Source of the DNA: a virus
Reading direction: 5' to 3' (one strand)
Length of the DNA stretch: 64,000 nt
Virus record (IMG/VR): IMGVR_UViG_3300035698_020096
Location: 1-64,000 of that record
Position numbers and translations under genes: made by a program
In this document: positions 1 through 64,000 of the stretch, one piece after another
Layout: every line of letters starts with the position of its first letter
Numbering within the stretch: position 1 is the first letter of the stretch
The notes under the pieces: model-generated
Seen by the model: the letters and a program-made list of their open reading frames with translations, nothing else
What the model was told of the DNA's origin: nothing
Database searches by the model: none

Positions 1-77
1 CTATTAAAATTCTATATTTCTAGTATTAACTAATAAAGATTTATTACTCTACTTTATAACTAGTAATATTTACCTAC

Positions 78-125
78 ATGTTTATAAGAAAGAAATAAGA
101 AATGTTTATAAGAAAGAAATAAGAA
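78..125. repeat. 24-bp tandem duplication (ATGTTTATAAGAAAGAAATAAGAA x2)
   Basis: Two exact adjacent copies at 78-101 and 102-125. Confidence 0.95.
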
Positions 126-244
126 ATCTCCTTATTTAAACTCTTGATGTACAGGGGGGATTTTCAACTCCCGCTATTAGTAATATTTACTTCATTGAAA
201 TAAAAATATTACATGAGATATTTCTTGAAATATGAAGTTCAGCC

Positions 245-559
245 CTAGCTCCATTCTTGTTCTTCATATTCCTCTTCTTTAATAAGTTCTTTCATAGACT
301 TAGCTTTATCATTAATTAAAGAATAAGCCTTGCCTCTACTTTTACTTTCAGCCACTAGATATACCACAGCGTCAACTTCTTTGAGATAGGTTTTATCTAC
401 AATAGTTTTATTTCCACTAGGACTAAGGAACTTTTCATAGACTTGATTTTCCTTATTAAGGTTTAGGCCTATTTCCCAGTAAGCGGCATCAGGTAAAGGC
501 AAAGTGAAGGATTTATCTTCTTTAGTATTTAACTTATCAGTATTGTTACAAATATTCAT
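245..559 (-). CDS. hypothetical protein with acidic C-terminus
   Basis: 104-aa ORF, co-oriented with its neighbours; no motif recognised. Confidence 0.65.
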   Translation of the reverse strand: MNICNNTDKLNTKEDKSFTLPLPDAAYWEIGLNLNKENQVYEKFLSPSGNKTIVDKTYLKEVDAVVYLVAESKSRGKAYSLINDKAKSMKELIKEEEYEEQEWS

Positions 560-603
560 ATGCTTTTACAAAGAGATTAATTAGATAGCAAAGGCATTCT
601 TTA

Positions 604-711
604 TTAAACGGAGGGTTCACTAATAACAAAGGCTACATAGATTAATAGAATCATAGTGATTAAACCTAAGAGCATAATAAGCGACATCCAATTCTTTTCA
701 TTTGAATTCAT
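604..711 (-). CDS. small single-pass membrane protein (35 aa), not in the ORF track
   Basis: Reads MNSNEKNWMSLIMLLGLITMILLIYVAFVISEPSV*. It has a hydrophobic stretch of about 21 residues and an upstream AAAGGAA. Confidence 0.55.
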   Translation of the reverse strand: MNSNEKNWMSLIMLLGLITMILLIYVAFVISEPSV

Positions 712-717
712 TTCATT

Positions 718-785
718 TATTCCTTTATTTAATATATTCCTTTATTTAATATATTCCTTTATTTAATATATTCCTTTATTTAATA
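718..785. repeat. 17-bp tandem repeat (TATTCCTTTATTTAATA x4)
   Basis: Four exact head-to-tail copies with no spacers. Confidence 0.95.
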
Positions 786-865
786 TATTAGACATCTTGA
801 GTAATTAAGAAAGAAGAACTTCTAATAAGGGTTAGAGAGCTTTCCACGTTAATTACTGAAGAGGT

Positions 866-1363
866 TTATTGCTTGTGTTGTTTATTTAACCAATTACTAA
901 TCTTCAAATAGTAACTATACCTAACTACTGTATAAAGAGACCTAATAGTAGATACCTCAGCAAAACCCCTTGTACTTACACTCATTACATATAGAACTCT
1001 AAATATATCTTCAGTAACATCAGGAATATATTTCTTAAGTTCCTGAAACATATCCTTATAAAGACTTGCCCTATCTTTAATTAGTTTAGATTTAATATCG
1101 GTGTATAGTTCTACATCAATAGAAGATAGAGGAATAGTATCTCCACATATCAAAGCATTTCTAATAATAGATTCAATATTAACCCTACTTATATTCTCTA
1201 ATTCCTTCTCGGGATTCTCTTTATTACAAAGATAGGAAGCCAACCATTCCTCACTTTTAGTCTTAGGGGGAAGTCTTAGCATTAACTGATGGCATTCTTC
1301 AATAGTAATATTAGTAATATTAGATTTAGATATTTTCATATTTTCTATATAGTAAATAAACAT
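866..1363 (-). CDS. hypothetical protein
   Basis: 165-aa ORF. The true start may be the downstream ATG (MKISK, 1339). Confidence 0.7.
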   Translation of the reverse strand: MFIYYIENMKISKSNITNITIEECHQLMLRLPPKTKSEEWLASYLCNKENPEKELENISRVNIESIIRNALICGDTIPLSSIDVELYTDIKSKLIKDRASLYKDMFQELKKYIPDVTEDIFRVLYVMSVSTRGFAEVSTIRSLYTVVRYSYYLKISNWLNKQHKQ

Positions 1364-1399
1364 CTTTCTTAATTAAATATAGTCAATTAAGAAAGATGT
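1360..1399 (-). terminator. 15-bp perfect inverted repeat; terminator or operator
   Basis: ACATCTTTCTTAATT-N10-AATTAAGAAAGATGT just downstream of the 1427 stop, followed by TTATTT on the minus strand. Confidence 0.55.
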
Positions 1400-1426
1400 G
1401 CAATAAATCAAAGGAGAAAGTATTTT

Positions 1427-2759
1427 CTAGATACCCTTTAGATTCAGCTCAGTAATATCGAGTTCAATAGGTACGGGTTTAATACCATTCTCAATATAGT
1501 AGCCATAAGCCTTAGCTTGTTGATTAGGGTCTAGTCCAATCTTAGTAGCTACGAGTTTTGCAACAGGTCCTTCTATTTCGATAAAGTATTCTAGTTCAGA
1601 TACTTTATCGAGAGACAGTTCACAGTTACCTATATGACAAGAAGCTCGAAACTTCTCAATAGAGATAGAGGGACGAGCATTCTTATCAGCAAACTCAAGA
1701 GCTTCAGTTAGACTAGATAGTTCAACTGTTTGTTCACGAAACATTTCCGTATCAGAACCCCGTCCTTTAATATCAAAGGTTAGAACGCCTCCTCGGTCCT
1801 TAATACGAAAGTATGTATTTTCTGTATTATTGAATACATACACACGGTCCATTTGATACTGATAACTCTGTTGAAGACCTAGGATAGAACCAATAGAAGA
1901 AAATGCTGGCTGAGAGATACACCAGCGGTACTCAACTTCTTCCACTGAACTAAGAAGGAATGTAAGTTCTTCAGTAGACTCTTTATCTACTACGGAACTC
2001 AAGTCAACAGATACCCCAGTAAGGTTCCGACGTAGATGTTTATTAGCATCAATGAAAAGACTATTACCTTCACAAGTACGAAGATACACAGTAGGCCCTT
2101 GGGAATGTGTCAGAGTTACTTTCTTATACTGACGTTTAGTTACAAAGTAACCTTCTTCATTAACTAGTAAGTGTTCTAGTTCAGCAATAGAAAGCTGGGG
2201 TTCAACTGTTAACTCATTAAACTTTAGTCCAGAACCCTGATACTTCTTAGAGAACTGGATTAATCCCAGGGCTTGTTCTTTACTCCGTAAAATAGAAGAG
2301 AAGATAAGTTTAGAGTAATCCGGTAGTTGTTCAAGCACATCTTGAATCTTAATGAAATCAAGTTTCATTAATTCTTCATATTCCTCCTTATTCCTCCTTA
2401 TTAGAGGATTCAATATGAAGTTTAACTTCGTCCACAAGAGGATATACTGCAACAAGTTTATCTCCTACAGAACCATTCGTATTAAGGGAGATACTACAGT
2501 TAAGATTCTCTCGAATAATCTTAATAATGTTCTGTAAGTAGGGGTGAAGCAGAGGTTCTCCTCCTGATAGAATAATCTCTCCTACATTAAGGAGAGAGAT
2601 TTGAGTTATGAACTTCTCAATCCATTCAAGGCTCATTACACTACCTGAGATATCCTGTCCTTCGTTATGACAACCTTTACATTTAGCATTACAGGTATCA
2701 ACGAGTAACAGACGGATTTGTTCTACATCTACTTGATTACGAACTACTTGAGTATTCAT
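1427..2759 (-). pseudogene. radical SAM (MoaA-like) - CYTH domain fusion, frameshifted by a 10-bp tandem duplication
   Basis: The 5' part (2388-2759) has CNAKCKGC (CxxxCxxC), LSGGEPLLHP, NTNG and an AGGAG RBS. The 3' part has CYTH motifs (EVEYR, QMDRVY, FRIK, LTFDIKG, EKFR, LDKV, FIEIEG). Removing one TTCCTCCTTA copy at 2381-2400 gives a single 440-aa frame (...HIESSNKEEYEELMKLDF...). Confidence 0.8.
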
Positions 2760-2879
2760 TGGATTCTCCTGATTTACTGATGAACTTAATTAGATGAAAA
2801 AAGCGACGCCACTAAAACATATTGGTTATATTAGATATTAGGTCCAGCCCTAATATCAAAACATATAATTAAATTCATT

Positions 2880-3590
2880 ATGTTCACTCCTAAAATAAAA
2901 GCATTTGTAATTGAAGATAGATTAAAAGGAAATATTCCTTCACCTTCTGAAGTTAATTATTTCTCTAGTACTGAGACTGAGGATAAATGTGCTCGATGTA
3001 TATTCTTTAGTTCTCATACATCCCAATGCTCCCTATTAGAAATGGAGGTGTTACCCGAAGCCACTTGTGATGTATTCCTAGAGACTAATAAACATGATGC
3101 TGTTACCTGGATAAAAGACAATCTAAGTCATACTATTAATCCAGATAATGGATTCCCTATTCTCACGGCTTTATATGGCAGCGATGACTTTGGGCGGGAA
3201 GATGTAGATGCCAGTAAAGAAGAAGAAGAAGAAGAAATGGGTATAACTCCATTTGAGTATGCCTTCTCTGACGATGTTAGTTATCATATTCCCATTTGTA
3301 GATTAAGTCAAGAAGAGAAAGAAAGGTTTAGTCTTACAGTGGAAACTTTAATAGGAGTGCATATTCCTTTACCTCAATTAGTAATAGACGAGAAGGAATC
3401 TAAACAATTAGAAACCGTATATGTAAAAGAAGATGTAGTATTTACACCTATTCCCAAAGATTGGAACATTAATATAAAAGAGTTTAAATATTCTTTACTT
3501 AAAGGAGATAAACTACACTTATCTCAATCACCAGACGGTAATTATCCTACTATAGCCTGGGAACTAAAGGAAGAAGTTAAATCCAGTTAA
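2880..3590 (+). CDS. hypothetical protein with N-terminal HiPIP-like 4-Cys motif
   Basis: VNY...CARCIFF...CSLL...TCDVF, followed by an acidic middle region. Confidence 0.7.
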   Translation: MFTPKIKAFVIEDRLKGNIPSPSEVNYFSSTETEDKCARCIFFSSHTSQCSLLEMEVLPEATCDVFLETNKHDAVTWIKDNLSHTINPDNGFPILTALYGSDDFGREDVDASKEEEEEEMGITPFEYAFSDDVSYHIPICRLSQEEKERFSLTVETLIGVHIPLPQLVIDEKESKQLETVYVKEDVVFTPIPKDWNINIKEFKYSLLKGDKLHLSQSPDGNYPTIAWELKEEVKSS

Positions 3591-3609
3591 TTAAAATCTA
3601 ACTAATTAC

Positions 3610-4116
3610 ATGATTACTCTTATTGGATTTCATACGAATTGGGAGCTTAAAGTCTATGGAGTATTTACAGATTCAACCTTTAATTATCCTCATTTAGAAT
3701 TAAATAATGGTGTATTAAATATGGAGTTAATAAAAGAAAGATTGAAAGTTAGAGATAAACTCAATCCTTTCTACTACACCTCTCCATATTTAATAGCGAA
3801 GGTAGAAACTGAGGAGTCTATTCAATTATTCAAAGTAAGTACAGAGTTAGAGATTAGAGTCACTTATATACTTTCTACAGAAGCCCCTAAGACCATTGAT
3901 GCTATAAGCCCTATCTCTAGTTTTATATCAATAGAAAAAGATAGATTAGATTTGAACCAGAGAATATTTACATCTATTAAGGAGTTATTAAGACCGCCTA
4001 CATTAATACTTCATAATGGTAATATTCTAGGATATAACAATGGGGAATATTTCCCATTAGATAAAGAAGATAAAGAAGATAAAGAGGAAATAACTTATGA
4101 TTTTATATCGAGCTAA
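3610..4116 (+). CDS. hypothetical protein
   Basis: 168-aa ORF in the + strand run; 9-bp DKE repeat near the end. Confidence 0.75.
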   Translation: MITLIGFHTNWELKVYGVFTDSTFNYPHLELNNGVLNMELIKERLKVRDKLNPFYYTSPYLIAKVETEESIQLFKVSTELEIRVTYILSTEAPKTIDAISPISSFISIEKDRLDLNQRIFTSIKELLRPPTLILHNGNILGYNNGEYFPLDKEDKEDKEEITYDFISS

Positions 4117-4270
4117 TTTACCAGCAGGGACTACATATAATGCAGGTATGAATTATCGACCTAATCCAGCAGGAGCCAATGTTGCTAACCCTATTCCAAT
4201 TAGGAAACCTTCGGGGGCTAATACATTAGGTAGAGCAACCGCTAGTATGCGAACTTACACTTTCGGTTAA
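4097..4270 (+). CDS. 57-aa Pro/Gly/Asn/Ala-rich basic peptide, not in the ORF track
   Basis: AGAGGA RBS at 4083-4088 and ATG at 4097. Reads MILYRANLPAGTTYNAGMNYRPNPAGANVANPIPIRKPSGANTLGRATASMRTYTFG*, immediately followed by a terminator. Confidence 0.7.
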   Translation: MILYRANLPAGTTYNAGMNYRPNPAGANVANPIPIRKPSGANTLGRATASMRTYTFG

Positions 4271-4275
4271 TATAA

Positions 4276-4308
4276 AGGAGGGGAAAATTCCCCTCCTTAT
4301 GTGTTTTT
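4276..4308 (+). terminator. intrinsic terminator
   Basis: AAGGAGGGGAA-A-TTCCCCTCCTT hairpin followed by ATGTGTTTTT. Confidence 0.8.
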
Positions 4309-4320
4309 AATACAATACTA

Positions 4321-4614
4321 ATGAAACTGATAAAGAATATATTTAAGCTATATAAACTATTGAATCTAATTGAGTTCAGTAAAGAAGGGGACTTATTAAT
4401 CAAGTCTAAAGGGTCCTTGTTATTAGAAGGAGATTACATAGTTTTAAGTACAGAAAGAAAGAGTAGAGAACAATTAAAAGACATAAAGAGTAGAGAGCAA
4501 TCAGAAGAGATAAATATATATGGCAATACCCAAGATGGTGTTATGCATAGGACATCGAGTCCTCCGATTAATACCCCCTCCACCTACTCCAGGAGTAGCA
4601 CTTACCGGATGTAA
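4321..4614 (+). CDS. hypothetical protein
   Basis: 97 aa with a 9-aa internal repeat (KSREQLKDI/KSREQSEEI). Its 3' end overlaps the PAAR gene. Confidence 0.55.
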   Translation: MKLIKNIFKLYKLLNLIEFSKEGDLLIKSKGSLLLEGDYIVLSTERKSREQLKDIKSREQSEEINIYGNTQDGVMHRTSSPPINTPSTYSRSSTYRM

Positions 4615-4789
4615 CAAAATAGTAATTAATGGTAAGTTTGTATGTCAACTAGGTAGTAAGACTTATGCTGGTTCAGTACTATCAGTAAATAATAAAGTAT
4701 GGGCAAATAATAAACCTATGGCTACTGCTCCTGGTAAATGTAGTGAAGGTATATCTTTATTTGGAGACCCAAAGGTAATATTAGGATGA
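4520..4789 (+). CDS. PAAR-like spike-tip protein
   Basis: 89 aa with three-fold repeats (KIVINGKFVCQLG / KVWANNKPMATAPG / GDPKVILG) and Cys/His residues. Confidence 0.7.
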   Translation: MAIPKMVLCIGHRVLRLIPPPPTPGVALTGCNKIVINGKFVCQLGSKTYAGSVLSVNNKVWANNKPMATAPGKCSEGISLFGDPKVILG

Positions 4790-4811
4790 AAGGTGTCTAA
4801 ATTAGATTTAT

Positions 4812-5843
4812 ATGAAAGAAGCATTTAATAAGTTAATTAATTACGTTAAGGGATTAGATGAGACTGCTCCTTTAGATGAGATAGTTCAAGGGGAGGTCCC
4901 ACCTATTCATAAAGGGTTTTCTACTTCTACAAAAGAGAAACATTATAAAGAGCTTGATGTTAAATGGGAATTAACTAGTAATACCATAGTAGGAGAAGAG
5001 ATATGGTCAAGAAGTTTCACTGAATTAATCTTTGAGACAGATGACAATGAGGATCCTGTATATGTAAAAGAAGTTACATTTGATGAGTATGACCCTGAAT
5101 TAAAGGGTACTGAGTTCTACAGAGTAAACCATCCTTTCTATGAAGATATATACAAAGGGACCAAGCCCTTCTTTAGATGGAATAGAGAACGGATGATATG
5201 GTATCAAGAAATATATTATTACAATAGGAAGGAAGATACAGTTAGGTGGGATAGACCCTTCAGTACATACAGTAACCCTGACTCATCTACTCATGACCTA
5301 TATGAAGAGTTGCCTTATGTATTCACAAAAACCCTTAGTTGCGGTAAAGCTCTAGGGGTAGTAATAAGGGCAGATGTTCCTTTTGATTTACAAGTAGGAG
5401 ATTCCTTATATATGAATATAACCGAATCCCCTAAGATAAGTCCATTAGGAGAGCCTCAAGTAACACTTACTTTTAAGAATGTAGGGAACCAATCTTTCAA
5501 CCAATATCAAACTTCCAGATATGAAGAAGAAATAAAGATAGTAGAAACATGGTATCAAGTATCACCTTCTGGAGATGATATATCTCCTAAATATATAGAG
5601 ATAGATATATATGGTACGGTTGAAGCTAAGGCAGGAAGGTCTTATCACCCTAAAGGAGAAGATGAGGAATACAGAGAAATACTTGTACATCCTCAGAATA
5701 CCCTTTATGAGGTTAGATTAAAACCTCCTGGTAAAGCTCACCAATTTAAGGATGACTTCTGGAACACTGAAGATATGAGCCGTACTAGTAAGAAGTATAA
5801 GAAATATAATCAAAGGAGATTTAAAGATCCAGCATGGCAGTAA
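4812..5843 (+). CDS. hypothetical protein
   Basis: 343-aa acidic, aromatic-rich ORF. Confidence 0.8.
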   Translation: MKEAFNKLINYVKGLDETAPLDEIVQGEVPPIHKGFSTSTKEKHYKELDVKWELTSNTIVGEEIWSRSFTELIFETDDNEDPVYVKEVTFDEYDPELKGTEFYRVNHPFYEDIYKGTKPFFRWNRERMIWYQEIYYYNRKEDTVRWDRPFSTYSNPDSSTHDLYEELPYVFTKTLSCGKALGVVIRADVPFDLQVGDSLYMNITESPKISPLGEPQVTLTFKNVGNQSFNQYQTSRYEEEIKIVETWYQVSPSGDDISPKYIEIDIYGTVEAKAGRSYHPKGEDEEYREILVHPQNTLYEVRLKPPGKAHQFKDDFWNTEDMSRTSKKYKKYNQRRFKDPAWQ

Positions 5844-6121
5844 AAGTAGTAGATGGTAGTAAAAGAATAAGTTTCCATCTTTCATATGAAGAATCTCTTA
5901 CTACTCAATTAGCTATTAATAGAGATAAAACTTCTCTACGTCAAATAATAACGGAAGGTTTAACATTATATGAATTACCTAATCATTCATCTATCCGATT
6001 ATTCAGAGAGAGATTATTATCTAGGTTAAATAGTGATATAGGAATCTCTCGGGCATTCATAGTGGAGTTAAGATTACTATATTTATTACTAGGTCATTAT
6101 TTACAAAAGGTAGAAGATTAA
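5834..6121 (+). CDS. hypothetical protein
   Basis: 95 aa; overlaps the upstream stop. Confidence 0.7.
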   Translation: MAVKVVDGSKRISFHLSYEESLTTQLAINRDKTSLRQIITEGLTLYELPNHSSIRLFRERLLSRLNSDIGISRAFIVELRLLYLLLGHYLQKVED

Positions 6122-6184
6122 TCAAACCAGTAATTATATAGTAAGTGGTTAAAATATAAAGATATTGAGATATGAATTTATATA

Positions 6185-6475
6185 ATGGATTTAAGTAATT
6201 ACTACGTGTGTTATGAGGTCACCGCGTTACCTCAAGTAATATATGCTCATTTGCATAGAGCAGATAATCTGCCTTCTATTGAAGACTTTCAAGTACCGTC
6301 GGGGTTAGATAATTTAGCCATAGAAGTTCGTATAGGTTTATATGATAATCAAGGCTTCCTACTTCAAATGTCTAGTCAATTGATTACTGCCTATAAGCCT
6401 ACATTACTAAAAGCATTAACAGTTATCCCAAATAGAATGATCCAGTCATTAATAAGTGAGTATTCTAATGATTAA
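6185..6475 (+). CDS. hypothetical protein
   Basis: 96-aa ORF coupled to the next gene. Confidence 0.7.
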   Translation: MDLSNYYVCYEVTALPQVIYAHLHRADNLPSIEDFQVPSGLDNLAIEVRIGLYDNQGFLLQMSSQLITAYKPTLLKALTVIPNRMIQSLISEYSND

Positions 6476-7277
6476 TCTTATATATAAGAAGATAGTAGTA
6501 GAAAGAGATACAGTATTAAAACCTTCGACCAGAGAAGCAGTTGTAACTAGACCTGAGGATTTATACACTCTTAAAAAGGGTCAGTCTTTCGATTGTATCC
6601 GTATAGTGGAGCATCTTAATCATTATTGCTTGGACCTCCGTGAAGCGATTCAAGGTCATCAAAGATGGTATGCTTTCATGGGTCATTGCTATATAGAAGA
6701 ACCGAAACCCTCCGTTGCAACCCCCATAGCTAATAAAGAAGTACTAGTTAAAGGAGTACCTTTCTTTGCTCAATATGATAATAGATATAAACCTAACACT
6801 TCCTGCTTCCTAACAAGTGCAGCTATGATAATGGCCTATCATGGGATTAAGCCTTTACATAACGGAGTACAGTTAGAGGACGAGTTGTATCAATATGCTA
6901 TTAAAGGGGGACTTAATAGATTTGCCGGTGAACATGTAGCACAGGTAATTAAAGATTATGGACTTAATGCTACCTATAGTACTAAAAGGAGTTTCCAAGA
7001 TATTAAAGACCAGCTTAATAAAGGGAATCCTTGTACGTTAGGAGTATATAGTACATTTGCTGGACATATCATATGCATAATTGGTTACGATGATACAAAG
7101 AAACACTTTATATGTCATGACCCCTGGGGGCGTTGGTTGGGTACTAGAGGAGATTATGATTTCAATCATAGTGGAGAAATGGTTTACTATTCCTATTCTG
7201 ATTTAGGTAGAGAAGCTAGTCCAGAAAGTCCTAATAACCCTTCTGATTGCTGGTCTACATTTATAAGTAAGAAATAG
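6456..7277 (+). CDS. C39-like papain-fold peptidase with N-terminal SH3-like domain; probable endolysin
   Basis: VPFFAQ...SCFLTSAAM (Gln/Cys), GHIICIIGYD (His) and HDPWG (Asp). The QLEDELY segment is typical of cyanobacterial homologues. Likely start is ATG 6468. Confidence 0.8.
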   Translation: MSILMINLIYKKIVVERDTVLKPSTREAVVTRPEDLYTLKKGQSFDCIRIVEHLNHYCLDLREAIQGHQRWYAFMGHCYIEEPKPSVATPIANKEVLVKGVPFFAQYDNRYKPNTSCFLTSAAMIMAYHGIKPLHNGVQLEDELYQYAIKGGLNRFAGEHVAQVIKDYGLNATYSTKRSFQDIKDQLNKGNPCTLGVYSTFAGHIICIIGYDDTKKHFICHDPWGRWLGTRGDYDFNHSGEMVYYSYSDLGREASPESPNNPSDCWSTFISKK

Positions 7278-7353
7278 TTAGCCTTATCCTCTTATTGAGA
7301 ACTATTTCTTATTTAACAGTTGGTTGAATTAATGAAGATATTGAATGTGAAAC

Positions 7354-7800
7354 ATGAATAATTCGGATATACCTGAAACAATAATTCCATTAATAAGTAA
7401 TTTAAGTGAGGAAGAGCAAATAGTCCTTAGAAACTACTTTGATTCTTCTAGTGGAAATATAAAAGTAATTGAAACCTTAGATACTGAAACTAAAGTTTTA
7501 TGTACAAAACCATTTTGGAAGTCCATAGGTTTCTGGGGTATAACCTTAACTATGGTAGTAGGTTTAAATAACCCAGTTAATAATGTGTTAGATAAAGGAA
7601 CATTTACAATGCAAGATGCTTGGGAAATGTTCCAAGTAATAGCTGCTTGTGGGGTAGCCTATGTAGGTAGAGTAAAAGCTACTCAGCCTTTAGATCTAGG
7701 TGTTCATCCTTATGCTAGGTTTAATACTGTAGTATCTGCTAAACCTCCTCAATCTGTTGTGGTAGAACAAACTCATTATGATTTAAAGGATGGCTTTTAA
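7354..7800 (+). CDS. putative holin
   Basis: KPFWKSIGFWG motif followed by two hydrophobic segments; directly after the lysin. Confidence 0.55.
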   Translation: MNNSDIPETIIPLISNLSEEEQIVLRNYFDSSSGNIKVIETLDTETKVLCTKPFWKSIGFWGITLTMVVGLNNPVNNVLDKGTFTMQDAWEMFQVIAACGVAYVGRVKATQPLDLGVHPYARFNTVVSAKPPQSVVVEQTHYDLKDGF

Positions 7801-7811
7801 TGAAACATAAT

Positions 7812-7845
7812 ATAAGGGCTTCTTTAATTATAAAGAAGCCCTTAT
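7812..7845. terminator. bidirectional terminator between convergent genes
   Basis: ATAAGGGCTTCTTTA-ATTA-TAAAGAAGCCCTTAT perfect hairpin. Confidence 0.85.
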
Positions 7846-7869
7846 TGTTTTATATGAATATAAAGTTTT

Positions 7870-7918
7870 ATTGTTATTAATATTATTATTATTATTAATA
7901 TTATTAATATTATTAATT
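7870..7918. repeat. AT-rich low-complexity (ATT/AAT)n tract
   Basis: TTATTAATATTATTATTATTATTAATATTATTAATATTATTAAT. Confidence 0.8.
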
Positions 7919-7938
7919 TACATAGATATTAAATACAC

Positions 7939-10900
7939 TTAAGTAATCATCAATTCATAATTACCTTCAGATGTAACCTGTAGGTCGAGTTGGTCAATAG
8001 CCATCCACTCAGTATCTACAGCTAAGTGAAATAACTCTGCATCTAAAGGAGATATATCCTCTGCATATACAGCTTCTCCTTGTTCATTAAATACATCTGG
8101 AGATGACTCTCTTTCAGCACTTATAGATTGGTCTCTAGCCCTACTATTATTGAGTGCATCTAGAGCTTGGTCGATAACGGCAAAGTCATTTACTCTACCT
8201 GTATCATGCATCCCGGCTACTAAATGGCCAGTAAGACCTTCCATCATCATACCTAGAACCCCGGATAAGATAGCTCCTGATACAGTAAGAGCAGTACCTT
8301 TAGTGCCTACATAGCTATCACTATCAATAGCTCCTTTAGTACTACCAAGCATATACATTAGTTTATCTTCTTTAGATAGTTTACCTATCTTAGTCTTTTC
8401 AAATAGTTCTCTTTGTCCTTTCATCATATGACTCATATAGAAGAAGGAGTTAGTTACCCCTTTTTCAATAGCTGGAGCGAGAACCATTGCCCCCAAGGCA
8501 AACCCTAACTCACGACCCGCAGATATAGCCATTGCCTTACTAAGGTCTCCTTCTGATTCTTGTAAAGCTAAGTTTAACTTAAAGCTACTACCTATACCTT
8601 TAATACCTGCTGATATTGCACCTTTAGCTATCCCCCCTTTCTTAGTACCTTCCAGATTAGAAGGGAGACCAATTCTCTGAGACAGCATAGAGGAAAGAAT
8701 GCTTCCCTTAGACATAGAAGCTGCTATTAAGCTACTACCTACTACATCTCCTAATGCTTCTCTATCTAGTCTTCCACCTAAAACAGCACTACCTATTAGA
8801 GTAAGTGCAGCAGGTATAATAAAGTCCTGAATACCACTTAGTTTATTTGCATTAGATTCAGCTTTTAAGACATTCATATAATCAAAGCCAGGATTAGCAT
8901 TTATCTCTTGAGGCATTCGATTATTATTTACCTTTCTCCTTTCCTTCTGAGACATAAACATGAACTCATCCATAGCTGATTCATACTTACCCTGAAGCTG
9001 ACTAGTATAGGAGTTTACTCTTTCATTAGCTACTCTATTTATCTGTTCCTTATTAGCTTTATTATTTATATCAAGTCCTTGTAAAGCTAACTCATCCCTA
9101 GCTTTAACTCTTTCTTGTTCTATTAAAGTCTTTCTATTAACTATACCTTCAACAAATATAGAACCATTAAGATAAGACTCTACATCAGCTTGAGGGCCGT
9201 ATAGTTTATTCATCATTTCAACAAGAGCCTTACCTTTAGCCACAGTAGCTGTAGTTTCTAACTTATCAGTGATATATTTAGTTAGATTCTTCTTAACTCT
9301 ATCTGAACCTTCGCCTACCTCTACTTCTATATCTTTACCCTCAGATATGATTCTATGAATCATAAGTCTCATATTCTCTTCTTCTTTCTGGTCTACATTT
9401 CTACCTCCTTTAGTAGCAAAGGACATCTGTCTGTTATCTCCTTCCCCTGTAACTATTACTCCACTAAGTAAGGAAGGAAGAAGACCTTCTATATGGTCAG
9501 CACCACTTTGATACATACTGGATAGAACTTCACTGCTACCAAAGGCTTCCCATATAACAGGAATAGCATGAGAACTTAGTTTATTACTACCAGCTAAATT
9601 CATTAGACTAGTCCATATATCAGCTCCCATACCAGGATTAATCTCTCTTTCAGACCTTCCTCCTATTACCGATACAGCTTCTTGCCTAGCTCCTTCTAAA
9701 CTAGTAAAGCGTTGGAATCCTTCACCAGCTAATCCCATCATGCCTCTAGTAGCTTGAGTAGTATTCTCTATAATCTCTACCATAGATAGAGCCTCCATAG
9801 TCATGTCAGGTCTTCTTCCATCTCTTATATCTTTACTAGATATATCCAGATAGTTTCGTTTAATATCTTCTCTATCCTTACCAAACATCTGTTCCAATAT
9901 ATATAAATTCCTACTACCCTCAGCAGTTCTCTCGCTGAACTTACTATCTATATAGGTTTGTAGATTAGCTTTTTCATCTAGAGCTGGATTATATATACCT
10001 TGTTGCTCCATTAATCCAAGGGTTCCCTTCTTAACATTAGTCATGAAACCTAATTGAGAGCCTTTCTCATACTCCTCAGCCCCAGTATCAGTATTATATC
10101 TATAAGCAATAATGAGAGTTTCTAAACTCCTTTGAGTTTTAAGTGCAGCTACATCAAAGGCTGAAACTCTATCCTTACTATAGTTTTTTAATAGTTCTGT
10201 ACTTAATCTATCAAACTCATCTCCACCCATTCCAAATTTAGTTCTGAGGATAGATTCAGTATCACCGAATTGATCATTACCCCAAGGAGATATTAATTCT
10301 CCACTATTATCCATTCGTACTTCGTTATTAAGTCCGGGTTTTCTAAGACTTTCTCTTTGACCTATTAAGTCAGATAGTTCCATAAAGGCTGACATACCTA
10401 CATTAGAACCAGAAGGACCGAACATAGAAGCCTTTTCTCTAACTAATGCTTGTTGAGCTAATGGGTCACTACTGAGACTTTCATATTCGACAGCAAAGTT
10501 CTTCATATCATCCAACATACCGGAACCACCTTTAGGTTTAATGCCATCCCGTAGTAGCTGATTAACGCTCTTAATAAAGGATAGGATACCCTCACTTTGT
10601 TGACTAGATTTATCTAATTCAGAATAGAAAGTATCTTCAGTCATATGTACATCCACACCTCCTTTAATAACCCCTTCTTTAGGTTTATCAAAGAAGCCCC
10701 CTTGTCTAAGAACTTCTCTAGTTCCGTCATCCTTTAATACATGATTAAGAGCCAGTAAGGGACTATCGGAATAAAGGGTTCCAATGAAAGTATTATAAGT
10801 TTTACCTAGGACTATACCTCCTGCTTCTCCCATTACCTTAACCATAGAGTCATAAGCATTAAGGGTCATATTAGCCCCTGCACCTTGAGCTAGTACTCCT

Positions 10901-13900
10901 TGGAGTCCAGGTAATCCTCTATATCTAGCGTAGAAGGACGAACTAGCATGAGCCATTACTACTTCTCTATCCAGTTCTTCTTGACCCTTACCTTGCTCAT
11001 TCAAAGGTATTAAGTAACTATTAAGACTCTCCTTAACTGTATCTAGAACAGTTCGTCTAGCTTCCTGGTCTACCATTAGTAAGCTCATATAAGTAGACTC
11101 ATTCTTTCTATCCCTATCATTTCTAACAATAGATTCAAGACTAGCTACGAGGGTTTGGTCTAGTTTATTAACATTACTTTGATTACTAAGAAGTTCAAAT
11201 AGAGAAGTATTATGTCCAGCTATATCTAAGTTCTCATTAAATATATTATTGAGTACAGACTTAATACTATTAGTGCCATCTATAACCCCTTCCATGCCAC
11301 CGAATAAATCTCTACCGAAATATATCTCGGTGAATATAAGGTCTAAGCTAGGACTAGTCTTTTGAAAGCCTCCTTCTTCTTTACTCATTAAGAACTCTTT
11401 ACGAATCCCTAAGAAGTTAGCTACTTCTTTCTTAGTAGCACGAGTAAAGTCACTACTATTAAGATTCTCTTTCCATATATCTAATCTAGAATTATTATCT
11501 ACTATCTTACTTCTTTCTTGTTCTATATCAGACCTTAACTTAATTATCTTATCTGTAGCTTTAGCTACTAAATCAGGCTCAGAAGTATTACCAATAGTTT
11601 TCTCTAATCTATCTAAATCTCTTTCCTTTTTACGGATTAAGATATTAGACTTTTCTATATCTCTTTGAGCTGACATGAACTGACTAAATATAGTAGTATA
11701 TTGGTCACCATCAAAGTCACCTAAGTTCATAGTTAAGAAACTAATAGGCGCTACTAAAGATAACCCTTTATTCCTTACAGAGTTCTCAAATGAAGCTTTA
11801 TTACCTTGAAGGTTTTGAGAGTATTGATTGAGCAATCCTATATCTTGAATTAACCCTACAGTCATCCTTTGTTGTTCGGTACCACCTACGGGAGGAGACC
11901 TAAAACTTAATGCTTCTAAACTATCTGTTATATCTAAAGTATTCATTGATACTTCAAGAAGACTAATAGCTCTATTAAATCCCTTTTTACCCTCAAGACT
12001 AAATGCTCCAGCTTTCTCCACTTCTTCCTTACTAGTACCTAATAAAGAATAAGCATTAGCTGAAGTCTTCTTACCTATTAATTTATCAATAGCCTCTACA
12101 TCTGAACTACTTATAGATTTAGATGTAACTCCCGATTGAAGAGTATCTATAACTTTTATTAAACTCTTTATATCTTGTCTATTAGAATCTGTTATACCTT
12201 TATGTTCTTCAGATATTTTAAAGGTATTAGTATCTCTGCTTTCTAGTTCGGTTACTACCTTAGTAAACCCCCCACTCATTTCTCCTAGAACAAAAGAGAA
12301 CATATCTCTTCTATCTCCATCAGAAGATAAGCCCTTTAAATAATCATTATCAAAACTAAAGGCTTTTACTCTACCTTTGTAGGACCCTTCCATTAAACCT
12401 TTATTAGCTATGGTCTTATCTAAGGTTTTATCTAAGGTTTCATTAATAGTAGAAGTTTGATAAGCTTTTATAGCTTGGTTAGCCTCTTCTTCTGTAGCAT
12501 AAGTAAATGAGCTGAATTTAGATTTATATTTAATTTCACTTGAAGGGCCCTCTAGTTTCAAATCGTATTCTTTAATACTATTTTTAAGAACTCCTACTCG
12601 TTGATTTAATAATTTCTTATATTCAAGTAAATCTTTCCCTTCTATATTTTTACTAATAGCTTCTTTAACAAATGAATCAAGATTAGCATCACTAATCACA
12701 CCTTTAAATTCTTGTCTTAATATCTCATAATTAGCTTCTTCAGCTTTATTAAAATCAGATAAAAGAATGGTTCCTACTTTACTAGGTATTAGTTCTTGCT
12801 TAGTTATTTCTTTAATATAAGCTAGTAACTTATCATCACTGACCACACCCCTGAAGTAATTCTTTAGTTTATTAAGATTGTATTCATTCAGGTCCGTATA
12901 TTCTTTAAGGAGAAGAGTTGCTATATCTGTTGGTAATTTATCTACCGAACCCAATTTCTTCTGTTTATCAGCTAACTCTTTAATGTTATCCGTAATAATT
13001 CTTAAGCTTTCCACATACCCTTGCCTTTCCTCCTGATTCAGGCCTACCCCACCCTTAGAGGATTTAAGTCTAGTAGCAATATCCTTCCTTTCATTTTGAC
13101 GAATATCCATCTGTTCTCTAAAAGTTAACCGTTGATTAAAAGCAGTAAACCTTTCTTCTATAGCAGTAACAGTAGTCCCTGATAAACTAGGTAATTCTCC
13201 TCTAACAATTCTGGAGAACTCTTCGATATCAATAGGACCCCTTGTAACCATATAGTCTTCGGTAATAGATAAAAGACTTCTTATATTCTCTCTTTCCTTA
13301 GATAAGCTAGAGAAGCCATCTTTTATCTTACTAAAAGCACCTGTACCTAATGCTGTATCTATAGCCCTTCTTTCTTCAGGGGTTAATGAGACCTTACTGC
13401 CACTAAGAAATAATCTCCCCTCTAAACCTTTCCTTTGCTGCTGAAGAAAGTTTAGTTCATTATTTAAATTCAGTCTACTATACACCTCCTCATTTAATCT
13501 AGCTTTAGCTTTAGGGCTTAAACTAGGTAATTCCTCATCAATAATAGTTGCTAGGACAGAAGCTCCCTTTCCATCTTCTATAGCTATTTTTACTAGTTCA
13601 GTAATATCATTTATCTTACTTTTTTCTAAAGATAAACTATTTACACGAGCTAGAATATCTTCATATAAACCGCTTTTAATTATGGATGTAACTGCTTTTC
13701 TAGTGTTAGATATAGCCTCTATACTTTCAAAGGCTGTAGTTCTTGTCTTATTTAAATAATCTATATAACCTTTTGAAAGAAGTATAATTTCTTTAGCTTC
13801 TACATTTTTAGCAATATCGCCTAAAGCTATATCAATCTTTACTATTTCTAATAAAGCTAATTGTTTACCAAAGTTATCCCCCGAGGTATCAGCTACACCA

Positions 13901-16900
13901 ATATTATCAATAGCACTTTGTAATCTATTACTTATATCCTTAGCTTTATCTTTATCCCCTTGTATATTTAAGTCAAGAGATTGAAACTCTCGTTTATATT
14001 TACCAACTAGGTTTAGTAAGTCCCCTCCTACTTGAGATAAGCCTGACTCGGTGGCTCTAATGGCTGATTGATATACCGCCTTTTCTTTGTTATATAAAGG
14101 AGAACTCTCATCTAGATTAGTCATTCCCACTCTTAGCTCAGAACTAATCTCTTCTCTTATAGGAGATATGCCGGTGTACCGTCTAATAGCTTCTTGAGCT
14201 AATACCATGTGCCCCGCAGGTACCATCCAACTAGCAGCAGGACTAGATACAGCCCCAGGGTATTTAGTTTTATGAGCCATCATTCCCTGTATTCTAGTAC
14301 CAGTAGAAGCTTCAGCCATAGTCCTAATGACCCCTGTTTCCCCAATAGCTACTCCATAGAATTGTCTAAGGGCTAGGACTTCTTCTTTATTCAAATCTAT
14401 ATCACTATCTCCACTAAGTTGAGCTCTAGTCATCTTCTCTCTTACTTGACTCATTAGAGTACCTGGAGTAAAAGCAGAAGCTAGAGCTAAGTTCTTAGCT
14501 ACTAATTCATCAACAAAGGAACCATAGGAATCCCCAATAGCTTTAAGTTCTTCTCCACCCATTAAGTAGCTATATCTTCTATCGTTAAAATCTAATTGAA
14601 TTTTCATACTCCCTTCAGCACTTTCATTAGATAACTGGTAAATCATAGGGAGAGAGAAGCTGAATCCTTTATATTTCAAGTTATCTAATACTGGAGCTAC
14701 TGAACCCATACCAAAAGGTTTATTAGGATCCATTTGATATTCTCTACCTATAGCCATCAATCTTTCATCTGATACCTTATCTATAAGTCCAGGTATATCT
14801 TGTATCTCAGTAGATAAACCCAACCCCCCTTCGGCTTGAGGCTTATAAGCTATCCCAAATATCTTTCTAATCCTATCTCCTTTAGAATCGGTAACACTCA
14901 CTTCCCCAGTAAAGGGGTCCCTATACAATTCTCCATAATTAGGACTAGCTATTAATAAATCATGAACAGTTCTTAGACTATCCATTCGTTGGTCTTTGTC
15001 AACGGCTACAGCTAATACATTTAAATGGGCTTCTATTACTTGCCTAGATAGTTCTCCATAGATACTATAGTCCTTCTCTATTTGAGTAAGCTGTTCCTTA
15101 TTAATAGCGGAATAGCCTGCATATAACCCTACAAACTTACTCTTATCTAATTGAGAGGCTAGACGTATATCGGTAAAATCATATATCTTTCTATCAGTAA
15201 ACCCTCGCTTAGCTAAGTCCATCTCTAAGCCCGTCATAGTACTACCTTCGGATACTACTGACATCATATTAGCTACTACCTTTCTAAGAGAAGCAATAGA
15301 GCCTGTTTCTTCAAAGCTAGTGACAATAGTAGCCATTGGTTTCATTAGGTGTTGAAACTCAAGAGAACCTGAATGTTTACTACCGAGGGATTCTTTAGAT
15401 TGAGAAGCCATTGGACCTATAAACATTCGGAGTACTGTTGACTTATGAGTATAACCTCTAACAATAGCTCTAGTTATTTCGAGATAATCAAGAGCTTCTT
15501 GCTCTTCTTGATTAAGATTATCCAAGGCTAACTTCTTCTCTCTTAAATCTCTAGCCATTTGAATCTTATCTAAATCAGCATCTCCCATAATAAAAGCTAG
15601 TTGCTGAATGATACGGTCGTTACTATAATCAATCTCAGTGGGTACTTCTATTCCTGCTGTTTGTGCTTTCAATTGTTCAACTAAATCAATAGATGCAGCT
15701 ATTAAAGTAGCCTCTCTTTCCCTTGAATCATCTATTCTAATAAAGTCTCTCTTAGTAACTCCTACTGAACCTTTATCTCCAATAGACTCTAGCAATCTAG
15801 TTCTAATAAATCCCTTCATATAATCCATATCTTCTTGATAACCTTTAAGAGCCCCAAGAACTTTAGTATCATCCAGTAGTTGAAGACTAGGGGTTTGTTG
15901 AGCATTAAATAAATCAGTAGACTCCTTAAAGACTGCTTCTCCAAATACTCTACCCAATTCAGTTCTTAACTCAAGAGTATCTATATATATATCAGAAGTA
16001 CTATCTAGTATTTGACTTAACTTACTTAAGTCTTGCTTAACTCCCAATCGTTCTAAATGTCCCCTTATCTCTTCATTCTTAGATACACCTGTAAGTACTG
16101 CACCTAACGCTTGATTCCTAAACCATTCTCCTAACTCTCCTTTCATTGCTGATTCAAATAGCTGAGTCTTTATCTGACTCCCTATTCCTTTATCACTAAT
16201 CCATGAATCTTCAAATCCCATCATTAGAGAAGCTATTAGTCCCTTACCTGTAATACCTCCCTGTTGCGTTTCTAAACTACCTATAAGGGGTTCAAGGTAC
16301 TTCTTATTACGAATAATAGTAGAACCATGAGAATAGAAATAGCTCTTGAGGTTAGAAGGACTGAATAAACCAAAGACTTGACCTACATCTATATCCCCAG
16401 TAGCCCCTGCTTTATTCCTATTTAATTGTTCAGTTACATAAGAGAAGAAGTCTGTCTTACTTCCTGGTACTTGATATAGCTCCTCTAGACCAGTAAATTT
16501 AAGTACAGCTTTAGGTAGTCCTCCAGTACCTTCAACTCTCTTACCTCCACCTACCATAATGGAACGTAAATATACCATTTCCCATAACAACTGGTTATTA
16601 TCAGCATTACCCATCAGTTGTTTAGAATCAAGTACATACTCGACACTATTCTCTGAGGCTCTATACCAGGCCTGTCTATCTAGTTTAGATACGTTAGGTA
16701 AATCATTAATAGTTCTAAAGTTATCGATAACTTCTGTGAGTGCCCCTACTTGGTCTCTAGAGTCAACTACTGATTTAGTAACATAATTACCTTCAGTATC
16801 TGAATAGGTATAGTATCTATCAAAACTATCTCCAAGAGTAGCCCTTACTAGCTCTAACTTAGCTTCTCCTGTAAGCTTATCCATACTTACTATTTCTTTA

Positions 16901-19900
16901 GGAATACCTCCCCCTTGCTTCATCATTTCCTCAGCAGAACCCCAAACTAATACTCTATTAGTATCAGAGTCAAAGGTAACTATATCTCCTCTATTTGCTA
17001 ACATTACCCCTTTATGGCTCCATTCCTCTGATAGTTTAGAAGACTTCTGTCTCTTCTCACTCTTATCTATAAAGCCACTCATAGTACCCATACGTCCTAT
17101 TACCTCAGCTTGAGACACCTTATCTAATCTCTTCCAGTCATAGCCTACAGACCTTAATTTAGATTTAACGAATTCTCTATCATCTGTACTAGAACCATAT
17201 AAAGGATTAGCCCAAGCGTAGTCACTATAGTCCCCAGTGAGTTGAACTAAAACTATAGGGTCAAATCCTTCCTTATTACCAGTAAAACCTTTAATACCCC
17301 CAGCCATAGAGTCAGCTAATTTAGCTCTAGTTAAAAGTAGCTTTCTAGCTATAGAAGTAGACCCTGGTAGAAACTCATTATCTAAGAATCCAAATTCATC
17401 CTTAAGTTCTTTCTTAGCTTCCTCAATTAGATTAGCTATTTCGCTATTAACAACTGTTCTAAAGCCTGCATCACTAACTACCGCTGTATTTAAATCAGTA
17501 CCTACAGTCGTCTCCACCCTACTCCACATAGTTCTAAGACTACCCATTAATTCTTCACTGTTTACAGATAGTCTTTCTAAGGAAGCCCTTTCAACTACTT
17601 TCTCAATAACTCTAGAAGGATTGTACATCCCTAGATTACTAGTACCCACTACATCCCTAAGTATTTCTACAGCTCGTTTAATTCCCCATGATTCCTTCTT
17701 AGCTAATTGAGACATTAGGTCTACTTTAATACCTGTAACTCTTTCATTAATTAGACCTGATACATCTCCTTTAGTAGTAAGACGATAAGATAGTTCTCTA
17801 TCTAACTCAAACATAGGTCTACCTCCCAGAACATTCTTTAAACGTTGAGGTATCTGTGAAGCTTTCTTTGCTACATTAAACGTATAGTTTATTGACTCAT
17901 TTACAGTCTCATCTTTAAATGGAGTAGCATCTATTAAATCTTTAAAGTCTTTATTTAATCCATTAGGTAAAGCTTCCCCAGATTGGATTCTATCTACTAG
18001 TTCATCCGTATTAGCTATACCCAACGTTCTTAAAGATGACGAATATTTATCATACAGCAGTTCACTTATATAAGTAACATATTGGTCTCTAGTGTTTATA
18101 TAACCCACCCCTGCAAATGAGGCCAGTTGCACTGAGCTTACATCTCCAGTAGGAGTTTTATTAATACCATACACACTAAGTCCAGTAGTTTCTTGACTAG
18201 CTGATATACCACTACCGTCTGCTACTCCTCTAATAGCCCCTTCAGTTCCCTTACCTGTAGTATTAGCAGGACCAAAGATATAAGATTGAGCTAGAGCATA
18301 TCTATAAAAAGCTTCACCTTTATTCAATTTATCTATAAATATTTGTTGATTATTATTAATACCGTATAAGGGATTTTTAAACCATGCTTGAGATGTTCCA
18401 TAGGTAGAAGCTCCAGATTGAGTAATAAAGGGTTCTAACATCCCGGCCTTTACTTCTTTAATATCTGACTTTAATTTAGTGGCATATAGAAAGTCTTTTC
18501 TACTCTCTAATATCCCTAATGCAATATCGGATTGGAAGGTACTTACACTTTCCAATCCCATGTATCTATCGAAGGTTTCTCTAATAGCGCCTACAGCATC
18601 TTTCTTAAGTGACTCAAGAGCCGATCTTCTTTCGCGACTAACTTTAGGGTCAGTTATCTCTCTATTAACATCTCTAATTAACTCAAGATGACTTAGTACT
18701 GAACGTCTAAGAGCTAAGTCAGTATCTCCATATATTTGCTCCTTAGTAAGCCCTCTATTAGCTAATCCTTCCCCTTTAGCTAACTTATCATATATACCCC
18801 CTCCAGTAAGTTCAAGAGCTCTTTTAGAAGTACCACTTACCCTCTCTCCTAAATGTTTAGTAGTAAAAGTGGATATAAGTTTAGATATTTCATAATCACT
18901 TAATGAATTATCTAATAGGAAAGTACCAGCACTTGAATCAGTACCTCCTGAAGCTATATGACCTCTAGATAGATATTCTAGGTAGCCTAATCCAGCAGTA
19001 GCTAATCTAGTAGTTTGAGCATCGTACTGGCTTTCCTTTAGAGCTTTCATATAAGCCATCGGCTCAGCTACTAAAGTTCTATAAGTAGTCTCTGCTGCTA
19101 ATGTACTAACTACATTTATTAACGAATCTACTGGACTTAATCTCAAAGCTTCTTTAGATTTAACTACTCGGGGGTTTAATTCATACTCCCCAGTTTCATC
19201 ATTACGAACAAAGGAACCTTCTCCATAAGGTATTCCCCCTATATCTGTGTCAGTATTATTAACAAAGAGAGAGTTACCTATTACTTTATTCTGGTCAATC
19301 AAATATACAAAGCCCTGATTAGTTCCCATCCCTCCTTTTAAACTAGTTAGTCTAAACTTAATAGGATTAAATCCAACATTAGTATCTTGGAATCCTCTAT
19401 ATCCAACCATATCCGCTGGATTAATAGTGAGTTCCAACGCTAGTAAACTTCCTCCTTGTCCATATATATTCTTAACTCCCAGTCCCCCTGTATCTAAACC
19501 CATATCCTTATTTAATTGTTTAACTCTAGCTGTTATTTCAGCTATACCCAGAGCATTAACTTTATTCTCCCAACTAGCTCTAGTTCCTTCAAGAGAAGTG
19601 TCAACATTACCTACAGTAGTTTGAGTCAATCTTCTCCATTCTCTTTCTCTATCCGTACCTTGCTGAGCATAGAAGTTCTCCAAATCTGCACCTAAATTCT
19701 CCTCTTCATTTCTATATAAGATTCCTTTAGATTTAGCATGCTCTCTCATCTCTCTAGCTAAGGCAATAACTCCTACTTCAGAACTAACAGCTTCCTTATC
19801 ATCTCGACTAAATGCCATTGATTCAGAACCAAAGTTAGAGCTTCCAGTAATACTAGCTATATGTCTATATGTATCTTCTCCAAGACCCATACCAGTTCTT

Positions 19901-22308
19901 TCAATAGCAAATACATTTTTAACGTGAGACATAGTTTCAGTAACACCGATAATGTTACCTCTAGTCATAGCAAGTAATTGCTTAACTGTTCTATCTGCTG
20001 CCTTACTAGCTACTGCTTTAGATTTAAACTTAGACCCTAAACCTAAACTATATTTCTCTTCTATGTTGCTAAGACTATCTCTAGAATTAACCCCGGTTTC
20101 ATCTAGTCCTAATACTTTGAGTAAACTATTTCTATTACCATGCTTACTAGTGAGTTCTTGAAGACTGCTATTATATTCGGTCTCCATTCTCAGAGAACCA
20201 ATCCTCCTATAATCTTCATTAGTAAAGTCAGATAAAGAGGGTCTTCCTTCTGTCCATCCTTTAGGTTTATATCTTCCATTTCCACTATCTACAGCAGCTT
20301 TACCTAATAGGTAATGAACCCTTTCTGTCATAGGCTCTAAGACTTTATCCCTATAGTTCCTAATATCAACAGAGATATAAGCTTGATTATTAATTAGTAA
20401 ATCAAATAGATTCTCTTGTATTTCATTTCTATATATAGACCTTCTATTTGATTCTCTTTTACCTGTTAGTTCATTAAGAGAAGTTTGCCGACTATTATCA
20501 GGTCCAAACTCCCCTCCAAAGTCTCCTCCCTTACCGTAGTACAAGTCATTGTCATATTGAAGTAACCATACTTGGTTTAGGTTCATATAGACTTCTACTC
20601 TTTTATCTGAACCCATCCCCCTCTTACCCTGAGCATAAGAAAGTATAGACCGTAAACCCTGACCTATGTCCCCCGCTAGTCCTACTTGGCCCCCAGTAAA
20701 AGCTTCACCCCCTGTTGCTCTTCTAATCCCTCCAATAGCTAATCCTCTAGTTTGGAGGAATAGATGAGTATCAACATATTCCTTAGCTTTTTCTTCCTCT
20801 ATAGAATCACTCTTTTTAGATAAACCTTTAGATTCAAGAGTACCTACATCTCTCATACTCATATAATCTCTAAGGTCAGCTCCAGTATCTCTATAGTTTT
20901 TATTTATAAGTCTTATCTTCTCAGTAATAGAAGCAGTACTATCAAATCCACTGGATACAGGGTTTAATATACTTCTCATTCGATTATGAAAGATAACTAT
21001 TTCTTCATAGTTAGACCCTGCTTGCACTACTGAGTTACCTACTGGGGAAGTTAAGTTAAACGAACCCAACATTGCATATCTTTCAGTGGTATATGCCTTA
21101 GGGTGATACATGCCTTCTGACATCATCTCCAAGGTAAAAGAGGGAAGAAGTTTAGCTATCTTACTATTTATATCTAAAGCCCTTTCTTCACTAGATATAG
21201 CAATCTTATTAGAAGCTGTAGCGCTTGCCTCTAAATCAAACTCTTTATCTAATATCTTCTTTTGAAGAATATATAGTCTTTCCATAACCACTATATTAGG
21301 CCCTAGAATCTGGTGTCCTACCATATTTCTTCTATCCCCTTCAGTAGGGCCAGCTAGTCTTAATTGAAACTTAAACTCACCTCTAGCTATACGCCCACTT
21401 TCCCTTTCTAATTTCTTAACTAGTACATCAGCTACCGCTTTATTCTGCAGTTGAAATAAATCAATAGTTAATTCTTTCTCAGCACTTTCAATAAAGGCTA
21501 CAGCTGAACGTATACCTGGTTTAGCTACATAATCTGTCTCTGTAAGTATCTGATTAGATACTTCTCTAACCCTCTCAGTTATATCGGTAAACTTCCCATA
21601 TTGTCTATTAAGATTAGAAGACTCTCTACTTCTTATTAATTCTTGATGATATTCAGATACACGTCTAGTAGCTCCTACTTCTTCGGTAACTAATACATTA
21701 TTCATTAACCAATTACCTGAAGCTATAGTTACTCTATCTCCACCCCATTGGTGTGAGTTATACCATCCCATTGGTTTAGTAACATATAACCCTCCATATA
21801 AAGATTTATTCCCTACTTGAGTCACATCATGTTTAAATAGATGTTGGTATGTTCCGGAAGAAACATAGCCTTCCCATTCTTCTCTTCTTCTATCCTGTTC
21901 TTTACTACTGAGAGTATCATCAAAGAAGCCTTTATCTAATCCAATATTAAAGTTACCTATAACTCTATTTATAACCTTAGTACCACTTAAGGTCAAGTCA
22001 AACACATCCTGAGAGAAAGAAGAAAATGCGTTCCTACCTAAAGCTCTAAGGACTTCAGTCTGAGGGTCTATATTACCTGTACTAACTGATTCAGTAGATA
22101 GCTTCTTCTGCCAACCCTTTCTATTTACTTCTCTCTTTTCACTAGTTAAACCTCTATATGAGCTTTGATATCCAACAATTAAATTACCAGATTCGTATGT
22201 ATCTGTTCTTTCTTTATTCCATGAAAGATGGAAGTTAACCGCACCTCTAAGAGCATCATCAACCCCCATATTTCTAAATGCTGAATCATAATTCTGTATC
22301 AATGCCAT
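7939..22308 (-). CDS. giant (4,789 aa) putative virion protein: two PLD-like nuclease domains, single-chain double-psi-beta-barrel RNA polymerase, hydrophobic C-terminus
   Basis: PLD-type motifs: HPK...GSFNL...NYE (H402) and HVK...GSSNF...SE (H795). Polymerase-type motifs: GGGKRVEGTGGLPK (K1923/K1933), FRSPP (R3470), GDFDGD (D3531-D3535), LGKTYN and DGIK. No Cys found. Confidence 0.85.
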   Translation of the reverse strand: MALIQNYDSAFRNMGVDDALRGAVNFHLSWNKERTDTYESGNLIVGYQSSYRGLTSEKREVNRKGWQKKLSTESVSTGNIDPQTEVLRALGRNAFSSFSQDVFDLTLSGTKVINRVIGNFNIGLDKGFFDDTLSSKEQDRRREEWEGYVSSGTYQHLFKHDVTQVGNKSLYGGLYVTKPMGWYNSHQWGGDRVTIASGNWLMNNVLVTEEVGATRRVSEYHQELIRSRESSNLNRQYGKFTDITERVREVSNQILTETDYVAKPGIRSAVAFIESAEKELTIDLFQLQNKAVADVLVKKLERESGRIARGEFKFQLRLAGPTEGDRRNMVGHQILGPNIVVMERLYILQKKILDKEFDLEASATASNKIAISSEERALDINSKIAKLLPSFTLEMMSEGMYHPKAYTTERYAMLGSFNLTSPVGNSVVQAGSNYEEIVIFHNRMRSILNPVSSGFDSTASITEKIRLINKNYRDTGADLRDYMSMRDVGTLESKGLSKKSDSIEEEKAKEYVDTHLFLQTRGLAIGGIRRATGGEAFTGGQVGLAGDIGQGLRSILSYAQGKRGMGSDKRVEVYMNLNQVWLLQYDNDLYYGKGGDFGGEFGPDNSRQTSLNELTGKRESNRRSIYRNEIQENLFDLLINNQAYISVDIRNYRDKVLEPMTERVHYLLGKAAVDSGNGRYKPKGWTEGRPSLSDFTNEDYRRIGSLRMETEYNSSLQELTSKHGNRNSLLKVLGLDETGVNSRDSLSNIEEKYSLGLGSKFKSKAVASKAADRTVKQLLAMTRGNIIGVTETMSHVKNVFAIERTGMGLGEDTYRHIASITGSSNFGSESMAFSRDDKEAVSSEVGVIALAREMREHAKSKGILYRNEEENLGADLENFYAQQGTDREREWRRLTQTTVGNVDTSLEGTRASWENKVNALGIAEITARVKQLNKDMGLDTGGLGVKNIYGQGGSLLALELTINPADMVGYRGFQDTNVGFNPIKFRLTSLKGGMGTNQGFVYLIDQNKVIGNSLFVNNTDTDIGGIPYGEGSFVRNDETGEYELNPRVVKSKEALRLSPVDSLINVVSTLAAETTYRTLVAEPMAYMKALKESQYDAQTTRLATAGLGYLEYLSRGHIASGGTDSSAGTFLLDNSLSDYEISKLISTFTTKHLGERVSGTSKRALELTGGGIYDKLAKGEGLANRGLTKEQIYGDTDLALRRSVLSHLELIRDVNREITDPKVSRERRSALESLKKDAVGAIRETFDRYMGLESVSTFQSDIALGILESRKDFLYATKLKSDIKEVKAGMLEPFITQSGASTYGTSQAWFKNPLYGINNNQQIFIDKLNKGEAFYRYALAQSYIFGPANTTGKGTEGAIRGVADGSGISASQETTGLSVYGINKTPTGDVSSVQLASFAGVGYINTRDQYVTYISELLYDKYSSSLRTLGIANTDELVDRIQSGEALPNGLNKDFKDLIDATPFKDETVNESINYTFNVAKKASQIPQRLKNVLGGRPMFELDRELSYRLTTKGDVSGLINERVTGIKVDLMSQLAKKESWGIKRAVEILRDVVGTSNLGMYNPSRVIEKVVERASLERLSVNSEELMGSLRTMWSRVETTVGTDLNTAVVSDAGFRTVVNSEIANLIEEAKKELKDEFGFLDNEFLPGSTSIARKLLLTRAKLADSMAGGIKGFTGNKEGFDPIVLVQLTGDYSDYAWANPLYGSSTDDREFVKSKLRSVGYDWKRLDKVSQAEVIGRMGTMSGFIDKSEKRQKSSKLSEEWSHKGVMLANRGDIVTFDSDTNRVLVWGSAEEMMKQGGGIPKEIVSMDKLTGEAKLELVRATLGDSFDRYYTYSDTEGNYVTKSVVDSRDQVGALTEVIDNFRTINDLPNVSKLDRQAWYRASENSVEYVLDSKQLMGNADNNQLLWEMVYLRSIMVGGGKRVEGTGGLPKAVLKFTGLEELYQVPGSKTDFFSYVTEQLNRNKAGATGDIDVGQVFGLFSPSNLKSYFYSHGSTIIRNKKYLEPLIGSLETQQGGITGKGLIASLMMGFEDSWISDKGIGSQIKTQLFESAMKGELGEWFRNQALGAVLTGVSKNEEIRGHLERLGVKQDLSKLSQILDSTSDIYIDTLELRTELGRVFGEAVFKESTDLFNAQQTPSLQLLDDTKVLGALKGYQEDMDYMKGFIRTRLLESIGDKGSVGVTKRDFIRIDDSREREATLIAASIDLVEQLKAQTAGIEVPTEIDYSNDRIIQQLAFIMGDADLDKIQMARDLREKKLALDNLNQEEQEALDYLEITRAIVRGYTHKSTVLRMFIGPMASQSKESLGSKHSGSLEFQHLMKPMATIVTSFEETGSIASLRKVVANMMSVVSEGSTMTGLEMDLAKRGFTDRKIYDFTDIRLASQLDKSKFVGLYAGYSAINKEQLTQIEKDYSIYGELSRQVIEAHLNVLAVAVDKDQRMDSLRTVHDLLIASPNYGELYRDPFTGEVSVTDSKGDRIRKIFGIAYKPQAEGGLGLSTEIQDIPGLIDKVSDERLMAIGREYQMDPNKPFGMGSVAPVLDNLKYKGFSFSLPMIYQLSNESAEGSMKIQLDFNDRRYSYLMGGEELKAIGDSYGSFVDELVAKNLALASAFTPGTLMSQVREKMTRAQLSGDSDIDLNKEEVLALRQFYGVAIGETGVIRTMAEASTGTRIQGMMAHKTKYPGAVSSPAASWMVPAGHMVLAQEAIRRYTGISPIREEISSELRVGMTNLDESSPLYNKEKAVYQSAIRATESGLSQVGGDLLNLVGKYKREFQSLDLNIQGDKDKAKDISNRLQSAIDNIGVADTSGDNFGKQLALLEIVKIDIALGDIAKNVEAKEIILLSKGYIDYLNKTRTTAFESIEAISNTRKAVTSIIKSGLYEDILARVNSLSLEKSKINDITELVKIAIEDGKGASVLATIIDEELPSLSPKAKARLNEEVYSRLNLNNELNFLQQQRKGLEGRLFLSGSKVSLTPEERRAIDTALGTGAFSKIKDGFSSLSKERENIRSLLSITEDYMVTRGPIDIEEFSRIVRGELPSLSGTTVTAIEERFTAFNQRLTFREQMDIRQNERKDIATRLKSSKGGVGLNQEERQGYVESLRIITDNIKELADKQKKLGSVDKLPTDIATLLLKEYTDLNEYNLNKLKNYFRGVVSDDKLLAYIKEITKQELIPSKVGTILLSDFNKAEEANYEILRQEFKGVISDANLDSFVKEAISKNIEGKDLLEYKKLLNQRVGVLKNSIKEYDLKLEGPSSEIKYKSKFSSFTYATEEEANQAIKAYQTSTINETLDKTLDKTIANKGLMEGSYKGRVKAFSFDNDYLKGLSSDGDRRDMFSFVLGEMSGGFTKVVTELESRDTNTFKISEEHKGITDSNRQDIKSLIKVIDTLQSGVTSKSISSSDVEAIDKLIGKKTSANAYSLLGTSKEEVEKAGAFSLEGKKGFNRAISLLEVSMNTLDITDSLEALSFRSPPVGGTEQQRMTVGLIQDIGLLNQYSQNLQGNKASFENSVRNKGLSLVAPISFLTMNLGDFDGDQYTTIFSQFMSAQRDIEKSNILIRKKERDLDRLEKTIGNTSEPDLVAKATDKIIKLRSDIEQERSKIVDNNSRLDIWKENLNSSDFTRATKKEVANFLGIRKEFLMSKEEGGFQKTSPSLDLIFTEIYFGRDLFGGMEGVIDGTNSIKSVLNNIFNENLDIAGHNTSLFELLSNQSNVNKLDQTLVASLESIVRNDRDRKNESTYMSLLMVDQEARRTVLDTVKESLNSYLIPLNEQGKGQEELDREVVMAHASSSFYARYRGLPGLQGVLAQGAGANMTLNAYDSMVKVMGEAGGIVLGKTYNTFIGTLYSDSPLLALNHVLKDDGTREVLRQGGFFDKPKEGVIKGGVDVHMTEDTFYSELDKSSQQSEGILSFIKSVNQLLRDGIKPKGGSGMLDDMKNFAVEYESLSSDPLAQQALVREKASMFGPSGSNVGMSAFMELSDLIGQRESLRKPGLNNEVRMDNSGELISPWGNDQFGDTESILRTKFGMGGDEFDRLSTELLKNYSKDRVSAFDVAALKTQRSLETLIIAYRYNTDTGAEEYEKGSQLGFMTNVKKGTLGLMEQQGIYNPALDEKANLQTYIDSKFSERTAEGSRNLYILEQMFGKDREDIKRNYLDISSKDIRDGRRPDMTMEALSMVEIIENTTQATRGMMGLAGEGFQRFTSLEGARQEAVSVIGGRSEREINPGMGADIWTSLMNLAGSNKLSSHAIPVIWEAFGSSEVLSSMYQSGADHIEGLLPSLLSGVIVTGEGDNRQMSFATKGGRNVDQKEEENMRLMIHRIISEGKDIEVEVGEGSDRVKKNLTKYITDKLETTATVAKGKALVEMMNKLYGPQADVESYLNGSIFVEGIVNRKTLIEQERVKARDELALQGLDINNKANKEQINRVANERVNSYTSQLQGKYESAMDEFMFMSQKERRKVNNNRMPQEINANPGFDYMNVLKAESNANKLSGIQDFIIPAALTLIGSAVLGGRLDREALGDVVGSSLIAASMSKGSILSSMLSQRIGLPSNLEGTKKGGIAKGAISAGIKGIGSSFKLNLALQESEGDLSKAMAISAGRELGFALGAMVLAPAIEKGVTNSFFYMSHMMKGQRELFEKTKIGKLSKEDKLMYMLGSTKGAIDSDSYVGTKGTALTVSGAILSGVLGMMMEGLTGHLVAGMHDTGRVNDFAVIDQALDALNNSRARDQSISAERESSPDVFNEQGEAVYAEDISPLDAELFHLAVDTEWMAIDQLDLQVTSEGNYELMIT

Positions 22309-22411
22309 ATTCTATATCTCTCTAAATCTTTAATATATTCTCGTTTAATCTAAAGGGACTTTCTCATGCATAACATGAATTTAGTTAACTAGTCACCTAC
22401 ATTCACCCATT

Positions 22412-22458
22412 TTATATCCCACGGCTAAAGCACATGGGTTTTACTGTGCTTTCTATAA
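22412..22458 (+). mobile_element. isolated IS200/IS605-family terminal hairpin remnant
   Basis: TTATATCCCACGGCTAAAGCACATGGGTTTTACTGTGCTTTCTATAA resembles the TATATCCC..GCTAAAGC..GGGTTTTACGGC..TAA ends of IS200/IS605 elements; no transposase gene nearby. Confidence 0.55.
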
Positions 22459-22645
22459 TTCCATATAGCCATATCAAGCCACCATTAGTTCAACATGAGA
22501 GTCTGAGTCTTAGTTCCTTTTTCAATTAATATTTAATATTCTTCCCAATCTTTCATTCATATAAATGATTTTAATACTTCCCACATATATTTAATAACAT
22601 CTGTTATATTTAAATAGACCAATCAATTATTTATCAAACAACATT

Positions 22646-23092
22646 ATGGCACCAGAACGTTCAAATCTATTAACTATTGAATTCCCTGAGTTTACTCTAC
22701 CTTCTGGTAAAGTAGTAGCATTTCGTTCCATTACCTTCCGAGAACGTCGAAAGTTAATGAAAGATTATAAAGGTAGAGAGGAAGGTTATGCAGCAGAAGA
22801 CTTGTTTGCTGCGTATGCTTTATCTAAAGAAGATGGTATGCCTGTAGCAGACGATTGGGCTATTGATGGTGGAGTTATTGCTAGATTAGACCATTGGTCT
22901 ATGAAAGACTTTGCTTATTATCTTGAAGTATTTGTTAGAACCATTGGTTTAGAAGAAGACGAACGTACTAGTGCTGAATCCGCAGCAAAAAAGATGGTGG
23001 CAGCAAGTGGTACTCAGCAAGTGAATACTACCAATCAATCTTTACCCAAGGGGCTCAAAGTACAACCATCTGGTGGTACTACCGGTTTATAA
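22646..23092 (+). CDS. putative tail assembly chaperone (short form)
   Basis: FTLPSGKVVAFRSITFRERRKL N-terminus; contains an in-frame A_AAA_AAG slippery site. Confidence 0.7.
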   Translation: MAPERSNLLTIEFPEFTLPSGKVVAFRSITFRERRKLMKDYKGREEGYAAEDLFAAYALSKEDGMPVADDWAIDGGVIARLDHWSMKDFAYYLEVFVRTIGLEEDERTSAESAAKKMVAASGTQQVNTTNQSLPKGLKVQPSGGTTGL

Positions 23093-23613
23093 ATCCTTCA
23101 TTAATATATAATCAATCCACAAGGTTAGGCGGTATTTTAGATTACTCATTTGAACCTAAGAATCTAAGTCGATATCTAAGCTGCCCTTATCTAGCTAAAT
23201 ACATATCTGTACTACATATATCCGATAATACTTATGTAACTGCTATACGAAAGCTAGGCTTAATTCCTAATATCCTATTCTTCTCTAGAAGATATATATC
23301 AGCTGAGTTCTATGTTATGAAAGCATTAATTATAGATGCTATAGCAGATAATATTAGGAAGCAAGCCCATCTTGATGATTGGATAAGAGTAGCTAATATC
23401 TGTAATATTGGCTTACTAGATGGGTTTGGATTCTTAGACCTCTGTGAGTTCTGGAGAACCGCTCTATTAAAGAGTATTAATGATTATATTAAACAACAGA
23501 ATGATTCTCAGAAGGAGGTAATGAGATCTATAGAAAGTAAGATGGATAAAGATATTTCACATAATAGTGTTTTCTCTAGTATTCCTAGTACTAAACACAT
23601 GTTAGGTAATTAG
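22646..23613 (+). CDS. putative tail assembly chaperone long form via -1 programmed frameshift (about 322 aa)
   Basis: GCA AAA AAG with the heptamer at 22987-22993. The -1 frame is open from 22978 to 23613 with no ATG until 23317. Confidence 0.75.
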
Positions 23614-23650
23614 ACTCATTGCCTTGTGATTGAAACTTATCTTTACTTAC

Positions 23651-23689
23651 GAATGGAGTATGTTCCGTATATATATATATACTCCATTC
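23651..23689 (+). terminator. hairpin, probable terminator
   Basis: GAATGGAGTAT...ATACTCCATTC with a (TA)n loop, between the chaperone and portal genes. Confidence 0.55.
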
Positions 23690-23718
23690 TCTATAGTTGA
23701 TAAACAAATATATTTAAT

Positions 23719-25107
23719 ATGGATAAAAGTCCTTCAGAAGAATCTAATTCCACAATAGTCACATTACCCCCTATTGAGATATCTCCTAGATATAGAAGGA
23801 GACCTATATATCTAGGGCAGATGGGTAAGGCTATATCTTATATAGCAAATGACAACGATATATTTACAACTTGTGTAAGGCCTAGTACAGAGCAATTGGC
23901 TCTATGGGATTCAGCTACTAGGAAAGAACCTATTATCTTTGATGGTCTACAAAAGATGACCTTAGCTATTAAAGCTAAGCTAGGTACTTACACGCATCCT
24001 ACACACCCTGAGATTACTAAGTTTGTCAGGGCTAATACAAAAAGATTAAAGAAATGGATAGGAGATGCAGCTCATATGGCTTTATGGTCAGGTTCTGCTA
24101 CTGGTGAAATAGTTCATGAGAGAAGAAAAGGACCTAATGGGGAATGGCAAGTATGGGTCAAGGATATAGTATTCTATCATCCTTTAGACCCCTTATTTAT
24201 AGTTAATCAAAACGGTGCTTTAACGCATGGGGAGAAGTTGATTAATAGTCCTTTTCTAACGGGAGTATGGGTTCCTTGTTCTCAATCTCTTATTAATAGA
24301 GGTAGGAGTCTCGGTCCTTCCTTCAGTGGCTCTCATGTTAGATTACCTAAGACCAAGGTATTTCATACTACTCTTAATGGTCAAAGTAATAATCCTTATG
24401 GTATATCTCAATTAGAGGCAGCTATTAAATATCATATATATAAAGAAGCCTTCCTTGAAATGCAAGGGGCTGCCTTAGATAGGTATGGTACTCCTCTTAT
24501 ATATGCAGTAGTTCCAATGCAACCTACTAAGGATGATATTGAAGAGCCTGATGGAACTACTAGAAAGAAATGGTATCACGAGTTAGCTACTGAGTTACTA
24601 TCTGATTTAAGAGGGCAACAATCTATTGTTCTAACTCAGATGGACAAAGACCATCCAGTTAAATTAGAAACCCTTACTACAGGTAATAACTTTAGTGATG
24701 CTTTTAATCAAGCCATTGACCTATGTGATGATAACATAATGATTGCTATGGGTATACCCAACCTAATTCTTAAAGATAAGAATCAAGGCTTAGGTACTGG
24801 GGGTGCAGCTGAAAGACAGATGGAAGCCTACCATATGTTCATAGGAGAGATATATGAGACTATTACTGATGCAATACTTGAACAGGTTATATCTCCTTTA
24901 ATCCTATGGAACTTTGATTATCAAGTCTATACTGAAGCTTATGACCACGGAGGCTTTGGTAGTAAGGCTATTAGAACTTCAGAGAATGCAGTTCAAGCTA
25001 CATATATTGAGAAGTTAGTAAACATGGGAATTGTTGACCCAACTGATTCCCGAGATAGAGACTGGGTAAGGGATTTATTTAATGCTCCTATTACAAGAGA
25101 TGAATAA
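23719..25107 (+). CDS. portal protein (Mu gp29/DUF935-like)
   Basis: NPYGISQLE...YK...LDRYGTP motif, 462 aa, upstream of the protease and capsid genes. Confidence 0.8.
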   Translation: MDKSPSEESNSTIVTLPPIEISPRYRRRPIYLGQMGKAISYIANDNDIFTTCVRPSTEQLALWDSATRKEPIIFDGLQKMTLAIKAKLGTYTHPTHPEITKFVRANTKRLKKWIGDAAHMALWSGSATGEIVHERRKGPNGEWQVWVKDIVFYHPLDPLFIVNQNGALTHGEKLINSPFLTGVWVPCSQSLINRGRSLGPSFSGSHVRLPKTKVFHTTLNGQSNNPYGISQLEAAIKYHIYKEAFLEMQGAALDRYGTPLIYAVVPMQPTKDDIEEPDGTTRKKWYHELATELLSDLRGQQSIVLTQMDKDHPVKLETLTTGNNFSDAFNQAIDLCDDNIMIAMGIPNLILKDKNQGLGTGGAAERQMEAYHMFIGEIYETITDAILEQVISPLILWNFDYQVYTEAYDHGGFGSKAIRTSENAVQATYIEKLVNMGIVDPTDSRDRDWVRDLFNAPITRDE

Positions 25108-25145
25108 GATTCCTATTTAATAAGTTATGAAACAAAGGAGGTAAT

Positions 25146-26177
25146 TTGACTCACCATAAAGATTTAATAACAAAGGATATTCATGCTCCCTATTCTTTCC
25201 TATATCAAACTTCATTTGAAAGAACTAATAGTATTGGGTTTACAAATGATGATATAGGAAAGTTAGCCCGTCAGCTAAGTGATGATTCTATATGGATATT
25301 AGTAGATACCAGTCCTAGTTGGTTAAAAGTATTAGTACAAGGGGATTCAACTACACCTATCGGAATAGCTGGAGGTCATCTTACAGGCTTATATCCTAAT
25401 CCTACAGTTCTTCCAGACACCCATATTCATACCCCTGGTATTACCATTCCTCCTTATCCTGTAACATTACCTCCTTCTGGGCAAGCAGGTGGGGACTTAT
25501 TAGGGGATTATCCTAATCCTCTTTTAAGTCCCACTGGAGTGATAGAAGGTTATTACACAGCTCCCACATTAAGAGTAGATACTAAAGGTAGGATAATACA
25601 TATAGAATCTAATACTATAGGAGAAACTAATGAAGGTAATAACTTAGGCAATGGAGTAGGAATATATTCCCATAAGTTAAACCATTTACTTAATTTCAAG
25701 ACTTTAATATCTAATGGCACAGGTATTACATTAAGTTTCAGTCCTAATGAGATATTAATAGGCCAAGAAGGGTTAGCTAAATTAACTGGAGCGAGTTTCC
25801 TAGGCTTAGTTTCTACCCCTCAATTAGAAGTAGAAACATCTTTAGTAAATAAAGGTAGAACTACTTACACTGTATTTCAACCTGGGCCTTCTATTAGTTG
25901 GGCCCCAAATCCAGACAAAGGTACTATTCAATATATAGAAGTAGGAGCCAACTTTCATATAAGCTCAGTTATTAACCCTCAACCTGGGACCATTCTTAAG
26001 TTATATATAAAACAAAGTTCTATTGGGGGGCATATAATCTCTTTCGATACAGAATATAAGTTTCCTTCGGGAATGAATAATATACCTTCTTCAACTCCTA
26101 ACTCTTTAAATCTATTAGAAGTGGATATATTGAGTACCAACTTCTATTCTTGTAGACTATATACTGATATTAAGTAA
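25146..26177 (+). CDS. fibre/appendage-like structural protein
   Basis: AGGHLTGLYPNP / AGGDLLGDYPNP repeats and VDTKGRI, typical of phage fibres; AAGGAGG RBS with TTG start. Confidence 0.7.
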   Translation: MTHHKDLITKDIHAPYSFLYQTSFERTNSIGFTNDDIGKLARQLSDDSIWILVDTSPSWLKVLVQGDSTTPIGIAGGHLTGLYPNPTVLPDTHIHTPGITIPPYPVTLPPSGQAGGDLLGDYPNPLLSPTGVIEGYYTAPTLRVDTKGRIIHIESNTIGETNEGNNLGNGVGIYSHKLNHLLNFKTLISNGTGITLSFSPNEILIGQEGLAKLTGASFLGLVSTPQLEVETSLVNKGRTTYTVFQPGPSISWAPNPDKGTIQYIEVGANFHISSVINPQPGTILKLYIKQSSIGGHIISFDTEYKFPSGMNNIPSSTPNSLNLLEVDILSTNFYSCRLYTDIK

Positions 26178-26185
26178 TTCTATAC

Positions 26186-26626
26186 TTAATCCTTAAATCT
26201 ATTAGATAGATAACTAGCCGCCCTTTTCTTATTTAGTAAAGTCCCCTTCAACATAAGGATATGTTTACAAGGCCCTCCTTTATTCCTACTTTTCCATTGA
26301 TAGTTTCCACAAGAACACTGGTAGGGTTCAGTAGATATTTGATACTCATTGCCCTTGGGACTAATACAAAGAAATCCATTAGGTATAGGGGCAATAAAAT
26401 AACCTAGAGTAATCATTTCCCCATACATAAGAATATAAAACATATTCTCAGTGGTCTCCCATAGATGATTACTAATGTCGATAATTCTTTTTACCCCTGA
26501 ATTATCCTTCCATACTAAATAAGGTGTATTATTCTCTATCTTTATTTCAACAGTGGATTTCTTATCTAACCTCATTTCTTCTGTAAGGATAGATTTAAGT
26601 AAGAGATATTCAAATGTAAGATTCAT
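26186..26626 (-). CDS. SWIM zinc-finger protein
   Basis: CSC-x12-CKH (CxC...CxH); lone minus-strand gene inside the head module. Confidence 0.8.
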   Translation of the reverse strand: MNLTFEYLLLKSILTEEMRLDKKSTVEIKIENNTPYLVWKDNSGVKRIIDISNHLWETTENMFYILMYGEMITLGYFIAPIPNGFLCISPKGNEYQISTEPYQCSCGNYQWKSRNKGGPCKHILMLKGTLLNKKRAASYLSNRFKD

Positions 26627-26756
26627 AAAACTAGATACTTTAAATACTTAATGTCAATATTAGGGAATTAAATTAGTTATTAGGGATACTTAAGATGTTC
26701 ACATGTATAAATCATATATCCAATAAGCTAGGAAATAATCATATATAAATAAGAGC

Positions 26757-28232
26757 ATGTTTCCTAAAAGTCACGTATTGTCTCAGAGTGGAGGTGTACT
26801 AAAAGTACCTCTAGCTAAATTAGGTAAATGGTTTCATAAAGCATATGGAGTAGTAGAGTTCACAAGAGAAGACTTTAAAACTATCATTGATAACTTTAGA
26901 GATAATCTCTTAGGCCATAAGCCTTATCTAACCTTCGGTCATCTGCAAGAGGATTTCTCAGTTGACTCACATAAGAAGAAAGGGGATATGATAGGGTTTG
27001 CTGAAGAAACTGATACTCTTTATGGGTTATTCAAGGCCACTGAGGACGCTTATAAGAGTGTACAGTCAGGAGAATATGAATTCTCTTCTGGAGAGTTCAT
27101 AAGAAACTATTTAGATAAGGATTCAGGTGAAACTAAAGGTACCCTTGTTTTAAGAGTTGCTTTAACCAACTCTCCTTTTATTCCCAATCTAGATAGAGTT
27201 CAAGCCTTCTCTCAATCTGAGAAAGAAGAGTCTACCCAAGTATTTACCATGAAGATTGATATGACAGAAGAAACCAGTAATAATACAAACCCCAATGTTC
27301 CCAATACTGAAGCAGTACCTACTGAACAGAAGATGGATAAAGACTTCGTGGAACAAGTTGATAAAGTTGAAGATCCGCTCACTAAGGATGTAGTCTCTGA
27401 TACTAATCTAGATAATGATAAAGTAACTCCTCATGTAGATGTTAAAGATGAGCCTACAGTCGTTACTCCTGAGGTATTAAACTCACCTCAAGCTCCTGTT
27501 TCCCCGGTTACTGCTAAAGAAAAATCAGTTGTACCTACAGCGGAAAGTCTGTCTGTAGCTTCTACAGAAACTGAGGATAATAAACAATCAGATGAATCAT
27601 TAAGCAATCCATCCTCCATTAAAACTCCTGCACCAAATATGAATACAGCTGCTCCCGTTGCCCCTTCCCCGGTACTTAATGTACAACAAGGTTTATCTCA
27701 ATCTCATCTAGATATTGATACTCTTGTTGGAGATATCACTAATAAGCTAGAGAAGCGTTATGAACGTACAGTTAATGAGTTATCTACTTTAGTTAAAGAT
27801 TTACAAACTCAATTAGTTGCTAAGCAACAAGACCTAGAGAAAGTAAAGACTGTTACTCAAGCCCAAGCTTTCTCCTTATCTCAAGCTCAGCAACAAGTAC
27901 TTACTGCCCAAGAAAAGGTTACTGCAGAATATTTAATGGGAGAAGGAGTATCTCCTGCTCTTATTCAACGATTCTCTCAAGTTAGAGAAGCTATCATTAG
28001 TAATTCTCAAGTAATCCGTTTATCTGATAGTGAAGGTCAAAATGAAAGAGAAATTTCTGTAATTCAAGCTCTTAGTGATTTAATTGTAGATGCAACTAAT
28101 ACTCCTGCTATCAACTTAAGTCAAGAAGGTACTTCTTACTATCGTCGTCATGATTCTAATGGATTACTAACTATTGCAGAAAAGACCATTAGAGAGAATC
28201 GTCAAAGAGCTCAACAAATGAGTAAGAAATAA
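26757..28232 (+). CDS. Mu-like prohead protease-scaffold fusion
   Basis: FGH...YEFSSGEF...VALTNSPFIPNL protease motifs, then a low-complexity linker and a coiled-coil C-terminus. Confidence 0.8.
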   Translation: MFPKSHVLSQSGGVLKVPLAKLGKWFHKAYGVVEFTREDFKTIIDNFRDNLLGHKPYLTFGHLQEDFSVDSHKKKGDMIGFAEETDTLYGLFKATEDAYKSVQSGEYEFSSGEFIRNYLDKDSGETKGTLVLRVALTNSPFIPNLDRVQAFSQSEKEESTQVFTMKIDMTEETSNNTNPNVPNTEAVPTEQKMDKDFVEQVDKVEDPLTKDVVSDTNLDNDKVTPHVDVKDEPTVVTPEVLNSPQAPVSPVTAKEKSVVPTAESLSVASTETEDNKQSDESLSNPSSIKTPAPNMNTAAPVAPSPVLNVQQGLSQSHLDIDTLVGDITNKLEKRYERTVNELSTLVKDLQTQLVAKQQDLEKVKTVTQAQAFSLSQAQQQVLTAQEKVTAEYLMGEGVSPALIQRFSQVREAIISNSQVIRLSDSEGQNEREISVIQALSDLIVDATNTPAINLSQEGTSYYRRHDSNGLLTIAEKTIRENRQRAQQMSKK

Positions 28233-28410
28233 TATTAAGAATAATAGTTAACTTATTATCATTTAATCTTTAATATTCTTAAAGTAATAATTAATAAGTT
28301 TTATATCTTACTTACTACTTGAATTCCCCTTTAAGTAACTATACTTATAAGTGCTTATTAGGACCCATTGATATTTACCAATAATCTTTATATAAAAGTT
28401 AATTACGAAT

Positions 28411-29691
28411 ATGCCTATTTCACAAGTACCGAATAACACCAACTTTTCTCCAAACATTACACCTTGGACTTATACCAAGACTGATGGTTTACCGGGAGAA
28501 AGAGTATATACAGAATTAGCTCGTTCATTTGTTCCTCTTGTAGGTAATTCTCCTTTAACTGAAATCTTTCCTGAAGAAGTAATTCCAGAACGAACAGTTA
28601 TTATCCATCGTTCATTCGAAGCAGCCGCAGGTATCTTTCCTTTAGTTGACTGGGGTAAACCTGATGTAGTCTTAGGTACTGGTAATGCTGGTGCTATGGC
28701 TACTCAAATGATTCAGCCTCTAGTAATTCGACGTACCGCTGCTATATCTTATGGTGAATTAGGTATTCGAGTTCGTCCTGGTACAGCTAATGAACCCTAT
28801 AGCCCTCAAGAGCAAATCAATAATGTTATCGAAAACATGGTTCGTGAGCATAACTTAACTTGGGATGTATTCCGAGCTATGATACTTCTCGGTGGTATCA
28901 ACTACACTGACCCTCGTACTGGTGCATCTGTTCAAGTAGATGCTCAAATTCCTGCTCATAACTTCTGGGGATGGAATGTTTCATCTGGTTATAAAGGACG
29001 TCCAGAGAATCTTCTATTCTTAAATCTAATGGATAACAACAGCGTAGACGCCACCAGCGCTGGTACTCCTTGGACTGACCCTAATGCAGATATTCTAGGA
29101 ACTATCATGAAGTTCTCTAGTTGGTTTAAAAGCACCAATAAATCTCGTATTACAGCAATGTATATGAGTCCTCATTTAGCTCACGTGCTTAGCTTTAACA
29201 ATCAGGTTAAGATGAGTCGTGGAGCAACTGTCTTTGGTTTAGGTTCTCAACCTATCGTTCCTAACGGTCCTGACCCTAGTGTTGAAGGTATGTTTACAAT
29301 GGCTCAAGAAGGTTTATCTAGTATTGCTGGTATTCCTATTCGTATAGTTGAGACCTCTTATAGAGACCCAGTTACCGGTATTTATAAACTCGTATGGCCT
29401 AAAAATAAGGTTGTATTCGTATCTGAACTTGGTCCTAACGGTGATTCACAAATGCCGGGTCGTACTCAATTCTGTGTATCTGAAGAAATGGGTAATACCC
29501 CCGGTCTATGGGTGCGTACACAAGACAATACTCAGCCTCCTGCACCTCCAGGAATGTATATTCAAATGGGTAATGCCGGTATGCCTTACTTAAAGAATCC
29601 ATTTAGTGTTGCTCACATGACCGTCGCTAAAGTTAACGATATTAATAAACGAATGGGTGTAGTTGGAGATATGGGCTTCGGTGTTCTTTAA
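28411..29691 (+). CDS. major capsid protein
   Basis: 426 aa directly after the protease/scaffold, with capsid-E-like segments (PWTDPNADILGTI, AMYMSP, SIAGIPI, WPKNKVVF) and a distinct codon bias (CGT/CGA for Arg). Confidence 0.75.
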   Translation: MPISQVPNNTNFSPNITPWTYTKTDGLPGERVYTELARSFVPLVGNSPLTEIFPEEVIPERTVIIHRSFEAAAGIFPLVDWGKPDVVLGTGNAGAMATQMIQPLVIRRTAAISYGELGIRVRPGTANEPYSPQEQINNVIENMVREHNLTWDVFRAMILLGGINYTDPRTGASVQVDAQIPAHNFWGWNVSSGYKGRPENLLFLNLMDNNSVDATSAGTPWTDPNADILGTIMKFSSWFKSTNKSRITAMYMSPHLAHVLSFNNQVKMSRGATVFGLGSQPIVPNGPDPSVEGMFTMAQEGLSSIAGIPIRIVETSYRDPVTGIYKLVWPKNKVVFVSELGPNGDSQMPGRTQFCVSEEMGNTPGLWVRTQDNTQPPAPPGMYIQMGNAGMPYLKNPFSVAHMTVAKVNDINKRMGVVGDMGFGVL

Positions 29692-29864
29692 GTAGATATT
29701 AGATATCTCCAATAATTAAGAAAGAATAACTTTGAGAAATAGTTCTAAAGCCTTCCTATTTATAAAGATGTCTATAGTTCTATTACTGGTTAGGACCTCT
29801 TTTTACTCCTAGTACCTTACTTCCTATAACCCCATTGTCAAACTCTATTATTGAATAAAACAAT

Positions 29865-31379
29865 ATGCCATCTTTATCAACTGGTTTTATCAACTCAAAC
29901 CAAATCTTAGCAGGTGCTCGTAGACTCGGTACTATCATGCCTTATGTAGTAGCAGGTGTTTTACAACAACCCCGTTTTGTACTTCATGATACCGCTACTT
30001 TGACCGCAGCTATGGCTGACTATGCTACATGGTTAGCTTCAGCTACTACTTCGGCTGCTCCTCATATCATCTCTTTAGTTGGGGGTAGTATTGAGTTTGC
30101 AGGTAATGTATTTCCTCTAGATACCGGTCCGGGTTCAGGAGCTAATACCTCTGGTAACGTTAATATTGACCTCGATTATCTATTCTCTCAGCTATGTGTT
30201 AATACTGGTGGAGCTCCGGAGTATATACTAGCTGCGGTTCCTCGTTATAACGAACCGATGAGTCAAGCTGAAGCAGAGGAAATGGGTCTTAACTATTACC
30301 TATCCCTTACTGCATCAGGTGAATTTGTAGCCCGTAAGTTCATGGATCCTAAGTGTGCTGCCAACCTTTGTGAAGTAGGGGGCTGGATGCAGTTAAAACA
30401 GCGTATCATTGATGGTTGTGCTTCTTGCGAAGATTACGAATTATTTAATAGCTGCAATGACGATAATTTGTGCGAACCCTCAATGCTATGTATTCGAGGT
30501 GTAGCTTTTATCCTTGTTGAGATTCAACATGTAGGTAATTGCTGCAACCCCTTAGGTAATTACACCAAGTGCGAATTCGAGAAGCTTAAAGCTACCGTAT
30601 TCAACCTTGATTCTATCCGTCTATCTCCCGACCCTGTAGCTAACACAGCTGGAACTGATGTTGGATCTACCGACCCTGACATATATACTCTTAATGAGTT
30701 CTTTGGTTCAGTAGCAGTACCAACTCCATTCCCCTTAGATACAACTGGAGTTGGAGGTACTAATAGTTCCTTCTACGGTGTCCCTTCTGTGGGTACAGAT
30801 TATGGAGATGCTAATGGTCCTGGTACTCAACTATGGAAGATCAGTTCTATTACTTTCTATCCCACTTTAGATGAAGCTCTAAACTGTGGTCAAGGTAGAA
30901 CTCTTCAATCTCCTGATAGTATGGCAGAGGTTAGAGCTTTCCTTGCTAAGCTTACTTATGAGAATCCAGATGCTAATCCTTGCGACCCAAATCCATGTGG
31001 TCTTGGATGGGATGAAGCAGAGATTCGTCTAGTAGCCAGGGAATATGACTTAAGCTGCTGCACTCAACCTCAAGCGGATCAAGGTAACTTCCCTCAGATT
31101 CGTCGATTTATCACTAAGAGAGATGCAGTAGGTACTCCTTGGTTAGGTCGAGTCAATCCTATTTATAGTGACCAAGCTGCTATGTCACCTCGACTAGGTA
31201 TAACAAGTCCTTCCTTTGGTATGCACTTATACGCTAATCCCGTAGCCCTACTTAAATTCTCTATTATGACGAAAGTAGACCCATTGGCTCCGGCTATTGA
31301 TGGTGTATCTGACCCGCAAGCTAATGTTATTATTGACCCTGATTCCTTACAAATAGTACCTGGTTCTTTTCTAGGTTAG
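29865..31379 (+). CDS. cysteine-rich structural protein (possible capsid decoration protein)
   Basis: Follows the MCP with similar codon bias; about 16 Cys; has its own terminator. Confidence 0.6.
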   Translation: MPSLSTGFINSNQILAGARRLGTIMPYVVAGVLQQPRFVLHDTATLTAAMADYATWLASATTSAAPHIISLVGGSIEFAGNVFPLDTGPGSGANTSGNVNIDLDYLFSQLCVNTGGAPEYILAAVPRYNEPMSQAEAEEMGLNYYLSLTASGEFVARKFMDPKCAANLCEVGGWMQLKQRIIDGCASCEDYELFNSCNDDNLCEPSMLCIRGVAFILVEIQHVGNCCNPLGNYTKCEFEKLKATVFNLDSIRLSPDPVANTAGTDVGSTDPDIYTLNEFFGSVAVPTPFPLDTTGVGGTNSSFYGVPSVGTDYGDANGPGTQLWKISSITFYPTLDEALNCGQGRTLQSPDSMAEVRAFLAKLTYENPDANPCDPNPCGLGWDEAEIRLVAREYDLSCCTQPQADQGNFPQIRRFITKRDAVGTPWLGRVNPIYSDQAAMSPRLGITSPSFGMHLYANPVALLKFSIMTKVDPLAPAIDGVSDPQANVIIDPDSLQIVPGSFLG

Positions 31380-31394
31380 AACTACTAATATACA

Positions 31395-31421
31395 GAAAGG
31401 ATGTATCTAATACATCCTTTC
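31395..31421 (+). terminator. intrinsic terminator
   Basis: GAAAGGATGTAT-CTA-ATACATCCTTTC perfect hairpin. Confidence 0.8.
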
Positions 31422-31458
31422 CATTCACACATCAAATTACTTCAAATAGAACATTCTT

Positions 31459-32100
31459 ATGGTAAAGATATTTATAAATGCTCCATTTACTTATATATTT
31501 CAAGGTAGAAGAAAGACCGTTGGTAGTGGTCAAGAATTAGTATTTGATATATCTAAACCTTCACATAGAGAAGAGTTAAGGTTTCTTTTATCTCCTACTT
31601 TTGGATTTAGAAAGTTCATTAGAGCTGATGACAATATAATCCGTATTCTTAATTCAAATAATTATGATGAAGACGAGTTATCGATTAGACATCTAGCTGT
31701 AACTGAAAGTCCTGCATCCTTCACTCAACCAGCTCAAGAACCAGAAGAGAATCCTTTTGTACCTCAATATAAACAAGAGCCAGAGGTATCTAATCCTGTA
31801 GTTCCTATAGAAGAACCGGTTTATGTAGAAGAATTAAAGTCAGAGAATGAAGTTCAAGAAGCAGTCATATCAACTAATGAATCTAATCCAGTTGTTGAGT
31901 CTTCTATACCTGAAGATTACAATCTAAATGAGGAAGTAGAGAAAAGATATGAGGAATTAAATGCTACTCATTGGTCCAAGGTAAAAACAATGGTGGAAGG
32001 TAAGGGTGTGGAGTACACCAATAAACAGGAAGTTATAGAAGCTTTAATTGTATCGGAATTTAATATATCTAAGGAAACCCTAAGTGGAATACTAGCTTAG
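31459..32100 (+). CDS. hypothetical head-associated protein
   Basis: 213 aa with an acidic Pro/Glu linker and a short helical C-terminal domain. Confidence 0.7.
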   Translation: MVKIFINAPFTYIFQGRRKTVGSGQELVFDISKPSHREELRFLLSPTFGFRKFIRADDNIIRILNSNNYDEDELSIRHLAVTESPASFTQPAQEPEENPFVPQYKQEPEVSNPVVPIEEPVYVEELKSENEVQEAVISTNESNPVVESSIPEDYNLNEEVEKRYEELNATHWSKVKTMVEGKGVEYTNKQEVIEALIVSEFNISKETLSGILA

Positions 32101-32128
32101 ATACAGGCTCTTCTTATAGCAGGTTTAC

Positions 32129-33796
32129 ATGAATGAATTAAATACTGAACTAAATAACTATATAAACTTAATAGTTAATACTGACAAATTCATCAATGCA
32201 GTAAGAAGAGCCTCTGTCACCCTAAACGACAGAGGCTCTATTTCTGACGAGGTGATTAAGGAAACAACTATATATGACTCCTTTCCTCGAATTGTATTAA
32301 GAGTAGCTACAGCTAAGACAAAAGAAGGATTGCCTGTATTTAAAGGTATTGGGTATGGTAATGATTATGCAGACCAAGAACGAGAAGTATATAGAGTTAT
32401 ATCTCAAGAGCCCTTTAGTTCAGGGCTAACACGAGTAGCCTCTAGTCTTACTGCTGCCAAGTTAATTAGAAGTATTCCTCTTAACACAGACATAAAGTTT
32501 CTAGATTCATCTAAGTTTATTGAAGAGCAGGCTATAGACGACCTTGATAGTTTGATAGGGATACTAGTTGATAACCCCGAACTTATTGAAAGTCTTATTA
32601 AAGAAACTCAGTCCTCTAGCTTCTTCTTCGCTCAGGAAATAGACCTAGCTACTATACCCCCCTACGCCTTTGACCGAGTAACAGGTATAGTAGCTAGATT
32701 AGATAGTGCTGACTTATATCGTAATGTAAAGATACCTACTAATACTATTGCTGAAATACATATATCTATATCTAATGCAATTGATATTAAAGAATTAAGA
32801 TTACCTATTACAGATGGAGAAGATATATCGGATATAGTCAGTAAAATAGCAAATATTATTAATGAAGCTCTCATATCTCTAGATGCTAATCTTATAGCTT
32901 CTGTAACTATTAATCCTCCTATTAAAACCCCTCTTAAATATTCAAAGAGAGAATTATATGGAGACCTAAATAATGGGAATAAAGAGCTTATGTTTACTAT
33001 TTATCCTACTATTCATAGAATTCAAATAGCAGCTAAGAGTCCAACCATAGAAACAGAGAGACAGTTAATATCTATTAGTTCTGTCACAAGAAGTATAGAA
33101 GGGGTTGTAATTGGAGGTATTACAGGACTAGTATATAGTACCACTAGTAACTATAAGAATCTAACTAATAAAGGTCATCATTCCCTACTTGTTGATACCA
33201 CTCGTATAGCTGTAAAGGATATATCCTCTACCAATAAGATAGACCCTTTAGATATAGATAGCTTTCACTTTAGATTAAAGGATGGATATACAAGTACCCA
33301 GCCAGGTAGATTCCATGTTCGTATTAGTAATCTACCTGATAGTTCTTATCCTACTGAATGGTATATAGATTTACCTAGTTCTCAACCTCATATTATAACT
33401 AGCTTAATACATGATTCCTTTTATGAAAGAAGATTAGGTAATCAAGTAGTTACTAGTATGGGTTCCATTAGTACCTTGCAAATAATAGCATTTGTTTTAT
33501 GTCCTAAAGAGATAAAGATAGTAGTTGACCTCTTAGATATACCTGAAGGTCTAGAAGTGGCCACTGGCTCTTTAACTCAAGTACTTACTAGTTATAGTCA
33601 ATACTCTAGGTCAGTAACAGTTAAGTCTCAATTAGACTATGTTAACTACGCTAGGTCTACTAATCCTAAACAAGACCCTGTAGGTATTGGAGGTAAGGTT
33701 CCTCCTAGATATTCAGCTATATATCAAGACTTACAAGGTAAGTTAGCTAAGTTAAACAGGTGCAGTGTTCCCTTCATTAGAGGTCCTATATGTTAG
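32129..33796 (+). CDS. putative neck/head-tail joining protein
   Basis: 555 aa, positioned between the head genes and the sheath. Confidence 0.5.
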   Translation: MNELNTELNNYINLIVNTDKFINAVRRASVTLNDRGSISDEVIKETTIYDSFPRIVLRVATAKTKEGLPVFKGIGYGNDYADQEREVYRVISQEPFSSGLTRVASSLTAAKLIRSIPLNTDIKFLDSSKFIEEQAIDDLDSLIGILVDNPELIESLIKETQSSSFFFAQEIDLATIPPYAFDRVTGIVARLDSADLYRNVKIPTNTIAEIHISISNAIDIKELRLPITDGEDISDIVSKIANIINEALISLDANLIASVTINPPIKTPLKYSKRELYGDLNNGNKELMFTIYPTIHRIQIAAKSPTIETERQLISISSVTRSIEGVVIGGITGLVYSTTSNYKNLTNKGHHSLLVDTTRIAVKDISSTNKIDPLDIDSFHFRLKDGYTSTQPGRFHVRISNLPDSSYPTEWYIDLPSSQPHIITSLIHDSFYERRLGNQVVTSMGSISTLQIIAFVLCPKEIKIVVDLLDIPEGLEVATGSLTQVLTSYSQYSRSVTVKSQLDYVNYARSTNPKQDPVGIGGKVPPRYSAIYQDLQGKLAKLNRCSVPFIRGPIC

Positions 33797-34515
33797 ATAG
33801 TTTTCCAGTAGGTCCTCCTTTACCTTCTATTAATTACTTTATAAAATTCATATTAAAGAAGATAACCACGCATCCGCTTATTATCAATCCACCTATTAGA
33901 CACCCTCTAACTAATGAAAGAGTGTTTATCGATAGATGGAGAACTTACTCAGGCATAGAGTTTGGGTCAGGTATTACATGTGCAATCTTTCCTCATTCCA
34001 CGCCGACAGATGGGCTTTCTCTACCTAAACCAGGTGAAACTTCTAACTCTGTACTATTTGAAGAAAGTGATTTAGGTAGTGATTATGACCATGCTATTTA
34101 TCATGTAGCTCTTAAGTTACATATGAATGAGTATAAATTAGGGAATAAGGAAGATGACTTAGACCTAATAACTGTGCCTATAGATGCAGCTATTCATCCA
34201 TCTCAACAAGGATTTGAAAGTAATCAAACTAGAGAGATTGATATAGAAATTAACCCAGGGCTTATGGTTATATCTGACTTTCTTGAACTTATAAGATTAG
34301 CAATATTAGATAAAGCTCATCCAGTTAATCTACCTTTAATTCCTCGTAGTATTCAAGTATTGTACTTCAATATCAAAGAAGGTCCTTGGGAGAAAGATAA
34401 GCATATATATTTTCAAGAAGGAGAGATGTTAATCCGTATAGATTTAAAAGTATCTAAAGGATGGAGAGATAAATTCAACACTGGTATCCAACGCTTAGAT
34501 ATTAATATTAATTGA
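33790..34515 (+). CDS. putative tail completion/terminator protein
   Basis: 241 aa immediately before the sheath gene. Confidence 0.45.
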   Translation: MLDSFPVGPPLPSINYFIKFILKKITTHPLIINPPIRHPLTNERVFIDRWRTYSGIEFGSGITCAIFPHSTPTDGLSLPKPGETSNSVLFEESDLGSDYDHAIYHVALKLHMNEYKLGNKEDDLDLITVPIDAAIHPSQQGFESNQTREIDIEINPGLMVISDFLELIRLAILDKAHPVNLPLIPRSIQVLYFNIKEGPWEKDKHIYFQEGEMLIRIDLKVSKGWRDKFNTGIQRLDININ

Positions 34516-34600
34516 GACTAATATCGAGAATAATATTTATAACTACTAAGAACCCTTTATATACAGGTATCTTAAGCATAATTACATAGGTAAGAAATAT

Positions 34601-37600
34601 ATGTCAGCACCCCGTATTAACTTTCAAGAATTAAATGAGGGCTATTCCCCTATTCGTCCAAATGTGAATAATAGGATTGGAATATTAGCTCCTTTCTCTA
34701 AAGGCCCAGCTAATCAATTAACGTTTATATCTGGATATTCTGATTTCTCTGACCGATATGGTTCAGATAACTCAATAGGTTCTACTGCATTTCAAGCAGC
34801 ATGGGACCAGAAAGCTACTGAGTTTGGATTACTTCGAGTGTTAGGTAGAGCTAGACCTGCATCAGGTCGAATTAACTTTGGAGGTTATACCAGTAAACCT
34901 AATAGTCTAGTTCTTCTAATGAGCTTTATAGGAGAAGCTCTACCGCAATCAGATAGAATCCTCACCTCAAGCATTTTCACTAGTGGTAACTTTAGTAGCA
35001 CTACTACAGGCCGCTTCTGGTTCTTAGTAGATAGTATCGATGATGATGGTTTCATTAAACTTAAATACATCTTTATTCCTCAAGGTATTGAAAACTATAT
35101 AAACTGGTATCCAGAATATAGAGAACCTCAGGATTTAACTATAGACCCTACATTTCCATTAAATGGTATTGGTAATAATCTACTTAATGAAACCTCCGAT
35201 ATCTCTAGTATTAGCTCTTCAATTTTAAAGATTGAAGGAGCTGAACCTATGACCTTCGTTGATGGGTGTTTAGGTTTAGGTGGAACGGGAGAAGTATGTA
35301 CTCTAGGTATGGTTGAAGGTTGGAAGGTAACTATCGAAGCTGGACAGATGAGATGGGTATGGCATGTAGACAATTCTGGTACTAACTATCGTTTAAATCA
35401 ACCAGAGTCAGGTTATATAGGAACTCTACCTGTTATTATCCCTGGAACAGAGGGTAATTCTAGTTTCAATACAGCTATTGATAGTGCAGTACTTACTGAT
35501 ACTAGAAGTGGAGAAATGGTTTCCTTCGAAGGAGTACATGCTTCTAATCCTAGGAGTGGCGCTATTAACCCTTCAGTAATGCCTGTATATGACTATGTAA
35601 TTCTACATAAGACTGATAAAGGTATTCCTGTCACTATTGATAAAGGAGTATTTCTTAGCTTTGGTACTATGTCTCAAGTAGATGATATTAGTCTTCAACC
35701 AGGAGATATGTGGACAGTTAAGGTAGCTCACTTTGATTATGAGATTCCCTTATATGTAGATGCTTCCCCTAATCAAGTAGTAACTAGCATTATCGAGAAG
35801 ATTCAGGGAGTTAATCCTATTGGTATGGTAGAGCGCAATCAAGCGGATAATGGTATTATTTTCTCTCTTGATGAAAACTCTCTTACTGGTTCAGTAGGTA
35901 ATAACTTTAGCTATCATGTTGAGTTAACTGAACCAGATGGGGAAGTAGTAACTGAAGGTAACTTTTATAGTGGTGAAAGATATATACAGGTTCCTATTAG
36001 ATATGCTACTTACATTCAAGAAGGAGCTGAATTAAGAATCATTGATACTCCTGGTATATATGGAGTAGTTAATATATCTAATCCCTTTGACCCCGCATCT
36101 CCTACTCAATCACCTAATAAATCTCTTCTTCCTACCATCACTAGAGTTTTAAGAGTAGAAGCTCCTATTACTGGAGGAGGTCTAGCTACTATTTGGTTGG
36201 ATAAAGATGTAGTAGCTGACTTTGATTCTATAGCTATCTTTCACTTCATGAATCCAACTGGATTAAACATGACCCATTATACTTACTACCAAGCTAACTT
36301 TTTGCAAGGTGGTGAAGATGGGCCTAGAAGAGCTGAAAGGGATTTCTATAGTCTAGATGGTATTCCTCTACTTAAACTAGTAGCTACTAGTGAAGGAGCT
36401 TGGGCTAATAACTTAAAGTTAAGCGTTTATCCTATTGATAATAAACGAATTCAGGTTAGTATTACTGATTTGAATAAGGATAATTACAACCCCCCGATTA
36501 GAGACGAAATTCATATATTCTCTTTTGAAGATACTGATGAGCAAGGTTTTATAACTAGACTTAACCCTTCTAACTTTATAAGGGGAATCTTTCTGCCTAA
36601 GTATGCTAACCCTAACTATAACGTTGGGATGTTGCGTAAGAGCCCTATGCGTCTAGCTCCTCCGGATAATACAGTAGTAGACTCAGAGGATGCAGCACAT
36701 CCAGAGAACTTTGGACCTCGTATTCTTAAAGACTTTACCTTAGAAGGAGGTTACGATGGCCCTCCTATTCAAGATGAAGATTATATTAAAGCTCTGGACC
36801 AAGTAAGGAATCAACCTGTACATATCCTTATTGCCCCAGGCCAATACAGGTCTACCGTAGTTAAGTCTAGACTATTAGCCCAAGCTGAGAATGCTAATGA
36901 ACTAGAAGGATTACGAATAACCTTAATTAATGCAAGACCTGGATTAACCCCCGAAGCAGCTATGGCTGAAACTATTGGATTTGATTCGGATAAAGGAGTA
37001 ATGGTGGCTGGATGGTCTACATATGCCGGTAAGCAAGGAGCCCCTAGATTTGGACTATCCCCTGATACTCTACTTGCTGGTAAACTATCTGGTATTCCTT
37101 TCCATGTAAGCCCTGCTGCTCGTACTACTAGTGGTCCTATCTTTGGTATTGCTGAAGTAGATACTCAACCCTATACCTCTAGAGCTCAATTAAACCTTTA
37201 TCACAATGCACGATTAGAAGCAGTACATATTGACCCTGCTACTAACTCCTTTAACTTCCTTAATGGGAGAAGCTTAAGTTCTAATCAACAATGGGACCGT
37301 ATTAGCTTCAGACGTACCTTTAACGTTGTAAGGATGGATGTAGCTCAGAACTTACAGCAATATAAGAGTGAACCTAATACCGCTGCTCTAAGAACTCGTA
37401 TAGCTAGTTCTATTGATGCCTACTTAAGCACCTTAAAGCGTAACGGAAGTATTAGTGCATTTCAAGGTGCTGAAGTTGCTAGTCCTAATCCTGCCTCGGG
37501 TCTAGCAACTATTAGATTCGGATTAGCACCAGTATATGCTTTAGATTACATAGATGTGTATCTAATTCGTACTGATGATGGAACCATTACTAGACCAGAT

Positions 37601-37603
37601 TAA
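34601..37603 (+). CDS. contractile tail sheath protein (1,000 aa, with insertions)
   Basis: N-terminal PRINFQE...GILAPFSKGP...FSDRYG; EGAWANNLK; LEGGYDG; C-terminal ISFRRTF...KSEPNT...APVYALDYI. Confidence 0.9.
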   Translation: MSAPRINFQELNEGYSPIRPNVNNRIGILAPFSKGPANQLTFISGYSDFSDRYGSDNSIGSTAFQAAWDQKATEFGLLRVLGRARPASGRINFGGYTSKPNSLVLLMSFIGEALPQSDRILTSSIFTSGNFSSTTTGRFWFLVDSIDDDGFIKLKYIFIPQGIENYINWYPEYREPQDLTIDPTFPLNGIGNNLLNETSDISSISSSILKIEGAEPMTFVDGCLGLGGTGEVCTLGMVEGWKVTIEAGQMRWVWHVDNSGTNYRLNQPESGYIGTLPVIIPGTEGNSSFNTAIDSAVLTDTRSGEMVSFEGVHASNPRSGAINPSVMPVYDYVILHKTDKGIPVTIDKGVFLSFGTMSQVDDISLQPGDMWTVKVAHFDYEIPLYVDASPNQVVTSIIEKIQGVNPIGMVERNQADNGIIFSLDENSLTGSVGNNFSYHVELTEPDGEVVTEGNFYSGERYIQVPIRYATYIQEGAELRIIDTPGIYGVVNISNPFDPASPTQSPNKSLLPTITRVLRVEAPITGGGLATIWLDKDVVADFDSIAIFHFMNPTGLNMTHYTYYQANFLQGGEDGPRRAERDFYSLDGIPLLKLVATSEGAWANNLKLSVYPIDNKRIQVSITDLNKDNYNPPIRDEIHIFSFEDTDEQGFITRLNPSNFIRGIFLPKYANPNYNVGMLRKSPMRLAPPDNTVVDSEDAAHPENFGPRILKDFTLEGGYDGPPIQDEDYIKALDQVRNQPVHILIAPGQYRSTVVKSRLLAQAENANELEGLRITLINARPGLTPEAAMAETIGFDSDKGVMVAGWSTYAGKQGAPRFGLSPDTLLAGKLSGIPFHVSPAARTTSGPIFGIAEVDTQPYTSRAQLNLYHNARLEAVHIDPATNSFNFLNGRSLSSNQQWDRISFRRTFNVVRMDVAQNLQQYKSEPNTAALRTRIASSIDAYLSTLKRNGSISAFQGAEVASPNPASGLATIRFGLAPVYALDYIDVYLIRTDDGTITRPD

Positions 37604-37629
37604 TAAGCCCTTAAATATTCAATAAGTTT

Positions 37630-38418
37630 ATGACTAATTTAAATTCAATAACTCCCCAAGATTCACTTTATTGTTCTCCAGTTAATAATACTGGGTTAGA
37701 CCCGTTACAGGGTTTCGACTTTCATGTATGGGTACAGGATGTATGTACAGGAAAAGTAGCTTGGTTTGGTTTATTTCAATCCCTTACTCTATCAATCAGA
37801 GATGCAACTGAAACTTATTTAGAATTAGGGCAACGTATCCCTATTCACCTTAATGGTGAAATTCAGGTAGCTTGGGTACTTGAGCAAGGACTAGTTGATA
37901 TGCAATTTATTCAACGTACCTTTGGTGTTGACCAATTACGTCGGGATATGTATATCACTCGGGGTCCTAGATTCCAAATATCCTTTGATGCTTATGCCGG
38001 TGAATTAGAAACATTCCACCAGTTAAATGCTCCCGGTAAGATGGATAGAGACCAAGCAACTGGGTATCGTCAAGGTTCTGATGAGTACTTTACCTTTAAC
38101 TTAGACCAGTATGCCGGTTACGGTCAAGACGGTAAACCAGGGGGAGAAGGGGGGAGATTTGGGGCAACAGCACAAGGGAGATATGACATCCTCAGAGCTA
38201 AAGTAGACTCTGTTTCTTTAGGTATTATGCCAGGTAGACGTGTAGCTGCTGTTCGCTGGGAAGGAGTTTCTGAAGGTATTGCTTTTGTAAGAGAAAGTAT
38301 TCAGAAGTTTAAAAAAGCACCTAACCGTCCAACAGGTGCTTCACAAGGGGGATTTGTTACTAATCTACCTTCAGGAGGTTCTCCTCCAACTACTACTGGA
38401 CCCTTTGCTTTCACTTAA
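37630..38418 (+). CDS. tail tube protein
   Basis: DPLQGFDFHV...FQSLTL...YLELG, directly after the sheath gene. Confidence 0.75.
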   Translation: MTNLNSITPQDSLYCSPVNNTGLDPLQGFDFHVWVQDVCTGKVAWFGLFQSLTLSIRDATETYLELGQRIPIHLNGEIQVAWVLEQGLVDMQFIQRTFGVDQLRRDMYITRGPRFQISFDAYAGELETFHQLNAPGKMDRDQATGYRQGSDEYFTFNLDQYAGYGQDGKPGGEGGRFGATAQGRYDILRAKVDSVSLGIMPGRRVAAVRWEGVSEGIAFVRESIQKFKKAPNRPTGASQGGFVTNLPSGGSPPTTTGPFAFT

Positions 38419-38449
38419 TATTTCCAATACAATTTTATATCAATACATT

Positions 38450-38471
38450 AGGGAGGTCTATGCCTCCCTTT
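38450..38471 (+). terminator. intrinsic terminator
   Basis: AGGGAGG-TCTATG-CCTCCCT-TT after the tube gene. Confidence 0.7.
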
Positions 38472-38499
38472 GTTATATGTTCCCTACTAATATGTTATT

Positions 38500-38784
38500 A
38501 TGCTTAAACCTTCCTTATTTAATTTATTAAATAAACCTATATCCAGGAGAAAGGTTCATACGATACATATTAATGGCAATAGACTAGGATTCTTTAGAAG
38601 TACTTCTTACTCTCAGCAAACATTAACTATATATGGTGTAATAACTAATTCTAACTTTCCTTTTAATAAAACATTTGAACTTTACTTTAATACACAAGAA
38701 GGAACTTATAGAGTAGATAATGGGAACTACCCCTACCCTAAAGGGATAAGGGTTTTACGCACAATTTATAAACATGATACTTAG
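38500..38784 (+). CDS. hypothetical protein
   Basis: 94-aa ORF. Confidence 0.55.
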   Translation: MLKPSLFNLLNKPISRRKVHTIHINGNRLGFFRSTSYSQQTLTIYGVITNSNFPFNKTFELYFNTQEGTYRVDNGNYPYPKGIRVLRTIYKHDT

Positions 38785-38867
38785 AATGGAACTACAAGTA
38801 AAAGCTTTTCTAAAGTATCCTTCAGAATTAATATAAAAGATATTGTTCCAAGTTCTTATAGTGATAA

Positions 38868-40949
38868 ATGAAATATTATACACCTGAAGCTTCAATACCA
38901 GCAGCCGCTATTACATATGCTGGCAATCTTTCTCCTTATCAACCTATATTATTTACTACTCAATTTGGGTATACAGATGTAGGGTTATGTAAAGAAGGAG
39001 ATGACCCTTTTAAAGGTAGACCATTAGTATGGACTATTTCATATATAAAAGTAACTCTAGTTAGGGATTGGTCTACATCTATAGCTAGTATTGTACTTAC
39101 TTCATCTATGCCTAGTGCTGATTGTCCAGTACCTAAACTTCCTAATCTAGGAAAGATTAGAGGAGGTAACAATCCTTACTTAACCTTTGAAGATGAGATA
39201 AGAATATATATGGGATATATAGGGGATGTTAATACTCCTATAAACGCTTCTATGTTAGATGAACACCCTATTGACCTTTGTCCTAGAGATATACCAGATG
39301 TAGCTGAAGGTTTAAAGTGTGGACCTAAACATGGTGAAGACTTTAAGCAGAATGACAGTAAACCTTTAGCTCCTGTATTCTGGGGCTTCATAGATAATAT
39401 CTCTATGGTAGGAGATTCTAAGTCAGGGGTTAAACTAATGATTCAATGTAGGGATAGAACCAGGGTCTTATCTGATACAAAGATAATAGCTATTCCCGAA
39501 TTACAAGGTAGACTAGTAGATTCTAGAGATAAAGGTTTCTTTAAGAAGAAAGGTTCGGGAGGACTAGCTAGTGGTAGAAGAGAAGATATTCTTATTCAGG
39601 TAGCTAGAGCAGCAACTGGTAGTCTCTTTGCTAGTACCGCACGTCAAGGTCAAACTACCTTTGGTCCCCCAGATACTAAACAATGTTGGAAACCTGTTAT
39701 AGGGGGCAGTGATGAAAATCAAGAGAATTGGTATTATCCAGATTGGGGCCCTAAGATATCTGAAGGTACTCCTCAAAGTCAAAGACCTTCTCAATTAGGA
39801 GTACAACTATTTACTGGCTTTGTAGGTGAGGATAAATACTTAACTAAGATAAGCCCTGATGAGGATCCTGCTCTATGGTTAAGAGAAGCAACGCATAAAA
39901 AGATGCTTCCTTATTCAGAACCTAGATTTCACATGTGGGTACAACGTCCTCCTTTGTCTAAAGCTAATGGAGCTGCTGTATTTCAAATACTTAATAAGAG
40001 TCCAATAGAAATCATTCAGTTTCTAGCTAATACTGAAGAAAGACCTACTGATTTCTTTGCTAGTCATATTAATGGAGACTATATATTTGGACCTAGAGTA
40101 TTAGATACAAGTGGATTCTATGACCCAGTAAGAATGCACCGTACCTATTTCTTTAAGGAATATCCTAAGAATGTAGGTAAGCCTAAGGTTAATCAAATGA
40201 TACTTAGGATTAGAACAGCTTCTTCATCTTTAGCTTCATTCAATAGATTCGTAGTAATGGACTCGGAGAGTGAGGGAGCTTACGATGCCTTTCTAGATAA
40301 ACTATCTATTGCTTTAGAAGTATTACCTTGGACTCTTGACGGTAATACTGAAGATGAATATGGTTCACTATTCCCTGATACAGGAGGTAGAGCTATATAT
40401 CCTCCTTGTAGAAATCAGATAATATATGACGGTAACCTTAGCTCTTATGGTCCTGACCCTTTCAATAGAGTTGGGGGAGCACTTATCGTAGGTATTAGTC
40501 AAGCTAGAACATGGGCTAGAGAAATGCAAGGGGTACAGTTAACCCTTACTGGTGACCCTACATTCTATCCTTCTGAAGCTATTAGAGTTTATAACACTGT
40601 ACTTCATGATTACGCTACTTCTATTAACCCGGGTACTTCTTATAGTCAAGAGTTATTAGAGAAGAATCAACGGCAGATAGAAGGATTGTTTAAGGATGAA
40701 TCTACTATATCTAATATAATGGACTCTTCTAATAAGAAAGGAGTACAGGACTTTAGTTCCCAACAAGCTAAAACTGTTACTGAGATTATGACTCAGACAA
40801 CTAGAGGTCATATGGTTAATACACAAAAAGACCCACTTAAAGGATTAATTCTACCTGTGTATAAAGTAAGGTCAGTCCAACATGTACTTAAAACATCAGG
40901 TACTGGTGCTGGTTTTATTACTACTATTGAATGTATTGGAGATTATTAA
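38868..40949 (+). CDS. baseplate hub protein (gp27/late-control-D-like)
   Basis: IRIYMGY, VFWGFIDNI, IQCRD, LTGDPTFYPSE and YKVRSVQH...GFITTIEC. Confidence 0.75.
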   Translation: MKYYTPEASIPAAAITYAGNLSPYQPILFTTQFGYTDVGLCKEGDDPFKGRPLVWTISYIKVTLVRDWSTSIASIVLTSSMPSADCPVPKLPNLGKIRGGNNPYLTFEDEIRIYMGYIGDVNTPINASMLDEHPIDLCPRDIPDVAEGLKCGPKHGEDFKQNDSKPLAPVFWGFIDNISMVGDSKSGVKLMIQCRDRTRVLSDTKIIAIPELQGRLVDSRDKGFFKKKGSGGLASGRREDILIQVARAATGSLFASTARQGQTTFGPPDTKQCWKPVIGGSDENQENWYYPDWGPKISEGTPQSQRPSQLGVQLFTGFVGEDKYLTKISPDEDPALWLREATHKKMLPYSEPRFHMWVQRPPLSKANGAAVFQILNKSPIEIIQFLANTEERPTDFFASHINGDYIFGPRVLDTSGFYDPVRMHRTYFFKEYPKNVGKPKVNQMILRIRTASSSLASFNRFVVMDSESEGAYDAFLDKLSIALEVLPWTLDGNTEDEYGSLFPDTGGRAIYPPCRNQIIYDGNLSSYGPDPFNRVGGALIVGISQARTWAREMQGVQLTLTGDPTFYPSEAIRVYNTVLHDYATSINPGTSYSQELLEKNQRQIEGLFKDESTISNIMDSSNKKGVQDFSSQQAKTVTEIMTQTTRGHMVNTQKDPLKGLILPVYKVRSVQHVLKTSGTGAGFITTIECIGDY

Positions 40950-41007
40950 TTCAATAGATAACTCGTAAGGTTACTCTAAATATTTAATTAAGGAAAGTTA
41001 TTTATAT

Positions 41008-43074
41008 ATGTCTTATTCTGATGGAACAGCTACTCTTAGAAGACAATGTACTGCTAATGAAGATAATAGAAAATCCTTTCTTGCTACTCAATCTAATTTT
41101 AAGATTACTCAAGGAGTAGTAGAAGGTCTAGTTGGTATGGAGAGTCCTGAGCATATAGGTATGGTGTATAACATCAGACTTATAGATACAGGACATTTAG
41201 TTAGATGTAGAAGATTAGTTAACTCTGCTTCATTTGATGGAGTAGGAGAATATAATCCTTTAGAAGAAGGAGACCCAGTAGTAGTAGCTTTTAAAGAAGG
41301 TATGCTTCAAGATGGGATTATCCTTGGTTGTTTCTACACAGAAGGTACATATAAAGAGTTCTATATAGAAGGTCAAGGACTTAAACCAAGAGAAGTAAAG
41401 TCTAATTCTGTAAGGAATGTAGAGTTTAACCAACCTTCTATTCACCCTAATCGCGTGGCTCAACCCGATGCCTGGGTACATATTATTGGAGGCAAGGTAG
41501 GGCCATATAGAGACCCTGCTCTTACTGATGGTAGTACTAGTATGAAAGCTAATAGAAGACCTCCCCCAGCTTCTATTCAAATAAAGAATAAATTAGGAGA
41601 TGTAGGTCAATGGGCTAAAGGAGATATCATCTTCTATTCAGATAGTAATATCATTCTTTTCTCTAGTCAAGAAGGGAAGTCTAAATGTAAAAGATTAAGA
41701 GAACTGGCTGAGTATTACCAACAAATGGTAGAGGAAATGGAGGTTTTTATAGGAGTACAAATTGAAGATGAAATAAAACCAGCAGTATTTGAAGATGAAG
41801 CTGTTAAGGTTAGAAGCCTGGTTAATGCACATGAAGCTTCTGATAAATTTAATGATGAAGTTATAAATCCCGAATCTTCTGAAACTAATACTGAAAACCC
41901 TGAATCTTCTGACTCAACTGACTATAACTATACAGATGACGATAGACGTAATAGAAGATATATTAATGGAGAACCTAATATCGACTATATGATGTATGCC
42001 CCTTTAGTCGAATATCATCTTCCTCAATTAAAAGCAATGGCAGCTAAATGTAAAGAGTTAGCTATTACATGTAAAGAAGAGGCTATCAATCATGCAGGGG
42101 TTACTAATAGTAGACTAGAGGCTAGTCAAATAGTACAAGACGCTTGTTCTGCTTTATCCTCAGGGGGTCAACTAGATGATGAAAAGATAGAAGCATTGGC
42201 TGAAGGTCGTATATGTTTAAGTGGTGATGTAAGACATTACCCCTTTACTAAATGGAAGTTAGATAAATCTCAAGGTGTTGAAATAGAAGACTTAGCTTCT
42301 GACTCCGAGATTAAAGATGTATTAGTACATAAAGCTCTACTAGAAGCTTTTAAAAAGATGAGGGATGCTGCTCTATCTGAATCAGGGGGAGATATAGATT
42401 TAGCTATCGCTAGTGGGTTTAGAGACAAGGAATATTTAGATAAATATGGTTTAGACCCTAGAGATTGTGAATTATTAGGAGGAGAGTTCCTACCTAAACC
42501 TGAACAATCTTTTGAGACAGGAGCTATAACTAATACGGGTAAAACAGGTTTAGTAGTTATAGACCCTGGACATGGTGCGCCCGACCCAGGTGCAGTAGGT
42601 AATGGTATTGAAGAGGCTACTTATGTATTAGAGATAGCTAAATCTTTAGTTTCTACTCTTAACGGAGCAGGTATTAAAACTCTATTAACCAGAGATATTG
42701 ATGCTCAAGTACCTTCTCTTAGAGGAGCTGTAGAGTTAGCCACTAGTAATAATGCCAATCTCTTTGTTAGTATTCATTGTAATGCTTTAGCTGGAGCTAT
42801 TGCTACTGGATTTGAGGTATTTAGATATCATTCAGTTAGTGATACATTTGCAAATAATACAGTTAAAACTCTAGCTGCAAATCTTCCTACTCTTCCAAAT
42901 AGAGGAGTTAAGTCTGGTAACTTCACCGTAATTAAAGCTTCCTCCGCTATCCCTTCTATTCTTGTTGAATTAGGTTTTATAAGTAATCCTAAAGAAGCAG
43001 AGTTTATGAAACAAGCCGATACTAAGTCTAAATATGTAACCGCACTAGCTCAAGCTATTATTAATACTTTATAG
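41008..43074 (+). CDS. baseplate spike (gp5/gpV OB fold) + N-half of VanY/M15B peptidase + amidase_3
   Basis: Spike: PLEEGDPVVVAF...IILGCFY. VanY half: AFKKMRDAA...IASGFR. Amidase_3: VVIDPGHG, E, SIHCN, LVELGF. Confidence 0.8.
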   Translation: MSYSDGTATLRRQCTANEDNRKSFLATQSNFKITQGVVEGLVGMESPEHIGMVYNIRLIDTGHLVRCRRLVNSASFDGVGEYNPLEEGDPVVVAFKEGMLQDGIILGCFYTEGTYKEFYIEGQGLKPREVKSNSVRNVEFNQPSIHPNRVAQPDAWVHIIGGKVGPYRDPALTDGSTSMKANRRPPPASIQIKNKLGDVGQWAKGDIIFYSDSNIILFSSQEGKSKCKRLRELAEYYQQMVEEMEVFIGVQIEDEIKPAVFEDEAVKVRSLVNAHEASDKFNDEVINPESSETNTENPESSDSTDYNYTDDDRRNRRYINGEPNIDYMMYAPLVEYHLPQLKAMAAKCKELAITCKEEAINHAGVTNSRLEASQIVQDACSALSSGGQLDDEKIEALAEGRICLSGDVRHYPFTKWKLDKSQGVEIEDLASDSEIKDVLVHKALLEAFKKMRDAALSESGGDIDLAIASGFRDKEYLDKYGLDPRDCELLGGEFLPKPEQSFETGAITNTGKTGLVVIDPGHGAPDPGAVGNGIEEATYVLEIAKSLVSTLNGAGIKTLLTRDIDAQVPSLRGAVELATSNNANLFVSIHCNALAGAIATGFEVFRYHSVSDTFANNTVKTLAANLPTLPNRGVKSGNFTVIKASSAIPSILVELGFISNPKEAEFMKQADTKSKYVTALAQAIINTL

Positions 43075-43078
43075 ATAT

Positions 43079-44998
43079 ATGTCAGATAAGTCGAATAGAT
43101 TAAAATCAGTAGCTCCAGTAGAGAATAGTGAACATTTAACAGGATTCTCAGTAGATGTAGTAGATAAGAAAGACCCTAAGACCTTTGATTTAGATGGTAA
43201 TTATAAAGCTAAAGCTTGGGAATGGGTTGAAGCTAATTGTGGAAAGTATGGCTTCGAGGTATCTTTCCCTAAAGGTAATAAGCAAGGACTTAATTATGAA
43301 CCCTGGCATCTTAGATATATAGGACCTGAAGTACCCGCTGAATTACAATTAGTATTTGCTTACGCTAAATCTGGTGGTAATGCGGATGAAGCTACATTAG
43401 ATAAGATATGTAAAGAGTCTCCTAAGACTGAATCTATAGAACATACTCAAGATGATATTAAATCTAGAACTGATTTAGACTTAGATAGAATTGTTAAGAC
43501 CCATAGTATAGAAGCTCTTACTGTTATTACAGGGAAAGGTACCCTAAATAGCAAAAAGGCAGCTAACTACGCTTTTAACGCTGATTCAGCTATAAAGCTA
43601 CATATAGCCCATGCTGTTTATCAACACGTTAGTTCGTTAAACATTTCTATAGATACCAATATTACTGCTAGTCCTAATGTACTTGCGGAAAATGAACCTG
43701 AATACCCCTCGGGTAAATCCTTTTCTATTAAGTATTTAATTAATAAAATGTTAGAAGTAAGCTCTAATACAGCTACTAATATGTTAATTCAGTACATAGG
43801 TGGAATTTCTCTTGCTCGCAAAAAAGTAAACACCTTAGGTTATTCATTAACTCTGATTAAGGATTATATATCTCTGCCAGGTAAGGTGGTAGGGGATAAC
43901 CCTGATGTGACTAATACCTCTTCTACGTTTGATATGGCTAAGGCTATATTTCAATTACTTAAGTTGAAACACAGTTTACAGTTAGATGTTTTAAACATAA
44001 TTGTTAATTCTCTTAGCAAAGCAGAAGTACCTAAAGGTATGCGGAATATAAAATTTAATAAGATTGGATATAATTCTAGAGTCAATGTCAATGTAGCTGT
44101 GTATCAAAATAGTAATGGTTACTTTATAATAGCTGCGGCTAACCTTACAGAATCCAGAGATTTTGAATTAACTAAGGTAATGTTAGCTACTAACGAGGTA
44201 ACTCAAGCTATAGACAATTTAGAACTCGAAGGTATAGATTTTACTAAAGCTCCTGGAACTGCTTCTAGTGCTGCTTCTAGTGCTGCTGCTCCTCGTTCTA
44301 CTACAGCTAAATCTCTCCCTGTATTAATGTATCACTCTATTGGTAATGGAGAAATAGATCCGAAATATGCTAGATACGAAGTTACCCCTGAAAGGTTTAG
44401 AGGGCATATGCAGCATCTAAAGTCTTTAGGATATACAGCAGTATTAGCTAATAATATTATCTCAGGGGACCTACCAGATAAACCTATCGTTATTACTTTT
44501 GATGATGGATGTTTAAATAATCTAACTAATGCAGTCCCAATAATGAGAGAATTCGGAATGAGGGGACTATTCTTTATTACTACTGATTGGTTAGGTAAAA
44601 CACATCCCGAATATAAAGTCCCTATTATGAATAGTAATCAAGTAGCTCAGTTAGTAAATGGAGGGCACGAAGTGGGCTCACATAGTTTAAGTCATCCTAG
44701 ACTATTGGATATATCCGAAGCCCAACTTACTAAAGAGTTAGTTGATTCAAAGAATATATTATCCTATATAGTTGGAGCTAATATTAAATCTTTCTCCTAC
44801 CCATTTGGTAGAACTAACTCTTCCATAGTTCAAGCTACAGCTAAATATTATCAATTAGCTTATATGGCATTTCTGACTTCTGATAACCCAGGTAATAGTA
44901 AACATATGATAAACAGAGTAGAAATTGATGGTAAAGTAAGTGATTATGAATTAGAAATAAAGGCCCAGCATGAACATAACTTCCTAAAGCTTACTTAG
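43079..44998 (+). CDS. C-half of VanY/M15B peptidase + class A beta-lactamase-like serine hydrolase + NodB polysaccharide deacetylase
   Basis: VanY half: SEHLTG..D, YEPWHLRY. Serine hydrolase: SAIK, SSN, KIG. Deacetylase: VLMYH, TFDDG, GSHSLSH, SYPFG. Confidence 0.85.
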   Translation: MSDKSNRLKSVAPVENSEHLTGFSVDVVDKKDPKTFDLDGNYKAKAWEWVEANCGKYGFEVSFPKGNKQGLNYEPWHLRYIGPEVPAELQLVFAYAKSGGNADEATLDKICKESPKTESIEHTQDDIKSRTDLDLDRIVKTHSIEALTVITGKGTLNSKKAANYAFNADSAIKLHIAHAVYQHVSSLNISIDTNITASPNVLAENEPEYPSGKSFSIKYLINKMLEVSSNTATNMLIQYIGGISLARKKVNTLGYSLTLIKDYISLPGKVVGDNPDVTNTSSTFDMAKAIFQLLKLKHSLQLDVLNIIVNSLSKAEVPKGMRNIKFNKIGYNSRVNVNVAVYQNSNGYFIIAAANLTESRDFELTKVMLATNEVTQAIDNLELEGIDFTKAPGTASSAASSAAAPRSTTAKSLPVLMYHSIGNGEIDPKYARYEVTPERFRGHMQHLKSLGYTAVLANNIISGDLPDKPIVITFDDGCLNNLTNAVPIMREFGMRGLFFITTDWLGKTHPEYKVPIMNSNQVAQLVNGGHEVGSHSLSHPRLLDISEAQLTKELVDSKNILSYIVGANIKSFSYPFGRTNSSIVQATAKYYQLAYMAFLTSDNPGNSKHMINRVEIDGKVSDYELEIKAQHEHNFLKLT

Positions 44999-45001
44999 AA
45001 T

Positions 45002-45472
45002 ATGAAATTTAAACCCCTAATAGTAATTCATGAATCCTTATATTCATATGAAGAAGTAGCTCCTTTATTTCAATCATCTACACATAAAGGTAGATATCAT
45101 GCATTCATTAAATGTAACGGAGTAGTTCTATATATAACCCCTTCTAATAAGAAAGCAGAAGCAGCTTATGAATCTTCCTTTAATGGAGAGGATGTATGTG
45201 ATTCAGTAGACCCCTTTGCTTATCATATATGTCTAGAATCACCCGAAGGTTCTAATCCTCATGCTTCTTCACATATAGGATATACAGAATCTCAATATTA
45301 TTCTCTAGCTTGGTTAATAGCTAGAACTAAAGTTAATGTAGATAGAATAGTAGGTCATAAAGATATAGATACTAGAAAGCAAAGTATTGACCCTAGAAAT
45401 TTAGATTTAAGTAGAGTTAAGTTAGATGTAAATAAGTTTAAACCCACTTCTTATCTTGAATTAGGAATATAA
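45002..45472 (+). CDS. N-acetylmuramoyl-L-alanine amidase (amidase_2)
   Basis: IVIHE, YHAFI, FAYHICLESP, YTESQYYSLAWL, GHKDID and DP motifs of the cyanobacterial type. Confidence 0.85.
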   Translation: MKFKPLIVIHESLYSYEEVAPLFQSSTHKGRYHAFIKCNGVVLYITPSNKKAEAAYESSFNGEDVCDSVDPFAYHICLESPEGSNPHASSHIGYTESQYYSLAWLIARTKVNVDRIVGHKDIDTRKQSIDPRNLDLSRVKLDVNKFKPTSYLELGI

Positions 45473-45489
45473 ATAGAAAGAATAAATAT

Positions 45490-46737
45490 ATGAGTAAGCG
45501 AGAAAAGTACGAGAAGTTATTAAATAATGTAAATGTAGTAGCTGCATTACATATGATTAATCAAGTTGAATCTAATTATGGTTCAGATTCATACGGAGTT
45601 ATATTTGGGGGTAGTACCCCTCCATTAGGTACAGACCATCCTAGAATAAGCGTACCTAGGAATGATGGTACAGGGAGAACTAGTAATGCTGCGGGTAGAT
45701 ATCAATTCATGTCTTTCACCTGGGATGAAGTTAATCAAAATATTGGACCTTTAGATTTCTCCAATCCTAGGCATCAAGATATAGCTGCTATTGAACGTAT
45801 AGAGGTAAGAGGAGTATTAGATGCTGTTATTAAAGGAGATATAGAATTCGCTCTTACAGGAGGACATCCTGCTTCTATGGGAGTAGATGCTTGTTACTTA
45901 TATCCTTCTGGGATGGCTTGTGAATGGGCTGGTTTAGCCCCTAGTAGGTATGGTCAAGGTGACGCTACTATAGCTCAGAATATAGCTGACTTCGAGAAGT
46001 TTAAAGGAGTACCTTTACCTAAAGGAGGGGGTACTCCCACTGATACAAGCAGTAATGTACCTACTACACCTGGAGATGGTAATCAAACAGCTATGCAAGC
46101 TTTCTCTGCATCAGTAAAGTATGGGGCCTCATCTATCGTTGGATTCTTAGGAGATACTAAACGAGGTATTCTCTGTCATCAGATAAGGTTATGTAAAGTA
46201 GAGGCAGGAAATCCACCTACTTCTGTTATGAAAGTAATGGGAGGTGAAGGTAACTTAACAGGCTTCACTCCTGGTATGAATAGTACAGCTACAAATGCTA
46301 ATTCAGGAGGTGCTCTTAAAGCTGGAGAGTTTACACCTAGACCGGGAGCTTATATAAGTTCTGCACCGGGGGTACCAGTAAACTCTCCTTTTGGCATGAG
46401 AGGGGGACGCATGCACAATGGAGTGGACCAAGCTGCGCCGGAAGGTACTCCCTTACTAGCCTCAGGGGATGGGACAGTAACTGTAACTGGATATGAACCA
46501 GGTTATGGAAACCATGTTTTTATTAAACACTCCGATGGGCTTACTACTACCTATAACCATATTTTAGATGGAGGTACTAAAGTAAAGGCAGGTCAAAAAG
46601 TAAAACAAGGAGATGTTATTGCTCTAATGGGTACTACAGGTAGAAGTTCAGGACCTCATATTCACTTTGAATTCTGGAGAGGAGACCCGGATGCTGGTAC
46701 TCCCATTGACCCTCAAACTATTATTCCCGACCTCTAA
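45490..46737 (+). CDS. lambda-R-like lytic transglycosylase (GH104) fused to an M23 peptidase
   Basis: Transglycosylase: VES, SNAAGRYQF..TW, QD.AA, EWAGL. M23: HNGVD, YNH, GPHIHFE. Confidence 0.85.
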   Translation: MSKREKYEKLLNNVNVVAALHMINQVESNYGSDSYGVIFGGSTPPLGTDHPRISVPRNDGTGRTSNAAGRYQFMSFTWDEVNQNIGPLDFSNPRHQDIAAIERIEVRGVLDAVIKGDIEFALTGGHPASMGVDACYLYPSGMACEWAGLAPSRYGQGDATIAQNIADFEKFKGVPLPKGGGTPTDTSSNVPTTPGDGNQTAMQAFSASVKYGASSIVGFLGDTKRGILCHQIRLCKVEAGNPPTSVMKVMGGEGNLTGFTPGMNSTATNANSGGALKAGEFTPRPGAYISSAPGVPVNSPFGMRGGRMHNGVDQAAPEGTPLLASGDGTVTVTGYEPGYGNHVFIKHSDGLTTTYNHILDGGTKVKAGQKVKQGDVIALMGTTGRSSGPHIHFEFWRGDPDAGTPIDPQTIIPDL

Positions 46738-47366
46738 TGAATTATTCAGATTGTATATATGAAGCAGTAAGAAAAGAGAATGGTAATAAATATCATGTAT
46801 CTCTAATATCTATTCTCTTTGAACCTTCTTTTCTATTAGACAATGAAACTATATTACATGACCATAGAGCTCTTTTTCCTCTATTGAGTTTAGTACCAGT
46901 TAACTTAATGATTCTTTTAACTCTTTATCTAAATGAAGATGAGGAAAGATTGTTTAATAGTTATAAGAAATCTTATGGGGAAAAGAGGGTTATATCTTCT
47001 ACTCTGGACCCCTTAACTATCATTACCCTTAATCAAAACTTTACTGGTAATCCTCATATAAATCTTCTACCCAATATCATTCAAGTATTTAGAACAGACA
47101 AAGATAGATACAAATACTTAGGCTTTCTTTTAGGTATTGATAACTTGTTGATAGATGATAGTCTTCCCTTAGTACAGAAGTTGGATTCATTAATCACTCA
47201 GGTATGCCCTACATGTGATATATCAGTTAAAGACGCTTTGTTAAGTCTGATTAGTACTAATGATAAGAAAAGGGCATTAGAGATATTAAGTAATCAAATA
47301 TATAGATATAAAGAAGATACGACTATATTTCTTATTAATAAATTGATAGATGAACTAAATGGCTAA
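46737..47366 (+). CDS. hypothetical protein
   Basis: 209 aa; TAATG coupling to the upstream gene. Confidence 0.75.
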   Translation: MNYSDCIYEAVRKENGNKYHVSLISILFEPSFLLDNETILHDHRALFPLLSLVPVNLMILLTLYLNEDEERLFNSYKKSYGEKRVISSTLDPLTIITLNQNFTGNPHINLLPNIIQVFRTDKDRYKYLGFLLGIDNLLIDDSLPLVQKLDSLITQVCPTCDISVKDALLSLISTNDKKRALEILSNQIYRYKEDTTIFLINKLIDELNG

Positions 47367-48606
47367 GTTAGACAGCAAACCAATATTACATAGATATAGC
47401 CATATAGGTGAGGAATTAAATGACCCTTATTATGAAGCTCTATGGGATAAATCAGAAGCCTCCATTCTTAGATATAAACATATACTCTTTACTATTAAAT
47501 CTAATCTAAGTAATCCTAGAGTAACTAAACTTGAAAGATTAAATAATGTAATCCATTCTTATTTAATAACGCTTTTAATTAGTTCTTATATAGGAGACCA
47601 AGGTAGAACTTCAATAACCCCTCATTTTAATAAGTTAATTAAATATAATCCTGAATTTAATATAAGAAATCTCTACCCTTCTACCCCCTATGTAAAGTCT
47701 TTAGTAGATGATAGATTATGTACCTGGGGAGGACCCTTTGGTACTATTACTTATTTCCTTCATCTAGTTCAAATGAAGAAGGAATATTTAACTCCTTCAC
47801 AAATAACTAGTTTATCTATTAGAACCTGTGTAAAGTTTAATACTCTTAATCCTAAATTTCCTATTGACTCTTTAACTGAGTACGAGGATTACATCTCTAA
47901 CTACCCTCTTCAGATATTAGAGATTGAAGATATAAAGAAAGCTTTTAATCTGTTAGATAAATTAGTTAATATCTTACCCCTTATTCTTAATTGGTATCTA
48001 GGCTCATATATGAGTAGAGGAATACCTAATCCCCCTGCTTCTCCTATCCCTAGTAGTAATGAATACGAAGCTTATAAGACTCTAGCAGACATAGGTAAAC
48101 TTTTAATGTCTAGGGGCTTAGATGGAAAGAGTGGTTTAACTTCCTATGATTTAATTCATCAATCCTTACCACCCATATGGACTTCTACTATTGAAGATGT
48201 AATAGCTATTAGAGAAAATACTTTATATGATATTAACTTCAATAATGAAACTCCTCATGAGAATCTATGTAGACAATTGATTGGTTCTATATCTAGAGGG
48301 AATCAAGGAGTAATAAGAAAAGCTAATTATCAGATACTTAATAATATGTTTCCCCCAGGAGGATATAATCTATTACTTCTGATTACAGCTTTAGCCCTGG
48401 TTAATAGAGCTTATATACTAACCTTTCCTCCTAATGAACCTACAACCCAAGATATAAATAAAGCCTTGGGTGCGATATATAAAGCAGGTATATGTTTAAG
48501 AAAGAGTAATCTAAATCATTTAATGCTTATTGGTAATAACTTGACTCAACTATCTAATAAGAGCGATAATTCCCCTATTAATATAAAGGACCCTAGGTAT
48601 GAATGA
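47359..48606 (+). CDS. hypothetical protein
   Basis: 415 aa; overlapping coupling. Confidence 0.75.
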   Translation: MAKLDSKPILHRYSHIGEELNDPYYEALWDKSEASILRYKHILFTIKSNLSNPRVTKLERLNNVIHSYLITLLISSYIGDQGRTSITPHFNKLIKYNPEFNIRNLYPSTPYVKSLVDDRLCTWGGPFGTITYFLHLVQMKKEYLTPSQITSLSIRTCVKFNTLNPKFPIDSLTEYEDYISNYPLQILEIEDIKKAFNLLDKLVNILPLILNWYLGSYMSRGIPNPPASPIPSSNEYEAYKTLADIGKLLMSRGLDGKSGLTSYDLIHQSLPPIWTSTIEDVIAIRENTLYDINFNNETPHENLCRQLIGSISRGNQGVIRKANYQILNNMFPPGGYNLLLLITALALVNRAYILTFPPNEPTTQDINKALGAIYKAGICLRKSNLNHLMLIGNNLTQLSNKSDNSPINIKDPRYE

Positions 48607-51600
48607 AGAGAAAGATGATTTACTTGAATCTGTAGATAAAGATTTAAATCAACATATAGCTATGGCTGAAGAGCTATTGGACTATACAGATAATGTAACT
48701 AATAAACAATCCGAAGCCCCCGATTTAAATAGTAAAGATGTAAGTTCAGAGGATTTAATACCAGCTAATATTCTATCTGAACCTAGATATGCTGCTTTTG
48801 GTGCAGGACCAATAGAGACAGCTCAGAATACAGTTACTGAAACTATGACTAAATCAGTAAAGAATACCTCTGATAAGGTTGAAACTGTGGCTGCCCTTAG
48901 TAGTGATAAAGCTGAGGGTTCTATTGAGGGTTCTATTGAGGATGGTTATAAATCTATACTTGCACAAGTAAATAAGGGTACTAATAATAAAGCTGTAGAA
49001 GCATTAGAAGAAGCTAAGAATAATGTAGAAGGAAGTAATGGTGTAGCTATTGTATCCAATACTGAAGTACAGGTATCTTCCTTTAATACATTCTCTATTA
49101 ATTCAGGTAGAGTAGGAACTATTCAAGCCCCTCTTTTAGTATCCCAAGCTTCTAGTAATATTGATTATTCCGAAGTAAAGACTATCATCAATAATCTTCA
49201 GAATGAGAGAAGCAGATATAGATATGCTGAAAGTGATAGAGATATTAATGTAACTAATAAGGATTTGAGAGTAGCTCAATCAAGTGAAGAAAGAGTGCTT
49301 AGAAAGAGTCTGGAAGCTGTTCAATCCTATGATGAAACCTCCAGTCTTATAGCTAGGAACAGTGAGAAGGATACAGTTATTACAGATAACAGAGAATCCT
49401 TTGTAACTCAGGATGATATTCAACAGGCTCAGAAAGGAGGTATTCATTTCGTAATAGGTAATAGTGGTACTCCTGCTAACGCACCTGCACTATTTAGACC
49501 CATTCTTCCTGGTGAATTTAATCCTATGCAACAAACTCTATGGTCTATGAAAGGAGGGAAAATAGAGGCTACATCTACCCATGAGTTTAATCTTAAGACT
49601 GGGAAGAGTAATACCACTGCTAAGAATATAGGTCTTATAGCTAAAGACAATCTTTCCTCTATTGCTTCCAATAATGGAGTATATGGGGATATGACAACAA
49701 TGATTGGTAAGAAAGCTCTTAGTACTGGAACTGACCTTCTATTTATGACTACTATGATTGGTAAGTTTACCTTTATGGGTGGCTTTTTATCTGTACTTCA
49801 TCAGATATTAGATAGTGATATATCCCGAGTAGCACAGATAATTCTACCTCGTATTAAACTACCTACTAATTTACCTATCCCTCCTTTACCTCCTAAAGCC
49901 TCCGCTTATACTGAGATTGACCTAAGAAAGTGTTTACCTAACTATGAAGACGATACCATTGCTGGGTATGAGTCAGATGATGGGTTAAGTAGACCCTCAG
50001 ACTCTCTTGACTTTAGCGGTAGTAATGATGGGGGTATAGTAACACCTACATTTGAAGAGTTGGATGACTTAAGTGGAAATACTCAATCATCTGACGGAGA
50101 TATTATTACTGGAAGTCAAGGGAATGATATGAACACTAGTAATAGGTCTGTTGGTAATTCACCTAGAGCTGAGCCTAACGCTTCCATTAATACTCCTCCT
50201 ACAAGAGCAGAAACAAGGGCTGAGTTGAACAAACAGAAAGCAGTTAATAACGAGATTATTCCTGCTTCGTCTGATAGTGGACCTCCTTCTTCTGTTGCCT
50301 GGAAGGAAGCTCAAACTAGTACTGAAAGTGTTACTACTGAAACCACTTCTTCTTCTTCTAGTACTTCTACTTCTTCTTCTAGTACTTCAGCCACCGATAC
50401 ATTTAAACAGAGTCAAGGAGGTGTTGATTTAACTCATAAGACAGCGTTTACTCCTAACACTTACTTAGAGATATACCAATTAAAACCTCTTAAGTTTAAT
50501 AATTTTAATGAACCCCCAGTTGATAATCCAAACTCTACGGTCAAAGAGGGAGTCCAAGCTATTACTATTAACTTTCTAAATGAAGAATTAAAGAAGGATT
50601 CTATTTTAACTGATATAGATAAGAAGATACTTGAAGATAAAGCTAAGAGTATGGAAGTATTTGAAGCTTTACAAAGAGGTGAGATACCTGAAGATTTAAC
50701 TGATAATCAAAAAGCATTTCTTAAGAAAGTACTAGAGTCTCTTTCTATAACTGTAGGTATTGGAGCTATATCTATCCCTGGAATTATTAAATCTTTAGTG
50801 CCTGATACTGTATCTAGATTTATAGATAAAGTTACTCAGGTAGGAGATAAGTTACTAAGTAAGGTTAATACTAATACTAATGACCTTATATCTAATTTAA
50901 AGGAAGGTAAGAAAGAGGCTCTTATTGGAATAGGTAAATCAGCTTTAAAGGGAATTCAATCAGGAGATATAACGGGTATAAAAGCGAAACTTAATGATTT
51001 GATGCTAGATATATTTCAAGAACAAGGTGGAATAGTTCCTACATTTCCTAGTGAATCAAATCCTTTAGATGGTAATGTTCTTAGAGATATAATCATTCCT
51101 CCTGATTTATATGGGGATATATCCCCTATTCTAGTTAGTTACATTCTTGAACCTGAAAGTTCTATTGAATCTATTGAGTCCTTAGTTAAAACTACTCTTA
51201 GAGATTACTTTGGAGATAAGGTTGATAATGCTGAATCTATATATAGGAAGATATCTCCTCTTATTAAGAAGGTTAAGAATGGAGATATTCTAGACCTAAT
51301 AAGTAAAGGCAATTTAAGAAATACTGTTTCTACTCTAGGAGGGGATTCTTTAGTCAATCAAGTAGATTCAGTAATAGATAATATTGAGTCTATTATTGGT
51401 ACTACTAGGTCTATTCAAGCTATACCTGCTCTTCTAAAACTAATGAATGAAGAGAAGATACCTACTTTATCTAAAGTAAGTACTATTCTTTCTTGTTTAG
51501 ACTTAGCTGATAGAATATCTGATTTAGTAGGTATAGCTAAATCTCCACTTACATATACACCTAAAGCGGATATCCCAGAGGTATTTACTTTCTTTGATGA

Positions 51601-52015
51601 AATAGAAGCTGTGGATGAAACCCTTTTTAAAGATATAGATACAGAAGAAGGGGCTGTTTCGTCTATCTATAATAATTACTCAGCTAAGTTAAATCCTTAT
51701 ATGGATACAGCTTTAGTAACTCAACAACCCACCTGCGCTCCGCCCCAAATAACTAATATTCCTTCTAATGAAATAGTTAGAACTACTAATGGGGACAAAG
51801 ACTCATCCCTAGGTTTTATTACTTATCCCAAACCCAATAAGTCTTTATCTTTAAGTGAGTTTATAACTATGGTTAAAGAAAGTCTAGTTGATACTCAATT
51901 TCTTATTAGTATTAATAGCGATACTAAAGAGCAACTAGCTCCAATAGAAAAGGATTCCTTCTTTATTAATGCTAAGAAATACCCTGATACATATCAAGTT
52001 AACATCTATTACTAA
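48599..52015 (+). CDS. large structural/baseplate-associated protein
   Basis: 1,138 aa with beta-strand-like repeats in the N-third, a Ser/Thr linker and a helical C-half; the C-terminal motif is shared with the next gene. Confidence 0.6.
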   Translation: MNEEKDDLLESVDKDLNQHIAMAEELLDYTDNVTNKQSEAPDLNSKDVSSEDLIPANILSEPRYAAFGAGPIETAQNTVTETMTKSVKNTSDKVETVAALSSDKAEGSIEGSIEDGYKSILAQVNKGTNNKAVEALEEAKNNVEGSNGVAIVSNTEVQVSSFNTFSINSGRVGTIQAPLLVSQASSNIDYSEVKTIINNLQNERSRYRYAESDRDINVTNKDLRVAQSSEERVLRKSLEAVQSYDETSSLIARNSEKDTVITDNRESFVTQDDIQQAQKGGIHFVIGNSGTPANAPALFRPILPGEFNPMQQTLWSMKGGKIEATSTHEFNLKTGKSNTTAKNIGLIAKDNLSSIASNNGVYGDMTTMIGKKALSTGTDLLFMTTMIGKFTFMGGFLSVLHQILDSDISRVAQIILPRIKLPTNLPIPPLPPKASAYTEIDLRKCLPNYEDDTIAGYESDDGLSRPSDSLDFSGSNDGGIVTPTFEELDDLSGNTQSSDGDIITGSQGNDMNTSNRSVGNSPRAEPNASINTPPTRAETRAELNKQKAVNNEIIPASSDSGPPSSVAWKEAQTSTESVTTETTSSSSSTSTSSSSTSATDTFKQSQGGVDLTHKTAFTPNTYLEIYQLKPLKFNNFNEPPVDNPNSTVKEGVQAITINFLNEELKKDSILTDIDKKILEDKAKSMEVFEALQRGEIPEDLTDNQKAFLKKVLESLSITVGIGAISIPGIIKSLVPDTVSRFIDKVTQVGDKLLSKVNTNTNDLISNLKEGKKEALIGIGKSALKGIQSGDITGIKAKLNDLMLDIFQEQGGIVPTFPSESNPLDGNVLRDIIIPPDLYGDISPILVSYILEPESSIESIESLVKTTLRDYFGDKVDNAESIYRKISPLIKKVKNGDILDLISKGNLRNTVSTLGGDSLVNQVDSVIDNIESIIGTTRSIQAIPALLKLMNEEKIPTLSKVSTILSCLDLADRISDLVGIAKSPLTYTPKADIPEVFTFFDEIEAVDETLFKDIDTEEGAVSSIYNNYSAKLNPYMDTALVTQQPTCAPPQITNIPSNEIVRTTNGDKDSSLGFITYPKPNKSLSLSEFITMVKESLVDTQFLISINSDTKEQLAPIEKDSFFINAKKYPDTYQVNIYY

Positions 52016-52037
52016 TAAAGGTGAATAAGAGTAAACA

Positions 52038-52655
52038 ATGGAAGATATAAAAGTTCAGGCCTCAGATTTAGATTTAACCTCTACTTCTTTATTAGTTAAA
52101 GATAAGTCTATACCTTTATCAGAAATACAAACAGTAATCATTACTTCCAGTACAGGGCAACCTTTATATACCTGGGTATCTCAAGATATACCTCTGACTC
52201 AAAGACCTCATGAGATAAAACCTGATGGAACTATGAGTATCACTCCCACTAATATAAGGGAGAGACCTCTTGATATCCAAGGAAATATAACTCTTCCTGC
52301 CTGTACTTTTCCTATGCTTATCAAGCAATTCCTAGATATAACTTTAGAAGCTCTGCCCATGATTACTTTTATAGATATAGCCCTAGATAATAAGAAAATG
52401 TTGGGCGTAACTCCTTATCAATTCTCAGTTATATCAGATTCTAAATTAGATATAAATGGAAGATTAATAGAGTTACAAACTATAAGAGGCATTAAGACTT
52501 CTAGTTATGAAGGAGATTTGGCCATATGGGTTAAAGAGGGTAATGGGGTTATATGGGAGTTACAAGATGAAGAAGAAGTTGATTCTTCTATTGAACCATT
52601 TATTCTCCAAGCTAAGAAATATAGCAACGACTTCTCTATAAATATTTACTACTAA
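52038..52655 (+). CDS. hypothetical protein (shares modules with both neighbours)
   Basis: C-terminus AKKYSNDFSINIYY; N-terminus similar to the 52671 protein. Confidence 0.75.
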   Translation: MEDIKVQASDLDLTSTSLLVKDKSIPLSEIQTVIITSSTGQPLYTWVSQDIPLTQRPHEIKPDGTMSITPTNIRERPLDIQGNITLPACTFPMLIKQFLDITLEALPMITFIDIALDNKKMLGVTPYQFSVISDSKLDINGRLIELQTIRGIKTSSYEGDLAIWVKEGNGVIWELQDEEEVDSSIEPFILQAKKYSNDFSINIYY

Positions 52656-52670
52656 AACCTAACTAGAACA

Positions 52671-53165
52671 ATGAGTGTATCAAAGTTAACTTTAAAACCT
52701 TCTGAGTTAAATGTGGAAGGGAGACATCTAGCCCCTTCTAACAAGCCTAAGATATTAATATCTGATATTAAGAGAATAGAAATTGTGGATAGTAATGGAA
52801 ATCAAATAGATTCTTGGGGTCCAGATATAAAAGTAAGTAATAAGCTAGAGCCTATTGAATCAAGTCTTATAACTCTAAAGCAAGGGTTACATTCTTTTAT
52901 CACGGTTATATATGAAGATAAAGGCCAGATAGCTTCAGTTAATGTAAACAAAGACCTAGGTAATCTATCCGTAATAAGTAAGGATGACGGTTCGGTTTAT
53001 TTATCTATAAATGATTCTTATCTAGACACTAATAAAGTATTCTATTTAGTTCCTACTATTGATAATAAATCAGTAGGACAATATATAACTATTACTGAGG
53101 CGTCTGTTTGTAATGGTCAGTCTCCTTTTGAGAATGCCAATTGTTATTTAGAGCAATACCTATGA
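52671..53165 (+). CDS. hypothetical protein
   Basis: 164 aa. Confidence 0.75.
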   Translation: MSVSKLTLKPSELNVEGRHLAPSNKPKILISDIKRIEIVDSNGNQIDSWGPDIKVSNKLEPIESSLITLKQGLHSFITVIYEDKGQIASVNVNKDLGNLSVISKDDGSVYLSINDSYLDTNKVFYLVPTIDNKSVGQYITITEASVCNGQSPFENANCYLEQYL

Positions 53166-53680
53166 ATTTAAAAGACATAGCAGAAGTACTAGAAACATTA
53201 CCTAGATTGATTCAAGTAATGAATACAACTCAAGTCTTATCTGATTCTGATATTAACAGATGTAAACATGCTTCTATTCTTAGATACTTAAAAGCTAACT
53301 ATTCCCGTACTTGTTTAAACTTAGATGTTCTAAATTCTCAATTAGAAGTTATTGCGTTATTAGATAGAGGATGTATTAAATTCTATTCCATTACAGATAT
53401 ATCCATTAATAGTCCGGTTAAAGTATGTATTCCCACTTACTACAGAGTTAGGGATAATAGGCCATTAGTTCCATTTAAGTCCGATAGAGAATATACTCCT
53501 ACTAATTTAGATGCTAAAGTTATAGACTTTTCTATAGACACTAAAGAAGGTATATGTAGAATAAGTCCTTTACCCCTTATCCTTAAAGATAGTTCAGATA
53601 ATGTAAGTTACGAGTATAGTACTAATGACTTAGGAGTCTTATTACTGCCTGATATTAAAGATATATATTTACTACAATGA
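53141..53680 (+). CDS. hypothetical protein
   Basis: Likely start is ATG 53162 (ATGA overlap with the previous stop). Confidence 0.7.
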   Translation: MLFRAIPMNLKDIAEVLETLPRLIQVMNTTQVLSDSDINRCKHASILRYLKANYSRTCLNLDVLNSQLEVIALLDRGCIKFYSITDISINSPVKVCIPTYYRVRDNRPLVPFKSDREYTPTNLDAKVIDFSIDTKEGICRISPLPLILKDSSDNVSYEYSTNDLGVLLLPDIKDIYLLQ

Positions 53681-53892
53681 AGATTAAAACATTTCATTTA
53701 CAAAGAGACTCAGACCCATCAGGGGTGACGGGGCTGGGAATAGTAGCTATAGGAGTACAATTTCCTAATGGTAGATGTGTAATGTCTTGGGTAGATTACT
53801 ATAGTGCCATTGGTATCTACGAAAACATTCAGCAACTAACCGCTATTCATGGTCATGGAGGTGATACTAAAGTAGTATGGCAAGAAGATTAG
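53677..53892 (+). CDS. conserved small phage protein
   Basis: FHLQRDSDPSGVTGLGIVAIGVQFPNG...HGHGG pattern. Confidence 0.75.
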   Translation: MKIKTFHLQRDSDPSGVTGLGIVAIGVQFPNGRCVMSWVDYYSAIGIYENIQQLTAIHGHGGDTKVVWQED

Positions 53893-54245
53893 ATTCTATA
53901 GCTCCCCCTAATATAGGTGCATCCGGTATAGCTTTTCTTTTATATATAAAGAACTTAACAGTTAAGGATGTAGGTAAATCGCTTTTAATTAGAGTAATTA
54001 GTAAGACTTCTACTCCTTCATTATGTGGAGATAAAGGAATAGAAGTTATTTGGGAGAAATCTATCCCTATAAATGATGACCAAATGCTAGTTCTTATAGA
54101 TAAGAAACTACATAAAGGTATCTATACCATTTCCATCAGGTATAAAAACTCAAGTGTTAATAGAACTATTACCAAATATGATTCATCTAGATTCACATTA
54201 GGTCTACCTTATTCTTCTTATCCTCCTTTTGAACTTCTTCTATAG
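53877..54245 (+). CDS. hypothetical protein
   Basis: 122 aa. Confidence 0.65.
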   Translation: MARRLDSIAPPNIGASGIAFLLYIKNLTVKDVGKSLLIRVISKTSTPSLCGDKGIEVIWEKSIPINDDQMLVLIDKKLHKGIYTISIRYKNSSVNRTITKYDSSRFTLGLPYSSYPPFELLL

Positions 54246-54249
54246 AAAT

Positions 54250-54705
54250 ATGATTGATTTAATAATACATAATGGAGACCTAGCTCTTCAGCAATCAGAC
54301 CTTACTGATGGTACTCAAGGAGAGACTAATTATCATAAAGACCTGGCTTTAAAAGGGAGAGAAGCTGTTCTAATGAACCTTCTAAGAAGAGCAGTAGAAA
54401 CCCCTATTACCCATATAGGTAGATATGTAGTAGATAACAAAGGGGTTAGGAAGTTAGACCTTAGCTATGGAAATGGTATTTATTTGGAGTTATCTGAACC
54501 AGTTACATTAGACTGGGTGAAAAGAGCTGAGGACCATATAAGAAGTGCTGTGTCCTTTCTTCCTACTGACATTAAGATTACCTCTCTTAATATCAGCCCA
54601 GATGGGTTTTATTCAGCTCGTATAGACCTTAGATATCGAATTGATGGAGGGCAAGAAACTACTCTTACATCTAGAGTTTCATTGGAGAATATAAATGCGA
54701 GTTAG
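54250..54705 (+). CDS. baseplate wedge / sheath initiator (gp25-like)
   Basis: NGDLAL...LRRAVETP...YGNGI, directly before baseplate J; ATG at 54250. Confidence 0.65.
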   Translation: MIDLIIHNGDLALQQSDLTDGTQGETNYHKDLALKGREAVLMNLLRRAVETPITHIGRYVVDNKGVRKLDLSYGNGIYLELSEPVTLDWVKRAEDHIRSAVSFLPTDIKITSLNISPDGFYSARIDLRYRIDGGQETTLTSRVSLENINAS

Positions 54706-55756
54706 AACAGTTGACGAAGTAGTAGAAGATATAAGAGGAGAGCTTATTAGATTAAGGTCGGAAATGGCTCCTTTTCTTAAATTCAGTAATCTCTATGCTT
54801 TATTTAGAGCTGTATCCTCAGTAATTACCGAACAAGATGCAAAGATACAAAACTTATCTAATGAAGCCTTTATCTATACAGCTACCAAAGACTTCCTGGA
54901 CCGTAAAGCAATGGACTACGGAATCCTTAGATTAGATGGTACTAAAGCCGTAGGTTCTATATTAATCAAGGGACCTAGAACTACTATTCCTAAAGGTCTT
55001 ATATTAGATACTCCTAATCAATATCTTCAATATGAAACTATTGAATCTACTACTAGTTTTAATGATGTAGAAATACCAATTAGAATAATGAGTTTAGCTA
55101 GAACCTCCCAAGCTAATCTCCCTTCTGGGACTAGATTATATACCTCCTTATTCCCTTCTCATTCCTTTACGGTAGGAGCATATAGAGATGGAAGCAGTGT
55201 TGCTCAAAGGGGGTTTACAGGTGGAAGTGAACTAGAGACAGATGATGAATTCAGAGATAGAATTCTATCTATTATTAAGGGACCTAATACAGGTACTATT
55301 TCTGCTATAAGAAATAGTTTAAAGACCTTACCCTTTTTAGAACGAGTGTATATAGAAGAACATTCTCCTGTATCTGGTTACTTCACAGTAGCTACTGATA
55401 TTACAGATTTAGAGAATATAAATCAGATGAAGGAACTTATTAATCAAATAAAACCTATAGGAATCTCTTATAAGATAAGAACACTTTCTTCTCAAATCGT
55501 AGATATAAATATAAGACTTAAACTTAATTCTTTAAGTCAAACTTCTACTATAGATAGTCAAATAAAGACTAATCTAAGAACACTTAATAGAGTCTTTATA
55601 CCTAATCAATCCCTAACTAAAGATATGATATCAGGAATAGTTCTTCAAGTCCCAGGAGTTCAAGGATTAGATATATTAGCTCCTATATATGATGTAACTC
55701 CTTCTAATGGTAATTTATTACAAATAGACAAAGTGGATATAAACTTTTACACCTAA
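54695..55756 (+). CDS. baseplate J-like protein
   Basis: TATKDFLDRKAMDYGI.R, GGSELETDDEFRDRI and GT..AI. Confidence 0.9.
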   Translation: MRVRTVDEVVEDIRGELIRLRSEMAPFLKFSNLYALFRAVSSVITEQDAKIQNLSNEAFIYTATKDFLDRKAMDYGILRLDGTKAVGSILIKGPRTTIPKGLILDTPNQYLQYETIESTTSFNDVEIPIRIMSLARTSQANLPSGTRLYTSLFPSHSFTVGAYRDGSSVAQRGFTGGSELETDDEFRDRILSIIKGPNTGTISAIRNSLKTLPFLERVYIEEHSPVSGYFTVATDITDLENINQMKELINQIKPIGISYKIRTLSSQIVDINIRLKLNSLSQTSTIDSQIKTNLRTLNRVFIPNQSLTKDMISGIVLQVPGVQGLDILAPIYDVTPSNGNLLQIDKVDINFYT

Positions 55757-55762
55757 TTAATC

Positions 55763-58700
55763 ATGCTCAAAGATACTTGTGCCTCAAGCTTAGTGACTCT
55801 AAGTCAACTGAATATAAATACATTTAACTCTGAATACAAACTGGATATTACTGTAGGGCGAGAATATGGACCTCTTAAGTTAATATCAGGCCATGTTAAT
55901 ATACCCATTTATTTCTCCACTAACCAGGTATTTCATTCTAGTTGCTTTACAGTAGGTTGCTTTGATTCATCAGGTATATGGAGCACTAAGCCGGTTGATT
56001 ATAAAGAGGAGTTATCTAATTGTTTAATAGACGGATATGAAACCTGCTTTGAAGAGTATGAAGCTGTATGTTCTGTTCAAGTACCTTATAGCGAGAATGT
56101 GGTTTATGAGCCGGATGTATTCGATTTAGGTATATACCAACTACATAACGGGTATAGAACTGAATATAGGTCAGGGCTATGCTATGAAGCTCCCCTAATA
56201 GAAACTCCATTTCACCCTCTAGAAGAACTGTTTGATATAGATATATTTCCCACTACTTCCTCTATTTGTAATAAGTTTACTCTTAATAAAGACTATAACT
56301 TAAGTATTGCTACTTACACTGCGGATGTATTTGAGGAAGGAGTTTATACTAATTGTGATTATCATTTTGAAAGGGGTACAGAATTAGTAGTTTGTCTTAA
56401 TGGTCCTTACGAACCAGGGATATATGAGGATTGCACTTATAATAAAACCTTTCATGTTTCATCCTACAATCCATCAAAATGTCTAGATGAATGTGTTATA
56501 TCTCCTTTAGAACCAATAGCTGCTTATAGTTCTAGTTCCTCTGGGTTAACTTTAGACCAAGCGTACAACTGTGATGCTTCTTTTCCTTCCTCTAAAACTT
56601 ATCTAACAGCTGAAGGAAAGAATCTATTAATACTGGAAGATAACTGTATTAATTCCTATTGTCAAGAAGATGGGTTATATGAGAAGAGACGTTTCTACTA
56701 CGACCTAGATATGAAGCCTTATGTAGAAGAGGTGTTTGAGGAAGGTATATATGTTGATAAATGTCTGACTAGTTCTCATCAAATAGAAACAATATTTAAT
56801 CCTAACTTTTGCTGTTTGACTAGAGATGATCTATATCCATTAGCTTATCTATCTGCTCAATTAAATGAGTTTCTACAGGCCCATAATCTTACTCCTAATT
56901 CAGAGTATTACCCCTATACCACTACGGAAAGGAAAGAGATTATAGATTGTAGTTCTTGCTACACACCCCTAGTCAAATCTATAGAAGGAGTAGATAGATT
57001 AACTAGATTTAATGGATATCAAGAAGAAGTGTTCTTTAATGGGTTACCCACCCCTTTAGGGGCTCTAGTAGTAGATATAGGTTATATCTACCCAGGTACT
57101 TATGAATTTGTATTACTTAAGAAAGATGTGCCTATTAACAATGATGGTACTTTTTCAAGTGAAGTATTAGCCCCCAGTGGTATTAAAGCAGTAAGACTTA
57201 AAGCTATAACTCGTAACAGAGAAGTAGTATTAGGTATGAGCTTTGGAGATAATCCTCTTTCTCCACTTTTAATCAAAACGTATAGTGAGAATACTCCTTT
57301 ATCCTTTCCTACTAATCATGTAATTTTAGAAGACCTAGCTATTACCCTTACTCTTGTAAGTCTTTCAGGTTATAAGTCTACCCTAGATAATTGTCCTACT
57401 AATAATATAGGAATGTATTATCTAGAACCTTATATGAAAGCCCTGTTAGAAGATAATCTAACTAAACTTTCCACCCTTATAAATAGAGATATAAATAGCC
57501 CTATTTATAACGCAATACCATCTAAGTTATATCCTGATAGTACTTATGAATCCTTATATCAGCGGAAGCAATTAGACAAGTCTTGTTATGTAGAAGGGAT
57601 ATATAAAGCTGAATGTGCACTTATATATGATGACCCCACAATGATAGGGGATGATTTTCTATGTCTAACTGAATGCTTTTCTAAAGAAGAGGATATAACC
57701 CCTATTCTCCCACTAGATACAGATTTACGCTCTATTGCTTGGTTGATTATTTCTTATACCACATATCTAGATGTATTTCCTAAATCAGTTCTAGAGGAAG
57801 AATATGATACAGCCGCTACTAGATTAGGAGAATATCTAATGAGTAGATTAACCCCTTTCTTAATTGATGAAGGTAATGAGACCTCTCATACTTCTACTAA
57901 TATAATGGCTTGTTTAGCCTTTATTAAACTATATGAACTTACAGCTAGTCCTACTTATCTTAATAAAGCTGCTGATTTATATATAAGCATTAATGATTAT
58001 TTATATTCTTTTCTAGATAGATCCTTTATTCATGAAGCTTCCACTCAAGTATTCTCTACAGAGGCAACTATTTATGGTCTTATATTCTCTTTATGGACTA
58101 ATCAAGAAGATAAAGTAGAATCTCTACTTACACTCATGAAACTAAGAAGGAAATCTTTTAGAGATGTATATAGATTAGCTATTACTAATGAAGAAGGATT
58201 GATAACTGATTTAGAAGGAACCCCTATTCTTATTCATCAGACTGATAGCTATGAGTTAATAAAGGAAGGATACTTTGACCTTCTAATTCCCTTCTATACT
58301 GCACCTCAAGAGGCGGGTTACAGTCTAGCTGATACAGTTAGACTCATGATTCTATCGGATTATGTATTAAAAGCTACTGAAGCTAAAGGATTTAATATAG
58401 GCTTCTCTAATCATATAGATATATATCAAGAAGAAGTCAGAAGTAATCCTAAGTTACAAACATCTACTTGGTTCGCCTCATGCCTAACCGATATATTTAT
58501 TAATCATTCTCTTATTACTCCTTCAAGTCTTAAAGATTTACAGACTCTTATATTCAATAGAGAATATGTTACTGACCAATTGAAAAAGATGATTCCGACT
58601 GGATTCGGGTGGTTTCATAAGAATGCTCTAGGTAAACAATCTAATCTAGGTAGAATGCTAAGAAGTTTTTCCTATGGTCTCTCTAGTTTCTACCCTGCTC

Positions 58701-59428
58701 TCAATAGTATAGCTATGAGCTTTTCTCTTACAGGTAGTAAGCACTTCAACGTAGATAAATGGGAAAAAGAGCTAGAGATGTCTCGCTGGGATGGAGAATC
58801 TCTTTCTACTTATAAAGCTAGAGTTAGAGATTATCTATTAAATAAGACTATAGACAGAATAGGTATTCAAAACCTATTTAATTTATACGATATTGATTTA
58901 ATAAACATATCAGATATTACTCTTCAATCCTTTGATTCCTATACTCAACCCCAAAGTTCTTTTAACTCAGTAATTAGAGATAGTAATCTTCTAGTAGCCA
59001 GTGAAGTTAGAGATAACTTTATAGCTAATGTACCTACAGTATTTATTACTATTAATAAGCCCGTATTAGATGTAATAGGTAATGAAGTATCTAGATTAAC
59101 TCCTGTAGGAGTAATAGTTAAATTCATTGAAAAGGTAGATTATTTATCTTGCTCTAAACCTATTGATATAAATAGAAAAGTTTCTTCCCTAGAAATAGCT
59201 GTACCTTCCTCAGCTCCAGAAGTATTAGTAGAACCCTTATGCTGTGCGGAGGAAGCCTTATGCGGTCCTATTACATATAGAGTTAGACTACAGCACGTAT
59301 CTGATTCTCCCTTATATTTATATAAGGAAGGAGATTCTTTCTATGCATCTGAATCTAGCCAGATGGGAAATCCACTTACTATGATTCCATCTTATACAGC
59401 TAACAAATTATTTCTTTATAAACCATGA
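55763..59428 (+). CDS. large Cys-rich baseplate wedge protein (C-terminal gpI-like domain)
   Basis: C-terminal VDKWEKELEMSRWDGESLSTYKARV...LTPVGV; a central helical-barrel-like segment; repeated EGxY motifs. Confidence 0.65.
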   Translation: MLKDTCASSLVTLSQLNINTFNSEYKLDITVGREYGPLKLISGHVNIPIYFSTNQVFHSSCFTVGCFDSSGIWSTKPVDYKEELSNCLIDGYETCFEEYEAVCSVQVPYSENVVYEPDVFDLGIYQLHNGYRTEYRSGLCYEAPLIETPFHPLEELFDIDIFPTTSSICNKFTLNKDYNLSIATYTADVFEEGVYTNCDYHFERGTELVVCLNGPYEPGIYEDCTYNKTFHVSSYNPSKCLDECVISPLEPIAAYSSSSSGLTLDQAYNCDASFPSSKTYLTAEGKNLLILEDNCINSYCQEDGLYEKRRFYYDLDMKPYVEEVFEEGIYVDKCLTSSHQIETIFNPNFCCLTRDDLYPLAYLSAQLNEFLQAHNLTPNSEYYPYTTTERKEIIDCSSCYTPLVKSIEGVDRLTRFNGYQEEVFFNGLPTPLGALVVDIGYIYPGTYEFVLLKKDVPINNDGTFSSEVLAPSGIKAVRLKAITRNREVVLGMSFGDNPLSPLLIKTYSENTPLSFPTNHVILEDLAITLTLVSLSGYKSTLDNCPTNNIGMYYLEPYMKALLEDNLTKLSTLINRDINSPIYNAIPSKLYPDSTYESLYQRKQLDKSCYVEGIYKAECALIYDDPTMIGDDFLCLTECFSKEEDITPILPLDTDLRSIAWLIISYTTYLDVFPKSVLEEEYDTAATRLGEYLMSRLTPFLIDEGNETSHTSTNIMACLAFIKLYELTASPTYLNKAADLYISINDYLYSFLDRSFIHEASTQVFSTEATIYGLIFSLWTNQEDKVESLLTLMKLRRKSFRDVYRLAITNEEGLITDLEGTPILIHQTDSYELIKEGYFDLLIPFYTAPQEAGYSLADTVRLMILSDYVLKATEAKGFNIGFSNHIDIYQEEVRSNPKLQTSTWFASCLTDIFINHSLITPSSLKDLQTLIFNREYVTDQLKKMIPTGFGWFHKNALGKQSNLGRMLRSFSYGLSSFYPALNSIAMSFSLTGSKHFNVDKWEKELEMSRWDGESLSTYKARVRDYLLNKTIDRIGIQNLFNLYDIDLINISDITLQSFDSYTQPQSSFNSVIRDSNLLVASEVRDNFIANVPTVFITINKPVLDVIGNEVSRLTPVGVIVKFIEKVDYLSCSKPIDINRKVSSLEIAVPSSAPEVLVEPLCCAEEALCGPITYRVRLQHVSDSPLYLYKEGDSFYASESSQMGNPLTMIPSYTANKLFLYKP

Positions 59429-60540
59429 GTATTCCTAAACTACTAATAGTAGGAGCAGGACCTAGAGGTATAGGTCTTGCCCTTAGAGCTATTCATAGTG
59501 GAATAGAAACCACTATAGTAGACCCCTTCCCTTTAAAGACTTGGACTCCTCCTAATATGCTTATAGATATGAGTATGAGAAGTCCGATAGGATTTGATTT
59601 AGTTACCTTTTGTTCTGACCTTAAAGAATATAGTCTTAGTTATTATCTAGGTTCTTATAATGATATACAAGAACAGAAGGAAATAGAGGTTCAGCATCAA
59701 CCCATAAGTAGAGATATATTTGTTAAATACTTAAATCATATATGGGATTATGTGGGACCAAGAGTTAATTATATAGATAAACCTATTACTCAAATAGGGA
59801 AGGATTATGTAATAGCAGGGGATAGAAAGATAGTTACTGATAACATAGCTATTGCTCTAGGTTCTCCTTCTAAACTTAATGTTCCTAATTACGCTAGACC
59901 CTTTGTTTCCTCAGATAATTTATTAGGAACTAAAGAAATAATACTAAATAAACCACTGGGACTAACTATAGCCGTAATAGGTTCAGGTCAGAGTTCAGCT
60001 GAACATGTGGATTACTTAACTCCTGATAATAAGGTTATATGGGTAACCAATAAGGAAACTAAAGTACACCTCTACCCGGTTCCCCCTTATTCTATTTGGG
60101 GACCAAAGTCAGCTTTAGGAGATTATTTTAGTAGATTAAAGGAAAGTGATAAAAAGGCTGCTTTAAAATATATGAAAGAAGTAGCTGGGTGGACTCCTTC
60201 TATTACCCCCTCTATAGCTAAATCTCTTGAGGAGAAATCTCACTTAATCACTAAGGTAATGCCTCAAGATATAAATACCTATATATCAAAAGTAGATAAG
60301 GTTCTCCTATGTATTGGATTTAACACCTCTTTAGATAACATCCCCTTTTCTATTCCTATTACTAAGGAAATTGTTAAATCAGACTATCCTGAATTAAATA
60401 ACTTTAAGTCTCCTGAAGGTATATATTTTACTGGGGACCTAGCTAAGTTTTATGATGGACCTAGACAAGGTTCCCTTATTTCTATTGGAATTACATCTAA
60501 GACAATAGTAGAAGACATTCTATCAAATCATTATGGATAA
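59425..60540 (+). CDS. FAD/NAD(P)H-dependent monooxygenase, lysine/ornithine N-hydroxylase-like
   Basis: IVGAGPRG (FAD), W...ML...MRSP, IAVIGSGQSSAE (NADPH) and YFTGDLA. Confidence 0.8.
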   Translation: MSIPKLLIVGAGPRGIGLALRAIHSGIETTIVDPFPLKTWTPPNMLIDMSMRSPIGFDLVTFCSDLKEYSLSYYLGSYNDIQEQKEIEVQHQPISRDIFVKYLNHIWDYVGPRVNYIDKPITQIGKDYVIAGDRKIVTDNIAIALGSPSKLNVPNYARPFVSSDNLLGTKEIILNKPLGLTIAVIGSGQSSAEHVDYLTPDNKVIWVTNKETKVHLYPVPPYSIWGPKSALGDYFSRLKESDKKAALKYMKEVAGWTPSITPSIAKSLEEKSHLITKVMPQDINTYISKVDKVLLCIGFNTSLDNIPFSIPITKEIVKSDYPELNNFKSPEGIYFTGDLAKFYDGPRQGSLISIGITSKTIVEDILSNHYG

Positions 60541-61102
60541 ATATACTTTTGTAAGTTACGAAGCTGAAACTTATCAATCCAAACAGTATAGAGCTTTACT
60601 GTTAGCTAATCAAACCTTCTACTTAGGATTATCTAAAACTAGTCCTTGGGTTGACCCTGTTAATCAATTCATTAGCGATGAGAACCCCCCTAAACCTCCT
60701 ATGGCTAATCTCTATATCTTACCGGAGCTAGTGATTATGAAGAGAATTCAAGAGGTTAAGTTAGCTAGAGAGACCTCTTGTGGTGAACATATTCTGATGG
60801 GTAAGACTTGGAACTTATACGAACCTTTTAATATTCAGTTTCTAGAAGGTAAGCCAGTCCCAGACGTAACTCATTTATATCTTAAGATATTACTTAAACC
60901 TAACGATTTTACTACAGATGTAATAAGGGTTCTCTCATTACACAGTCATATATCTACTGTTAATAATTATCAGGAAGAAGTTATTCCTTCTAGTCTCATC
61001 AGTAGTCAAGGAATAATTCATTGGGTATCTTATTCCACTCCACTCAAGCGGAGAGACATCACTAACATATATTCAGAGATTCGTATCTTATTGGAGATTT
61101 AA
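60533..61102 (+). CDS. baseplate wedge subunit
   Basis: FYLGLSKTSPW...DENPPKP...KRI pattern of myovirus wedge proteins; precedes the DUF4815 gene. Confidence 0.6.
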   Translation: MDKYTFVSYEAETYQSKQYRALLLANQTFYLGLSKTSPWVDPVNQFISDENPPKPPMANLYILPELVIMKRIQEVKLARETSCGEHILMGKTWNLYEPFNIQFLEGKPVPDVTHLYLKILLKPNDFTTDVIRVLSLHSHISTVNNYQEEVIPSSLISSQGIIHWVSYSTPLKRRDITNIYSEIRILLEI

Positions 61103-61103
61103 T

Positions 61104-64000
61104 ATGGAGCTATATTCCTACAAAGATAATCCTTTATATAGGGATAGATACGAACGAAAGAAGAGATGGTTAAAGGTATTACCTCAACCTGGTAGACCTC
61201 TTCAAACTTCAGAGTTAATAGAAATTCAATCATTACTAGCTGACCATCAAAAGCAAGTATTAAACATCATCTATAAATCAGGGACTATACTCTCAGGTCT
61301 AGCTGTATTTATTAATGAAGTAAATGAAGATAATCTTCAAGTAACGGTCATTGAAGGTCAGTTGTATATAGAAGGTTTAGTAGTAGACATAGATACTTCT
61401 AATCAGATTATTCCTATTACGGGTAATCATTCCATTGGAGTTCTAGTTGAGGAGTTTATTATTGATGAAAACGACGACCCCTCTCTAAGGTCTGGCGGCA
61501 ATGCTTATGGCTTGGAAGGGTCAGCTAGATTAGTATGGGAAGCCTCTATCAGTATTAATAATCCTAATGCTATAGAAATAGCTACGGTCGAAGAAGGAGT
61601 AGTTATCCAACCCTATGCTAATAGACAAAGTAAGATTGAGGATCAATTAGTTACTTATCTAGCAGATAAAGATGGGTCTTTTGTAATAAGAGGCTTAACT
61701 GTTGAACATATAGATACTATTGTTCCTAATATTATTACTCCTTTAGCAAATACTAGAGACCAACAATTAGCTGTAAGGGAACAGACTGTTAATGATTTAC
61801 AAGCTTCTCTTATAGAAATGGAGGCCCGCATTGTCAGTCTTAGACAGAAGCTTACTAGAGATACCCAAGACTTAAATAATAATCCTAGTCCTACTAACCT
61901 AAGTAAAGTTCAAGCTACTATCGCTGAGATTGAATCTCTTACTACTAATCAAGAGTTAATTAAGGAACAACTAAATGCTGAGAAGTTGGGCTTAGCTGAA
62001 TTAACTCTTTCCACTCGCTCTAAGCTTAACCAACAGGTAACTGAGCATTTAAGCGTTACTCCAGGATTAGCTTATATATCAGGTCAGAGGGTGTCTTTAT
62101 CTATTAGCCGTACTATTAATATTCCTAAATCACTTGAAGAGAAATCAGTGGATGGGGTTAAGTTTACCTATAGGTCCTCTATAACTAGTTTTAATTCTTC
62201 ATTAATTCTAGGAGTACCTATAGTTCAAGATAGTAACATTACTCTTAACTTTAGAGGATTACCTATAGACAATATCTCCATAGTCTTCACCATTACTAAT
62301 AATGAAATATCAGTAGAGGACATATTACTTAAACTGATTAGTTTTCTTAATAACCCTGCTTCTTCTATAACCTCTTCCAATATATCTATTACTTCTATCC
62401 CCCTTTCTAGTAATTTACTCTCTCTCTTAAGTAATTACCTAGACTTCTCTATTGGAATAAATAATACTTTGATTATTAATCCAAAAGTAACTTTATCTAC
62501 AGAGGTTCAAGTTAATGTAGCTACTAGTAATAACTCTCTAATCTTCTGGGATGTAAGAACTGGTATAGTTAAGACATCTATAGTTAGTAATAATTATCAA
62601 CTAGATAATAAAGATATAACTAGTATTAATAACTTTATTGCTGACCTTAAGCAAACTAGTTGGCAGATGTCTAGGAATCCTAATACTGACATAGATTATT
62701 TAGGAGAGGATTCTATATTCAGAATTCTTAATGTTATCTCGGGCACCATAGTTTATAGAGAAGGGATTGATTATAGATTAGAAGGACAATCCTCTATTAT
62801 TTGGTTGAATAACTCAAGGCCAATAGGGGGTTCTACTTATTATGTAGATTATATATATACAGATGTACTTATAGAAGATACTGATTTTACCACTAATAAG
62901 TCAACAGGAGTAATTAGATTTACTGATAGAACCCCTGCCCCTGGCTATACCTTTAGTCTTAATTATAAGTATTCAATATCTAAAACTATTTATATCTACC
63001 TAGATAAGAATTCAAGTATTTCTTATAGTGATAATTTAATAAATGAGGAATCTTATTTACTATTAGCTACTGCTGTTCTATCAGCCCAATCTGTATTTAT
63101 TACTCAAGTAAATAATAGAGCTTTATCTCCTACTGAACTTTACTCTTTAAACCGAGATATTAAAGAGAATCTAGCTCTTTTGGCTCAGTTAGAATTAGAC
63201 CTTGATACATATCAGGATATAGCTGAAGAGAATATAGATAATCCAATAGGTAGTTTCTCTGATGCTTTAGATAATCTATCTCGTATTAATTTAGATGAAT
63301 CAACCTTTAGTATTGCTCCAGCTAGTCGTTCTATTACTCCTTTAATTAGAAGTAAAGCTTTTAAGGTCAAGTATATATCGGGAGGTGTACCTCATTATCC
63401 TTCTCAACCTTCTAACCATAGTTCTCCTAATTATGTAACCTTACCCTTTTCTACTACTGAATTAATAAGGCAAACCAGAGCTACTAGATATAGACCTATA
63501 AGTCCTACTCCTAGTTCAAACTATAGAGGGCGCATGTATTTAGATTCAGACTTTCATTCCTTTACTGAATCCAGATTATATCCAGGAGAAGTAATTACTA
63601 CTTCTATTTCATCTAATATAAGTAAGAGTTTGAAATATAATACTAGATTTATATACTGCCCTATATATGAAGCTTTAACTTATTCTCTTGTAGATAATTA
63701 CTATATAAGTGATAAAGAATTATCCACTCTTTCTACTGATAATAAGTTCCTAGGAAGTCTATCCTTCTTTATTAAAGTAGAAGGTTTAAAACCTAATGAA
63801 GATAATCTAAACTTATATCTTGATAATAAGAAGATAGATATTAGTTATATAGATTCTCTTAGTGGTACGGTTAAAGGAGTATTAGGATTAAGGTCTAGTG
63901 CTACTGGTTCTATTCAAGTGAAAGTACAGTTACTAGACCTAACCTGCGGGACTCACTTATTAGAGTTAAGAGGACTTAGTTCTTATTCCAGTTGTAGCTT
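61104..64000 (+). CDS. DUF4815-type baseplate/adsorption protein (runs off the window; absent from the ORF track)
   Basis: Starts MELYSYKDNPLYRDRYERKKRWLKVLPQPGRPLQTSELIEIQS and later reads VEGLKPNEDNL. The frame is still open at the window end (spot-checked, not every codon). Confidence 0.8.
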   Translation, partial: MELYSYKDNPLYRDRYERKKRWLKVLPQPGRPLQTSELIEIQSLLADHQKQVLNIIYKSGTILSGLAVFINEVNEDNLQVTVIEGQLYIEGLVVDIDTSNQIIPITGNHSIGVLVEEFIIDENDDPSLRSGGNAYGLEGSARLVWEASISINNPNAIEIATVEEGVVIQPYANRQSKIEDQLVTYLADKDGSFVIRGLTVEHIDTIVPNIITPLANTRDQQLAVREQTVNDLQASLIEMEARIVSLRQKLTRDTQDLNNNPSPTNLSKVQATIAEIESLTTNQELIKEQLNAEKLGLAELTLSTRSKLNQQVTEHLSVTPGLAYISGQRVSLSISRTINIPKSLEEKSVDGVKFTYRSSITSFNSSLILGVPIVQDSNITLNFRGLPIDNISIVFTITNNEISVEDILLKLISFLNNPASSITSSNISITSIPLSSNLLSLLSNYLDFSIGINNTLIINPKVTLSTEVQVNVATSNNSLIFWDVRTGIVKTSIVSNNYQLDNKDITSINNFIADLKQTSWQMSRNPNTDIDYLGEDSIFRILNVISGTIVYREGIDYRLEGQSSIIWLNNSRPIGGSTYYVDYIYTDVLIEDTDFTTNKSTGVIRFTDRTPAPGYTFSLNYKYSISKTIYIYLDKNSSISYSDNLINEESYLLLATAVLSAQSVFITQVNNRALSPTELYSLNRDIKENLALLAQLELDLDTYQDIAEENIDNPIGSFSDALDNLSRINLDESTFSIAPASRSITPLIRSKAFKVKYISGGVPHYPSQPSNHSSPNYVTLPFSTTELIRQTRATRYRPISPTPSSNYRGRMYLDSDFHSFTESRLYPGEVITTSISSNISKSLKYNTRFIYCPIYEALTYSLVDNYYISDKELSTLSTDNKFLGSLSFFIKVEGLKPNEDNLNLYLDNKKIDISYIDSLSGTVKGVLGLRSSATGSIQVKVQLLDLTCGTHLLELRGLSSYSSCS

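Follow-up and report, generated by a model that had tools for sequence, protein, structure and literature searches.

A cyanophage gene joining a radical SAM domain to a CYTH domain, interrupted by a 10-bp duplication

On the minus strand of a 64,000-nucleotide stretch of viral DNA (the window; positions 1 to 64,000 of IMG/VR record IMGVR_UViG_3300035698_020096), positions 2759-1427 encode two domains, an N-terminal radical SAM domain of the MoaA/viperin type and a C-terminal CYTH domain. As predicted from the reading frames, this is one gene, originally for a single-chain radical SAM–CYTH enzyme of ~440 aa, and it is broken by a tandem 10-bp duplication. Intact fusions occur in metagenomes, and related radical SAM and CYTH genes adjoin in some cellular genomes. 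We consider it rather likely that the gene specified a two-step enzyme modifying nucleoside triphosphates, and that the duplication has inactivated it in this phage.

Judged by sequence, the carrier is a Ma-LMM01/Microcoleus-phage-like cyanophage; its portal protein is 37-41% identical to those of Microcoleus and Microcystis phages. The record extends to 80 kb, which CheckV estimates at ~47% of the genome. No function was assigned by PHROGs to the neighbours of the gene at 245-6121.

Gene layout and the 10-bp duplication

The features of the gene are collected in Table 1.

Table 1. Features of the radical SAM–CYTH gene and its flanks (window coordinates)
Feature	Position	Strand	Basis
AGGAG, Shine-Dalgarno-like, 6 nt upstream of ATG 2759	2766..2770	-	sequence reading
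ORF A, first 123 codons, N-terminal part of radical SAM domain, ending at premature TAA	2388..2759	-	Pfam Radical_SAM, E = 4.1e-12
CNAKCKGC-HNEGQ, three radical SAM [4Fe-4S] cysteines and family HNEGQ signature	2655..2693	-	invariant in 8/8 fusions
SGGEP, GGE-type SAM-binding motif	2553..2567	-	conserved in fusion alignment except P0153 (G for E)
ORF B, shifted-frame remainder including CYTH domain	1427..2455	-	Pfam CYTH, E = 1.1e-4
Perfect tandem 10-bp unit, two copies (2400-2391, 2390-2381)	2381..2400	-	TRF; absent from intact relative P0153
Remaining radical SAM barrel and linker, shifted frame	1964..2380	-	alignment with intact fusions
Mini-ORF ATG AAG AAT TAA (2379-2368), its stop overlapping in-frame ATG 2368-2366 (MKLDF...)	2366..2379	-	sequence reading
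CYTH (triphosphate tunnel) domain	1430..1963	-	Pfam, PDB profiles, hhalign, alignment
Glu codon; Gly in all 15 aligned CYTH domains (LG.F.E.E strand)	1589..1591	-	alignment
17-pair hairpin and T-rich tail, 28 nt past the stop codon; likely intrinsic terminator	1360..1399	-	terminator search

ORF A matched Pfam Radical_SAM (PF04055) with 47 bits, against a cut-off of 29.5, and also Fer4_12 (E = 2.8e-9); its cluster cysteines are C23-x3-C27-x2-C30. The initial annotation had described a MoaA-like domain with CxxxCxxC-HNEG and GGEP motifs that runs, once the frame is repaired, into a CYTH domain, for a total of about 440 aa. The motifs are indeed present, removal of one 10-bp copy restores the reading of the intact homologues, and the two parts add up to 123 + 317 residues. 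The term "MoaA-like" is apt for the first ~190 residues but not beyond, because the region of the MoaA auxiliary cluster is missing: the segment at 1964..2380 lacks the three-cysteine auxiliary-cluster motif and contains one invariant cysteine (codon 2074-2072), the only such residue after the cluster motif in the alignment of eight fusions.

When the radical SAM part was compared with NCBIfam, MoaA models ranked best, followed by tungsten-cofactor maturase, NrdG and ScmF, with viperin eighth. All of the MoaA scores were below the cut-offs, both for the fusion P0002 (73.5, 70.5 and 56.1 bits against 325, 231 and 284, respectively) and for ORF A (68.2 against 325), as were those of viperin_w_prok (NF038283; cut-off 180), which gave 34.9 bits for P0002, 52.8 for P0007 and 38.3 for ORF A. 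Profile searches of the PDB returned 8wm2 and viperins as the best matches (6b4c, E = 8.7e-7; 7n7i, E = 9.3e-7), cytosylglucuronate decarboxylase being also among the matches. In PADLOC-DB 2.0, the radical SAM parts matched pVip models weakly (40-42 bits) and no other system model.

Tandem Repeats Finder (TRF) reported the repeat at 2379-2402, with period 10, 2.4 copies and a 100% match. The second 10-bp copy supplies a TAA (2390-2388) and shifts the frame by +1, the other frame resuming at the Tyr codon at 2380. As a result of the duplication, a premature stop follows codon 123, and the barrel is incomplete in any one polypeptide here. ORF A and ORF B nonetheless align end to end with intact proteins of 443-454 aa. 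The intact relative P0153 (445 aa) is ~85-90% identical to the repaired protein of the window and runs uninterrupted across the junction, where it reads ...SSNKEEYEELMKLDF..., i.e., the window sequence minus one repeat copy, exactly as predicted. Conserved programmed frameshifting is ruled out, since the intact relatives are without the shift.

The same broken allele was found in proteins from several contigs of differing sources (2,427, 2,433, 5,796 and 35,407 b). Decay in the gene is limited to the frameshift and one residue, with 74 of the 78 invariant columns retained; the residue is a glutamate in place of a glycine common to nine fusion-type and six cellular CYTH domains. Given this near-absence of decay, the gene may have been lost very recently, or may still be used in some form. 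We regard the window copy as broken and probably inactive.

A different reading of the repeat is that it serves as a reversible phase-variation switch operated by slipped-strand mispairing, or else that both halves are made and cooperate, ORF A from its own start and a predicted 313-aa C-terminal protein by re-initiation. The ATG at 2368, which is possibly such a restart site, was the start adopted by the gene callers (P0156, 313 aa), and it is preceded by AAGGAGG and by an overlapping stop-start (TAATG). A perfect tandem repeat can revert by slippage, and the recurrence of the broken allele and the preservation of the rest of the gene are in keeping with this reading. Moreover, P0006, a truncated 127-aa protein of a different lineage, stops no more than a few residues from the break in the window. 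However, the split lacks conservation, the gene running uninterrupted in P0153 and in every other lineage; the AAGGAGG...ATG stretch already exists in the unduplicated coding sequence, so that it was not created for a restart; and the break comes within the radical SAM barrel, ahead of most of its strands. The contigs with the broken allele may also represent one population assembled repeatedly, and the change of the invariant glycine to glutamate points to relaxed constraint. Taken together, the switch and the cooperating halves appear unlikely to us, and we retain inactivation as the preferred reading.

Downstream of the gene, the hairpin listed in Table 1 is one of three terminator-like sites in 800-3200, where 0.8 would be expected.

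The CYTH domain and the intact fusions

The initial annotation had staked its reading on the C-terminal domain being recognized as CYTH by profile search and on the two domains being fused in homologues. Several profile methods agree on the CYTH assignment, with Pfam being borderline. Against Pfam CYTH (PF01928; cut-off 23.2 bits), ORF B scored 22.6 bits and a six-frame search of the genome 23.3 bits, and three individual fusions remained below the cut-off (21.2 bits for P0153, 20.4 for P0002 and 18.9 for P0003). Over the eight aligned fusions, Pfam detected Radical_SAM in all and CYTH in four at E ≤ 0.01. A profile built from these eight matched solved CYTH proteins (1yem, E = 8.7e-5; 7ns8, E = 1.8e-4; 2dc4, E = 3e-4), and hhalign of the fusions with a bona fide CYTH protein gave a probability of 81% (E = 1.2e-5).

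The domain shows ExExR at 1939-1925 and then the Q.D, R.K, K, E, K.R, D and E.E positions. The whole series, starting with E.E(Y)R, is invariant in the fusions and occupies the same columns in six cellular CYTH proteins; the residues common to fusion and cellular domains are E.E, Q.D, R, E, K.R and LD.V..LG.F.E.E. ORF B matched no NCBIfam model at E ≤ 1, meaning that it is not a cyaB (TIGR00318) equivalog; P0094 likewise matched none, and PHROGs had no match for ORF B.

Intact homologues of about 440 aa were found in metagenomes as fusion proteins of 409-458 aa with a complete radical SAM barrel; the contigs encoding them measure 8,951 b for P0002 and P0003, 12.8 kb for P0163, 15.3 kb for P0005 and 13.8 kb for P0167. 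The two domains are joined in every intact homologue examined (8/8 of those aligned).

The radical SAM–CYTH fusion is rare and apparently unstudied. Among 50,697 GenBank phages, a nucleotide search with the gene gave no match, and a protein search gave four short N-terminal radical SAM matches and no fusion. Of two scans of IMG/VR, one found nothing and the other two matches to the N-terminal radical SAM part, neither of them with CYTH. In a metagenome scan (20 loci) only L003 spanned both halves, as two genes, and the 64 loci from a scan of species genomes all matched the radical SAM part only, with no fusion. The literature searched contained no description of a radical SAM–CYTH fusion or cassette and no report of a viperin fused to or paired with a CYTH protein.

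Radical SAM and CYTH gene pairs in cellular genomes

Related radical SAM and CYTH genes adjoin in 6 of 84 cellular loci (L003, L057, L062, L070, L052 and L078), a sample biased by the choice of loci through a sequence motif. When an HMM built from fusion-type C-terminal domains only was run on the 2,254 ORFs of these 84 loci, it found exactly six (E from 7e-12 to 1.5e-6), all directly downstream of a related radical SAM gene. Two of the six, in L003 and L078, exceed the Pfam CYTH cut-off; the cyaB model TIGR00318 (cut-off 57.95 bits) is passed by those in L003 (66.4) and L070 (64.8).

The surroundings of these pairs vary. In L062 an AAA_18 kinase gene separates the radical SAM gene from the CYTH gene; L078 has a fusion of CYTH with cytidine deaminase, and L052 a TIR protein as a partner; GreA/B-C-terminal proteins are encoded nearby in L062 and L070. 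PADLOC-DB 2.0 had no match for the L003 CYTH protein or for the 359-aa protein upstream of it. A sister cassette, present in 8 loci, combines a radical SAM gene with AAA_18 and a further conserved neighbour; three neighbours in one such locus (L043) carry the annotations AAA_18, Tmk/dNK and GreA/B-C-terminal protein. The cellular CYTH-linked radical SAM proteins keep the C-x2-C-x5..7-C...C motif or variants of it.

A tree of the radical SAM proteins was computed after dropping 4 of 81 ORFs shorter than 250 aa (L013, L051, L061 and L064), and its deep branches are weak. The fusions are weakly sister (SH-aLRT 80) to a clade found in glycosyltransferase clusters without CYTH; besides GT4/GT28 glycosyltransferases, these clusters encode a polysaccharide deacetylase and two further radical SAM proteins. 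The cellular CYTH-linked genes form two clades that fail to group together, and the tree does not place the origin of the fusions in either of them. Hence the tree does not indicate a single origin of the pairing and leaves room for a nucleotide-sugar or some other substrate.

Proposed reaction and alternative readings

Known radical SAM enzymes with nucleoside triphosphates as substrates include MoaA and viperin, which take a ribose hydrogen from GTP and CTP, respectively, viperin making chain terminators, as well as enzymes for thionucleoside antibiotics. The pairing described here probably alters a nucleotide as well; we infer its substrate, its chemistry, the order of its steps and its benefit to the phage. 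The N-terminal half would be a MoaA/viperin-type domain in which the auxiliary Fe-S cluster of MoaA has been lost, and the C-terminal half a CYTH triphosphate tunnel whose catalytic residues are complete. The fusion would represent, in one protein, the pair of MoaA-like radical SAM and CyaB-like CYTH genes that scattered bacteria and archaea carry next to nucleotide kinases and other genes of a nucleotide-handling or conflict type. The radical SAM half would cleave SAM, generating a 5'-deoxyadenosyl radical that takes a ribose hydrogen from a bound nucleoside triphosphate. The CYTH half would next either hydrolyse the triphosphate of the product or release pyrophosphate with cyclisation, yielding a modified nucleotide. 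The copy carried by this phage would be off, since a duplication of the replication-slippage type halts translation in mid-barrel, after codon 123; the replacement of the universally conserved CYTH glycine by glutamate may be a second lesion.

The initial annotation had likewise proposed a two-step nucleotide-modifying enzyme. The adjacent gene pairs with kinase, deaminase and TIR partners lend indirect weight to this idea for the family, but the window copy is broken; for the suggested role in DNA modification or anti-defence, we found nothing linking the gene to either.

The fusions have in common with MoaA (GTP 3',8-cyclase; PDB 1tv7/2fb3) the cysteine cluster CxxxCxxC, the GGE motif and, immediately ahead of the cluster motif, an Arg, and MoaA is the best-scoring curated family for their N-terminal half; they differ from it in being without Mob_synth_C and the three-cysteine auxiliary cluster, in the absence of MoaC from the record, in forming a separate clade and in the attached CYTH domain. 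Viperin and pVip, which make 3'-deoxy-3',4'-didehydro-NTP, are single-cluster radical SAM enzymes acting on nucleoside triphosphates and often encoded beside nucleotide kinases. Cellular relatives of the fusions also have kinases beside them, but the viperin_w_prok score is far from its cut-off (34.9 against 180 bits). With the CYTH/triphosphate tunnel metalloenzymes (CyaB class IV adenylate cyclase, Saci_0718 and Pfu 1yem) the fusions share the charged residues of the tunnel and a profile match. Unlike typical CYTH proteins, they have ExExR instead of ExExK in the first strand (K to R), Pfam scores at the cut-off, and a covalent connection to a radical SAM domain. The cellular cassettes comprise the same enzyme types in the same order, with CYTH domains mutually recognizable by HMM; however, they are separate genes, and the kinase, Gre-like, TIR or deaminase genes that lie beside some of them are lacking in the phage record (no kinase or Gre-like partner was found in its 80 kb).

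The family might alternatively make a sugar-altered nucleoside antibiotic or toxin, with the triphosphatase-type half being mainly self-protective and destroying the activated triphosphate. According to one study, three Photorhabdus proteins encoded by thmABC suffice for 4'-thiothymidine, namely ThmA (a radical SAM enzyme), ThmB (a nucleoside kinase) and ThmC (a "nucleoside triphosphatase"), and ThmC alone confers resistance (PMC12691670). The cellular relatives of the fusions similarly combine a radical SAM enzyme, kinases and CYTH. On the other hand, thmABC are separate, non-phage genes, and the same study does not name ThmC a CYTH protein. A search of 401 genomes of the order to which the L075 genome belongs gave ordinary MoaA matches only. 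Furthermore, the sulfur donor in albomycin formation is the Fe-S cluster of AbmM (PMC12691670), and the loss of the second cluster in the fusions argues against sulfur insertion of that style. An antibiotic or toxin seems an improbable product.

Somewhat less probable still is that the substrate of the radical SAM half is no free nucleoside triphosphate but a nucleotide-sugar, glycan, peptide or nucleic acid, with CYTH as a mere binding or regulatory module. The weakly supported sister clade in glycosyltransferase clusters and the PDB match to cytosylglucuronate decarboxylase would fit such a role. However, all the CYTH catalytic positions are invariant in the fusions, which would be unexpected for a simple binding module; the partners in CYTH-linked loci are nucleotide enzymes; and the top family matches (MoaA, NrdG, viperin and QueE) all handle nucleotides or their derivatives.

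A more ambitious version of the two-step reading is distinctly speculative, and we consider it quite improbable. The intact fusion might be a self-contained phage enzyme converting a nucleoside triphosphate to a modified (e.g., chain-terminating or cyclic) nucleotide directed, in the course of takeover, against host transcription or a nucleotide-based defence signal; the phage would rely on its own virion-borne polymerase candidate, and the 10-bp repeat would be a reversible switch of a costly function within the phage population.

A radical SAM domain fused to a triphosphate-tunnel enzyme suggests that a novel modified nucleotide is produced in two coupled steps. Covalent fusion would put both activities in one pathway, which aids the reading of the cellular two-gene cassettes, and carriage by a cyanophage suggests a use in infection. 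The window copy being dead or switched off, its value lies in pointing to the family and in offering a clean example of gene loss by 10-bp slippage, while the intact single-chain homologues of 409-458 aa would be convenient targets for reconstitution.

Finally, it is highly improbable that the gene is an ordinary molybdenum-cofactor MoaA gene or that an intact gene only looks frameshifted through faulty sequencing or assembly: MoaA models do top NCBIfam and indels are common in assemblies, but we rejected the former on the sub-cut-off scores (56-74 bits against 231-325), the missing auxiliary-cluster cysteines, the separate clade of true MoaA sequences (98) and the absence of Mob_synth_C (PF06463) and MoaC (PF01967) across the 80-kb record, where the initial annotation had already noticed no other molybdenum-cofactor genes in the window, and the latter because a perfect 10-bp duplication is atypical of homopolymer error and the broken reading recurs across several contigs and sources.

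The interrupted fusion gene

The initial annotation had described a frame-repaired enzyme of about 440 residues in which a radical SAM domain runs into a CYTH (triphosphate tunnel) domain. Both domains were recovered by profile searches: ORF A, the N-terminal reading frame of the broken gene, matches Pfam Radical_SAM above the cut-off (4.1e-12) and also Fer4_12, and several lines of profile evidence support CYTH in ORF B, the C-terminal frame. The estimated length was right as well (123 + 317 residues), and intact homologues of 443-454 residues align end to end with the reconstruction. What had appeared as a frame repair has a defined physical cause, namely a 10-bp tandem duplication that is absent from P0153, an intact metagenomic homologue.

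Features of the broken fusion gene in the window
Feature	Position	Strand	Remarks
ORF A	2759..2388	-	123 aa; N-terminal radical SAM part; ends ...SSNKEE
AGGAG	upstream of ORF A start, 6 nt spacing	-	read from sequence
CNAKCKGC-HNEGQ motif	2693..2655	-	in ORF A
SGGEP motif	2567..2553	-	in ORF A
10-bp unit, two copies	2400-2391 and 2390-2381	-	coding strand
ORF B	2455..1427	-	Pfam CYTH match
Hairpin, 17 pairs + T-rich tail	1399..1360	-	3' of stop codon

Tandem Repeats Finder reported the repeat as perfect, with 2.4 copies of the 10-bp unit at 2379-2402. A TAA at 2390-2388, contributed by the second copy, terminates ORF A, and the downstream protein sequence resumes one base out of frame at Tyr codon 2380. 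Upon removal of one copy the window reads ...SSNKEEYEELMKLDF..., and P0153 is identical there. This 445-aa protein, labelled 'organic radical activating enzyme/adenylate cyclase class IV' in JGI/IMG, is 85% identical to ORF A and 90.5% identical to the 317 in-frame residues of ORF B; P0002 (445 aa), P0003 (443 aa) and P0004 (454 aa) likewise give end-to-end alignments with the two ORFs. The broken reading is further recorded as P0155 (2,427-b contig), P0001 (2,433 b), P0156 together with the 123-aa P0157 (35,407 b), and P0008 (up to 5,796 b). Since it comes from several contigs and sources, albeit possibly not independent samples, a one-off assembly error is disfavoured.

The window retains 74 of the 78 columns that are invariant across eight intact fusions. 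In three of the four changed columns Ile is replaced by Val or Leu; the fourth change (codon 1591-1589) puts Glu in place of a Gly in the LG.F.E.E strand of CYTH, and this Gly is invariant in all 15 aligned CYTH domains. The simplest reading is a recent inactivation with a first sign of decay: translation from the native start stops after 123 residues, within the radical SAM barrel, and we consider it quite probable that the window gene is inactive. A functional split enzyme, made of the two halves, is unlikely. ATG 2368 is a possible start for a 313-aa product, being preceded by AAGGAGG and a four-codon mini-ORF whose stop overlaps the ATG, but this putative product would miss the cluster-binding part, and the restart arrangement is already present in the unduplicated coding sequence. 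It is also improbable, in our estimate, that the 10-bp repeat serves as a reversible slippage switch.

P0006 (127 aa, ENA, two contigs up to 1,517 b), a truncated relative of P0004 from a different fusion lineage, diverges from its intact relative and ends about five residues or less from the break point of the window gene; the cause may be a frameshift, a shared weak spot or the end of a contig. In P0153 itself the motif reads SGGGP instead of the SGGEP of the window and all other fusions, which means that the SAM-binding GGE motif has lost its Glu. Constraint may be relaxed throughout the lineage to which the window and P0153 belong.

Plus-strand genes start at 2880, divergent from the fusion gene. 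With the hairpin and its T-rich tail after the stop codon, the fusion gene looks like a single transcription unit. A palindrome with an 8-bp stem (2576-2597), terminator-like on both strands, lies within the radical SAM coding region and is probably a coincidence.

The two domains

In NCBIfam, the top matches of ORF A were MoaA models, all far below cut-off (68 bits vs 325); NrdG and a tungsten-cofactor maturase came next, and viperin ranked seventh. The proposed likeness to MoaA holds for the first ~190 residues of the radical SAM half and is confined to them; the remainder lacks the auxiliary-cluster cysteines. After the cluster motif the fusions have a single invariant cysteine, compared with C-x2-C-x13-C in true MoaA and C-x2-C-x5..7-C...C, or variants of it, in the cellular relatives linked to CYTH or to kinases. 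Neither the Pfam MoaA C-terminal domain nor MoaC was found in the 80-kb record, in line with the earlier remark that no other molybdenum-cofactor genes are seen in the window. Because of the lone cysteine and the absent MoaA C-terminal domain, the phage-type enzyme is, as judged from its sequence, a single-cluster radical SAM protein, more viperin-like in that respect. The fusion nevertheless fails the viperin model (34.9 bits vs 180). Among solved structures the best match was 8wm2, 'Fe-S radical SAM' (1e-10); next came viperins and entries described only as an uncharacterised 'radical SAM core'.

Pfam alone is borderline for the C-terminal domain. ORF B scores 22.6 bits (E 1.1e-4; cut-off 23.2), or 23.3 bits when the whole record is searched in six frames, and four of eight fusions match at E<=0.01, the individual scores of three fusions all being below cut-off. 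A profile of the eight fusions, however, matches the solved CYTH proteins 1yem (8.7e-5), 7ns8 (1.8e-4) and 2dc4 (3e-4) and, weakly, the Yersinia class IV cyclase. With hhalign, the CYTH protein of the metagenomic locus L003 (itself Pfam CYTH, 8.6e-17) was aligned over 119 columns (81% probability, E 1.2e-5). An HMM built solely from fusion-type C-terminal domains and the 184-aa stand-alone relative P0094 selected exactly 6 of 2,254 ORFs from 84 loci (E 7e-12 to 1.5e-6), of which those of L003 and L078 exceed the Pfam CYTH cut-off and those of L003 and L070 the NCBIfam cyaB cut-off. The charged tunnel positions align in register (E.E, Q.D, R, E, K.R, LD.V..LG.F.E.E), with the ExExK lysine replaced by arginine (EYR) in the fusions. 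Several lines of evidence beyond Pfam thus agree on a predicted CYTH domain.

Fusions and cellular cassettes

A profile search of 1.84 billion representatives returned only three full-length fusions, P0003, P0005 (438 aa) and P0007 (409 aa), along with fragments, the window's own pieces and ~10,900 radical SAM proteins matching the N-terminal part. Cluster look-ups added P0002, P0004 with eight cluster-mates, P0153 and P0167, all from metagenome assemblies. The fused architecture claimed for the window hence recurs in intact homologues (P0153, P0002, P0003, P0004 and others). P0002 and P0003, 53% identical, are each recorded from an ENA contig of exactly 8,951 b and may be paralogous fusion genes on one contig. 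No fusion was found among 50,697 GenBank phages or in IMG/VR outside the window's own record, and a motif scan of one genome per species (185,579 species) gave no fused form.

The cyanophage-like virus is a linear IMG/VR record of 80,173 b (CheckV completeness 47%). Its portal shares 40.9% identity with its counterpart in Microcoleus phage My-WqHQDG and 37.4% with those of Ma-LMM01 and the MaMV Microcystis phages (162-182 kb). None of these GenBank phages carries the fusion gene. Within the 80 kb of this 47% complete record there is no kinase, no Gre-like partner and no second radical SAM or CYTH gene. The window also holds a 4,789-aa ORF (7939-22308, minus strand).

Among 84 loci fetched by the radical SAM motif, six have a CYTH gene 3' of the radical SAM gene, either immediately or after one intervening gene: L003 (metagenome), L070 (Pseudobdellovibrionaceae), L057 (Pacearchaeota), L062 (Methanosarcinales), L052 (Amycolatopsis MAG) and L078 (Actinomadura rugatobispora). 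By a rough, uncomputed estimate, chance adjacency would account for ~0.1 loci, for a gene at one to three copies per genome. Four of the six pairs are mutually 33-52% identical across bacteria and archaea, a pattern suggestive of a mobile unit. Alignments of their radical SAM proteins with MoaA models are nearly full length but stay below cut-offs (e.g., 143 bits vs 231), and the two CYTH partners tested were both above the cyaB cut-off.

An AAA_18 kinase sits between the two genes in L062, and GreA/GreB-C-terminal-domain proteins are neighbours of the pair in L062 and L070. In L052 the pair is followed 3' by a 469-aa protein with a C-terminal TIR domain (L052:7537-8946) and then by an AIR-synthase-type protein, the latter shared with L078; the actinobacterial version has a conflict-system flavour. 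In L078, CYTH is fused to a cytidine/deoxycytidylate deaminase domain (L078:6845-7921) directly 3' of the MoaA-like gene, which hints that this version handles a cytosine nucleotide. Around L003 are a YhcG-type nuclease (PADLOC candidate PDC-S02), a 359-aa protein that has a hydrophobic tail but no annotation and, judged by eye, a likely HEPN/nucleotidyltransferase pair.

Eight further loci have the radical SAM gene and conserved downstream neighbours without CYTH (L043, L059, L063, L075, L076, L079 and L081; L051 partial). Three neighbours are annotated in L043: an AAA_18 kinase, a thymidylate/deoxynucleoside kinase and a GreA/GreB-C-terminal-domain protein. In L075 (Photobacterium iliopiscarium) the upstream gene resembles, by eye, a B12-type radical SAM. 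In ~30 Bacteroidota-type loci, also lacking CYTH, the related gene is flanked by two other radical SAM genes and accompanied by glycosyltransferases. This L023-like operon is strongly conserved (Bacteroidota, some Bacillota MAGs, and also viral contig L088); besides its SPASM, DUF512-type and HNEGQ-type radical SAM genes it encodes an unknown protein of 210 aa, a GT28-type protein and a fusion of GT4 with polysaccharide deacetylase.

A quick maximum-likelihood tree of 90 rows unites the eight fusions in one clade (SH-aLRT 96) and sets fusions and cellular relatives apart from five sequences of true MoaA (98). Support is weak for the glycosyltransferase-linked clade as sister of the fusions (80); an actinobacterial CYTH-linked clade branches next (85), and a second CYTH-linked clade is placed elsewhere. 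Consequently, the tree does not reveal which cellular form was ancestral to the fusion.

Proposed chemistry

One chain holds the complete catalytic motif set of a radical SAM enzyme and the complete set of CYTH catalytic residues, and both enzyme types are repeatedly associated in genomes with nucleotide kinases and a deaminase. By analogy with MoaA, viperin and CYTH enzymes, the substrate would be a nucleoside triphosphate, from whose ribose the 5'-deoxyadenosyl radical would abstract a hydrogen. The CYTH tunnel would hold the triphosphate of product or substrate, for hydrolysis or pyrophosphate expulsion; a cyclisation step would parallel MoaA-MoaC logic. With the auxiliary cluster gone, base recognition would have to differ from that of MoaA, and nucleotide binding may come from the CYTH domain.

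For the two-step nucleotide-modifying enzyme originally envisaged, architecture and fusion are supported, and the chemistry is plausible, though unproven; the suggested role in DNA modification or anti-defence found no support. Our literature search retrieved no published description of a radical SAM-CYTH fusion or cassette, and the family seems worth an enzymologist's time, even though the window copy is broken. The closest worked example of such logic, likened by enzyme types and not by sequence, is Photorhabdus thmABC, where a sugar-modified nucleoside can be produced by a radical SAM enzyme together with a kinase and a nucleoside triphosphatase, the last of which protects the producer (PMC12691670).

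Follow-up and report, generated by a model that had tools for sequence, protein, structure and literature searches.

A giant protein of a probable cyanobacterial myovirus as a candidate virion two-barrel RNA polymerase

Virion RNA polymerases of the two-barrel type have been described for two phages. The large virion protein gp66 of phi14:2 (PDB 6VR4; Drobysheva et al.) was recognised from its DxDxD motif and then proven active; the 5,002-aa gp96 of P23-45 is a virion two-barrel RNA polymerase fused to a tape measure, again with proven activity (Chaban et al. 2024, PMC10770324)—a description that agrees with the original prediction for the present locus, which named gp96 among the single-chain members. 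The authors of the gp96 study saw the DxDxD motif and no other sequence similarity to RNA polymerases (PMC10770324). The wider superfamily also takes in QDE-1, with both DNA- and RNA-templated activity, and PolD.

No characterised cyanophage example was known to the original prediction, and we found no paper describing one. The relevant cyanophage protein is gp080 of Microcystis phage Ma-LMM01 (YP_851094.1, 3,562 aa, PHROG 31006), annotated as ‘hypothetical protein’ and with no published function. In the transcriptome data for this phage, reads of gp080 are absent at 1 h and its expression is seen at 3–6 h; ten early genes lie in one 5.8-kb cluster. The published study takes all promoter classes to be sigma70-like (the promoters coming from BPROM prediction only) and sees no host shut-off, which tells against a phage polymerase. 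Since gp080 is not transcribed early, an early-acting polymerase would need to arrive in the virion.

Coliphage N4 offers a functional analogy only. Its virion RNA polymerase is a T7-like single-subunit enzyme with a different fold. At about 3,500 aa it too is giant, packaged in the head and injected for the early genes.

The giant gene and its setting

The viral DNA analysed here (the ‘window’, 64,000 nucleotides in full) was proposed to come from a probable cyanobacterial myovirus, and our comparisons agree: the virus has a contractile tail and is related to the cyanophages of Microcystis and Microcoleus. A megablast search against phage records gave no match. The ORF listing contains the gene as a single ORF, and translation puts all eight motifs of the original prediction at the positions, and in the N-to-C order, that had been claimed for them. 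The genes to which we refer are:

7939..22308, minus strand: the giant gene; 4,789 aa, ATG start, no cysteine; Ma-LMM01 gp080 / PHROG 31006 family
22646..23092, plus strand: 148-aa ORF, PHROG 32670, accompanying the giant and portal genes in nearly all related loci
23719..25107, plus strand: portal protein gene, start of the head module, constantly linked to the giant gene
26757–28232: protease/scaffold gene of the head module
28411–29691: major capsid protein gene of the head module

The 4,789-aa protein matches PHROG 31006 at E 7.6e-67; its family comprises about 108 clusters, all of giant proteins (3,000–6,500 aa), with Ma-LMM01 gp080 among the members. The latter is a true homologue, almost full length and sharing the motifs (BLASTP aligns it over aa 773–3995); further homologues are found in MaMV-DC, DH01 and CH01 and in Microcoleus phage My-WqHQDG, with BLASTP values of 2e-35 and 5e-32 to gp080-type cyanophage homologues at 27% identity or less. 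Our protein is 1,200 aa longer than gp080, mainly because of an insertion at aa 2750–3440. As in the window, gp080-type homologues lie beside portal and head genes, and in nearly all related loci the giant gene adjoins the portal/head module, not the tail module. In the window its neighbours also include a gene for a C39-type peptidase. Searched whole against Pfam, the protein returned no family at E <= 1. Its features, from N- to C-terminus, are:

19729..21561, minus strand: aa ~250–860, PLD/HKD-type phosphodiesterase region (conserved columns and PF13091)
17818..17865, minus strand: K1482-x2-Q-x2-Q-R-x-K-N-x2-G-x-R, the most conserved basic block (each named position kept in 96–110 of 111 giants)
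17203..17244, minus strand: QLTGDYSDYAWANP, aa 1689–1702, candidate first half of a beta-like barrel (invariant in 32 sequences)
16321..16554, minus strand: GGGKRVEG...LPKAV plus SPSNLKSYFYSHG, aa 1919–1996, candidate second half of the beta-like barrel (conservation; R1924, K1933 and K1988 invariant)
14173..14307, minus strand: STGTRIQGMMAHKTKYPGAVSS...VPAGHMVLA, aa 2668–2712, with invariant G2685, candidate first half of a beta'-like barrel (noise-level profile match)
11989..14061, minus strand: aa 2750–3440, K/E/L/S-rich variable helical insertion (conservation profile, anchor table, composition)
11686..11904, minus strand: F-R-S-P-P-x-G...N-L-G-D-F-D-G-D-Q-Y-T-T-I-F, aa 3469–3541, candidate second half of the beta'-like barrel (conservation, hhalign)
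10735..10863, minus strand: 43-residue helix, aa 3816–3858, invariant centre G-x-A-G-x-x-x-L-G-K-T-Y-N (AlphaFold helix, model residues 377–419, pLDDT about 65–77)
10474..10638, minus strand: helix-loop-helix, aa 3891–3945, its tip with invariant Q3917, R3920, D3921, K3924 and K3926 (model helices 452–483 and 491–505; conservation)
8149..8841, minus strand: Gly/Ala-rich C-terminal region with two hydrophobic segments, aa 4492–4514 and 4671–4692 (hydropathy scan; aligned with the Microcoleus phage homologue)

Judged from its sequence, the N-terminus is a genuine PLD/HKD domain; an assignment for which we looked for two HxK(x)4D...GSxN half-sites together with a match to the PLDc_2 model. Two conserved HxK...GSxN half-sites are present, H402/K404/N418 (H402-P-K404...G-S-F-N418) and H795/K797/N825 (H795-V-K797...G-S-S-N825), and PF13091 (PLDc_2) matched eight of ten homologue segments with a best E of 1.2e-7, and two of those matches exceeded the curated cut-off. 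For the segment from the window itself the values were E 1.8e-4 and 21.8 bits, under the 27-bit cut-off. At the opposite end, the C-terminal hydrophobic segments would possibly allow membrane insertion following ejection. Cysteine is scarce throughout the family (median 0, maximum 1 in 111 giants); its absence, the hydrophobic segments and the linkage to the head module were counted by us for a virion/ejection reading.

Candidate polymerase elements

Within the 4,789-aa protein, the most conserved site is D-[FWY]-D-G-D. No homologue covering the site lacks it among 32 full-length proteins of 20–77% identity, and it is kept in 107–109 of 111 giants, with DWDGD and DYDGD as the only variants of DFDGD among the related loci that cover it; loss of the motif among homologues had been set beforehand as a ground for abandoning the original prediction, a ground that these three samples do not supply. 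Only 48 of the 4,789 columns are conserved at 85% or more in the 111 giants: five of these fall within GDFDGD, and the others include R1924, K1933, K1988, R3470, P3473, G3835, Y3838, N3839, Q3917, R3920, D3921, K3924 and K3926. Despite identities of 20–25%, little or no variation is seen in G-D-[FWY]-D-G-D, R3470-x-x-P, LGKTYN and R3920-D-x-I-K-x-K; apart from the aspartate loop, the near-invariant residues are mostly basic or Gly (R1489, K1491, R1924, K1933, K1988, K3836, R3920, K3924, K3926), a pattern that would be expected round a nucleic-acid/NTP site. By chance, some ~0.003 DFDGD would occur per 4,789 aa, a figure from rough assumed residue frequencies rather than computed from the sequence.

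The minus-strand translation of 11686–11904 reads FRSPP...NLGDFDGDQYTTIF, which places DFDGD at nt 11704–11718, as originally given. FRSPP carries R3470, and MNLGDFDGDQ the putative Mg-binding residues D3531/D3533/D3535, the counterpart here of the invariant DxDxD loop that marks two-barrel RNA polymerases. The context of the loop is of the beta'-type: R-x-x-P lies about 60 aa upstream, N-x-G stands before the motif and a hydrophobic strand comes after it. hhalign pairs the site (aa 3469–3541) with the DFDGD/DFDID of beta', gp96 and gp66.

A candidate first half of the same barrel, containing KTKYPG...GHMVL at aa 2680–2706, lies before the insertion, which measures about 750 aa here as opposed to about 340 aa in the short homologues. 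The E. coli beta' 333–378 block finds its top match among all 4,789 positions at aa 2674–2695, with a non-significant score, and a restricted-region test of aa 2668–2712 against beta' gave P of about 0.12. In the AlphaFold2 model of aa 1850–2810, aa 2668–2712 have pLDDT <50; so do aa 3440–3541 (model residues 1–102) in a separate piece that excluded the presumed first half (aa ~2670–2710), and no barrel is formed there. The conserved segments flanking the insertion are thus both disordered when folded apart, which fits one domain split by the insertion.

For a beta-like barrel there are again two candidate halves. LTGDYSD (aa 1690–1696), within QLTGDYSDYAWANP, has a by-eye resemblance only to GYNFEDS of RNAP beta. 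In the second half, GGGKRVEGTGGLPKAV carries K1923, R1924 and K1933, and FGLFSPSNLKS carries K1988. Two lysines, K1923 and K1933, had been put forward for this site: K1933 is conserved, K1923 is not, and the invariant residue is R1924. Profile comparison with RNAP beta supported neither half (aa 1689–1702 or 1919–1996); aa 1919–1948 have pLDDT <50 in the AlphaFold2 model, which began at aa 1850 and so lacks the presumed first half, and comparison of that aa 1850–2810 model with PDB structures gave no beta-subunit match.

About 300 aa after DFDGD, a 43-residue helix with LGKTYN (aa 3834–3839) at its centre is, in the model, a candidate for a bridge-helix-like position. The basic-tipped hairpin that follows (aa 3891–3945), in which LRDGIKPK carries D3921, is likewise modelled as a candidate trigger-loop-like element. 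E. coli beta' has DFDGD at 460 and its bridge-helix region at about 770, a spacing that resembles ours; in gp66, DFDID at 1361 is followed by the bridge helix (1529–1559) and trigger loop (1598–1636), the same order of elements. The gp66 bridge-helix block has its top, non-significant match at aa 3827–3842, and the E. coli trigger-loop block matches aa 3826–3838, i.e. on the candidate bridge helix, at a noise-level score. A search of PDB structures with the helix/hairpin model found no polymerase match.

Profile and fold comparisons

We compared family alignments of 32 or 111 sequences by hhalign with a 43-sequence crAss gp66 alignment, 81 RpoC and 69 RpoB sequences, and residues 1–1200 of P23-45 gp96. 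In an unbiased whole-profile search the catalytic blocks of E. coli-type beta', gp96 and the crAss gp66 family each have the metal-loop site as their top match, with P of about 0.003–0.005 for the beta' DFDGD block; such block-wise top matches are biased towards the most conserved columns. Alignment to beta', beta, crAss gp66 and gp96 is limited to DFDGD plus 4–5 residues, the whole family gives P >= 0.15 against beta', beta and the gp66 family, and for the other blocks of beta and beta' the best match lies elsewhere or at noise level. Five restricted-region tests, with 60 column shuffles each, returned 7–39 of 60 shuffles at or above the observed score (P = 0.12–0.65). Of the claim that this is a diverged single-subunit RNA polymerase, the motif conservation is borne out; profile likeness outside DFDGD and a few residues is not shown.

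Searches of PDB sequences with phmmer and with profile hmmsearch found nothing, or coiled coils only, and Pfam found nothing polymerase-like on 21 segments spanning DFDGD to the hairpin. The AlphaFold2 models of aa 3440–4263 (pLDDT 71) and aa 1850–2810 (pLDDT 75) are both mostly helical; neither contains a barrel, and all motif loops have pLDDT <50. Saying this, the cuts between segments separated the halves of both presumed barrels, so that the absence of a barrel is not a refutation of the double-psi fold. With both models, Foldseek against PDB gave no match at E <= 0.001, and VIA-align against 48,161 chains gave helical hairpins only (Z up to 11.4 for aa 3440–4263, up to 7.0 for aa 1850–2810); the confident helical parts had no polymerase match in either search. 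IMG/VR, searched for relatives of P23-45 gp96, yielded only P23-45 itself.

Set beside the known enzymes, the window protein shares the identical DFDGDQ with E. coli RpoB/RpoC, of which DFDGDQ(+3) alone is profile-supported; GYNFEDS, GDK...KGV, NPxxxPSRM, GRFRQ...GK...G.SV, RAP and K.I.L..P......N.DFDGD are collinear by eye. It differs from RpoB/RpoC in being a single chain with no Pfam RNAP domains. With gp96 it shares giant size, C-terminal membrane segments and an exact DFDGD with a hydrophobic strand after it, aligned by hhalign at a non-significant overall similarity; the polymerase of gp96 occupies its N-terminal 1,200 aa, and its gene is found in the tape-measure slot, whereas here the motif lies at residue 3531, the gene is by the portal, a PLD domain occupies the N-terminus and polymerase activity is only predicted. 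Like our protein, gp66 is large and has DFDxD, and its barrel, bridge helix and trigger loop come in the order proposed here; its DFDID block has its top match at aa 3517–3535, gp66 scores being at noise level. It differs in reading DFDID rather than DFDGD, in coming from a podovirus rather than a myovirus, and in length: 2,180 aa with a 140-aa connector, as against presumed barrels about 1,500 aa apart. An architecture with barrels this far apart, one of them split by up to 750 aa, is without precedent, which counts against the polymerase reading.

Competing readings and what the protein may mean

By a narrow margin we favour the 4,789-aa protein as a candidate virion two-barrel RNA polymerase. 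Because its most conserved feature is the metal-binding loop known from cellular RNA polymerases, a polymerase of the phage's own may be injected; that the chain forms two barrels, polymerises RNA, is packaged and acts in early transcription is what we infer. A giant multi-domain protein would be part of the virion and be ejected into the cell, with the PLD-type phosphodiesterase domain first and a very diverged single-chain two-barrel RNA polymerase behind it. The beta-like barrel (aa ~1690–1995) would supply R1924, K1933 and K1988; the beta'-like barrel, split into aa ~2670–2710 and 3469–3541 by a helical insertion of 340–750 aa, would supply the Mg-binding D3531/D3533/D3535, and the Gly-rich helix (3816–3858) and basic-tipped hairpin (3891–3945) would stand in the bridge-helix and trigger-loop places. 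Synthesis would fall in the middle or late phase, with packing alongside the head; the protein would then exit through the tail with the DNA and transcribe a small set of first genes before the host polymerase takes over.

We think it rather unlikely that this virion protein, ejected or internal, is something other than a polymerase. The PLD domain and hydrophobic segments would in that case breach or bridge the envelope, or attack host nucleic acid, and GDFDGD would be a structural or catalytic metal site belonging to another fold. No domain other than PLD/HKD is indeed confirmed with a curated model, polymerase elements beyond the GDFDGD loop are without fold or profile support, short acidic DxDGD-type loops are known from calcium-binding repeats, and the lack of cysteine, hydrophobic C-terminus and head-module synteny suit any ejected protein. 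Against this, the loop is single, not repeated, with neither the FG-GAP continuation nor the HAD fifth-position T/V, and its surroundings (R-x-x-P ... N-x-G-DFDGD-strand) are beta'-like; many invariant Arg/Lys far apart in the sequence are, moreover, expected of a nucleic-acid enzyme rather than of a structural metal site.

Other identities for the motif were rejected from general knowledge rather than by computation. An FG-GAP-type calcium loop would continue with G-x-x-D, which is missing from this single-copy motif. HAD motif I would have T/V at the fifth position, where D stands here, and a hydrophobic strand directly before it, which is lacking; for the DxD motifs of Toprim and AEP the surrounding sequence is unsuitable.

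That the protein joins a polymerase to a tail tape measure, part of the chain lying in the tail tube and setting its length, seems to us improbable. Its gene keeps to the portal/head module in nearly all loci, away from the tail-module position of a tape measure; the protein has no tape-measure PHROG or Pfam match; and two unassigned tail-module ORFs of 1,138 and 1,221 aa (48599–52015, 55763–59428) could fill the role. At the textbook figure of about 1.5 Å per residue, 4,789 aa would be far too long for the tail of MaMV-DH01, reported to measure 260 nm. The idea draws on the long helical stretches and C-terminal hydrophobic segments of the giant protein, on the lack of a recognisable tape-measure gene between the tube gene (37630–38418) and the baseplate genes—the ORF at 43079–44998, with a weak tape-measure match, is a VanY + beta-lactamase-like + deacetylase cell-wall enzyme—and on gp96 as precedent for a polymerase–tape-measure fusion (PMC10770324). 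A two-barrel polymerase with another job than early transcription, be it priming, RNA-templated synthesis or archaeal PolD-like DNA synthesis, has superfamily precedents in QDE-1 and PolD, and is highly improbable given that Ma-LMM01 encodes its own DNA polymerase and primase and that both known phage virion members, gp66 and gp96, transcribe early genes.

Returning to the virion two-barrel RNA polymerase, we suggest more tentatively that Ma-LMM01-type cyanomyoviruses might carry the largest known single-chain member, with fusion to a PLD-type nuclease or phosphodiesterase, a membrane-inserting tail and a beta'-like barrel interrupted by several hundred residues of coiled coil. The head would hold it, and its injection would serve the compact early cluster: a third independent virion lineage, with no earlier member from contractile-tailed phages or from cyanophages. 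Such a new lineage would enlarge a small set, the virion two-barrel RNA polymerases, which matters for how cellular and RNA-interference polymerases arose. Were the polymerase reading wrong, what remains is a class of giant proteins, presumably of the virion, that is large, unannotated and cysteine-free and has a genuine PLD domain. For toxic Microcystis blooms, Ma-LMM01 and its relatives serve as the model phages in culture, and the idea is directly testable in the existing Microcystis culture system. If true, an injected phage polymerase would change the published view in which all genes are read by the host sigma70 polymerase, and could explain how the early cluster is switched on without disturbing host transcription.

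The giant gene and its protein family

The ORF listing and translation agree that 7939-22308 (-) is a single ORF in the window, encoding 4,789 aa, and all of the motifs quoted in the original prediction are present in the translation, in the same order and at the same residue numbers; translation of 11686-11904 (-) reads FRSPP...NLGDFDGDQYTTIF and places the DFDGD codons at nt 11704-11718, as had been claimed. The observation on the ORF and its motifs is confirmed, far beyond chance. Directly past the stop, between two convergent genes, lies a 9-nt AT-only tandem repeat (7867-7918).

Among phage records, homologues are found only in the Microcystis phages Ma-LMM01 and MaMV-DC/DH01/CH01/CH02/DL01/DL02, and in Microcoleus phage My-WqHQDG. 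That of Ma-LMM01 (gp080; 3,562 aa) is annotated 'hypothetical protein' and is the founder of PHROG 31006, itself of 'unknown function'. A word-indexed search yields 31 giants (3,294-6,490 aa) and scans of IMG/VR and metagenomes 42 loci; when 1.84 billion representatives are searched exhaustively with a profile, 108 clusters emerge, nearly all of them 3,000-5,100 aa long. The giants can be aligned over almost their entire length, except across a variable helical insertion (aa 2800-3300), which short family members lack. Across 111 aligned sequences, conservation reaches at least 85% in only 48 columns, and these form four groups:

Conserved residue groups of the giant-protein family (numbering of the window's protein)
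Group 1: two HxK...GSxN sites, H402/K404/N418 and H795/K797/N825
Group 2: basic block, 1482-1497
Group 3: R1924, K1933, K1988, G2685
Group 4: R3470, P3473, GD-DGD (3530-3535), G3827-N3839, Q3917-K3926

The motif is conserved, with D-[FWY]-D-G-D in all loci that cover the site; the aromatic residue varies (DWDGD and DYDGD replace DFDGD in the related loci L010 and L021), the three aspartates and the glycine being constant. K1923, put forward as a key lysine, occupies a column that varies among homologues, the invariant residue being R1924.

Judged by its sequence, a PLD/HKD domain makes up the N-terminal region, with PF13091 matches in 8/10 homologue segments (2 above the curated cut-off; E 1.8e-4 for the window's own segment), and the C-terminus carries two hydrophobic segments. 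Cysteine is absent from the 4,789-residue protein, and the 111 homologous giants (2,800-6,500 aa) contain at most 1 (median 0), a striking scarcity that fits a protein having to unfold, or to cross tail and periplasm.

Comparison with known RNA polymerases

With both gp66 of crAss-like phage phi14:2 and gp96 of Thermus phage P23-45, the DxDxD motif of a giant virion protein was what first drew attention, and two-barrel RNA polymerase activity was shown later; published work bears out the precedents named in the original prediction. According to the authors of those studies, such families share little sequence outside the DxDxD region. When the family profile is compared with a 43-sequence gp66 alignment, 81 RpoC (beta') and 69 RpoB (beta) sequences, and gp96 residues 1-1200, the catalytic loop is the sole element to align: with DFDGDQ of beta', with DFDGD plus five residues of gp96, and with DFDID of gp66. 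No significant similarity is seen beyond this loop.

Run as a short block along the whole 4,789-position profile, the beta' loop gives P about 0.003-0.005. The beta' 333-378 block and the gp66 bridge helix block fall where a polymerase model predicts (2674-2695 and 3827-3842, respectively), with scores at noise level, block-search matches being biased to columns of the highest conservation. In five tests restricted to single regions, with column-shuffled nulls, no polymerase similarity is significant (P = 0.12-0.65), and Pfam and PDB sequence searches give no polymerase match; a by-eye collinearity with beta and beta' is at most suggestive, having no statistical support.

Predicted models of aa 3440-4263 and aa 1850-2810 are mainly helical (pLDDT 71 and 75, respectively), with pLDDT <50 in every conserved motif loop (1919-1948, 2301-2320, 2676-2690, 3440-3541). 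Neither model contains a barrel, and neither is matched to a polymerase by Foldseek or VIA-align. The catalytic barrel of beta' is itself interrupted by an insertion; if split in the same way, the halves of a beta'-like barrel would lie at ~2670-2710 and 3469-3541, and those of a beta-like barrel at ~1690 and 1920-1995. The modelled cuts separated both pairs of presumed halves; the segments put forward in the original prediction were the right ones, and we consider the fold result uninformative rather than negative. A 43-residue helix is centred on the invariant LGKTYN, ~300 aa past DFDGD, and the helix-loop-helix after it bears the invariant RDxIKxK at the tip; as modelled, these are compatible with, but not diagnostic of, a bridge helix and trigger loop.

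The gene is split into two ORFs at two related loci, L009 (9392-20500; 1,471 + 2,231 aa) and L018 (8242-16223; 649 + 2,012 aa), for which a natural split or a frameshift from sequencing could account; in L009 the two ORFs part between what would be the halves of the beta-like barrel.

Genomic setting and probable virion association

The source contig is an IMG/VR virus of 80,173 bp, estimated to be ~47% complete.

Genes of the window around the giant gene
6456-7277 (+): C39/papain-like cysteine peptidase (PF13529, E 7e-21), converging on the giant-gene 3' end
23719-25107 (opposite strand to giant gene, downstream): portal
26757-28232 (opposite strand): Mu-I-like protease/scaffold
28411-29691 (opposite strand): major capsid protein
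34601-37603 (+): tail sheath, 1,000 aa, sheath family matches
Downstream (opposite strand): baseplate and cell-wall-degrading proteins
41008-43074: baseplate + lysozyme ORF
43079-44998 (+): one tail-module ORF with VanY D-Ala-D-Ala carboxypeptidase, beta-lactamase-like domain and polysaccharide deacetylase
45490-46737: lysozyme + M23 peptidase ORF

The presence of portal, protease/scaffold, capsid, sheath and baseplate genes identifies a contractile-tailed phage, in line with the proposed myovirus. Every sheath family match scores best over a stretch in the C-terminal half of the sheath protein (567-991 with the best family); an extra domain may make up the N-terminal ~560 aa. The tail cell-wall enzyme set (ORFs 41008-43074, 43079-44998 and 45490-46737) is unusually rich.

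In nearly all loci the giant gene adjoins a 148-aa ORF and the portal, protease and capsid genes, in divergent or tandem arrangement; together with the PLD/HKD domain and the hydrophobic C-terminus, this describes a giant protein that is conserved, head-associated and probably ejected. The giant protein could be processed by the C39/papain-like peptidase, of which a homologue near the giant gene occurs at just one other locus, L044.

Elsewhere, a 342-aa ORF (1427-2455, -) matches the CYTH domain weakly (E 1e-4, slightly below cut-off), and intergenic positions 707-791 hold ~5 tandem copies of an AT-rich 17-nt unit, TTTATTTAATATATTCC. A 61-nt element in two copies of 75% identity (785-845 and 29696-29756, the second beginning 5 nt past the capsid stop) may serve both sites as a terminator or in regulation.

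Expression and the polymerase reading

In Ma-LMM01, reads from gp080 are absent at 1 h, and its expression, like that of most structural genes, is seen at 3-6 h; the ten early genes, gp054-gp063, lie together in a single cluster of 5.8 kb. With no transcript at 1 h, gp080 must enter with the virion if it is active in early transcription. The authors of that transcriptome describe all promoters as sigma70-like (BPROM predictions) and knew of no phage polymerase. In our literature search, no paper tied a two-barrel polymerase to the giant-protein family or to any cyanophage, in line with the original prediction, which names no characterised cyanophage example.

We regard a virion two-barrel RNA polymerase as a plausible and, on balance, the likelier identity of the giant protein, resting on one catalytic-type loop and its context; by analogy, it fits the manner in which gp66 and gp96 were discovered. 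The main rival, which we hold to be possible but rather unlikely, is an ejected protein attacking envelope or nucleic acid, the loop being part of another fold. A gp96-like fusion of polymerase and tape measure is possible but unlikely: within 37630-44998, no tape-measure gene is recognisable after the tube gene, where just a 94-aa ORF (38500-38784) and then a 693-aa protein without assigned function follow, and the sole ORF with a weak tape-measure match, 43079-44998, is rejected as a three-domain cell-wall enzyme; yet nearly all loci have the giant gene tied to head-module genes, its product has no tape-measure match, and the unassigned tail-module ORFs 48599-52015 (1,138 aa) and 55763-59428 (1,221 aa) remain tape-measure candidates.

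Follow-up and report, generated by a model that had tools for sequence, protein, structure and literature searches.

The first conserved part of a giant protein encoded in the IMG/VR virus record IMGVR_UViG_3300035698_020096 is, judging from its structural model, a complete PLD-type phosphodiester-cutting enzyme that is apparently active. The window analysed here is the first 64,000 nucleotides of that record, and the protein is the product of a giant open reading frame on its minus strand (7939–22308; from the ORF list and translation), which specifies 4,789 amino acids (aa) without a single cysteine; all feature coordinates below are window positions on that same minus strand. There is good support, from the predicted fold and from conservation, for reading aa ~262–897 as a PLD-fold phosphodiesterase that lies in one chain and has its catalytic residues intact.

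The protein belongs to the family of Ma-LMM01 gp080 (YP_851094.1; UniProt A0A7J4), matching phrog_31006 in PHROGs (E = 7.6e-67) and gp080 itself by tblastn (26–27% identity across aa 254–661). Family members are 3,500–5,400 residues long and diverge down to about 20% identity, and cysteine is absent from 43 of 44 relatives of more than 3,000 aa. Conservation was scored in an alignment of 43 full-length relatives (19–70% identity), across which only 44 columns are invariant. Most relatives are without the lineage-specific, coiled-coil-rich insertion at aa ~2800–3300 (12409–13911; gap fraction 0.58–0.84 in alignment A2). The C-terminal region carries hydrophobic Gly/Ala-rich segments (8242–8835), with top Kyte–Doolittle scores at aa 4492–4514 and 4671–4689. 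Matches to four short database relatives (P0013, P0047, P0049 and P0050) extend to a protein end.

Two HKD half-sites and their conservation

The first-pass annotation had placed tandem PLD domains at 19740–21520, which corresponds to aa 263–856 of the giant protein, and the translation contains two HKD half-sites at exactly the residues it claimed: H402/K404/S416/N418/E435 and H795/K797/S823/N825/E844. The opening stretch, FIESAEKELTIDLFQLQNKAVADVL, is aa 270–294 (translation of 7939–22308). Half-site 1 (21004–21105) runs from H402 to E435 as HPK...GSFNLT...GSNYE and comprises H402, K404, (E409), G415-S416-x-N418 and G431-S432-N-x-E435. Half-site 2 (19777–19926) runs from H795 to E844 as HVK...GSSNFG...SSE and comprises H795, K797, a variable hairpin insert, G822-S823-S824-N825 and S842-S843-E844. 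Compared with the pattern HxK(x)4D(x)6G[ST]xN, copy 1 reads H402-x-K404-x4-E409-x5-G415-S416-x-N418, with a spacing one residue below canonical and with Asp at position 409 in most relatives; copy 2 reads H795-x-K797...G822-S823-S824-N825, with a variable insert of 15–35 aa and without a conserved Asp or other acid at H+7. In the PLD superfamily a Glu downstream of GSxN backs the catalytic His (Glu122 in Nuc), and here E435 and E844 lie 17 and 19 residues past the Asn, directly ahead of a hydrophobic strand.

Conservation of the His and Lys residues in homologues, on which the earlier claim depended, proved complete. H402, K404, N418, G431, E435, H795, K797, N825 and E844 make up 9 of the 44 columns that are invariant in the 43 full-length homologues, and conservation at S823 and S824 is 90% or more. 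The second lobe also has a conserved strand (LNQVWLLQ) and the conserved motifs GE[FM]G and VDxRNYR. The two half-sites are far beyond chance, because the strict pattern HxK...G[ST]xN...E arose 0.0035 times per shuffle of the giant protein and at least two copies were seen in none of 2,000 shuffles. The proposed co-occurrence of the PLD module with a DxDGD motif further along the chain was borne out in 43/43 full-length relatives; the module equals the DFDGD region in conservation and was present in every locus where a contig end does not cut the gene, including all 30 loci that reach its 5′ part, though some of these were recovered via C-terminal patterns.

Pfam PLDc_2 (PF13091; cut-off 27 bits) matched 15 of 21 family members individually (E ≤ 0.01; best E = 4.7e-8), and on the first half-site region of the window's own protein (aa 394–443) it scored 22 bits (E = 1.3e-4), under the cut-off. 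The second half had no Pfam match and was recognized only via conservation and the predicted fold. In the 80-kb record that contains the window, PF13091 matched nothing at E ≤ 0.01, the giant gene included, and a single-sequence PDB search with the PLD fragment found no PLD; RecA matches of the fragment in the PDB came from multi-copy fusion chains in which every stretch on its own scored E > 50, and they were rejected as artefacts. When the module was searched as a profile, the top but weak matches (E ~0.1) were PLD4 and the poxvirus virion nicking-joining enzyme, while DpdK was matched in 4 of 21 module sequences (7.5e-5) and NucT, weakly and through NCBIfam, in 2 of 21. Aligning lobe 1 with lobe 2 by hhalign recovered only 17 columns, at HxK, which was not significant, and no internal duplication was detectable by sequence.

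Predicted fold of the PLD module

In an AlphaFold2 model of aa 250–900 (pLDDT 73, pTM 0.78), the PLD-fold module (aa ~262–897; 19618–21525; delimited from the model and its structure matches) consists of two lobes with helical inserts. Lobe 1 (aa ~263–449; 20962–21522; from the Nuc 1byr match and PLDc_2) opens with the helix–strand element FIESAEKELTIDLFQLQN. It is joined by a variable, mostly helical linker (aa ~450–566; 20611–20961; from secondary structure and low-pLDDT segments), which is shorter in most relatives (alignment A3), to lobe 2 (aa ~567–897; 19618–20610; from the NucT 6ehi match and conserved motifs), which has a helical insertion at aa ~650–780.

All top Foldseek matches to this model in the PDB were PLD-superfamily entries, and the best viral fold match was the first chunk of gp080 (BFVD model, E = 2.7e-24). 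When 48,161 chains were scanned without bias, the top 25 likewise consisted entirely of PLD-superfamily or PLD-like-fold (TrmB/TrmBL2) entries. Vaccinia F13 matched both lobes with a VIA Z of 15.3 (273 aa, 3.1 Å); other matches include the bacterial PLD 7e0m (Z 14.2), PssA (13.5), PPK1 C-domains (13.2) and PLD3/PLD4 (12.9–13.1), with human PLD1/2 at Z 10–12, FAM83 at ~10, Pseudomonas aeruginosa PldA (7v53) at 9.9 and Tdp1 at 7.9–8.1. The F13, 7e0m and PLD3/PLD4 matches each span model residues 13–649, and two-domain PLD enzymes superpose on about 273–305 residues spanning model residues 9–651 (3.1–4.8 Å, Z 10–15). The PLD fold is an α/β fold whose two lobes meet about a pseudo-dyad, the HKD motifs lying at the interface, and the predicted model agrees with it, both lobes superposing together on F13, PLD3/4, PssA and PLD (Z 12.9–15.3, 270–297 aa). 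Taken singly, lobe 1 matched Nuc 1byr (Z 11.0, 131 aa, rmsd 2.5 Å, model residues 12–282) and lobe 2 matched NucT 6ehi (Z 10.5, 135 aa, model residues 290–648).

These comparisons bear on the claim that the two halves form one intramolecular catalytic site. The bilobed PLD fold is predicted and the H/K/N/E residues of both halves are invariant, which upholds the claim in part; the juxtaposition of the two His residues would follow from the superposition of the two lobes. The lobes should form one active site because they are predicted to pack as in two-domain PLD enzymes.

The bilobed pseudo-dimeric fold is shared with F13, the mammalian PLD3/PLD4 5′ exonucleases and 7e0m (Z 12.9–15.3, 270–280 aa, 3.1–3.6 Å), but single-chain two-HKD proteins are only 11–15% identical to the module, which has large helical inserts and sits in a protein of ~4,800 aa; those comparison proteins are membrane, lysosomal or envelope proteins, unlike the giant protein. 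The first motif of F13 is degenerate, whereas both HKD motifs of the giant protein are intact. The poxvirus nicking-joining enzyme (K4-type), another single-chain two-HKD protein, is packaged in the virion of a virus that also packages its RNA polymerase. Nuc, from the Salmonella plasmid pKM101, and NucT, from Helicobacter pylori, each match a lobe at Z 10.4–11.0 (~131–135 aa, 2.5–2.9 Å, 13–18% identity) and share with the lobes the order of H, K, GSxN[FL]T, a Glu-containing motif and a hydrophobic strand. However, Nuc and NucT are single-HKD homodimeric endonucleases that build their site from two identical chains, whereas the giant protein has two diverged lobes in one chain.

Phage context, delivery and the DFDGD region

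The host phage is a contractile-tailed relative of the Microcystis phage Ma-LMM01 and is not crAss-like. A crAss- or N4-type context was rejected on the neighbouring portal, major head, sheath and baseplate-lysozyme genes, which are of Ma-LMM01 type; unlike crAss-like phages, the window phage encodes a sheath together with portal, major head and baseplate families of the Ma-LMM01 kind. The only relatives found among isolated phages are Microcystis phages. As in Ma-LMM01, where the gp080 gene occupies the same position adjoining the head and tail genes, the giant gene and the portal/major-head/sheath module are divergently oriented. Ma-LMM01 gp080 and its homologues in MaMV-DC, MaMV-DH01, MaMV-CH and MaMV-DL share the two HKD sites and DxDGD, but gp080 is shorter (3,562 aa), with a compact PLD module of ~460 aa (within aa ~179–670) and without the aa 2800–3300 insertion. 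It is annotated as hypothetical in GenBank, and UniProt automatically names it ‘PLD phosphodiesterase domain-containing protein’. The paper on MaMV-DH01 describes a phage without an RNA polymerase (PMC9927357).

No tape measure was found by PHROGs among the tail-module genes, and the giant protein had no Pfam or PHROG tape-measure match. This gene context, a cysteine-free giant protein encoded in a head/tail module in which no tape-measure gene of its own was found, suggests that virions probably carry the PLD enzyme and bring it into the host along with the DNA. The C-terminal hydrophobic segments, and the lack of cysteine in the giant protein and nearly all relatives, were also counted toward delivery. 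A precedent is gp96 of the Thermus phage P23-45, in which one chain joins a tape measure to a virion RNA polymerase (RNAP) with a DFDGD motif (PMC10770324). That giant virion protein (5,002 aa) has the exact DFDGD motif and transmembrane C-terminal parts, but P23-45 is a siphovirus, the RNAP of gp96 is N-terminal and the paper reports no PLD domain in it (PMC10770324). The gp66 protein of crAss-like phi14:2 is reported to be another large virion-packaged RNAP, with a DFDxD motif.

Two-barrel RNA polymerases have a Mg-binding DxDxD loop within a double-psi β-barrel (DPBB), downstream of a conserved R-x-P element, and catalytic Lys residues in a second barrel. In the window's protein, DFDGD (aa 3531–3535; 11704–11718) has D3531, D3533, G3534 and D3535 invariant and is the candidate Mg-binding-loop motif of such a polymerase. 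Its conserved upstream partner, RSPPxG (R3470–G3475; 11884–11901), has R3470 and G3475 invariant and P3473 at least 90% conserved, and the pair resembles the RAP...NADFDGD arrangement of RNAP β′.

The first-pass annotation had read the remainder of the protein as a polymerase, and this claim fared less well: the invariant RxPP...DFDGD motif points to it, but fold and profile tests came back empty. An AlphaFold model of aa 3440–4010 was unreliable (pLDDT 58, pTM 0.29), with pLDDT <50 around DFDGD. Against PDB sequences, phmmer with aa 3300–4100 gave 0 matches, the A4 profile (aa 3440–4010) gave coiled-coil noise only and no RNAP, and the A5 profile (aa 1640–2080, where the candidate second barrel lies) gave 0 matches; the searched regions had no sequence match to the solved crAss RNAP, which is among the PDB chains. 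An hhalign comparison of the DFDGD-region profile with P23-45 gp96 residues 327–1124 was not significant, and an ESM look-up with aa 3440–4010 returned weak tape-measure leads (PhageMin_Tail/TMP clusters, 0.86–0.89). Such absence of RNAP similarity is weak evidence, because the P23-45 authors likewise detected none in gp96 by sequence beyond DFDGD (PMC10770324).

Substrate and possible role

Enzymes of the PLD family use one His to attack the phosphodiester, forming a phospho-histidine intermediate, and the other His to protonate the leaving group. In the giant protein, both lobes would supply the His, Lys, Ser/Asn and His-supporting Glu (H402/K404/N418/E435 and H795/K797/N825/E844). We propose that the PLD module, as the first conserved part of the giant protein, would enter the host with the DNA and may act as a nuclease or nickase of the Nuc/NucT type on host or incoming DNA or RNA, working beside the part of its own chain that bears DxDGD and may be an RNA polymerase. 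Taken whole, a two-lobed HKD enzyme that is delivered by the virion, with nucleic acid as its likeliest substrate, is the best explanation, and one that we hold to be slightly favoured.

The choice of nucleic acid is in itself a weak lean, close to an even call. The predicted fold gives no substrate, because lipid enzymes (F13, PLD and PssA), PPK1 and nucleases are mixed within ~2 Z units among the top structural neighbours. The weak nearest neighbours in sequence (PLD4, the nicking-joining enzyme, DpdK and NucT) are all DNA or RNA enzymes; identity in structural alignments is 16–18% for the single-lobe nucleases versus 10–15% for two-lobe PLD-fold enzymes (lipid enzymes, PPK1 and PLD3/PLD4); and the module is fused to a chain with an invariant DxDGD motif.

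An unlikely reading, though the strongest of the rivals, is that the module would be a phospholipase or lipid-headgroup enzyme: brought in by the contractile tail, it would break down or remodel the host membrane at that spot, aiding passage of the ejection protein and DNA. It would then be analogous to type VI secretion system (T6SS) PLD effectors, and contractile machines of that system are known to deliver PLD lipases. Lipid-acting PLD-fold proteins do stand at or near the top of the fold matches (F13 15.3, 7e0m 14.2 and PssA 13.5), and the giant protein has C-terminal hydrophobic segments and a tail/ejection context, but the gaps in Z to the nucleases are small and the module is N-terminal, distant from the hydrophobic C terminus. 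Its nearest sequence-level matches are nucleases, not lipases; no lipase-type GSANxNxRS signature was seen, and the spacing after the motif is Nuc-like (GSFNLT...SNYE).

Improbable in our view is another role for the PLD fold, such as Tdp1-like removal of protein–DNA adducts, nicking-joining or topoisomerase-like action on genome ends, polyphosphate or nucleotide chemistry, or a mainly structural or binding function in spite of the intact residues. The fold matches include PPK1 C-domains (Z 13.2) and Tdp1 (Z 7.9–8.1), one weak profile match is to the poxvirus virion nicking-joining enzyme, and inactive proteins such as FAM83 (Z ~10) use this fold; yet Tdp1 scores far below the HKD enzymes, and the full invariant H/K/N/E sets in both lobes, which PPK1 C-domains and FAM83 are not known to have, favour classical HKD catalysis. 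That the motifs are a chance resemblance with no PLD domain behind them is scarcely credible and effectively refuted: the window's sequence falls under the Pfam cut-off and the second half of the module has no Pfam match, but the pattern arises at 0.0035 matches per shuffle, no motif residue named above as invariant varies in 43 homologues, fold matches go up to Z 15 and the top of the scan of 48,161 is made up solely of PLD-superfamily or PLD-like-fold chains.

If the preferred reading, a virion-delivered enzyme acting on nucleic acid, is extended to the whole protein, Ma-LMM01-like myoviruses would inject one cysteine-free giant chain serving as tape measure or ejection protein, as a two-barrel virion RNAP and, through its own PLD module, as a nuclease or nickase, a picture that we consider doubtful at present. 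The PLD head could then nick or process incoming or host DNA, providing a template for the fused polymerase or shutting down the host chromosome. None of the papers searched connects a PLD domain with a virion RNAP, a tape measure or a giant protein of the Ma-LMM01 type, and Ma-LMM01-like myoviruses have been described as being without any RNA polymerase.

Bloom-forming cyanobacteria are the hosts of the Ma-LMM01 phage group, whose relatives are widespread in aquatic metagenomes. The largest gene of the group, annotated as hypothetical, gains a testable enzymatic handle in an intact predicted PLD-type module. Were the module a lipase, phages would have their own equivalent of T6SS PLD effectors. 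Should the protein enter together with the DNA and its DxDGD part be a polymerase, virion-borne transcription machinery would extend to a new group of myoviruses and virion transcription machines would gain a new accessory activity; and if the tape-measure, RNAP and nuclease reading is true throughout, the giant protein would be a self-contained, injected starter of gene expression, a kind of which no contractile-tailed phage is known to offer an example.

A predicted bilobed PLD module in the giant protein

We show that the giant protein contains an intact two-HKD module of modelled PLD fold. Translation of its 4,789-codon ORF (7939–22308, minus strand), which encloses the stretch 19740–21520 singled out by the first-pass annotation, recovered every PLD string quoted from that stretch at the residue numbers assigned to it. 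The opening segment, FIESAEKELTIDLFQLQNKAVADVL (aa 270–294), is followed by half-site 1, HPK...GSFNLT...GSNYE (H402 to E435; nt 21004–21105), and half-site 2, HVK...GSSNFG...SSE (H795 to E844; nt 19777–19926), with DFDGD at aa 3531–3535, all on the minus strand. The pattern HxK...G[ST]xN...E is expected 0.0035 times per shuffle of the giant protein; two copies never occurred together in 2,000 shuffles. On the window's own sequence, the Pfam profile PLDc_2 scored the first half at 22 bits (E 1.3e-4; cut-off, 27 bits), and the second half had no Pfam match. The acid at H+7 is not conserved in half-site 2, which is interrupted by a variable hairpin insert, and hhalign detected no similarity between lobe 1 and lobe 2.

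AlphaFold2, given aa 250–900 and an alignment of 21 module sequences, returned a model with pLDDT 73 and pTM 0.78, for which the top Foldseek entries in the PDB were PLD-superfamily only (E about 1e-3, probability 0.97–1.0). Structure comparison (VIA) matched vaccinia F13 (Z 15.3, 273 aligned residues, rmsd 3.1 Å), bacterial PLD 7e0m (Z 14.2, 280, 3.4 Å), phosphatidylserine synthase (Z 13.5, 290, 3.6 Å), the PPK1 C-domains (Z 13.2, 279, 3.5 Å) and PLD3/PLD4 (Z 12.9–13.1, 269–281, 3.2–3.6 Å), each alignment covering model residues 13–650 and thus both lobes; single-lobe matches were Nuc on lobe 1 (Z 11.0) and NucT on lobe 2 (Z 10.5). A second scan, independent of Foldseek and covering 48,161 representative chains, filled places 1–25 with PLD-superfamily or PLD-like-fold entries (F13, PLD, PPK1, PssA, PLD4, Nuc, NucT, FAM83, Zucchini, SauUSI, BfiI, NgoAVII, Tdp1 and TrmB-type domains), below which matches fell to unrelated helical ones (Z ≤ 7.6). 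The proposal that the two halves build one site is upheld at the level of the model, as both lobes superpose together on two-domain PLD enzymes. This indicates the canonical pseudo-dimer packing, in which we take the two HKD motifs to face each other.

Conservation among giant homologues

A word-indexed search yielded 11 giant homologues and an exhaustive HMMER search across 1.84 billion representatives yielded 42, nearly all 3,200–5,400 aa long and with the PLD module always starting at around residue 160–380; the few short matches each stop at a protein terminus. Among 43 aligned full-length proteins (19–70% identity to the query), only 44 columns are invariant, including H402, K404, N418, G431 and E435 of the first lobe, H795, K797, N825 and E844 of half-site 2, and D3531, D3533, G3534 and D3535. 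With the H, K, N and E of both half-sites among so few columns, both belong to the most strongly constrained parts of the protein. The motif His and Lys residues named in the first-pass annotation are thus conserved, and the co-occurrence of PLD half-sites with DxDGD that it raised extends to every one of the 43 proteins.

Further loci from IMG/VR and metagenomes were fetched by C-terminal patterns and are therefore unbiased regarding PLD. The module was present in every locus that extended to the 5' part of the gene, those lacking it being truncated by contig ends, and 15 of the 21 module sequences individually matched PLDc_2 (best E 4.7e-8). Residues 1–250 (21559–22308, minus strand) show poor conservation, and relatives align by tblastn only from aa ~251–260 onward, making the PLD module the first conserved part of the protein. 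The conserved middle part is separated from the DFDGD region by a lineage-specific insertion, a coiled-coil-rich stretch of ~500 aa (aa ~2800–3300; 12409–13911, minus strand; gap fraction 0.58–0.84) that most family members lack. One relative (IMG/VR locus L020, 9392–20500) carries the giant gene as two separate ORFs (1,471 and 2,231 aa), which could be due to a frameshift, a stop codon or misassembly.

Virion context and the DFDGD region

The window belongs to an 80-kb IMG/VR record of about 47% estimated completeness. Adjacent genes, oriented divergently from the giant gene, encode a portal, major head protein, 1,000-aa tail sheath, tube, baseplate-hub lysozyme fusion and metallopeptidase; a crAss-like or N4-like phage was rejected on these portal, head, sheath and baseplate types. 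The only isolated-phage relatives are the Microcystis phages Ma-LMM01, MaMV-DC, MaMV-DH01, MaMV-CH and MaMV-DL. The Ma-LMM01 homologue gp080 (3,562 aa, annotated hypothetical) likewise lies beside head and tail genes and corresponds to phrog_31006, the sole PHROG match of the whole giant protein. One baseplate/hub protein (41008–43074, plus strand) carries a fused endolysin-type domain, and a separate protein (45490–46737, plus strand) matches both metallo-endopeptidase and lysozyme-like entries; several wall-degrading activities thus appear to accompany the PLD module in the virion.

Across the tail module (34601–45000, plus strand), with its sheath, tube, hub-lysozyme and baseplate genes, PHROGs identified no tape measure. 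The giant gene may supply this function by analogy with P23-45, whose gp96 combines a tape measure and a DFDGD virion RNAP in 5,002 aa (PMC10770324). Hydrophobic Gly/Ala-rich segments lie in the C-terminal vicinity of the giant protein, whose 4,789 aa include no cysteine; of 44 relatives exceeding 3,000 aa, 43 are likewise cysteine-free and the other has one, a striking bias that is consistent with a protein obliged to pass unfolded through tail or periplasm. Together with the gp96 precedent and the missing PHROG tape measure, these features make tail delivery plausible; our literature search found no virion proteome of Ma-LMM01-type phages.

The first-pass annotation called the rest of the protein a polymerase, of which the conserved motif stands and the wider searches came back empty. 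R3470-x-x-P...G and L-x-L-x-x-P-x9-DFDGD are conserved around the invariant D, D, G and D, an arrangement that we take to resemble RAP...HP...NADFDGD of beta'. There were no PDB sequence matches for aa 3300–4100, no RNAP among PDB matches to profiles of aa 3440–4010 and aa 1640–2080, and nothing significant by hhalign against the P23-45 RNAP; the AlphaFold2 model of aa 3440–4010 (pLDDT 58, pTM 0.29) was unusable, and a language-model look-up of that region pointed weakly to tape-measure clusters. Since the P23-45 RNAP, before its structure, likewise had no similarity recorded by its authors except DFDGD (PMC10770324), these empty searches do not refute a polymerase, and we consider that identity for the DFDGD-bearing part somewhat more likely than not. 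MaMV-DH01 is described as lacking an RNA polymerase and depending on host transcription (PMC9927357), despite which DxDGD is invariant in the family, MaMV and Ma-LMM01 homologues included. Within aa 3440–4010 (10279–11991, minus strand), DFDGD is followed immediately by a long coiled-coil hairpin, predicted for the family, that drew nothing but keratin/GCN4-type noise when profiles were searched against the PDB; invariant GKxYN and QxxRDxIKxK motifs lie beyond it.

Candidate substrate and novelty of the module

PLD-family enzymes act on phosphodiesters through a covalent phospho-histidine, and the modelled site is probably active. The module would act on nucleic acid, a substrate that we favour at about an even chance. 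Its weak sequence-level neighbours (PLD4, poxvirus virion nicking-joining enzyme, DpdK and NucT) are all nucleic-acid enzymes, identity in the structural alignments is highest for single-lobe nucleases (16–18%, versus 10–15% for two-lobe enzymes), and the chain to which the module is joined bears a nucleic-acid-type motif; the layout of Nuc is also similar to GSFNLT...SNYE of half-site 1. The main rival, a phospholipase aiding membrane passage, would suit the ejection context and the lipid-enzyme structural neighbours at equal Z, and we regard it as less likely. Most of the remaining probability falls to other PLD-fold chemistries or to a structural role.

The PLD domain itself is of a known kind: the BFVD match A0A7J4 (the Ma-LMM01 homologue; E 2.7e-24) bears the automatic UniProt name 'PLD phosphodiesterase domain-containing protein'. 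Our literature search found no account of a PLD domain in giant proteins of this family, tape measures or virion RNAPs, so the novelty lies in the architecture, in which the PLD module is a real, conserved and probably active enzyme in a setting hitherto undescribed.

Follow-up and report, generated by a model that had tools for sequence, protein, structure and literature searches.

In a cyanophage-like myovirus, a VanY/M15B zinc peptidase domain is encoded in two pieces at the tail tip: the N-terminal part belongs to the spike gene, the C-terminal part opens the next gene, and an intact amidase_3 domain is inserted between them. The window, that is, the whole stretch of 64,000 nucleotides analyzed, covers positions 1 to 64,000 of the IMG/VR virus record IMGVR_UViG_3300035698_020096, and all features described here are on its plus strand. 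The division of the peptidase over two genes around the amidase, proposed in the initial annotation, is borne out by Pfam matches, open reading frames (ORFs) and unsplit relatives, and the coordinates and sequence statements given there all hold. Given that both halves have remained intact over a long time, they probably snap together again, holding a second enzyme protein on the spike. We therefore favor the reading that this is a gene in pieces, the products of which would reassemble, so that the second protein is tethered to the spike and the active site of the peptidase is made whole.

The first of the two genes (gene 1, protein P0001; ORF 41008..43074, 688 aa) follows the sheath and tube genes in the gene order and encodes the central spike/baseplate-hub protein, for which domain searches yielded a weak match to the Phage_base_V OB domain and a match to the baseplate protein family phrog_30576. 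The OB/hub domain (aa 1-250, 41008..41757) is the best-conserved portion of the spike family, being common to 54 representative proteins and 74-92% identical between gene 1 and P0003, P0004 and P0005. The C-terminal region of gene 1 consists of the VanY N-part, a linker and the amidase_3 domain, and ends with a TAG stop codon (43072-43074). The stop codon and a 4-nt spacer, ATAT (43075-43078), together occupy 43072..43078 and are followed, with a +1 shift in frame, by gene 2 (P0002; 43079..44998, 639 aa; ORF and Pfam), which starts with an ATG at 43079 and encodes, in this order, the VanY C-part, a beta-lactamase2/PBP-like serine hydrolase (aa 162-353, 43562..44137; PF13354, E 6e-19) and a polysaccharide (NodB) deacetylase (aa 464-589, 44468..44845; PF01522, E 4e-25). 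Among the relatives examined, the NodB domain is present only in the gene 2 lineage and P0011, and is missing from P0012, P0005 and L002. The region is crowded with other wall enzymes, namely amidase_2, M23, the PBP-like domain and NodB.

The N-part of the VanY/LdcB domain (gene 1 aa 400-494, 42205..42489) is collinear with the intact VanY domains of P0005 and L002 and comprises N-terminal beta-strands, helix alpha1, a strand ending in SGFR (AGT GGG TTT AGA at 42412-42423) and a short helix ending in CELLGGEF, with the secondary structure taken from the model of a relative's intact module. The initial annotation correctly placed this half on the spike, but started it about 40 residues too late: the N-terminal beta-strands begin near aa 400 (nt 42205), so that the N-part spans about 95 aa rather than about 37. 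Against the Pfam VanY profile (PF02557) alone, the N-part scores below the cut-off (13.8-15 bits, E 0.025-0.05, profile positions 3-37); its score is 21.0 bits (E 1.6e-7) with a profile of the N-half made from 83 VanY domains, all of them bacterial. This score and the collinear alignment with P0005 and L002 show that the N-part is real despite the weak Pfam match. The C-part (gene 2 aa 7-83, 43097..43327) is recognized by the Pfam VanY profile without difficulty (aa 5-82, profile positions 52-131/132, E 2e-18, 66.9 bits with a cut-off of 25), and the two parts jointly span profile positions 3-37 and 52-131. The C-part is followed by helices (gene 2 aa 84-125, 43328..43453) that are kept in split and unsplit relatives alike, with 90%, 71% and 60% identity to P0011, P0012 and P0005, respectively, and correspond to helices 162-186 in the relative's model.

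The earlier statement that the catalytic residues are all retained proved correct: each of the seven residues that are invariant over 90 VanY domains is present, and they are shared out over both genes, with the R of SGxR on gene 1 and S, H, D, E, W and H on gene 2, in the motifs NSEHLTGFSVD and YEPWH. Roles were transferred from LdcB: the active-site Arg of gene 1 corresponds to column R61, whereas gene 2 carries the Zn ligands, the H and D of the SEH...D motif and the H of EPWH (columns H89, D96 and H152), and the catalytic Glu (E149), all in invariant columns. In LdcB, Arg120 pairs with the substrate carboxylate near the Zn ion held by His153, Asp160 and His207, and both subdomains are made of non-contiguous segments (PMC4087270). 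What distinguishes the present domain is the loss of contiguity on one chain: a TAG, a 4-nt spacer, a frame change and about 195 inserted residues intervene between the halves, and we accordingly class it as a split variant and not as an ordinary VanY/M15B member. The intact module of an unsplit relative is modeled confidently (pLDDT 87.5) with the VanYB/LdcB fold, and the break maps to a confidently modeled short helix/turn rather than to an obviously floppy loop.

The insert opens with a linker (gene 1 aa 495-515, 42490..42552) that aligns to a gap in P0005 and L002 and is 92% identical to P0003 but only 11-21% identical to the others. The linker leads into a complete amidase_3 domain (N-acetylmuramoyl-L-alanine amidase; aa 516-688, 42553..43071), for which the match to PF01520 extends over aa 516-686 and the full profile (1-174 of 174; E about 1e-42). 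It is the single amidase_3 domain in the 80-kb record, and the closest one found is the C-terminal domain of another spike-family protein, P0048 (40% identity). The insert consists of the linker and amidase_3 only, and ORF, Pfam and Rfam analysis detected no endonuclease gene, further ORF or RNA element in it. The C-termini of the spike family shuffle modules, with amidase_3, amidase_2, DPBB and beta-lactamase-only forms represented.

The view that a single ancestral VanY/M15B domain was divided by the inserted amidase is confirmed by four relatives, P0005, P0045, P0046 (the L002 ORF 7953-10787) and P0052, that carry an unsplit VanY-beta-lactamase module on the same spike. In P0005 (853 aa, 59% identical), the VanY profile is matched from 3 to 130 on one chain. 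The unsplit proteins align collinearly over the break, with gene 1 first and gene 2 next, and lack the linker, the amidase_3, the stop and the new start; MSDKSN, the N-terminus of gene 2 (aa 1-6, 43079..43096), likewise has no counterpart in them. The intact modules and their collinearity over the break imply that the unsplit form is ancestral. A covalently attached beta-lactamase-like domain is found on the spikes of P0005, P0045, P0046 and P0052 and of the Microcoleus phage My-WqHQDG. In L002, the downstream genes (157 and 432 aa) match the amidase_2 and M23 genes of the window in size and order.

The split recurs in homologues, as the initial annotation had suggested checking. P0003 ends like gene 1, with the same amidase_3, and P0011, the gene 2 orthologue, has an identical start, including MSDKSN, and the same architecture; both proteins come from JGI, each with 7358 bp listed as the longest contig. 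In a third lineage, the VanY N-part of the P0004 cluster (8 members) leads into a DPBB_1 (DPBB/RlpA) domain in place of the amidase, and the P0012 cluster (12 members) opens with the VanY C-part, preceded in P0012 itself by MADSQF; the cluster members P0190 and P0197 are both listed with a 45909-bp contig. Searches of DNA collections recovered only the distant, unsplit L002, and contigs of the P0003/P0011 and P0004/P0012 clusters were absent from them. A maximum-likelihood tree of the OB domain has the topology (P0005,((P0001,P0003),(P0004,P0196))), in which the split clade is supported at 88/86 and is sister to the unsplit P0005, and every outgroup is unsplit. As these values are moderate, the split may instead go back to two independent insertions at the same site.

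Several lines of protein-level evidence, namely regional identities, half-profile scores and invariant residues, indicate that both halves have been kept under constraint since the split. With profiles derived from bacteria only, the N-half scores 17-21 bits in split proteins compared to 13.8 in the unsplit P0005 and 26-29 in P0045 and P0046; the C-half scores 89-93 bits in split proteins versus 80-92 in unsplit ones, with 88.9 for gene 2 and 91.5 for P0005. Decay of one half in relatives, raised earlier as an outcome that would speak against reassembly, is seen neither in these scores nor in the identities. All three split lineages retain all seven invariant residues, and within the split clade the halves are 60-66% identical (83-87% in the closer pair), whereas the neighboring variable linker has fallen to 26%. 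Between P0002 and P0011, the C-half is 87% identical and is the best-conserved portion of gene 2; the adjacent beta-lactamase-like domain is 48% identical. The rate of the C-half relative to the OB domain is 1.45-1.6 between split lineages versus 1.1-1.3 between split and unsplit ones, and mild relaxation of the C-half is thus conceivable. Within the P0012 cluster, the C-half is no less variable than the remainder (9 of 76 sites vary, versus 29 of 381 columns overall).

The slightly elevated rate of the C-half speaks for an alternative under which the halves co-fold and tether the second protein but the peptidase is dead, the cutting of the wall having passed to the amidase or DPBB domain of the insert. 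The gain of a lytic domain exactly where the old one was cut, in a region already rich in wall enzymes, also points this way. We nevertheless consider loss of activity unlikely, although it fares best among the alternatives, because the seven invariant residues kept in all three split lineages include the Arg and the Glu, which act on the substrate rather than stabilize the fold, and the half-profile scores match those of unsplit relatives. Alternatively, the halves could be relics that do not associate at all, such that the N-part serves as a spacer between spike and amidase, and the C-part is the leftover N-terminus of a free, non-virion enzyme. The shuffling of modules that is common at the spike C-termini of this family is compatible with such an outcome, but the persistence of the halves next to the diverged linker, the undiminished profile scores and the status of the C-half as the best-conserved portion of gene 2 are not what relics would be expected to show; moreover, a fragment of about 77 aa that lacks one core strand and the helix beside it would hardly persist without a use. 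We rank this second alternative slightly below the first and regard it, too, as improbable.

Far less probable than either is recoding, that is, a +1 frameshift or ribosomal bypass at the TAG that would produce one chain with the amidase_3 inside a VanY loop. The frame of gene 2 is open from 43049, 23 nt 5' of the TAG, and thus overlaps the frame of gene 1 at this point; TTA, the codon that precedes the stop of gene 1, reappears in the frame of gene 2 at 43100, just before KSVAP; and the last residue of P0004, Q, is the same as residue 5 of P0012. The latter two are weak coincidences, given that the genome is AT-rich and TTA is a common codon in it. The junction sequence contains no slippery heptamer, its predicted RNA fold is unremarkable (z -0.70), it matches no Rfam family, and no sign of an intron was found. 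Furthermore, gene 2 has its own ATG at 43079, the first possible position in its frame, the spacing of the two genes resembles that of other tightly packed genes in the same Shine-Dalgarno-poor operon, and two genes are called in every assembly. Since the longest of the 28 proteins that match P0005 (E <= 1e-30 among 1.8 billion representatives) has 969 aa, no fused, amidase-bearing form, which would need about 1330 aa, is represented among them. An assembly or sequencing indel near 43072-43079, a concern raised in the initial annotation, is suggested by nothing but the short 4-nt spacer and is refuted by independent assemblies, in which the same stop and start boundaries recur: a phage with 80% and 66% identity has the same C- and N-termini on a contig of its own, the third lineage is represented by variants from several sources, about 8 and 12 in number, and the amidase would remain inserted in VanY even without the stop.

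Reassembly of the halves in trans, with docking of the second protein, fits both the conservation of the halves and the covalent beta-lactamase-like domain on the spikes of relatives, and suggests the following scenario. The ancestral spike ended, on one chain, in an intact VanY/LdcB-type zinc peptidase and, behind it, a beta-lactamase/PBP-like domain. Before the small split clade diversified, a foreign 3' gene end, made up of a linker and a lytic domain with a stop codon of its own, would have recombined into the loop region that leads from the SGxR strand/helix to the SxH strand; the donor was probably another allele of the spike-gene family ending in amidase_3 (compare P0048). The upstream half would have acquired the new lytic domain as its C-terminus, amidase_3 in gene 1 and a DPBB/RlpA-like domain in the sister lineage, and the downstream half would have become the start of a separate gene, with its ATG 4 nt past the stop. 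The two fragments may then co-fold into one VanY domain, to which the spike would contribute about 95 aa with one core-sheet strand, helices and the active-site Arg, and the second protein about 80 aa with the catalytic Glu and the three Zn ligands. The active site of the peptidase would be completed in this way, and the PBP-like and deacetylase cargo would be re-attached to the trimeric spike non-covalently, the attachment being covalent in relatives. From the sequences, we infer that the fragments associate physically, that the virion contains the second protein and that the rebuilt enzyme is active. Activation only on assembly, proposed in the initial annotation, is speculative as a selected regulatory feature: the data are explained equally well by a neutral origin, with an insertion that could persist thanks to complementation between the fragments. 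More tentatively, the VanY halves, one displayed by the spike and the other by a cargo protein with further wall-modifying enzymes, might constitute a modular split-protein fastener that builds the tail-tip enzyme complex, with the active site existing only in the assembled particle; the modularity is suggested by the exchange of the lytic domain at the break between lineages (amidase_3 versus DPBB).

To our knowledge, few enzymes have an active site that nature has distributed over two genes with no splicing involved. In the present case, a small zinc peptidase of a single domain was cut such that the substrate-binding Arg is parted from the metal ligands, and the cut has outlasted substantial divergence and a change of the domain inserted. 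Should the halves reassemble, a catalytic fold can double as a non-covalent connector in virion assembly, which would explain how a lytic module can be added to a crowded spike gene while the downstream cargo is kept, and engineers of split enzymes would have a natural break point in the LAS/VanY fold that evolution has already tested. If the fastener interpretation is true, it would represent a hitherto undescribed principle of virion assembly and show how nature tethers proteins by means of a split enzyme. If the halves do not reassemble, the strong retention of both needs another explanation.

Compared to the known VanY/LdcB enzymes (MEROPS M15B, LAS superfamily; PDB 5ZHF, 4OX3, 4MPH and 4OX5), the fold and motifs are the same, but the domain is distributed over two genes and two polypeptides, one of which has the Arg and the other the Zn ligands, and is part of a phage tail spike, whereas the known enzymes are bacterial periplasmic or membrane proteins. 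In the T4 gp5 spike-lysozyme, a central tail spike/hub with an OB domain similarly bears wall-degrading domains for entry, and the peptidoglycan hydrolases of spikes and tails known to us have whole catalytic domains on a single chain. The spike family described here resembles these hydrolases in shuffling C-terminal lytic modules but, unlike gp5-type spikes, has one catalytic domain divided between the spike and a separate protein. PlyC is a multi-subunit endolysin, that is, a wall hydrolase of more than one polypeptide, and in both PlyC and LysIME-EF1 the catalytic domains are each intact on one chain, the extra subunits being binding domains. Both are lysis enzymes and not virion parts, in contrast to the tail spike. 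LysIME-EF1 is likewise a multi-subunit endolysin made of more than one polypeptide (PMC7098653). A close parallel is the ribonucleotide reductase of the Aeromonas phage Aeh1, the best-studied phage example of a divided active site. Aeh1 NrdA is split by the mobE homing endonuclease gene, and its fragments reassemble non-covalently into an active enzyme with a restored active site, a process that involves splicing of neither RNA nor protein (PMC3045599). In both cases, a phage enzyme gene was cut by inserted DNA and both fragments were retained; unlike in Aeh1, the insert here is an in-frame lytic domain on the upstream fragment, with its own stop and no endonuclease. Reassembly has been demonstrated for Aeh1 NrdA; for the split VanY domain we infer it, and the proposed benefit includes the tethering of enzymatic cargo to the virion.

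The spike gene (41008-43074, plus strand; 688 aa) ends in a TAG codon at 43072-43074, which is directly followed by the spacer ATAT and then, in the +1 frame, by the ATG at 43079 that opens the gene for the multi-enzyme protein (43079-44998, plus strand; 639 aa). Pfam detects in the spike protein a full amidase_3 (aa 516-686) and, weakly, a phage-baseplate OB domain, and in the multi-enzyme protein, in this order, VanY (aa 5-82), Beta-lactamase2 and polysaccharide deacetylase domains; the VanY match spans profile positions 52-131/132 only. The initial annotation placed the N-half of the VanY domain on the spike gene, with the SGFR motif at 42412-42423, a position that is exact. Against the Pfam VanY profile alone, the N-half is marginal (E 0.025-0.05, profile 3-37), and the decisive case for it comes from unsplit relatives. 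The spike P0005 (853 aa, 59% identical to the window spike) is one unbroken chain with a complete VanY domain (profile 3-130) followed by a beta-lactamase-like domain, and its alignment is collinear with the spike protein as far as ...C(E/D) and then with the multi-enzyme protein from ...LK.VAP..SEH on. The same pattern is found in P0045, P0052 and the 944-aa ORF (P0046) of the metagenome locus L002, where the two genes after the spike ORF (157 and 432 aa) match the amidase_2 and M23 genes of the window in size and order. Furthermore, an N-half profile built from 83 bacterial VanY domains only recognizes the spike protein with 21.0 bits (E 1.6e-7), compared with 13.8 bits for the unsplit P0005, and all seven residues that are invariant in 90 VanY domains (R of SGxR, S and H of SxH, D, and E, W and H of ExWH) are present, R on the spike and the other six on the multi-enzyme protein. 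The split is confirmed; the N-part does, however, begin near aa 400, with N-terminal beta-strands preceding the helix that had been taken as its start.

The remaining domains of the multi-enzyme protein differ in their distribution. The NodB-type polysaccharide deacetylase (44468-44845, aa 464-589) is shared with the ortholog P0011 and is missing in P0012, P0005 and L002, an addition specific to the lineage. The beta-lactamase2-like domain (43562-44137) retains the SxxK motif (SAIK), S..K being found also in P0011, P0012 and L002; this motif, together with a weak Peptidase_S11 match in P0011, suggests that the domain is a DD-peptidase of the PBP type and not a beta-lactamase.

To locate the break within the fold, we modelled the intact VanY module of an unsplit relative (L002:9240-9836) with a 90-sequence alignment. 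The model (pLDDT 87.5) has its best structural matches in VanYB (5ZHF), LdcB (4OX3, 4MPH) and VanXY enzymes; in sequence, the LdcB LD-carboxypeptidases are the closest enzymes of solved structure. The chain is broken after the short helix that follows the SGxR strand, immediately before the ..VAP..SEH segment. In LdcB, the zinc ligands are His153, Asp160 and His207, the nucleophilic water is straddled by Glu204 and Arg120, the latter forming a salt bridge to the substrate carboxylate, and both subdomains are formed by non-contiguous segments that are joined by six crossing loops (PMC4087270). Given this architecture and the position of the break, the spike carries one core-sheet strand, a helix that flanks the sheet, a portion of the helical subdomain and the arginine; the other strands lie on the multi-enzyme protein, together with the glutamate and all three metal ligands. 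Neither piece alone looks like a self-sufficient enzyme. Complementation of the C-half in cis was considered and rejected, there being no N-half-like segment in the multi-enzyme protein or its orthologs.

The initial annotation called for homologs to be checked for the split, and it recurs in two sets of relatives. P0003 (80% identical to the window spike) ends in the same amidase_3 with the same last residues, and P0011 (66% identical to the multi-enzyme protein) starts with the same residues and has an identical set of three domains; both are JGI sequences, and the longest contig listed for each is 7358 bp. In the P0004 cluster (8 variants), the VanY N-part is followed by DPBB_1 (RlpA-like), with no amidase, and in the P0012 cluster (12 variants) the C-part lies at the start of a separate 379-aa protein; a 45909-bp contig is listed for members of both clusters. 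From these matching contig sizes we infer that the two genes of each pair are adjacent. Among 1.8 billion representative proteins searched, the N-half without the C-half was found only in the split-lineage clusters. Scans of viral and genome contig collections yielded no relatives, and a metagenome scan recovered, besides the distant unsplit L002, two fragments only and no split relatives. When the conserved OB domain is analysed by maximum likelihood, the split lineages group together in the tree (88/86 support) as the sister of the unsplit P0005, with the unsplit P0045 and P0046 outside the split clade. The simplest history is a single split, after which one inserted lytic domain was exchanged for another; a pair of insertions at one and the same VanY loop is a possible alternative. 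Separately, an unrelated VanY ORF of bacterial type, P0134 (90 aa; ENA, singleton on a 2090-bp contig), begins (MKVSAPAGHSEH...) at the structural position where the multi-enzyme protein begins; it may represent another, independent split of this loop, but a gene that is broken or an incorrectly called start would give the same picture.

By alignment with the unsplit relatives, the insert consists of a linker, the amidase_3, the stop codon, 4 nt and a new six-residue N-terminus. An ORF and Rfam survey of the insert revealed no endonuclease, intron or other RNA family, and an intron or ribozyme at the break was rejected, with nothing relevant in Rfam. The amidase is not a local duplication of the phage's own lysin, to which it shows no similarity, and the 80-kb record contains no second amidase_3. 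The closest amidase_3 found is the C-terminal one of the spike-family protein P0048 (40% identity, same end point). The C-termini of this family (54 representative clusters) are highly varied: amidase_3 alone in P0048; amidase_2, VanY and a beta-lactamase-like domain in P0052; DPBB in P0004; and, in Microcoleus phage My-WqHQDG (L005:3902-5863), a beta-lactamase-like domain joined directly to the spike, with no VanY. C-terminal wall-enzyme modules are freely shuffled in the spike family. The VanY-coding region probably acquired, by recombination, the 3' end of another spike allele; the stop codon brought in by the insert would then be the natural stop of that allele.

The possibility that one half is decaying in relatives is contradicted by the identities and the half-profile scores. 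Between the window proteins and P0003/P0011, identity is 83% for the N-half and 87% for the C-half, against 48% for the adjacent beta-lactamase-like domain; across the whole split clade, the values are 60% and 66%, against 26% for the nearby variable linker. With bacteria-only half-profiles, C-halves score 89-93 bits in split and 80-92 bits in unsplit proteins, and N-halves 17-21 and 14-29 bits, respectively. By these measures, the VanY halves are not decaying. When scaled to the OB domain, C-half distances give split-split ratios of 1.45-1.6 and split-unsplit ratios of 1.1-1.3, so that mild relaxation of the C-half in the split lineages is possible; the N-half ratios show no trend, and internal variation in the P0004 and P0012 clusters is sparse.

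All unsplit relatives carry the beta-lactamase/PBP-like domain as a covalent part of the spike. To go on acting at the tail tip in the split lineages, the domain would need another tether, for which the complementary VanY halves are the obvious candidate. The strong conservation of the halves, including residues that act on the substrate and not in folding, suggests that the rebuilt domain is still an enzyme. Reassembly in trans, as proposed in the initial annotation, is the best-supported mechanistic reading of these sequences, and we consider it fairly probable that the halves form an active, spike-tethering domain; the evolutionary part of the interpretation, namely, division of an ancestral VanY by insertion, is solid. 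Docking of the halves without catalysis would provide the same tether and is unlikely, given the conserved substrate-binding residues. Slightly less likely still, the halves are unassociated relics, a reading that sits poorly with the identities and profile scores. Recoding that joins the two ORFs is very improbable: there is no slippery site at the junction, the junction RNA folds no better than shuffled sequence (z -0.70), the ATG of the multi-enzyme gene is at the first possible position, the intergenic spacing is typical of this Shine-Dalgarno-poor operon, and the longest of the 28 proteins that match P0005 at E <= 1e-30 has 969 aa, whereas the fused form needs ~1330 aa. The last sense codon of the spike gene, TTA, before the TAG, recurs 28 nt downstream in the frame of the multi-enzyme gene, just before ...KSVAP (43069-43102), and the last residue of P0004, Q, is residue 5 of P0012; these recurrences bear a surface likeness to the take-off and landing codons of translational bypass and are given no weight. 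No RNA structure supports such an event, and TTA is a very frequent codon in this genome. An artefact, such as the sequencing error at 43072-43079 that had been raised initially, can practically be dismissed: the same ends and starts are found in independent assemblies, and the split is conserved.

The source record is an IMG/VR virus of 80 kb with an estimated completeness of 47%. Its tail sheath (34601-37603) shares 45% identity with the sheath of Microcoleus phage My-WqHQDG and 40% with those of the Microcystis phages Ma-LMM01 and MaMV-DC; these values make it most likely that the phage is a myovirus of the freshwater cyanophage type, some 160-180 kb in size. The Shine-Dalgarno motif is absent from most genes of the phage, which fits a host of the cyanobacterial-phage type and removes the missing ribosome-binding site as an objection to the multi-enzyme gene. 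The split pair belongs to the tail operon, downstream of the sheath gene and upstream of the amidase_2, M23 and baseplate genes; upstream of this operon, the opposite strand contains a single 4789-aa ORF (7939-22308, minus strand).

The initial observation is, in sum, confirmed and extended. The domain resembles VanY/LdcB (M15B) in fold and motifs but departs from the single contiguous chain that is implicit in this family, and our searches of the open-access literature turned up no split VanY/LAS enzyme. In multi-subunit endolysins, such as LysIME-EF1 and PlyC, each catalytic domain appears to reside undivided on a single chain. Mechanistically, nrdA of phage Aeh1 is the nearest precedent: the mobE endonuclease gene splits it into fragments, and its two products reassemble non-covalently into an active reductase (PMC3045599). 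In contrast to that case, no endonuclease is involved here, the inserted sequence encodes a functional lytic domain as an in-frame fusion to the upstream fragment, and the proposed reassembly would also attach cargo to the virion.
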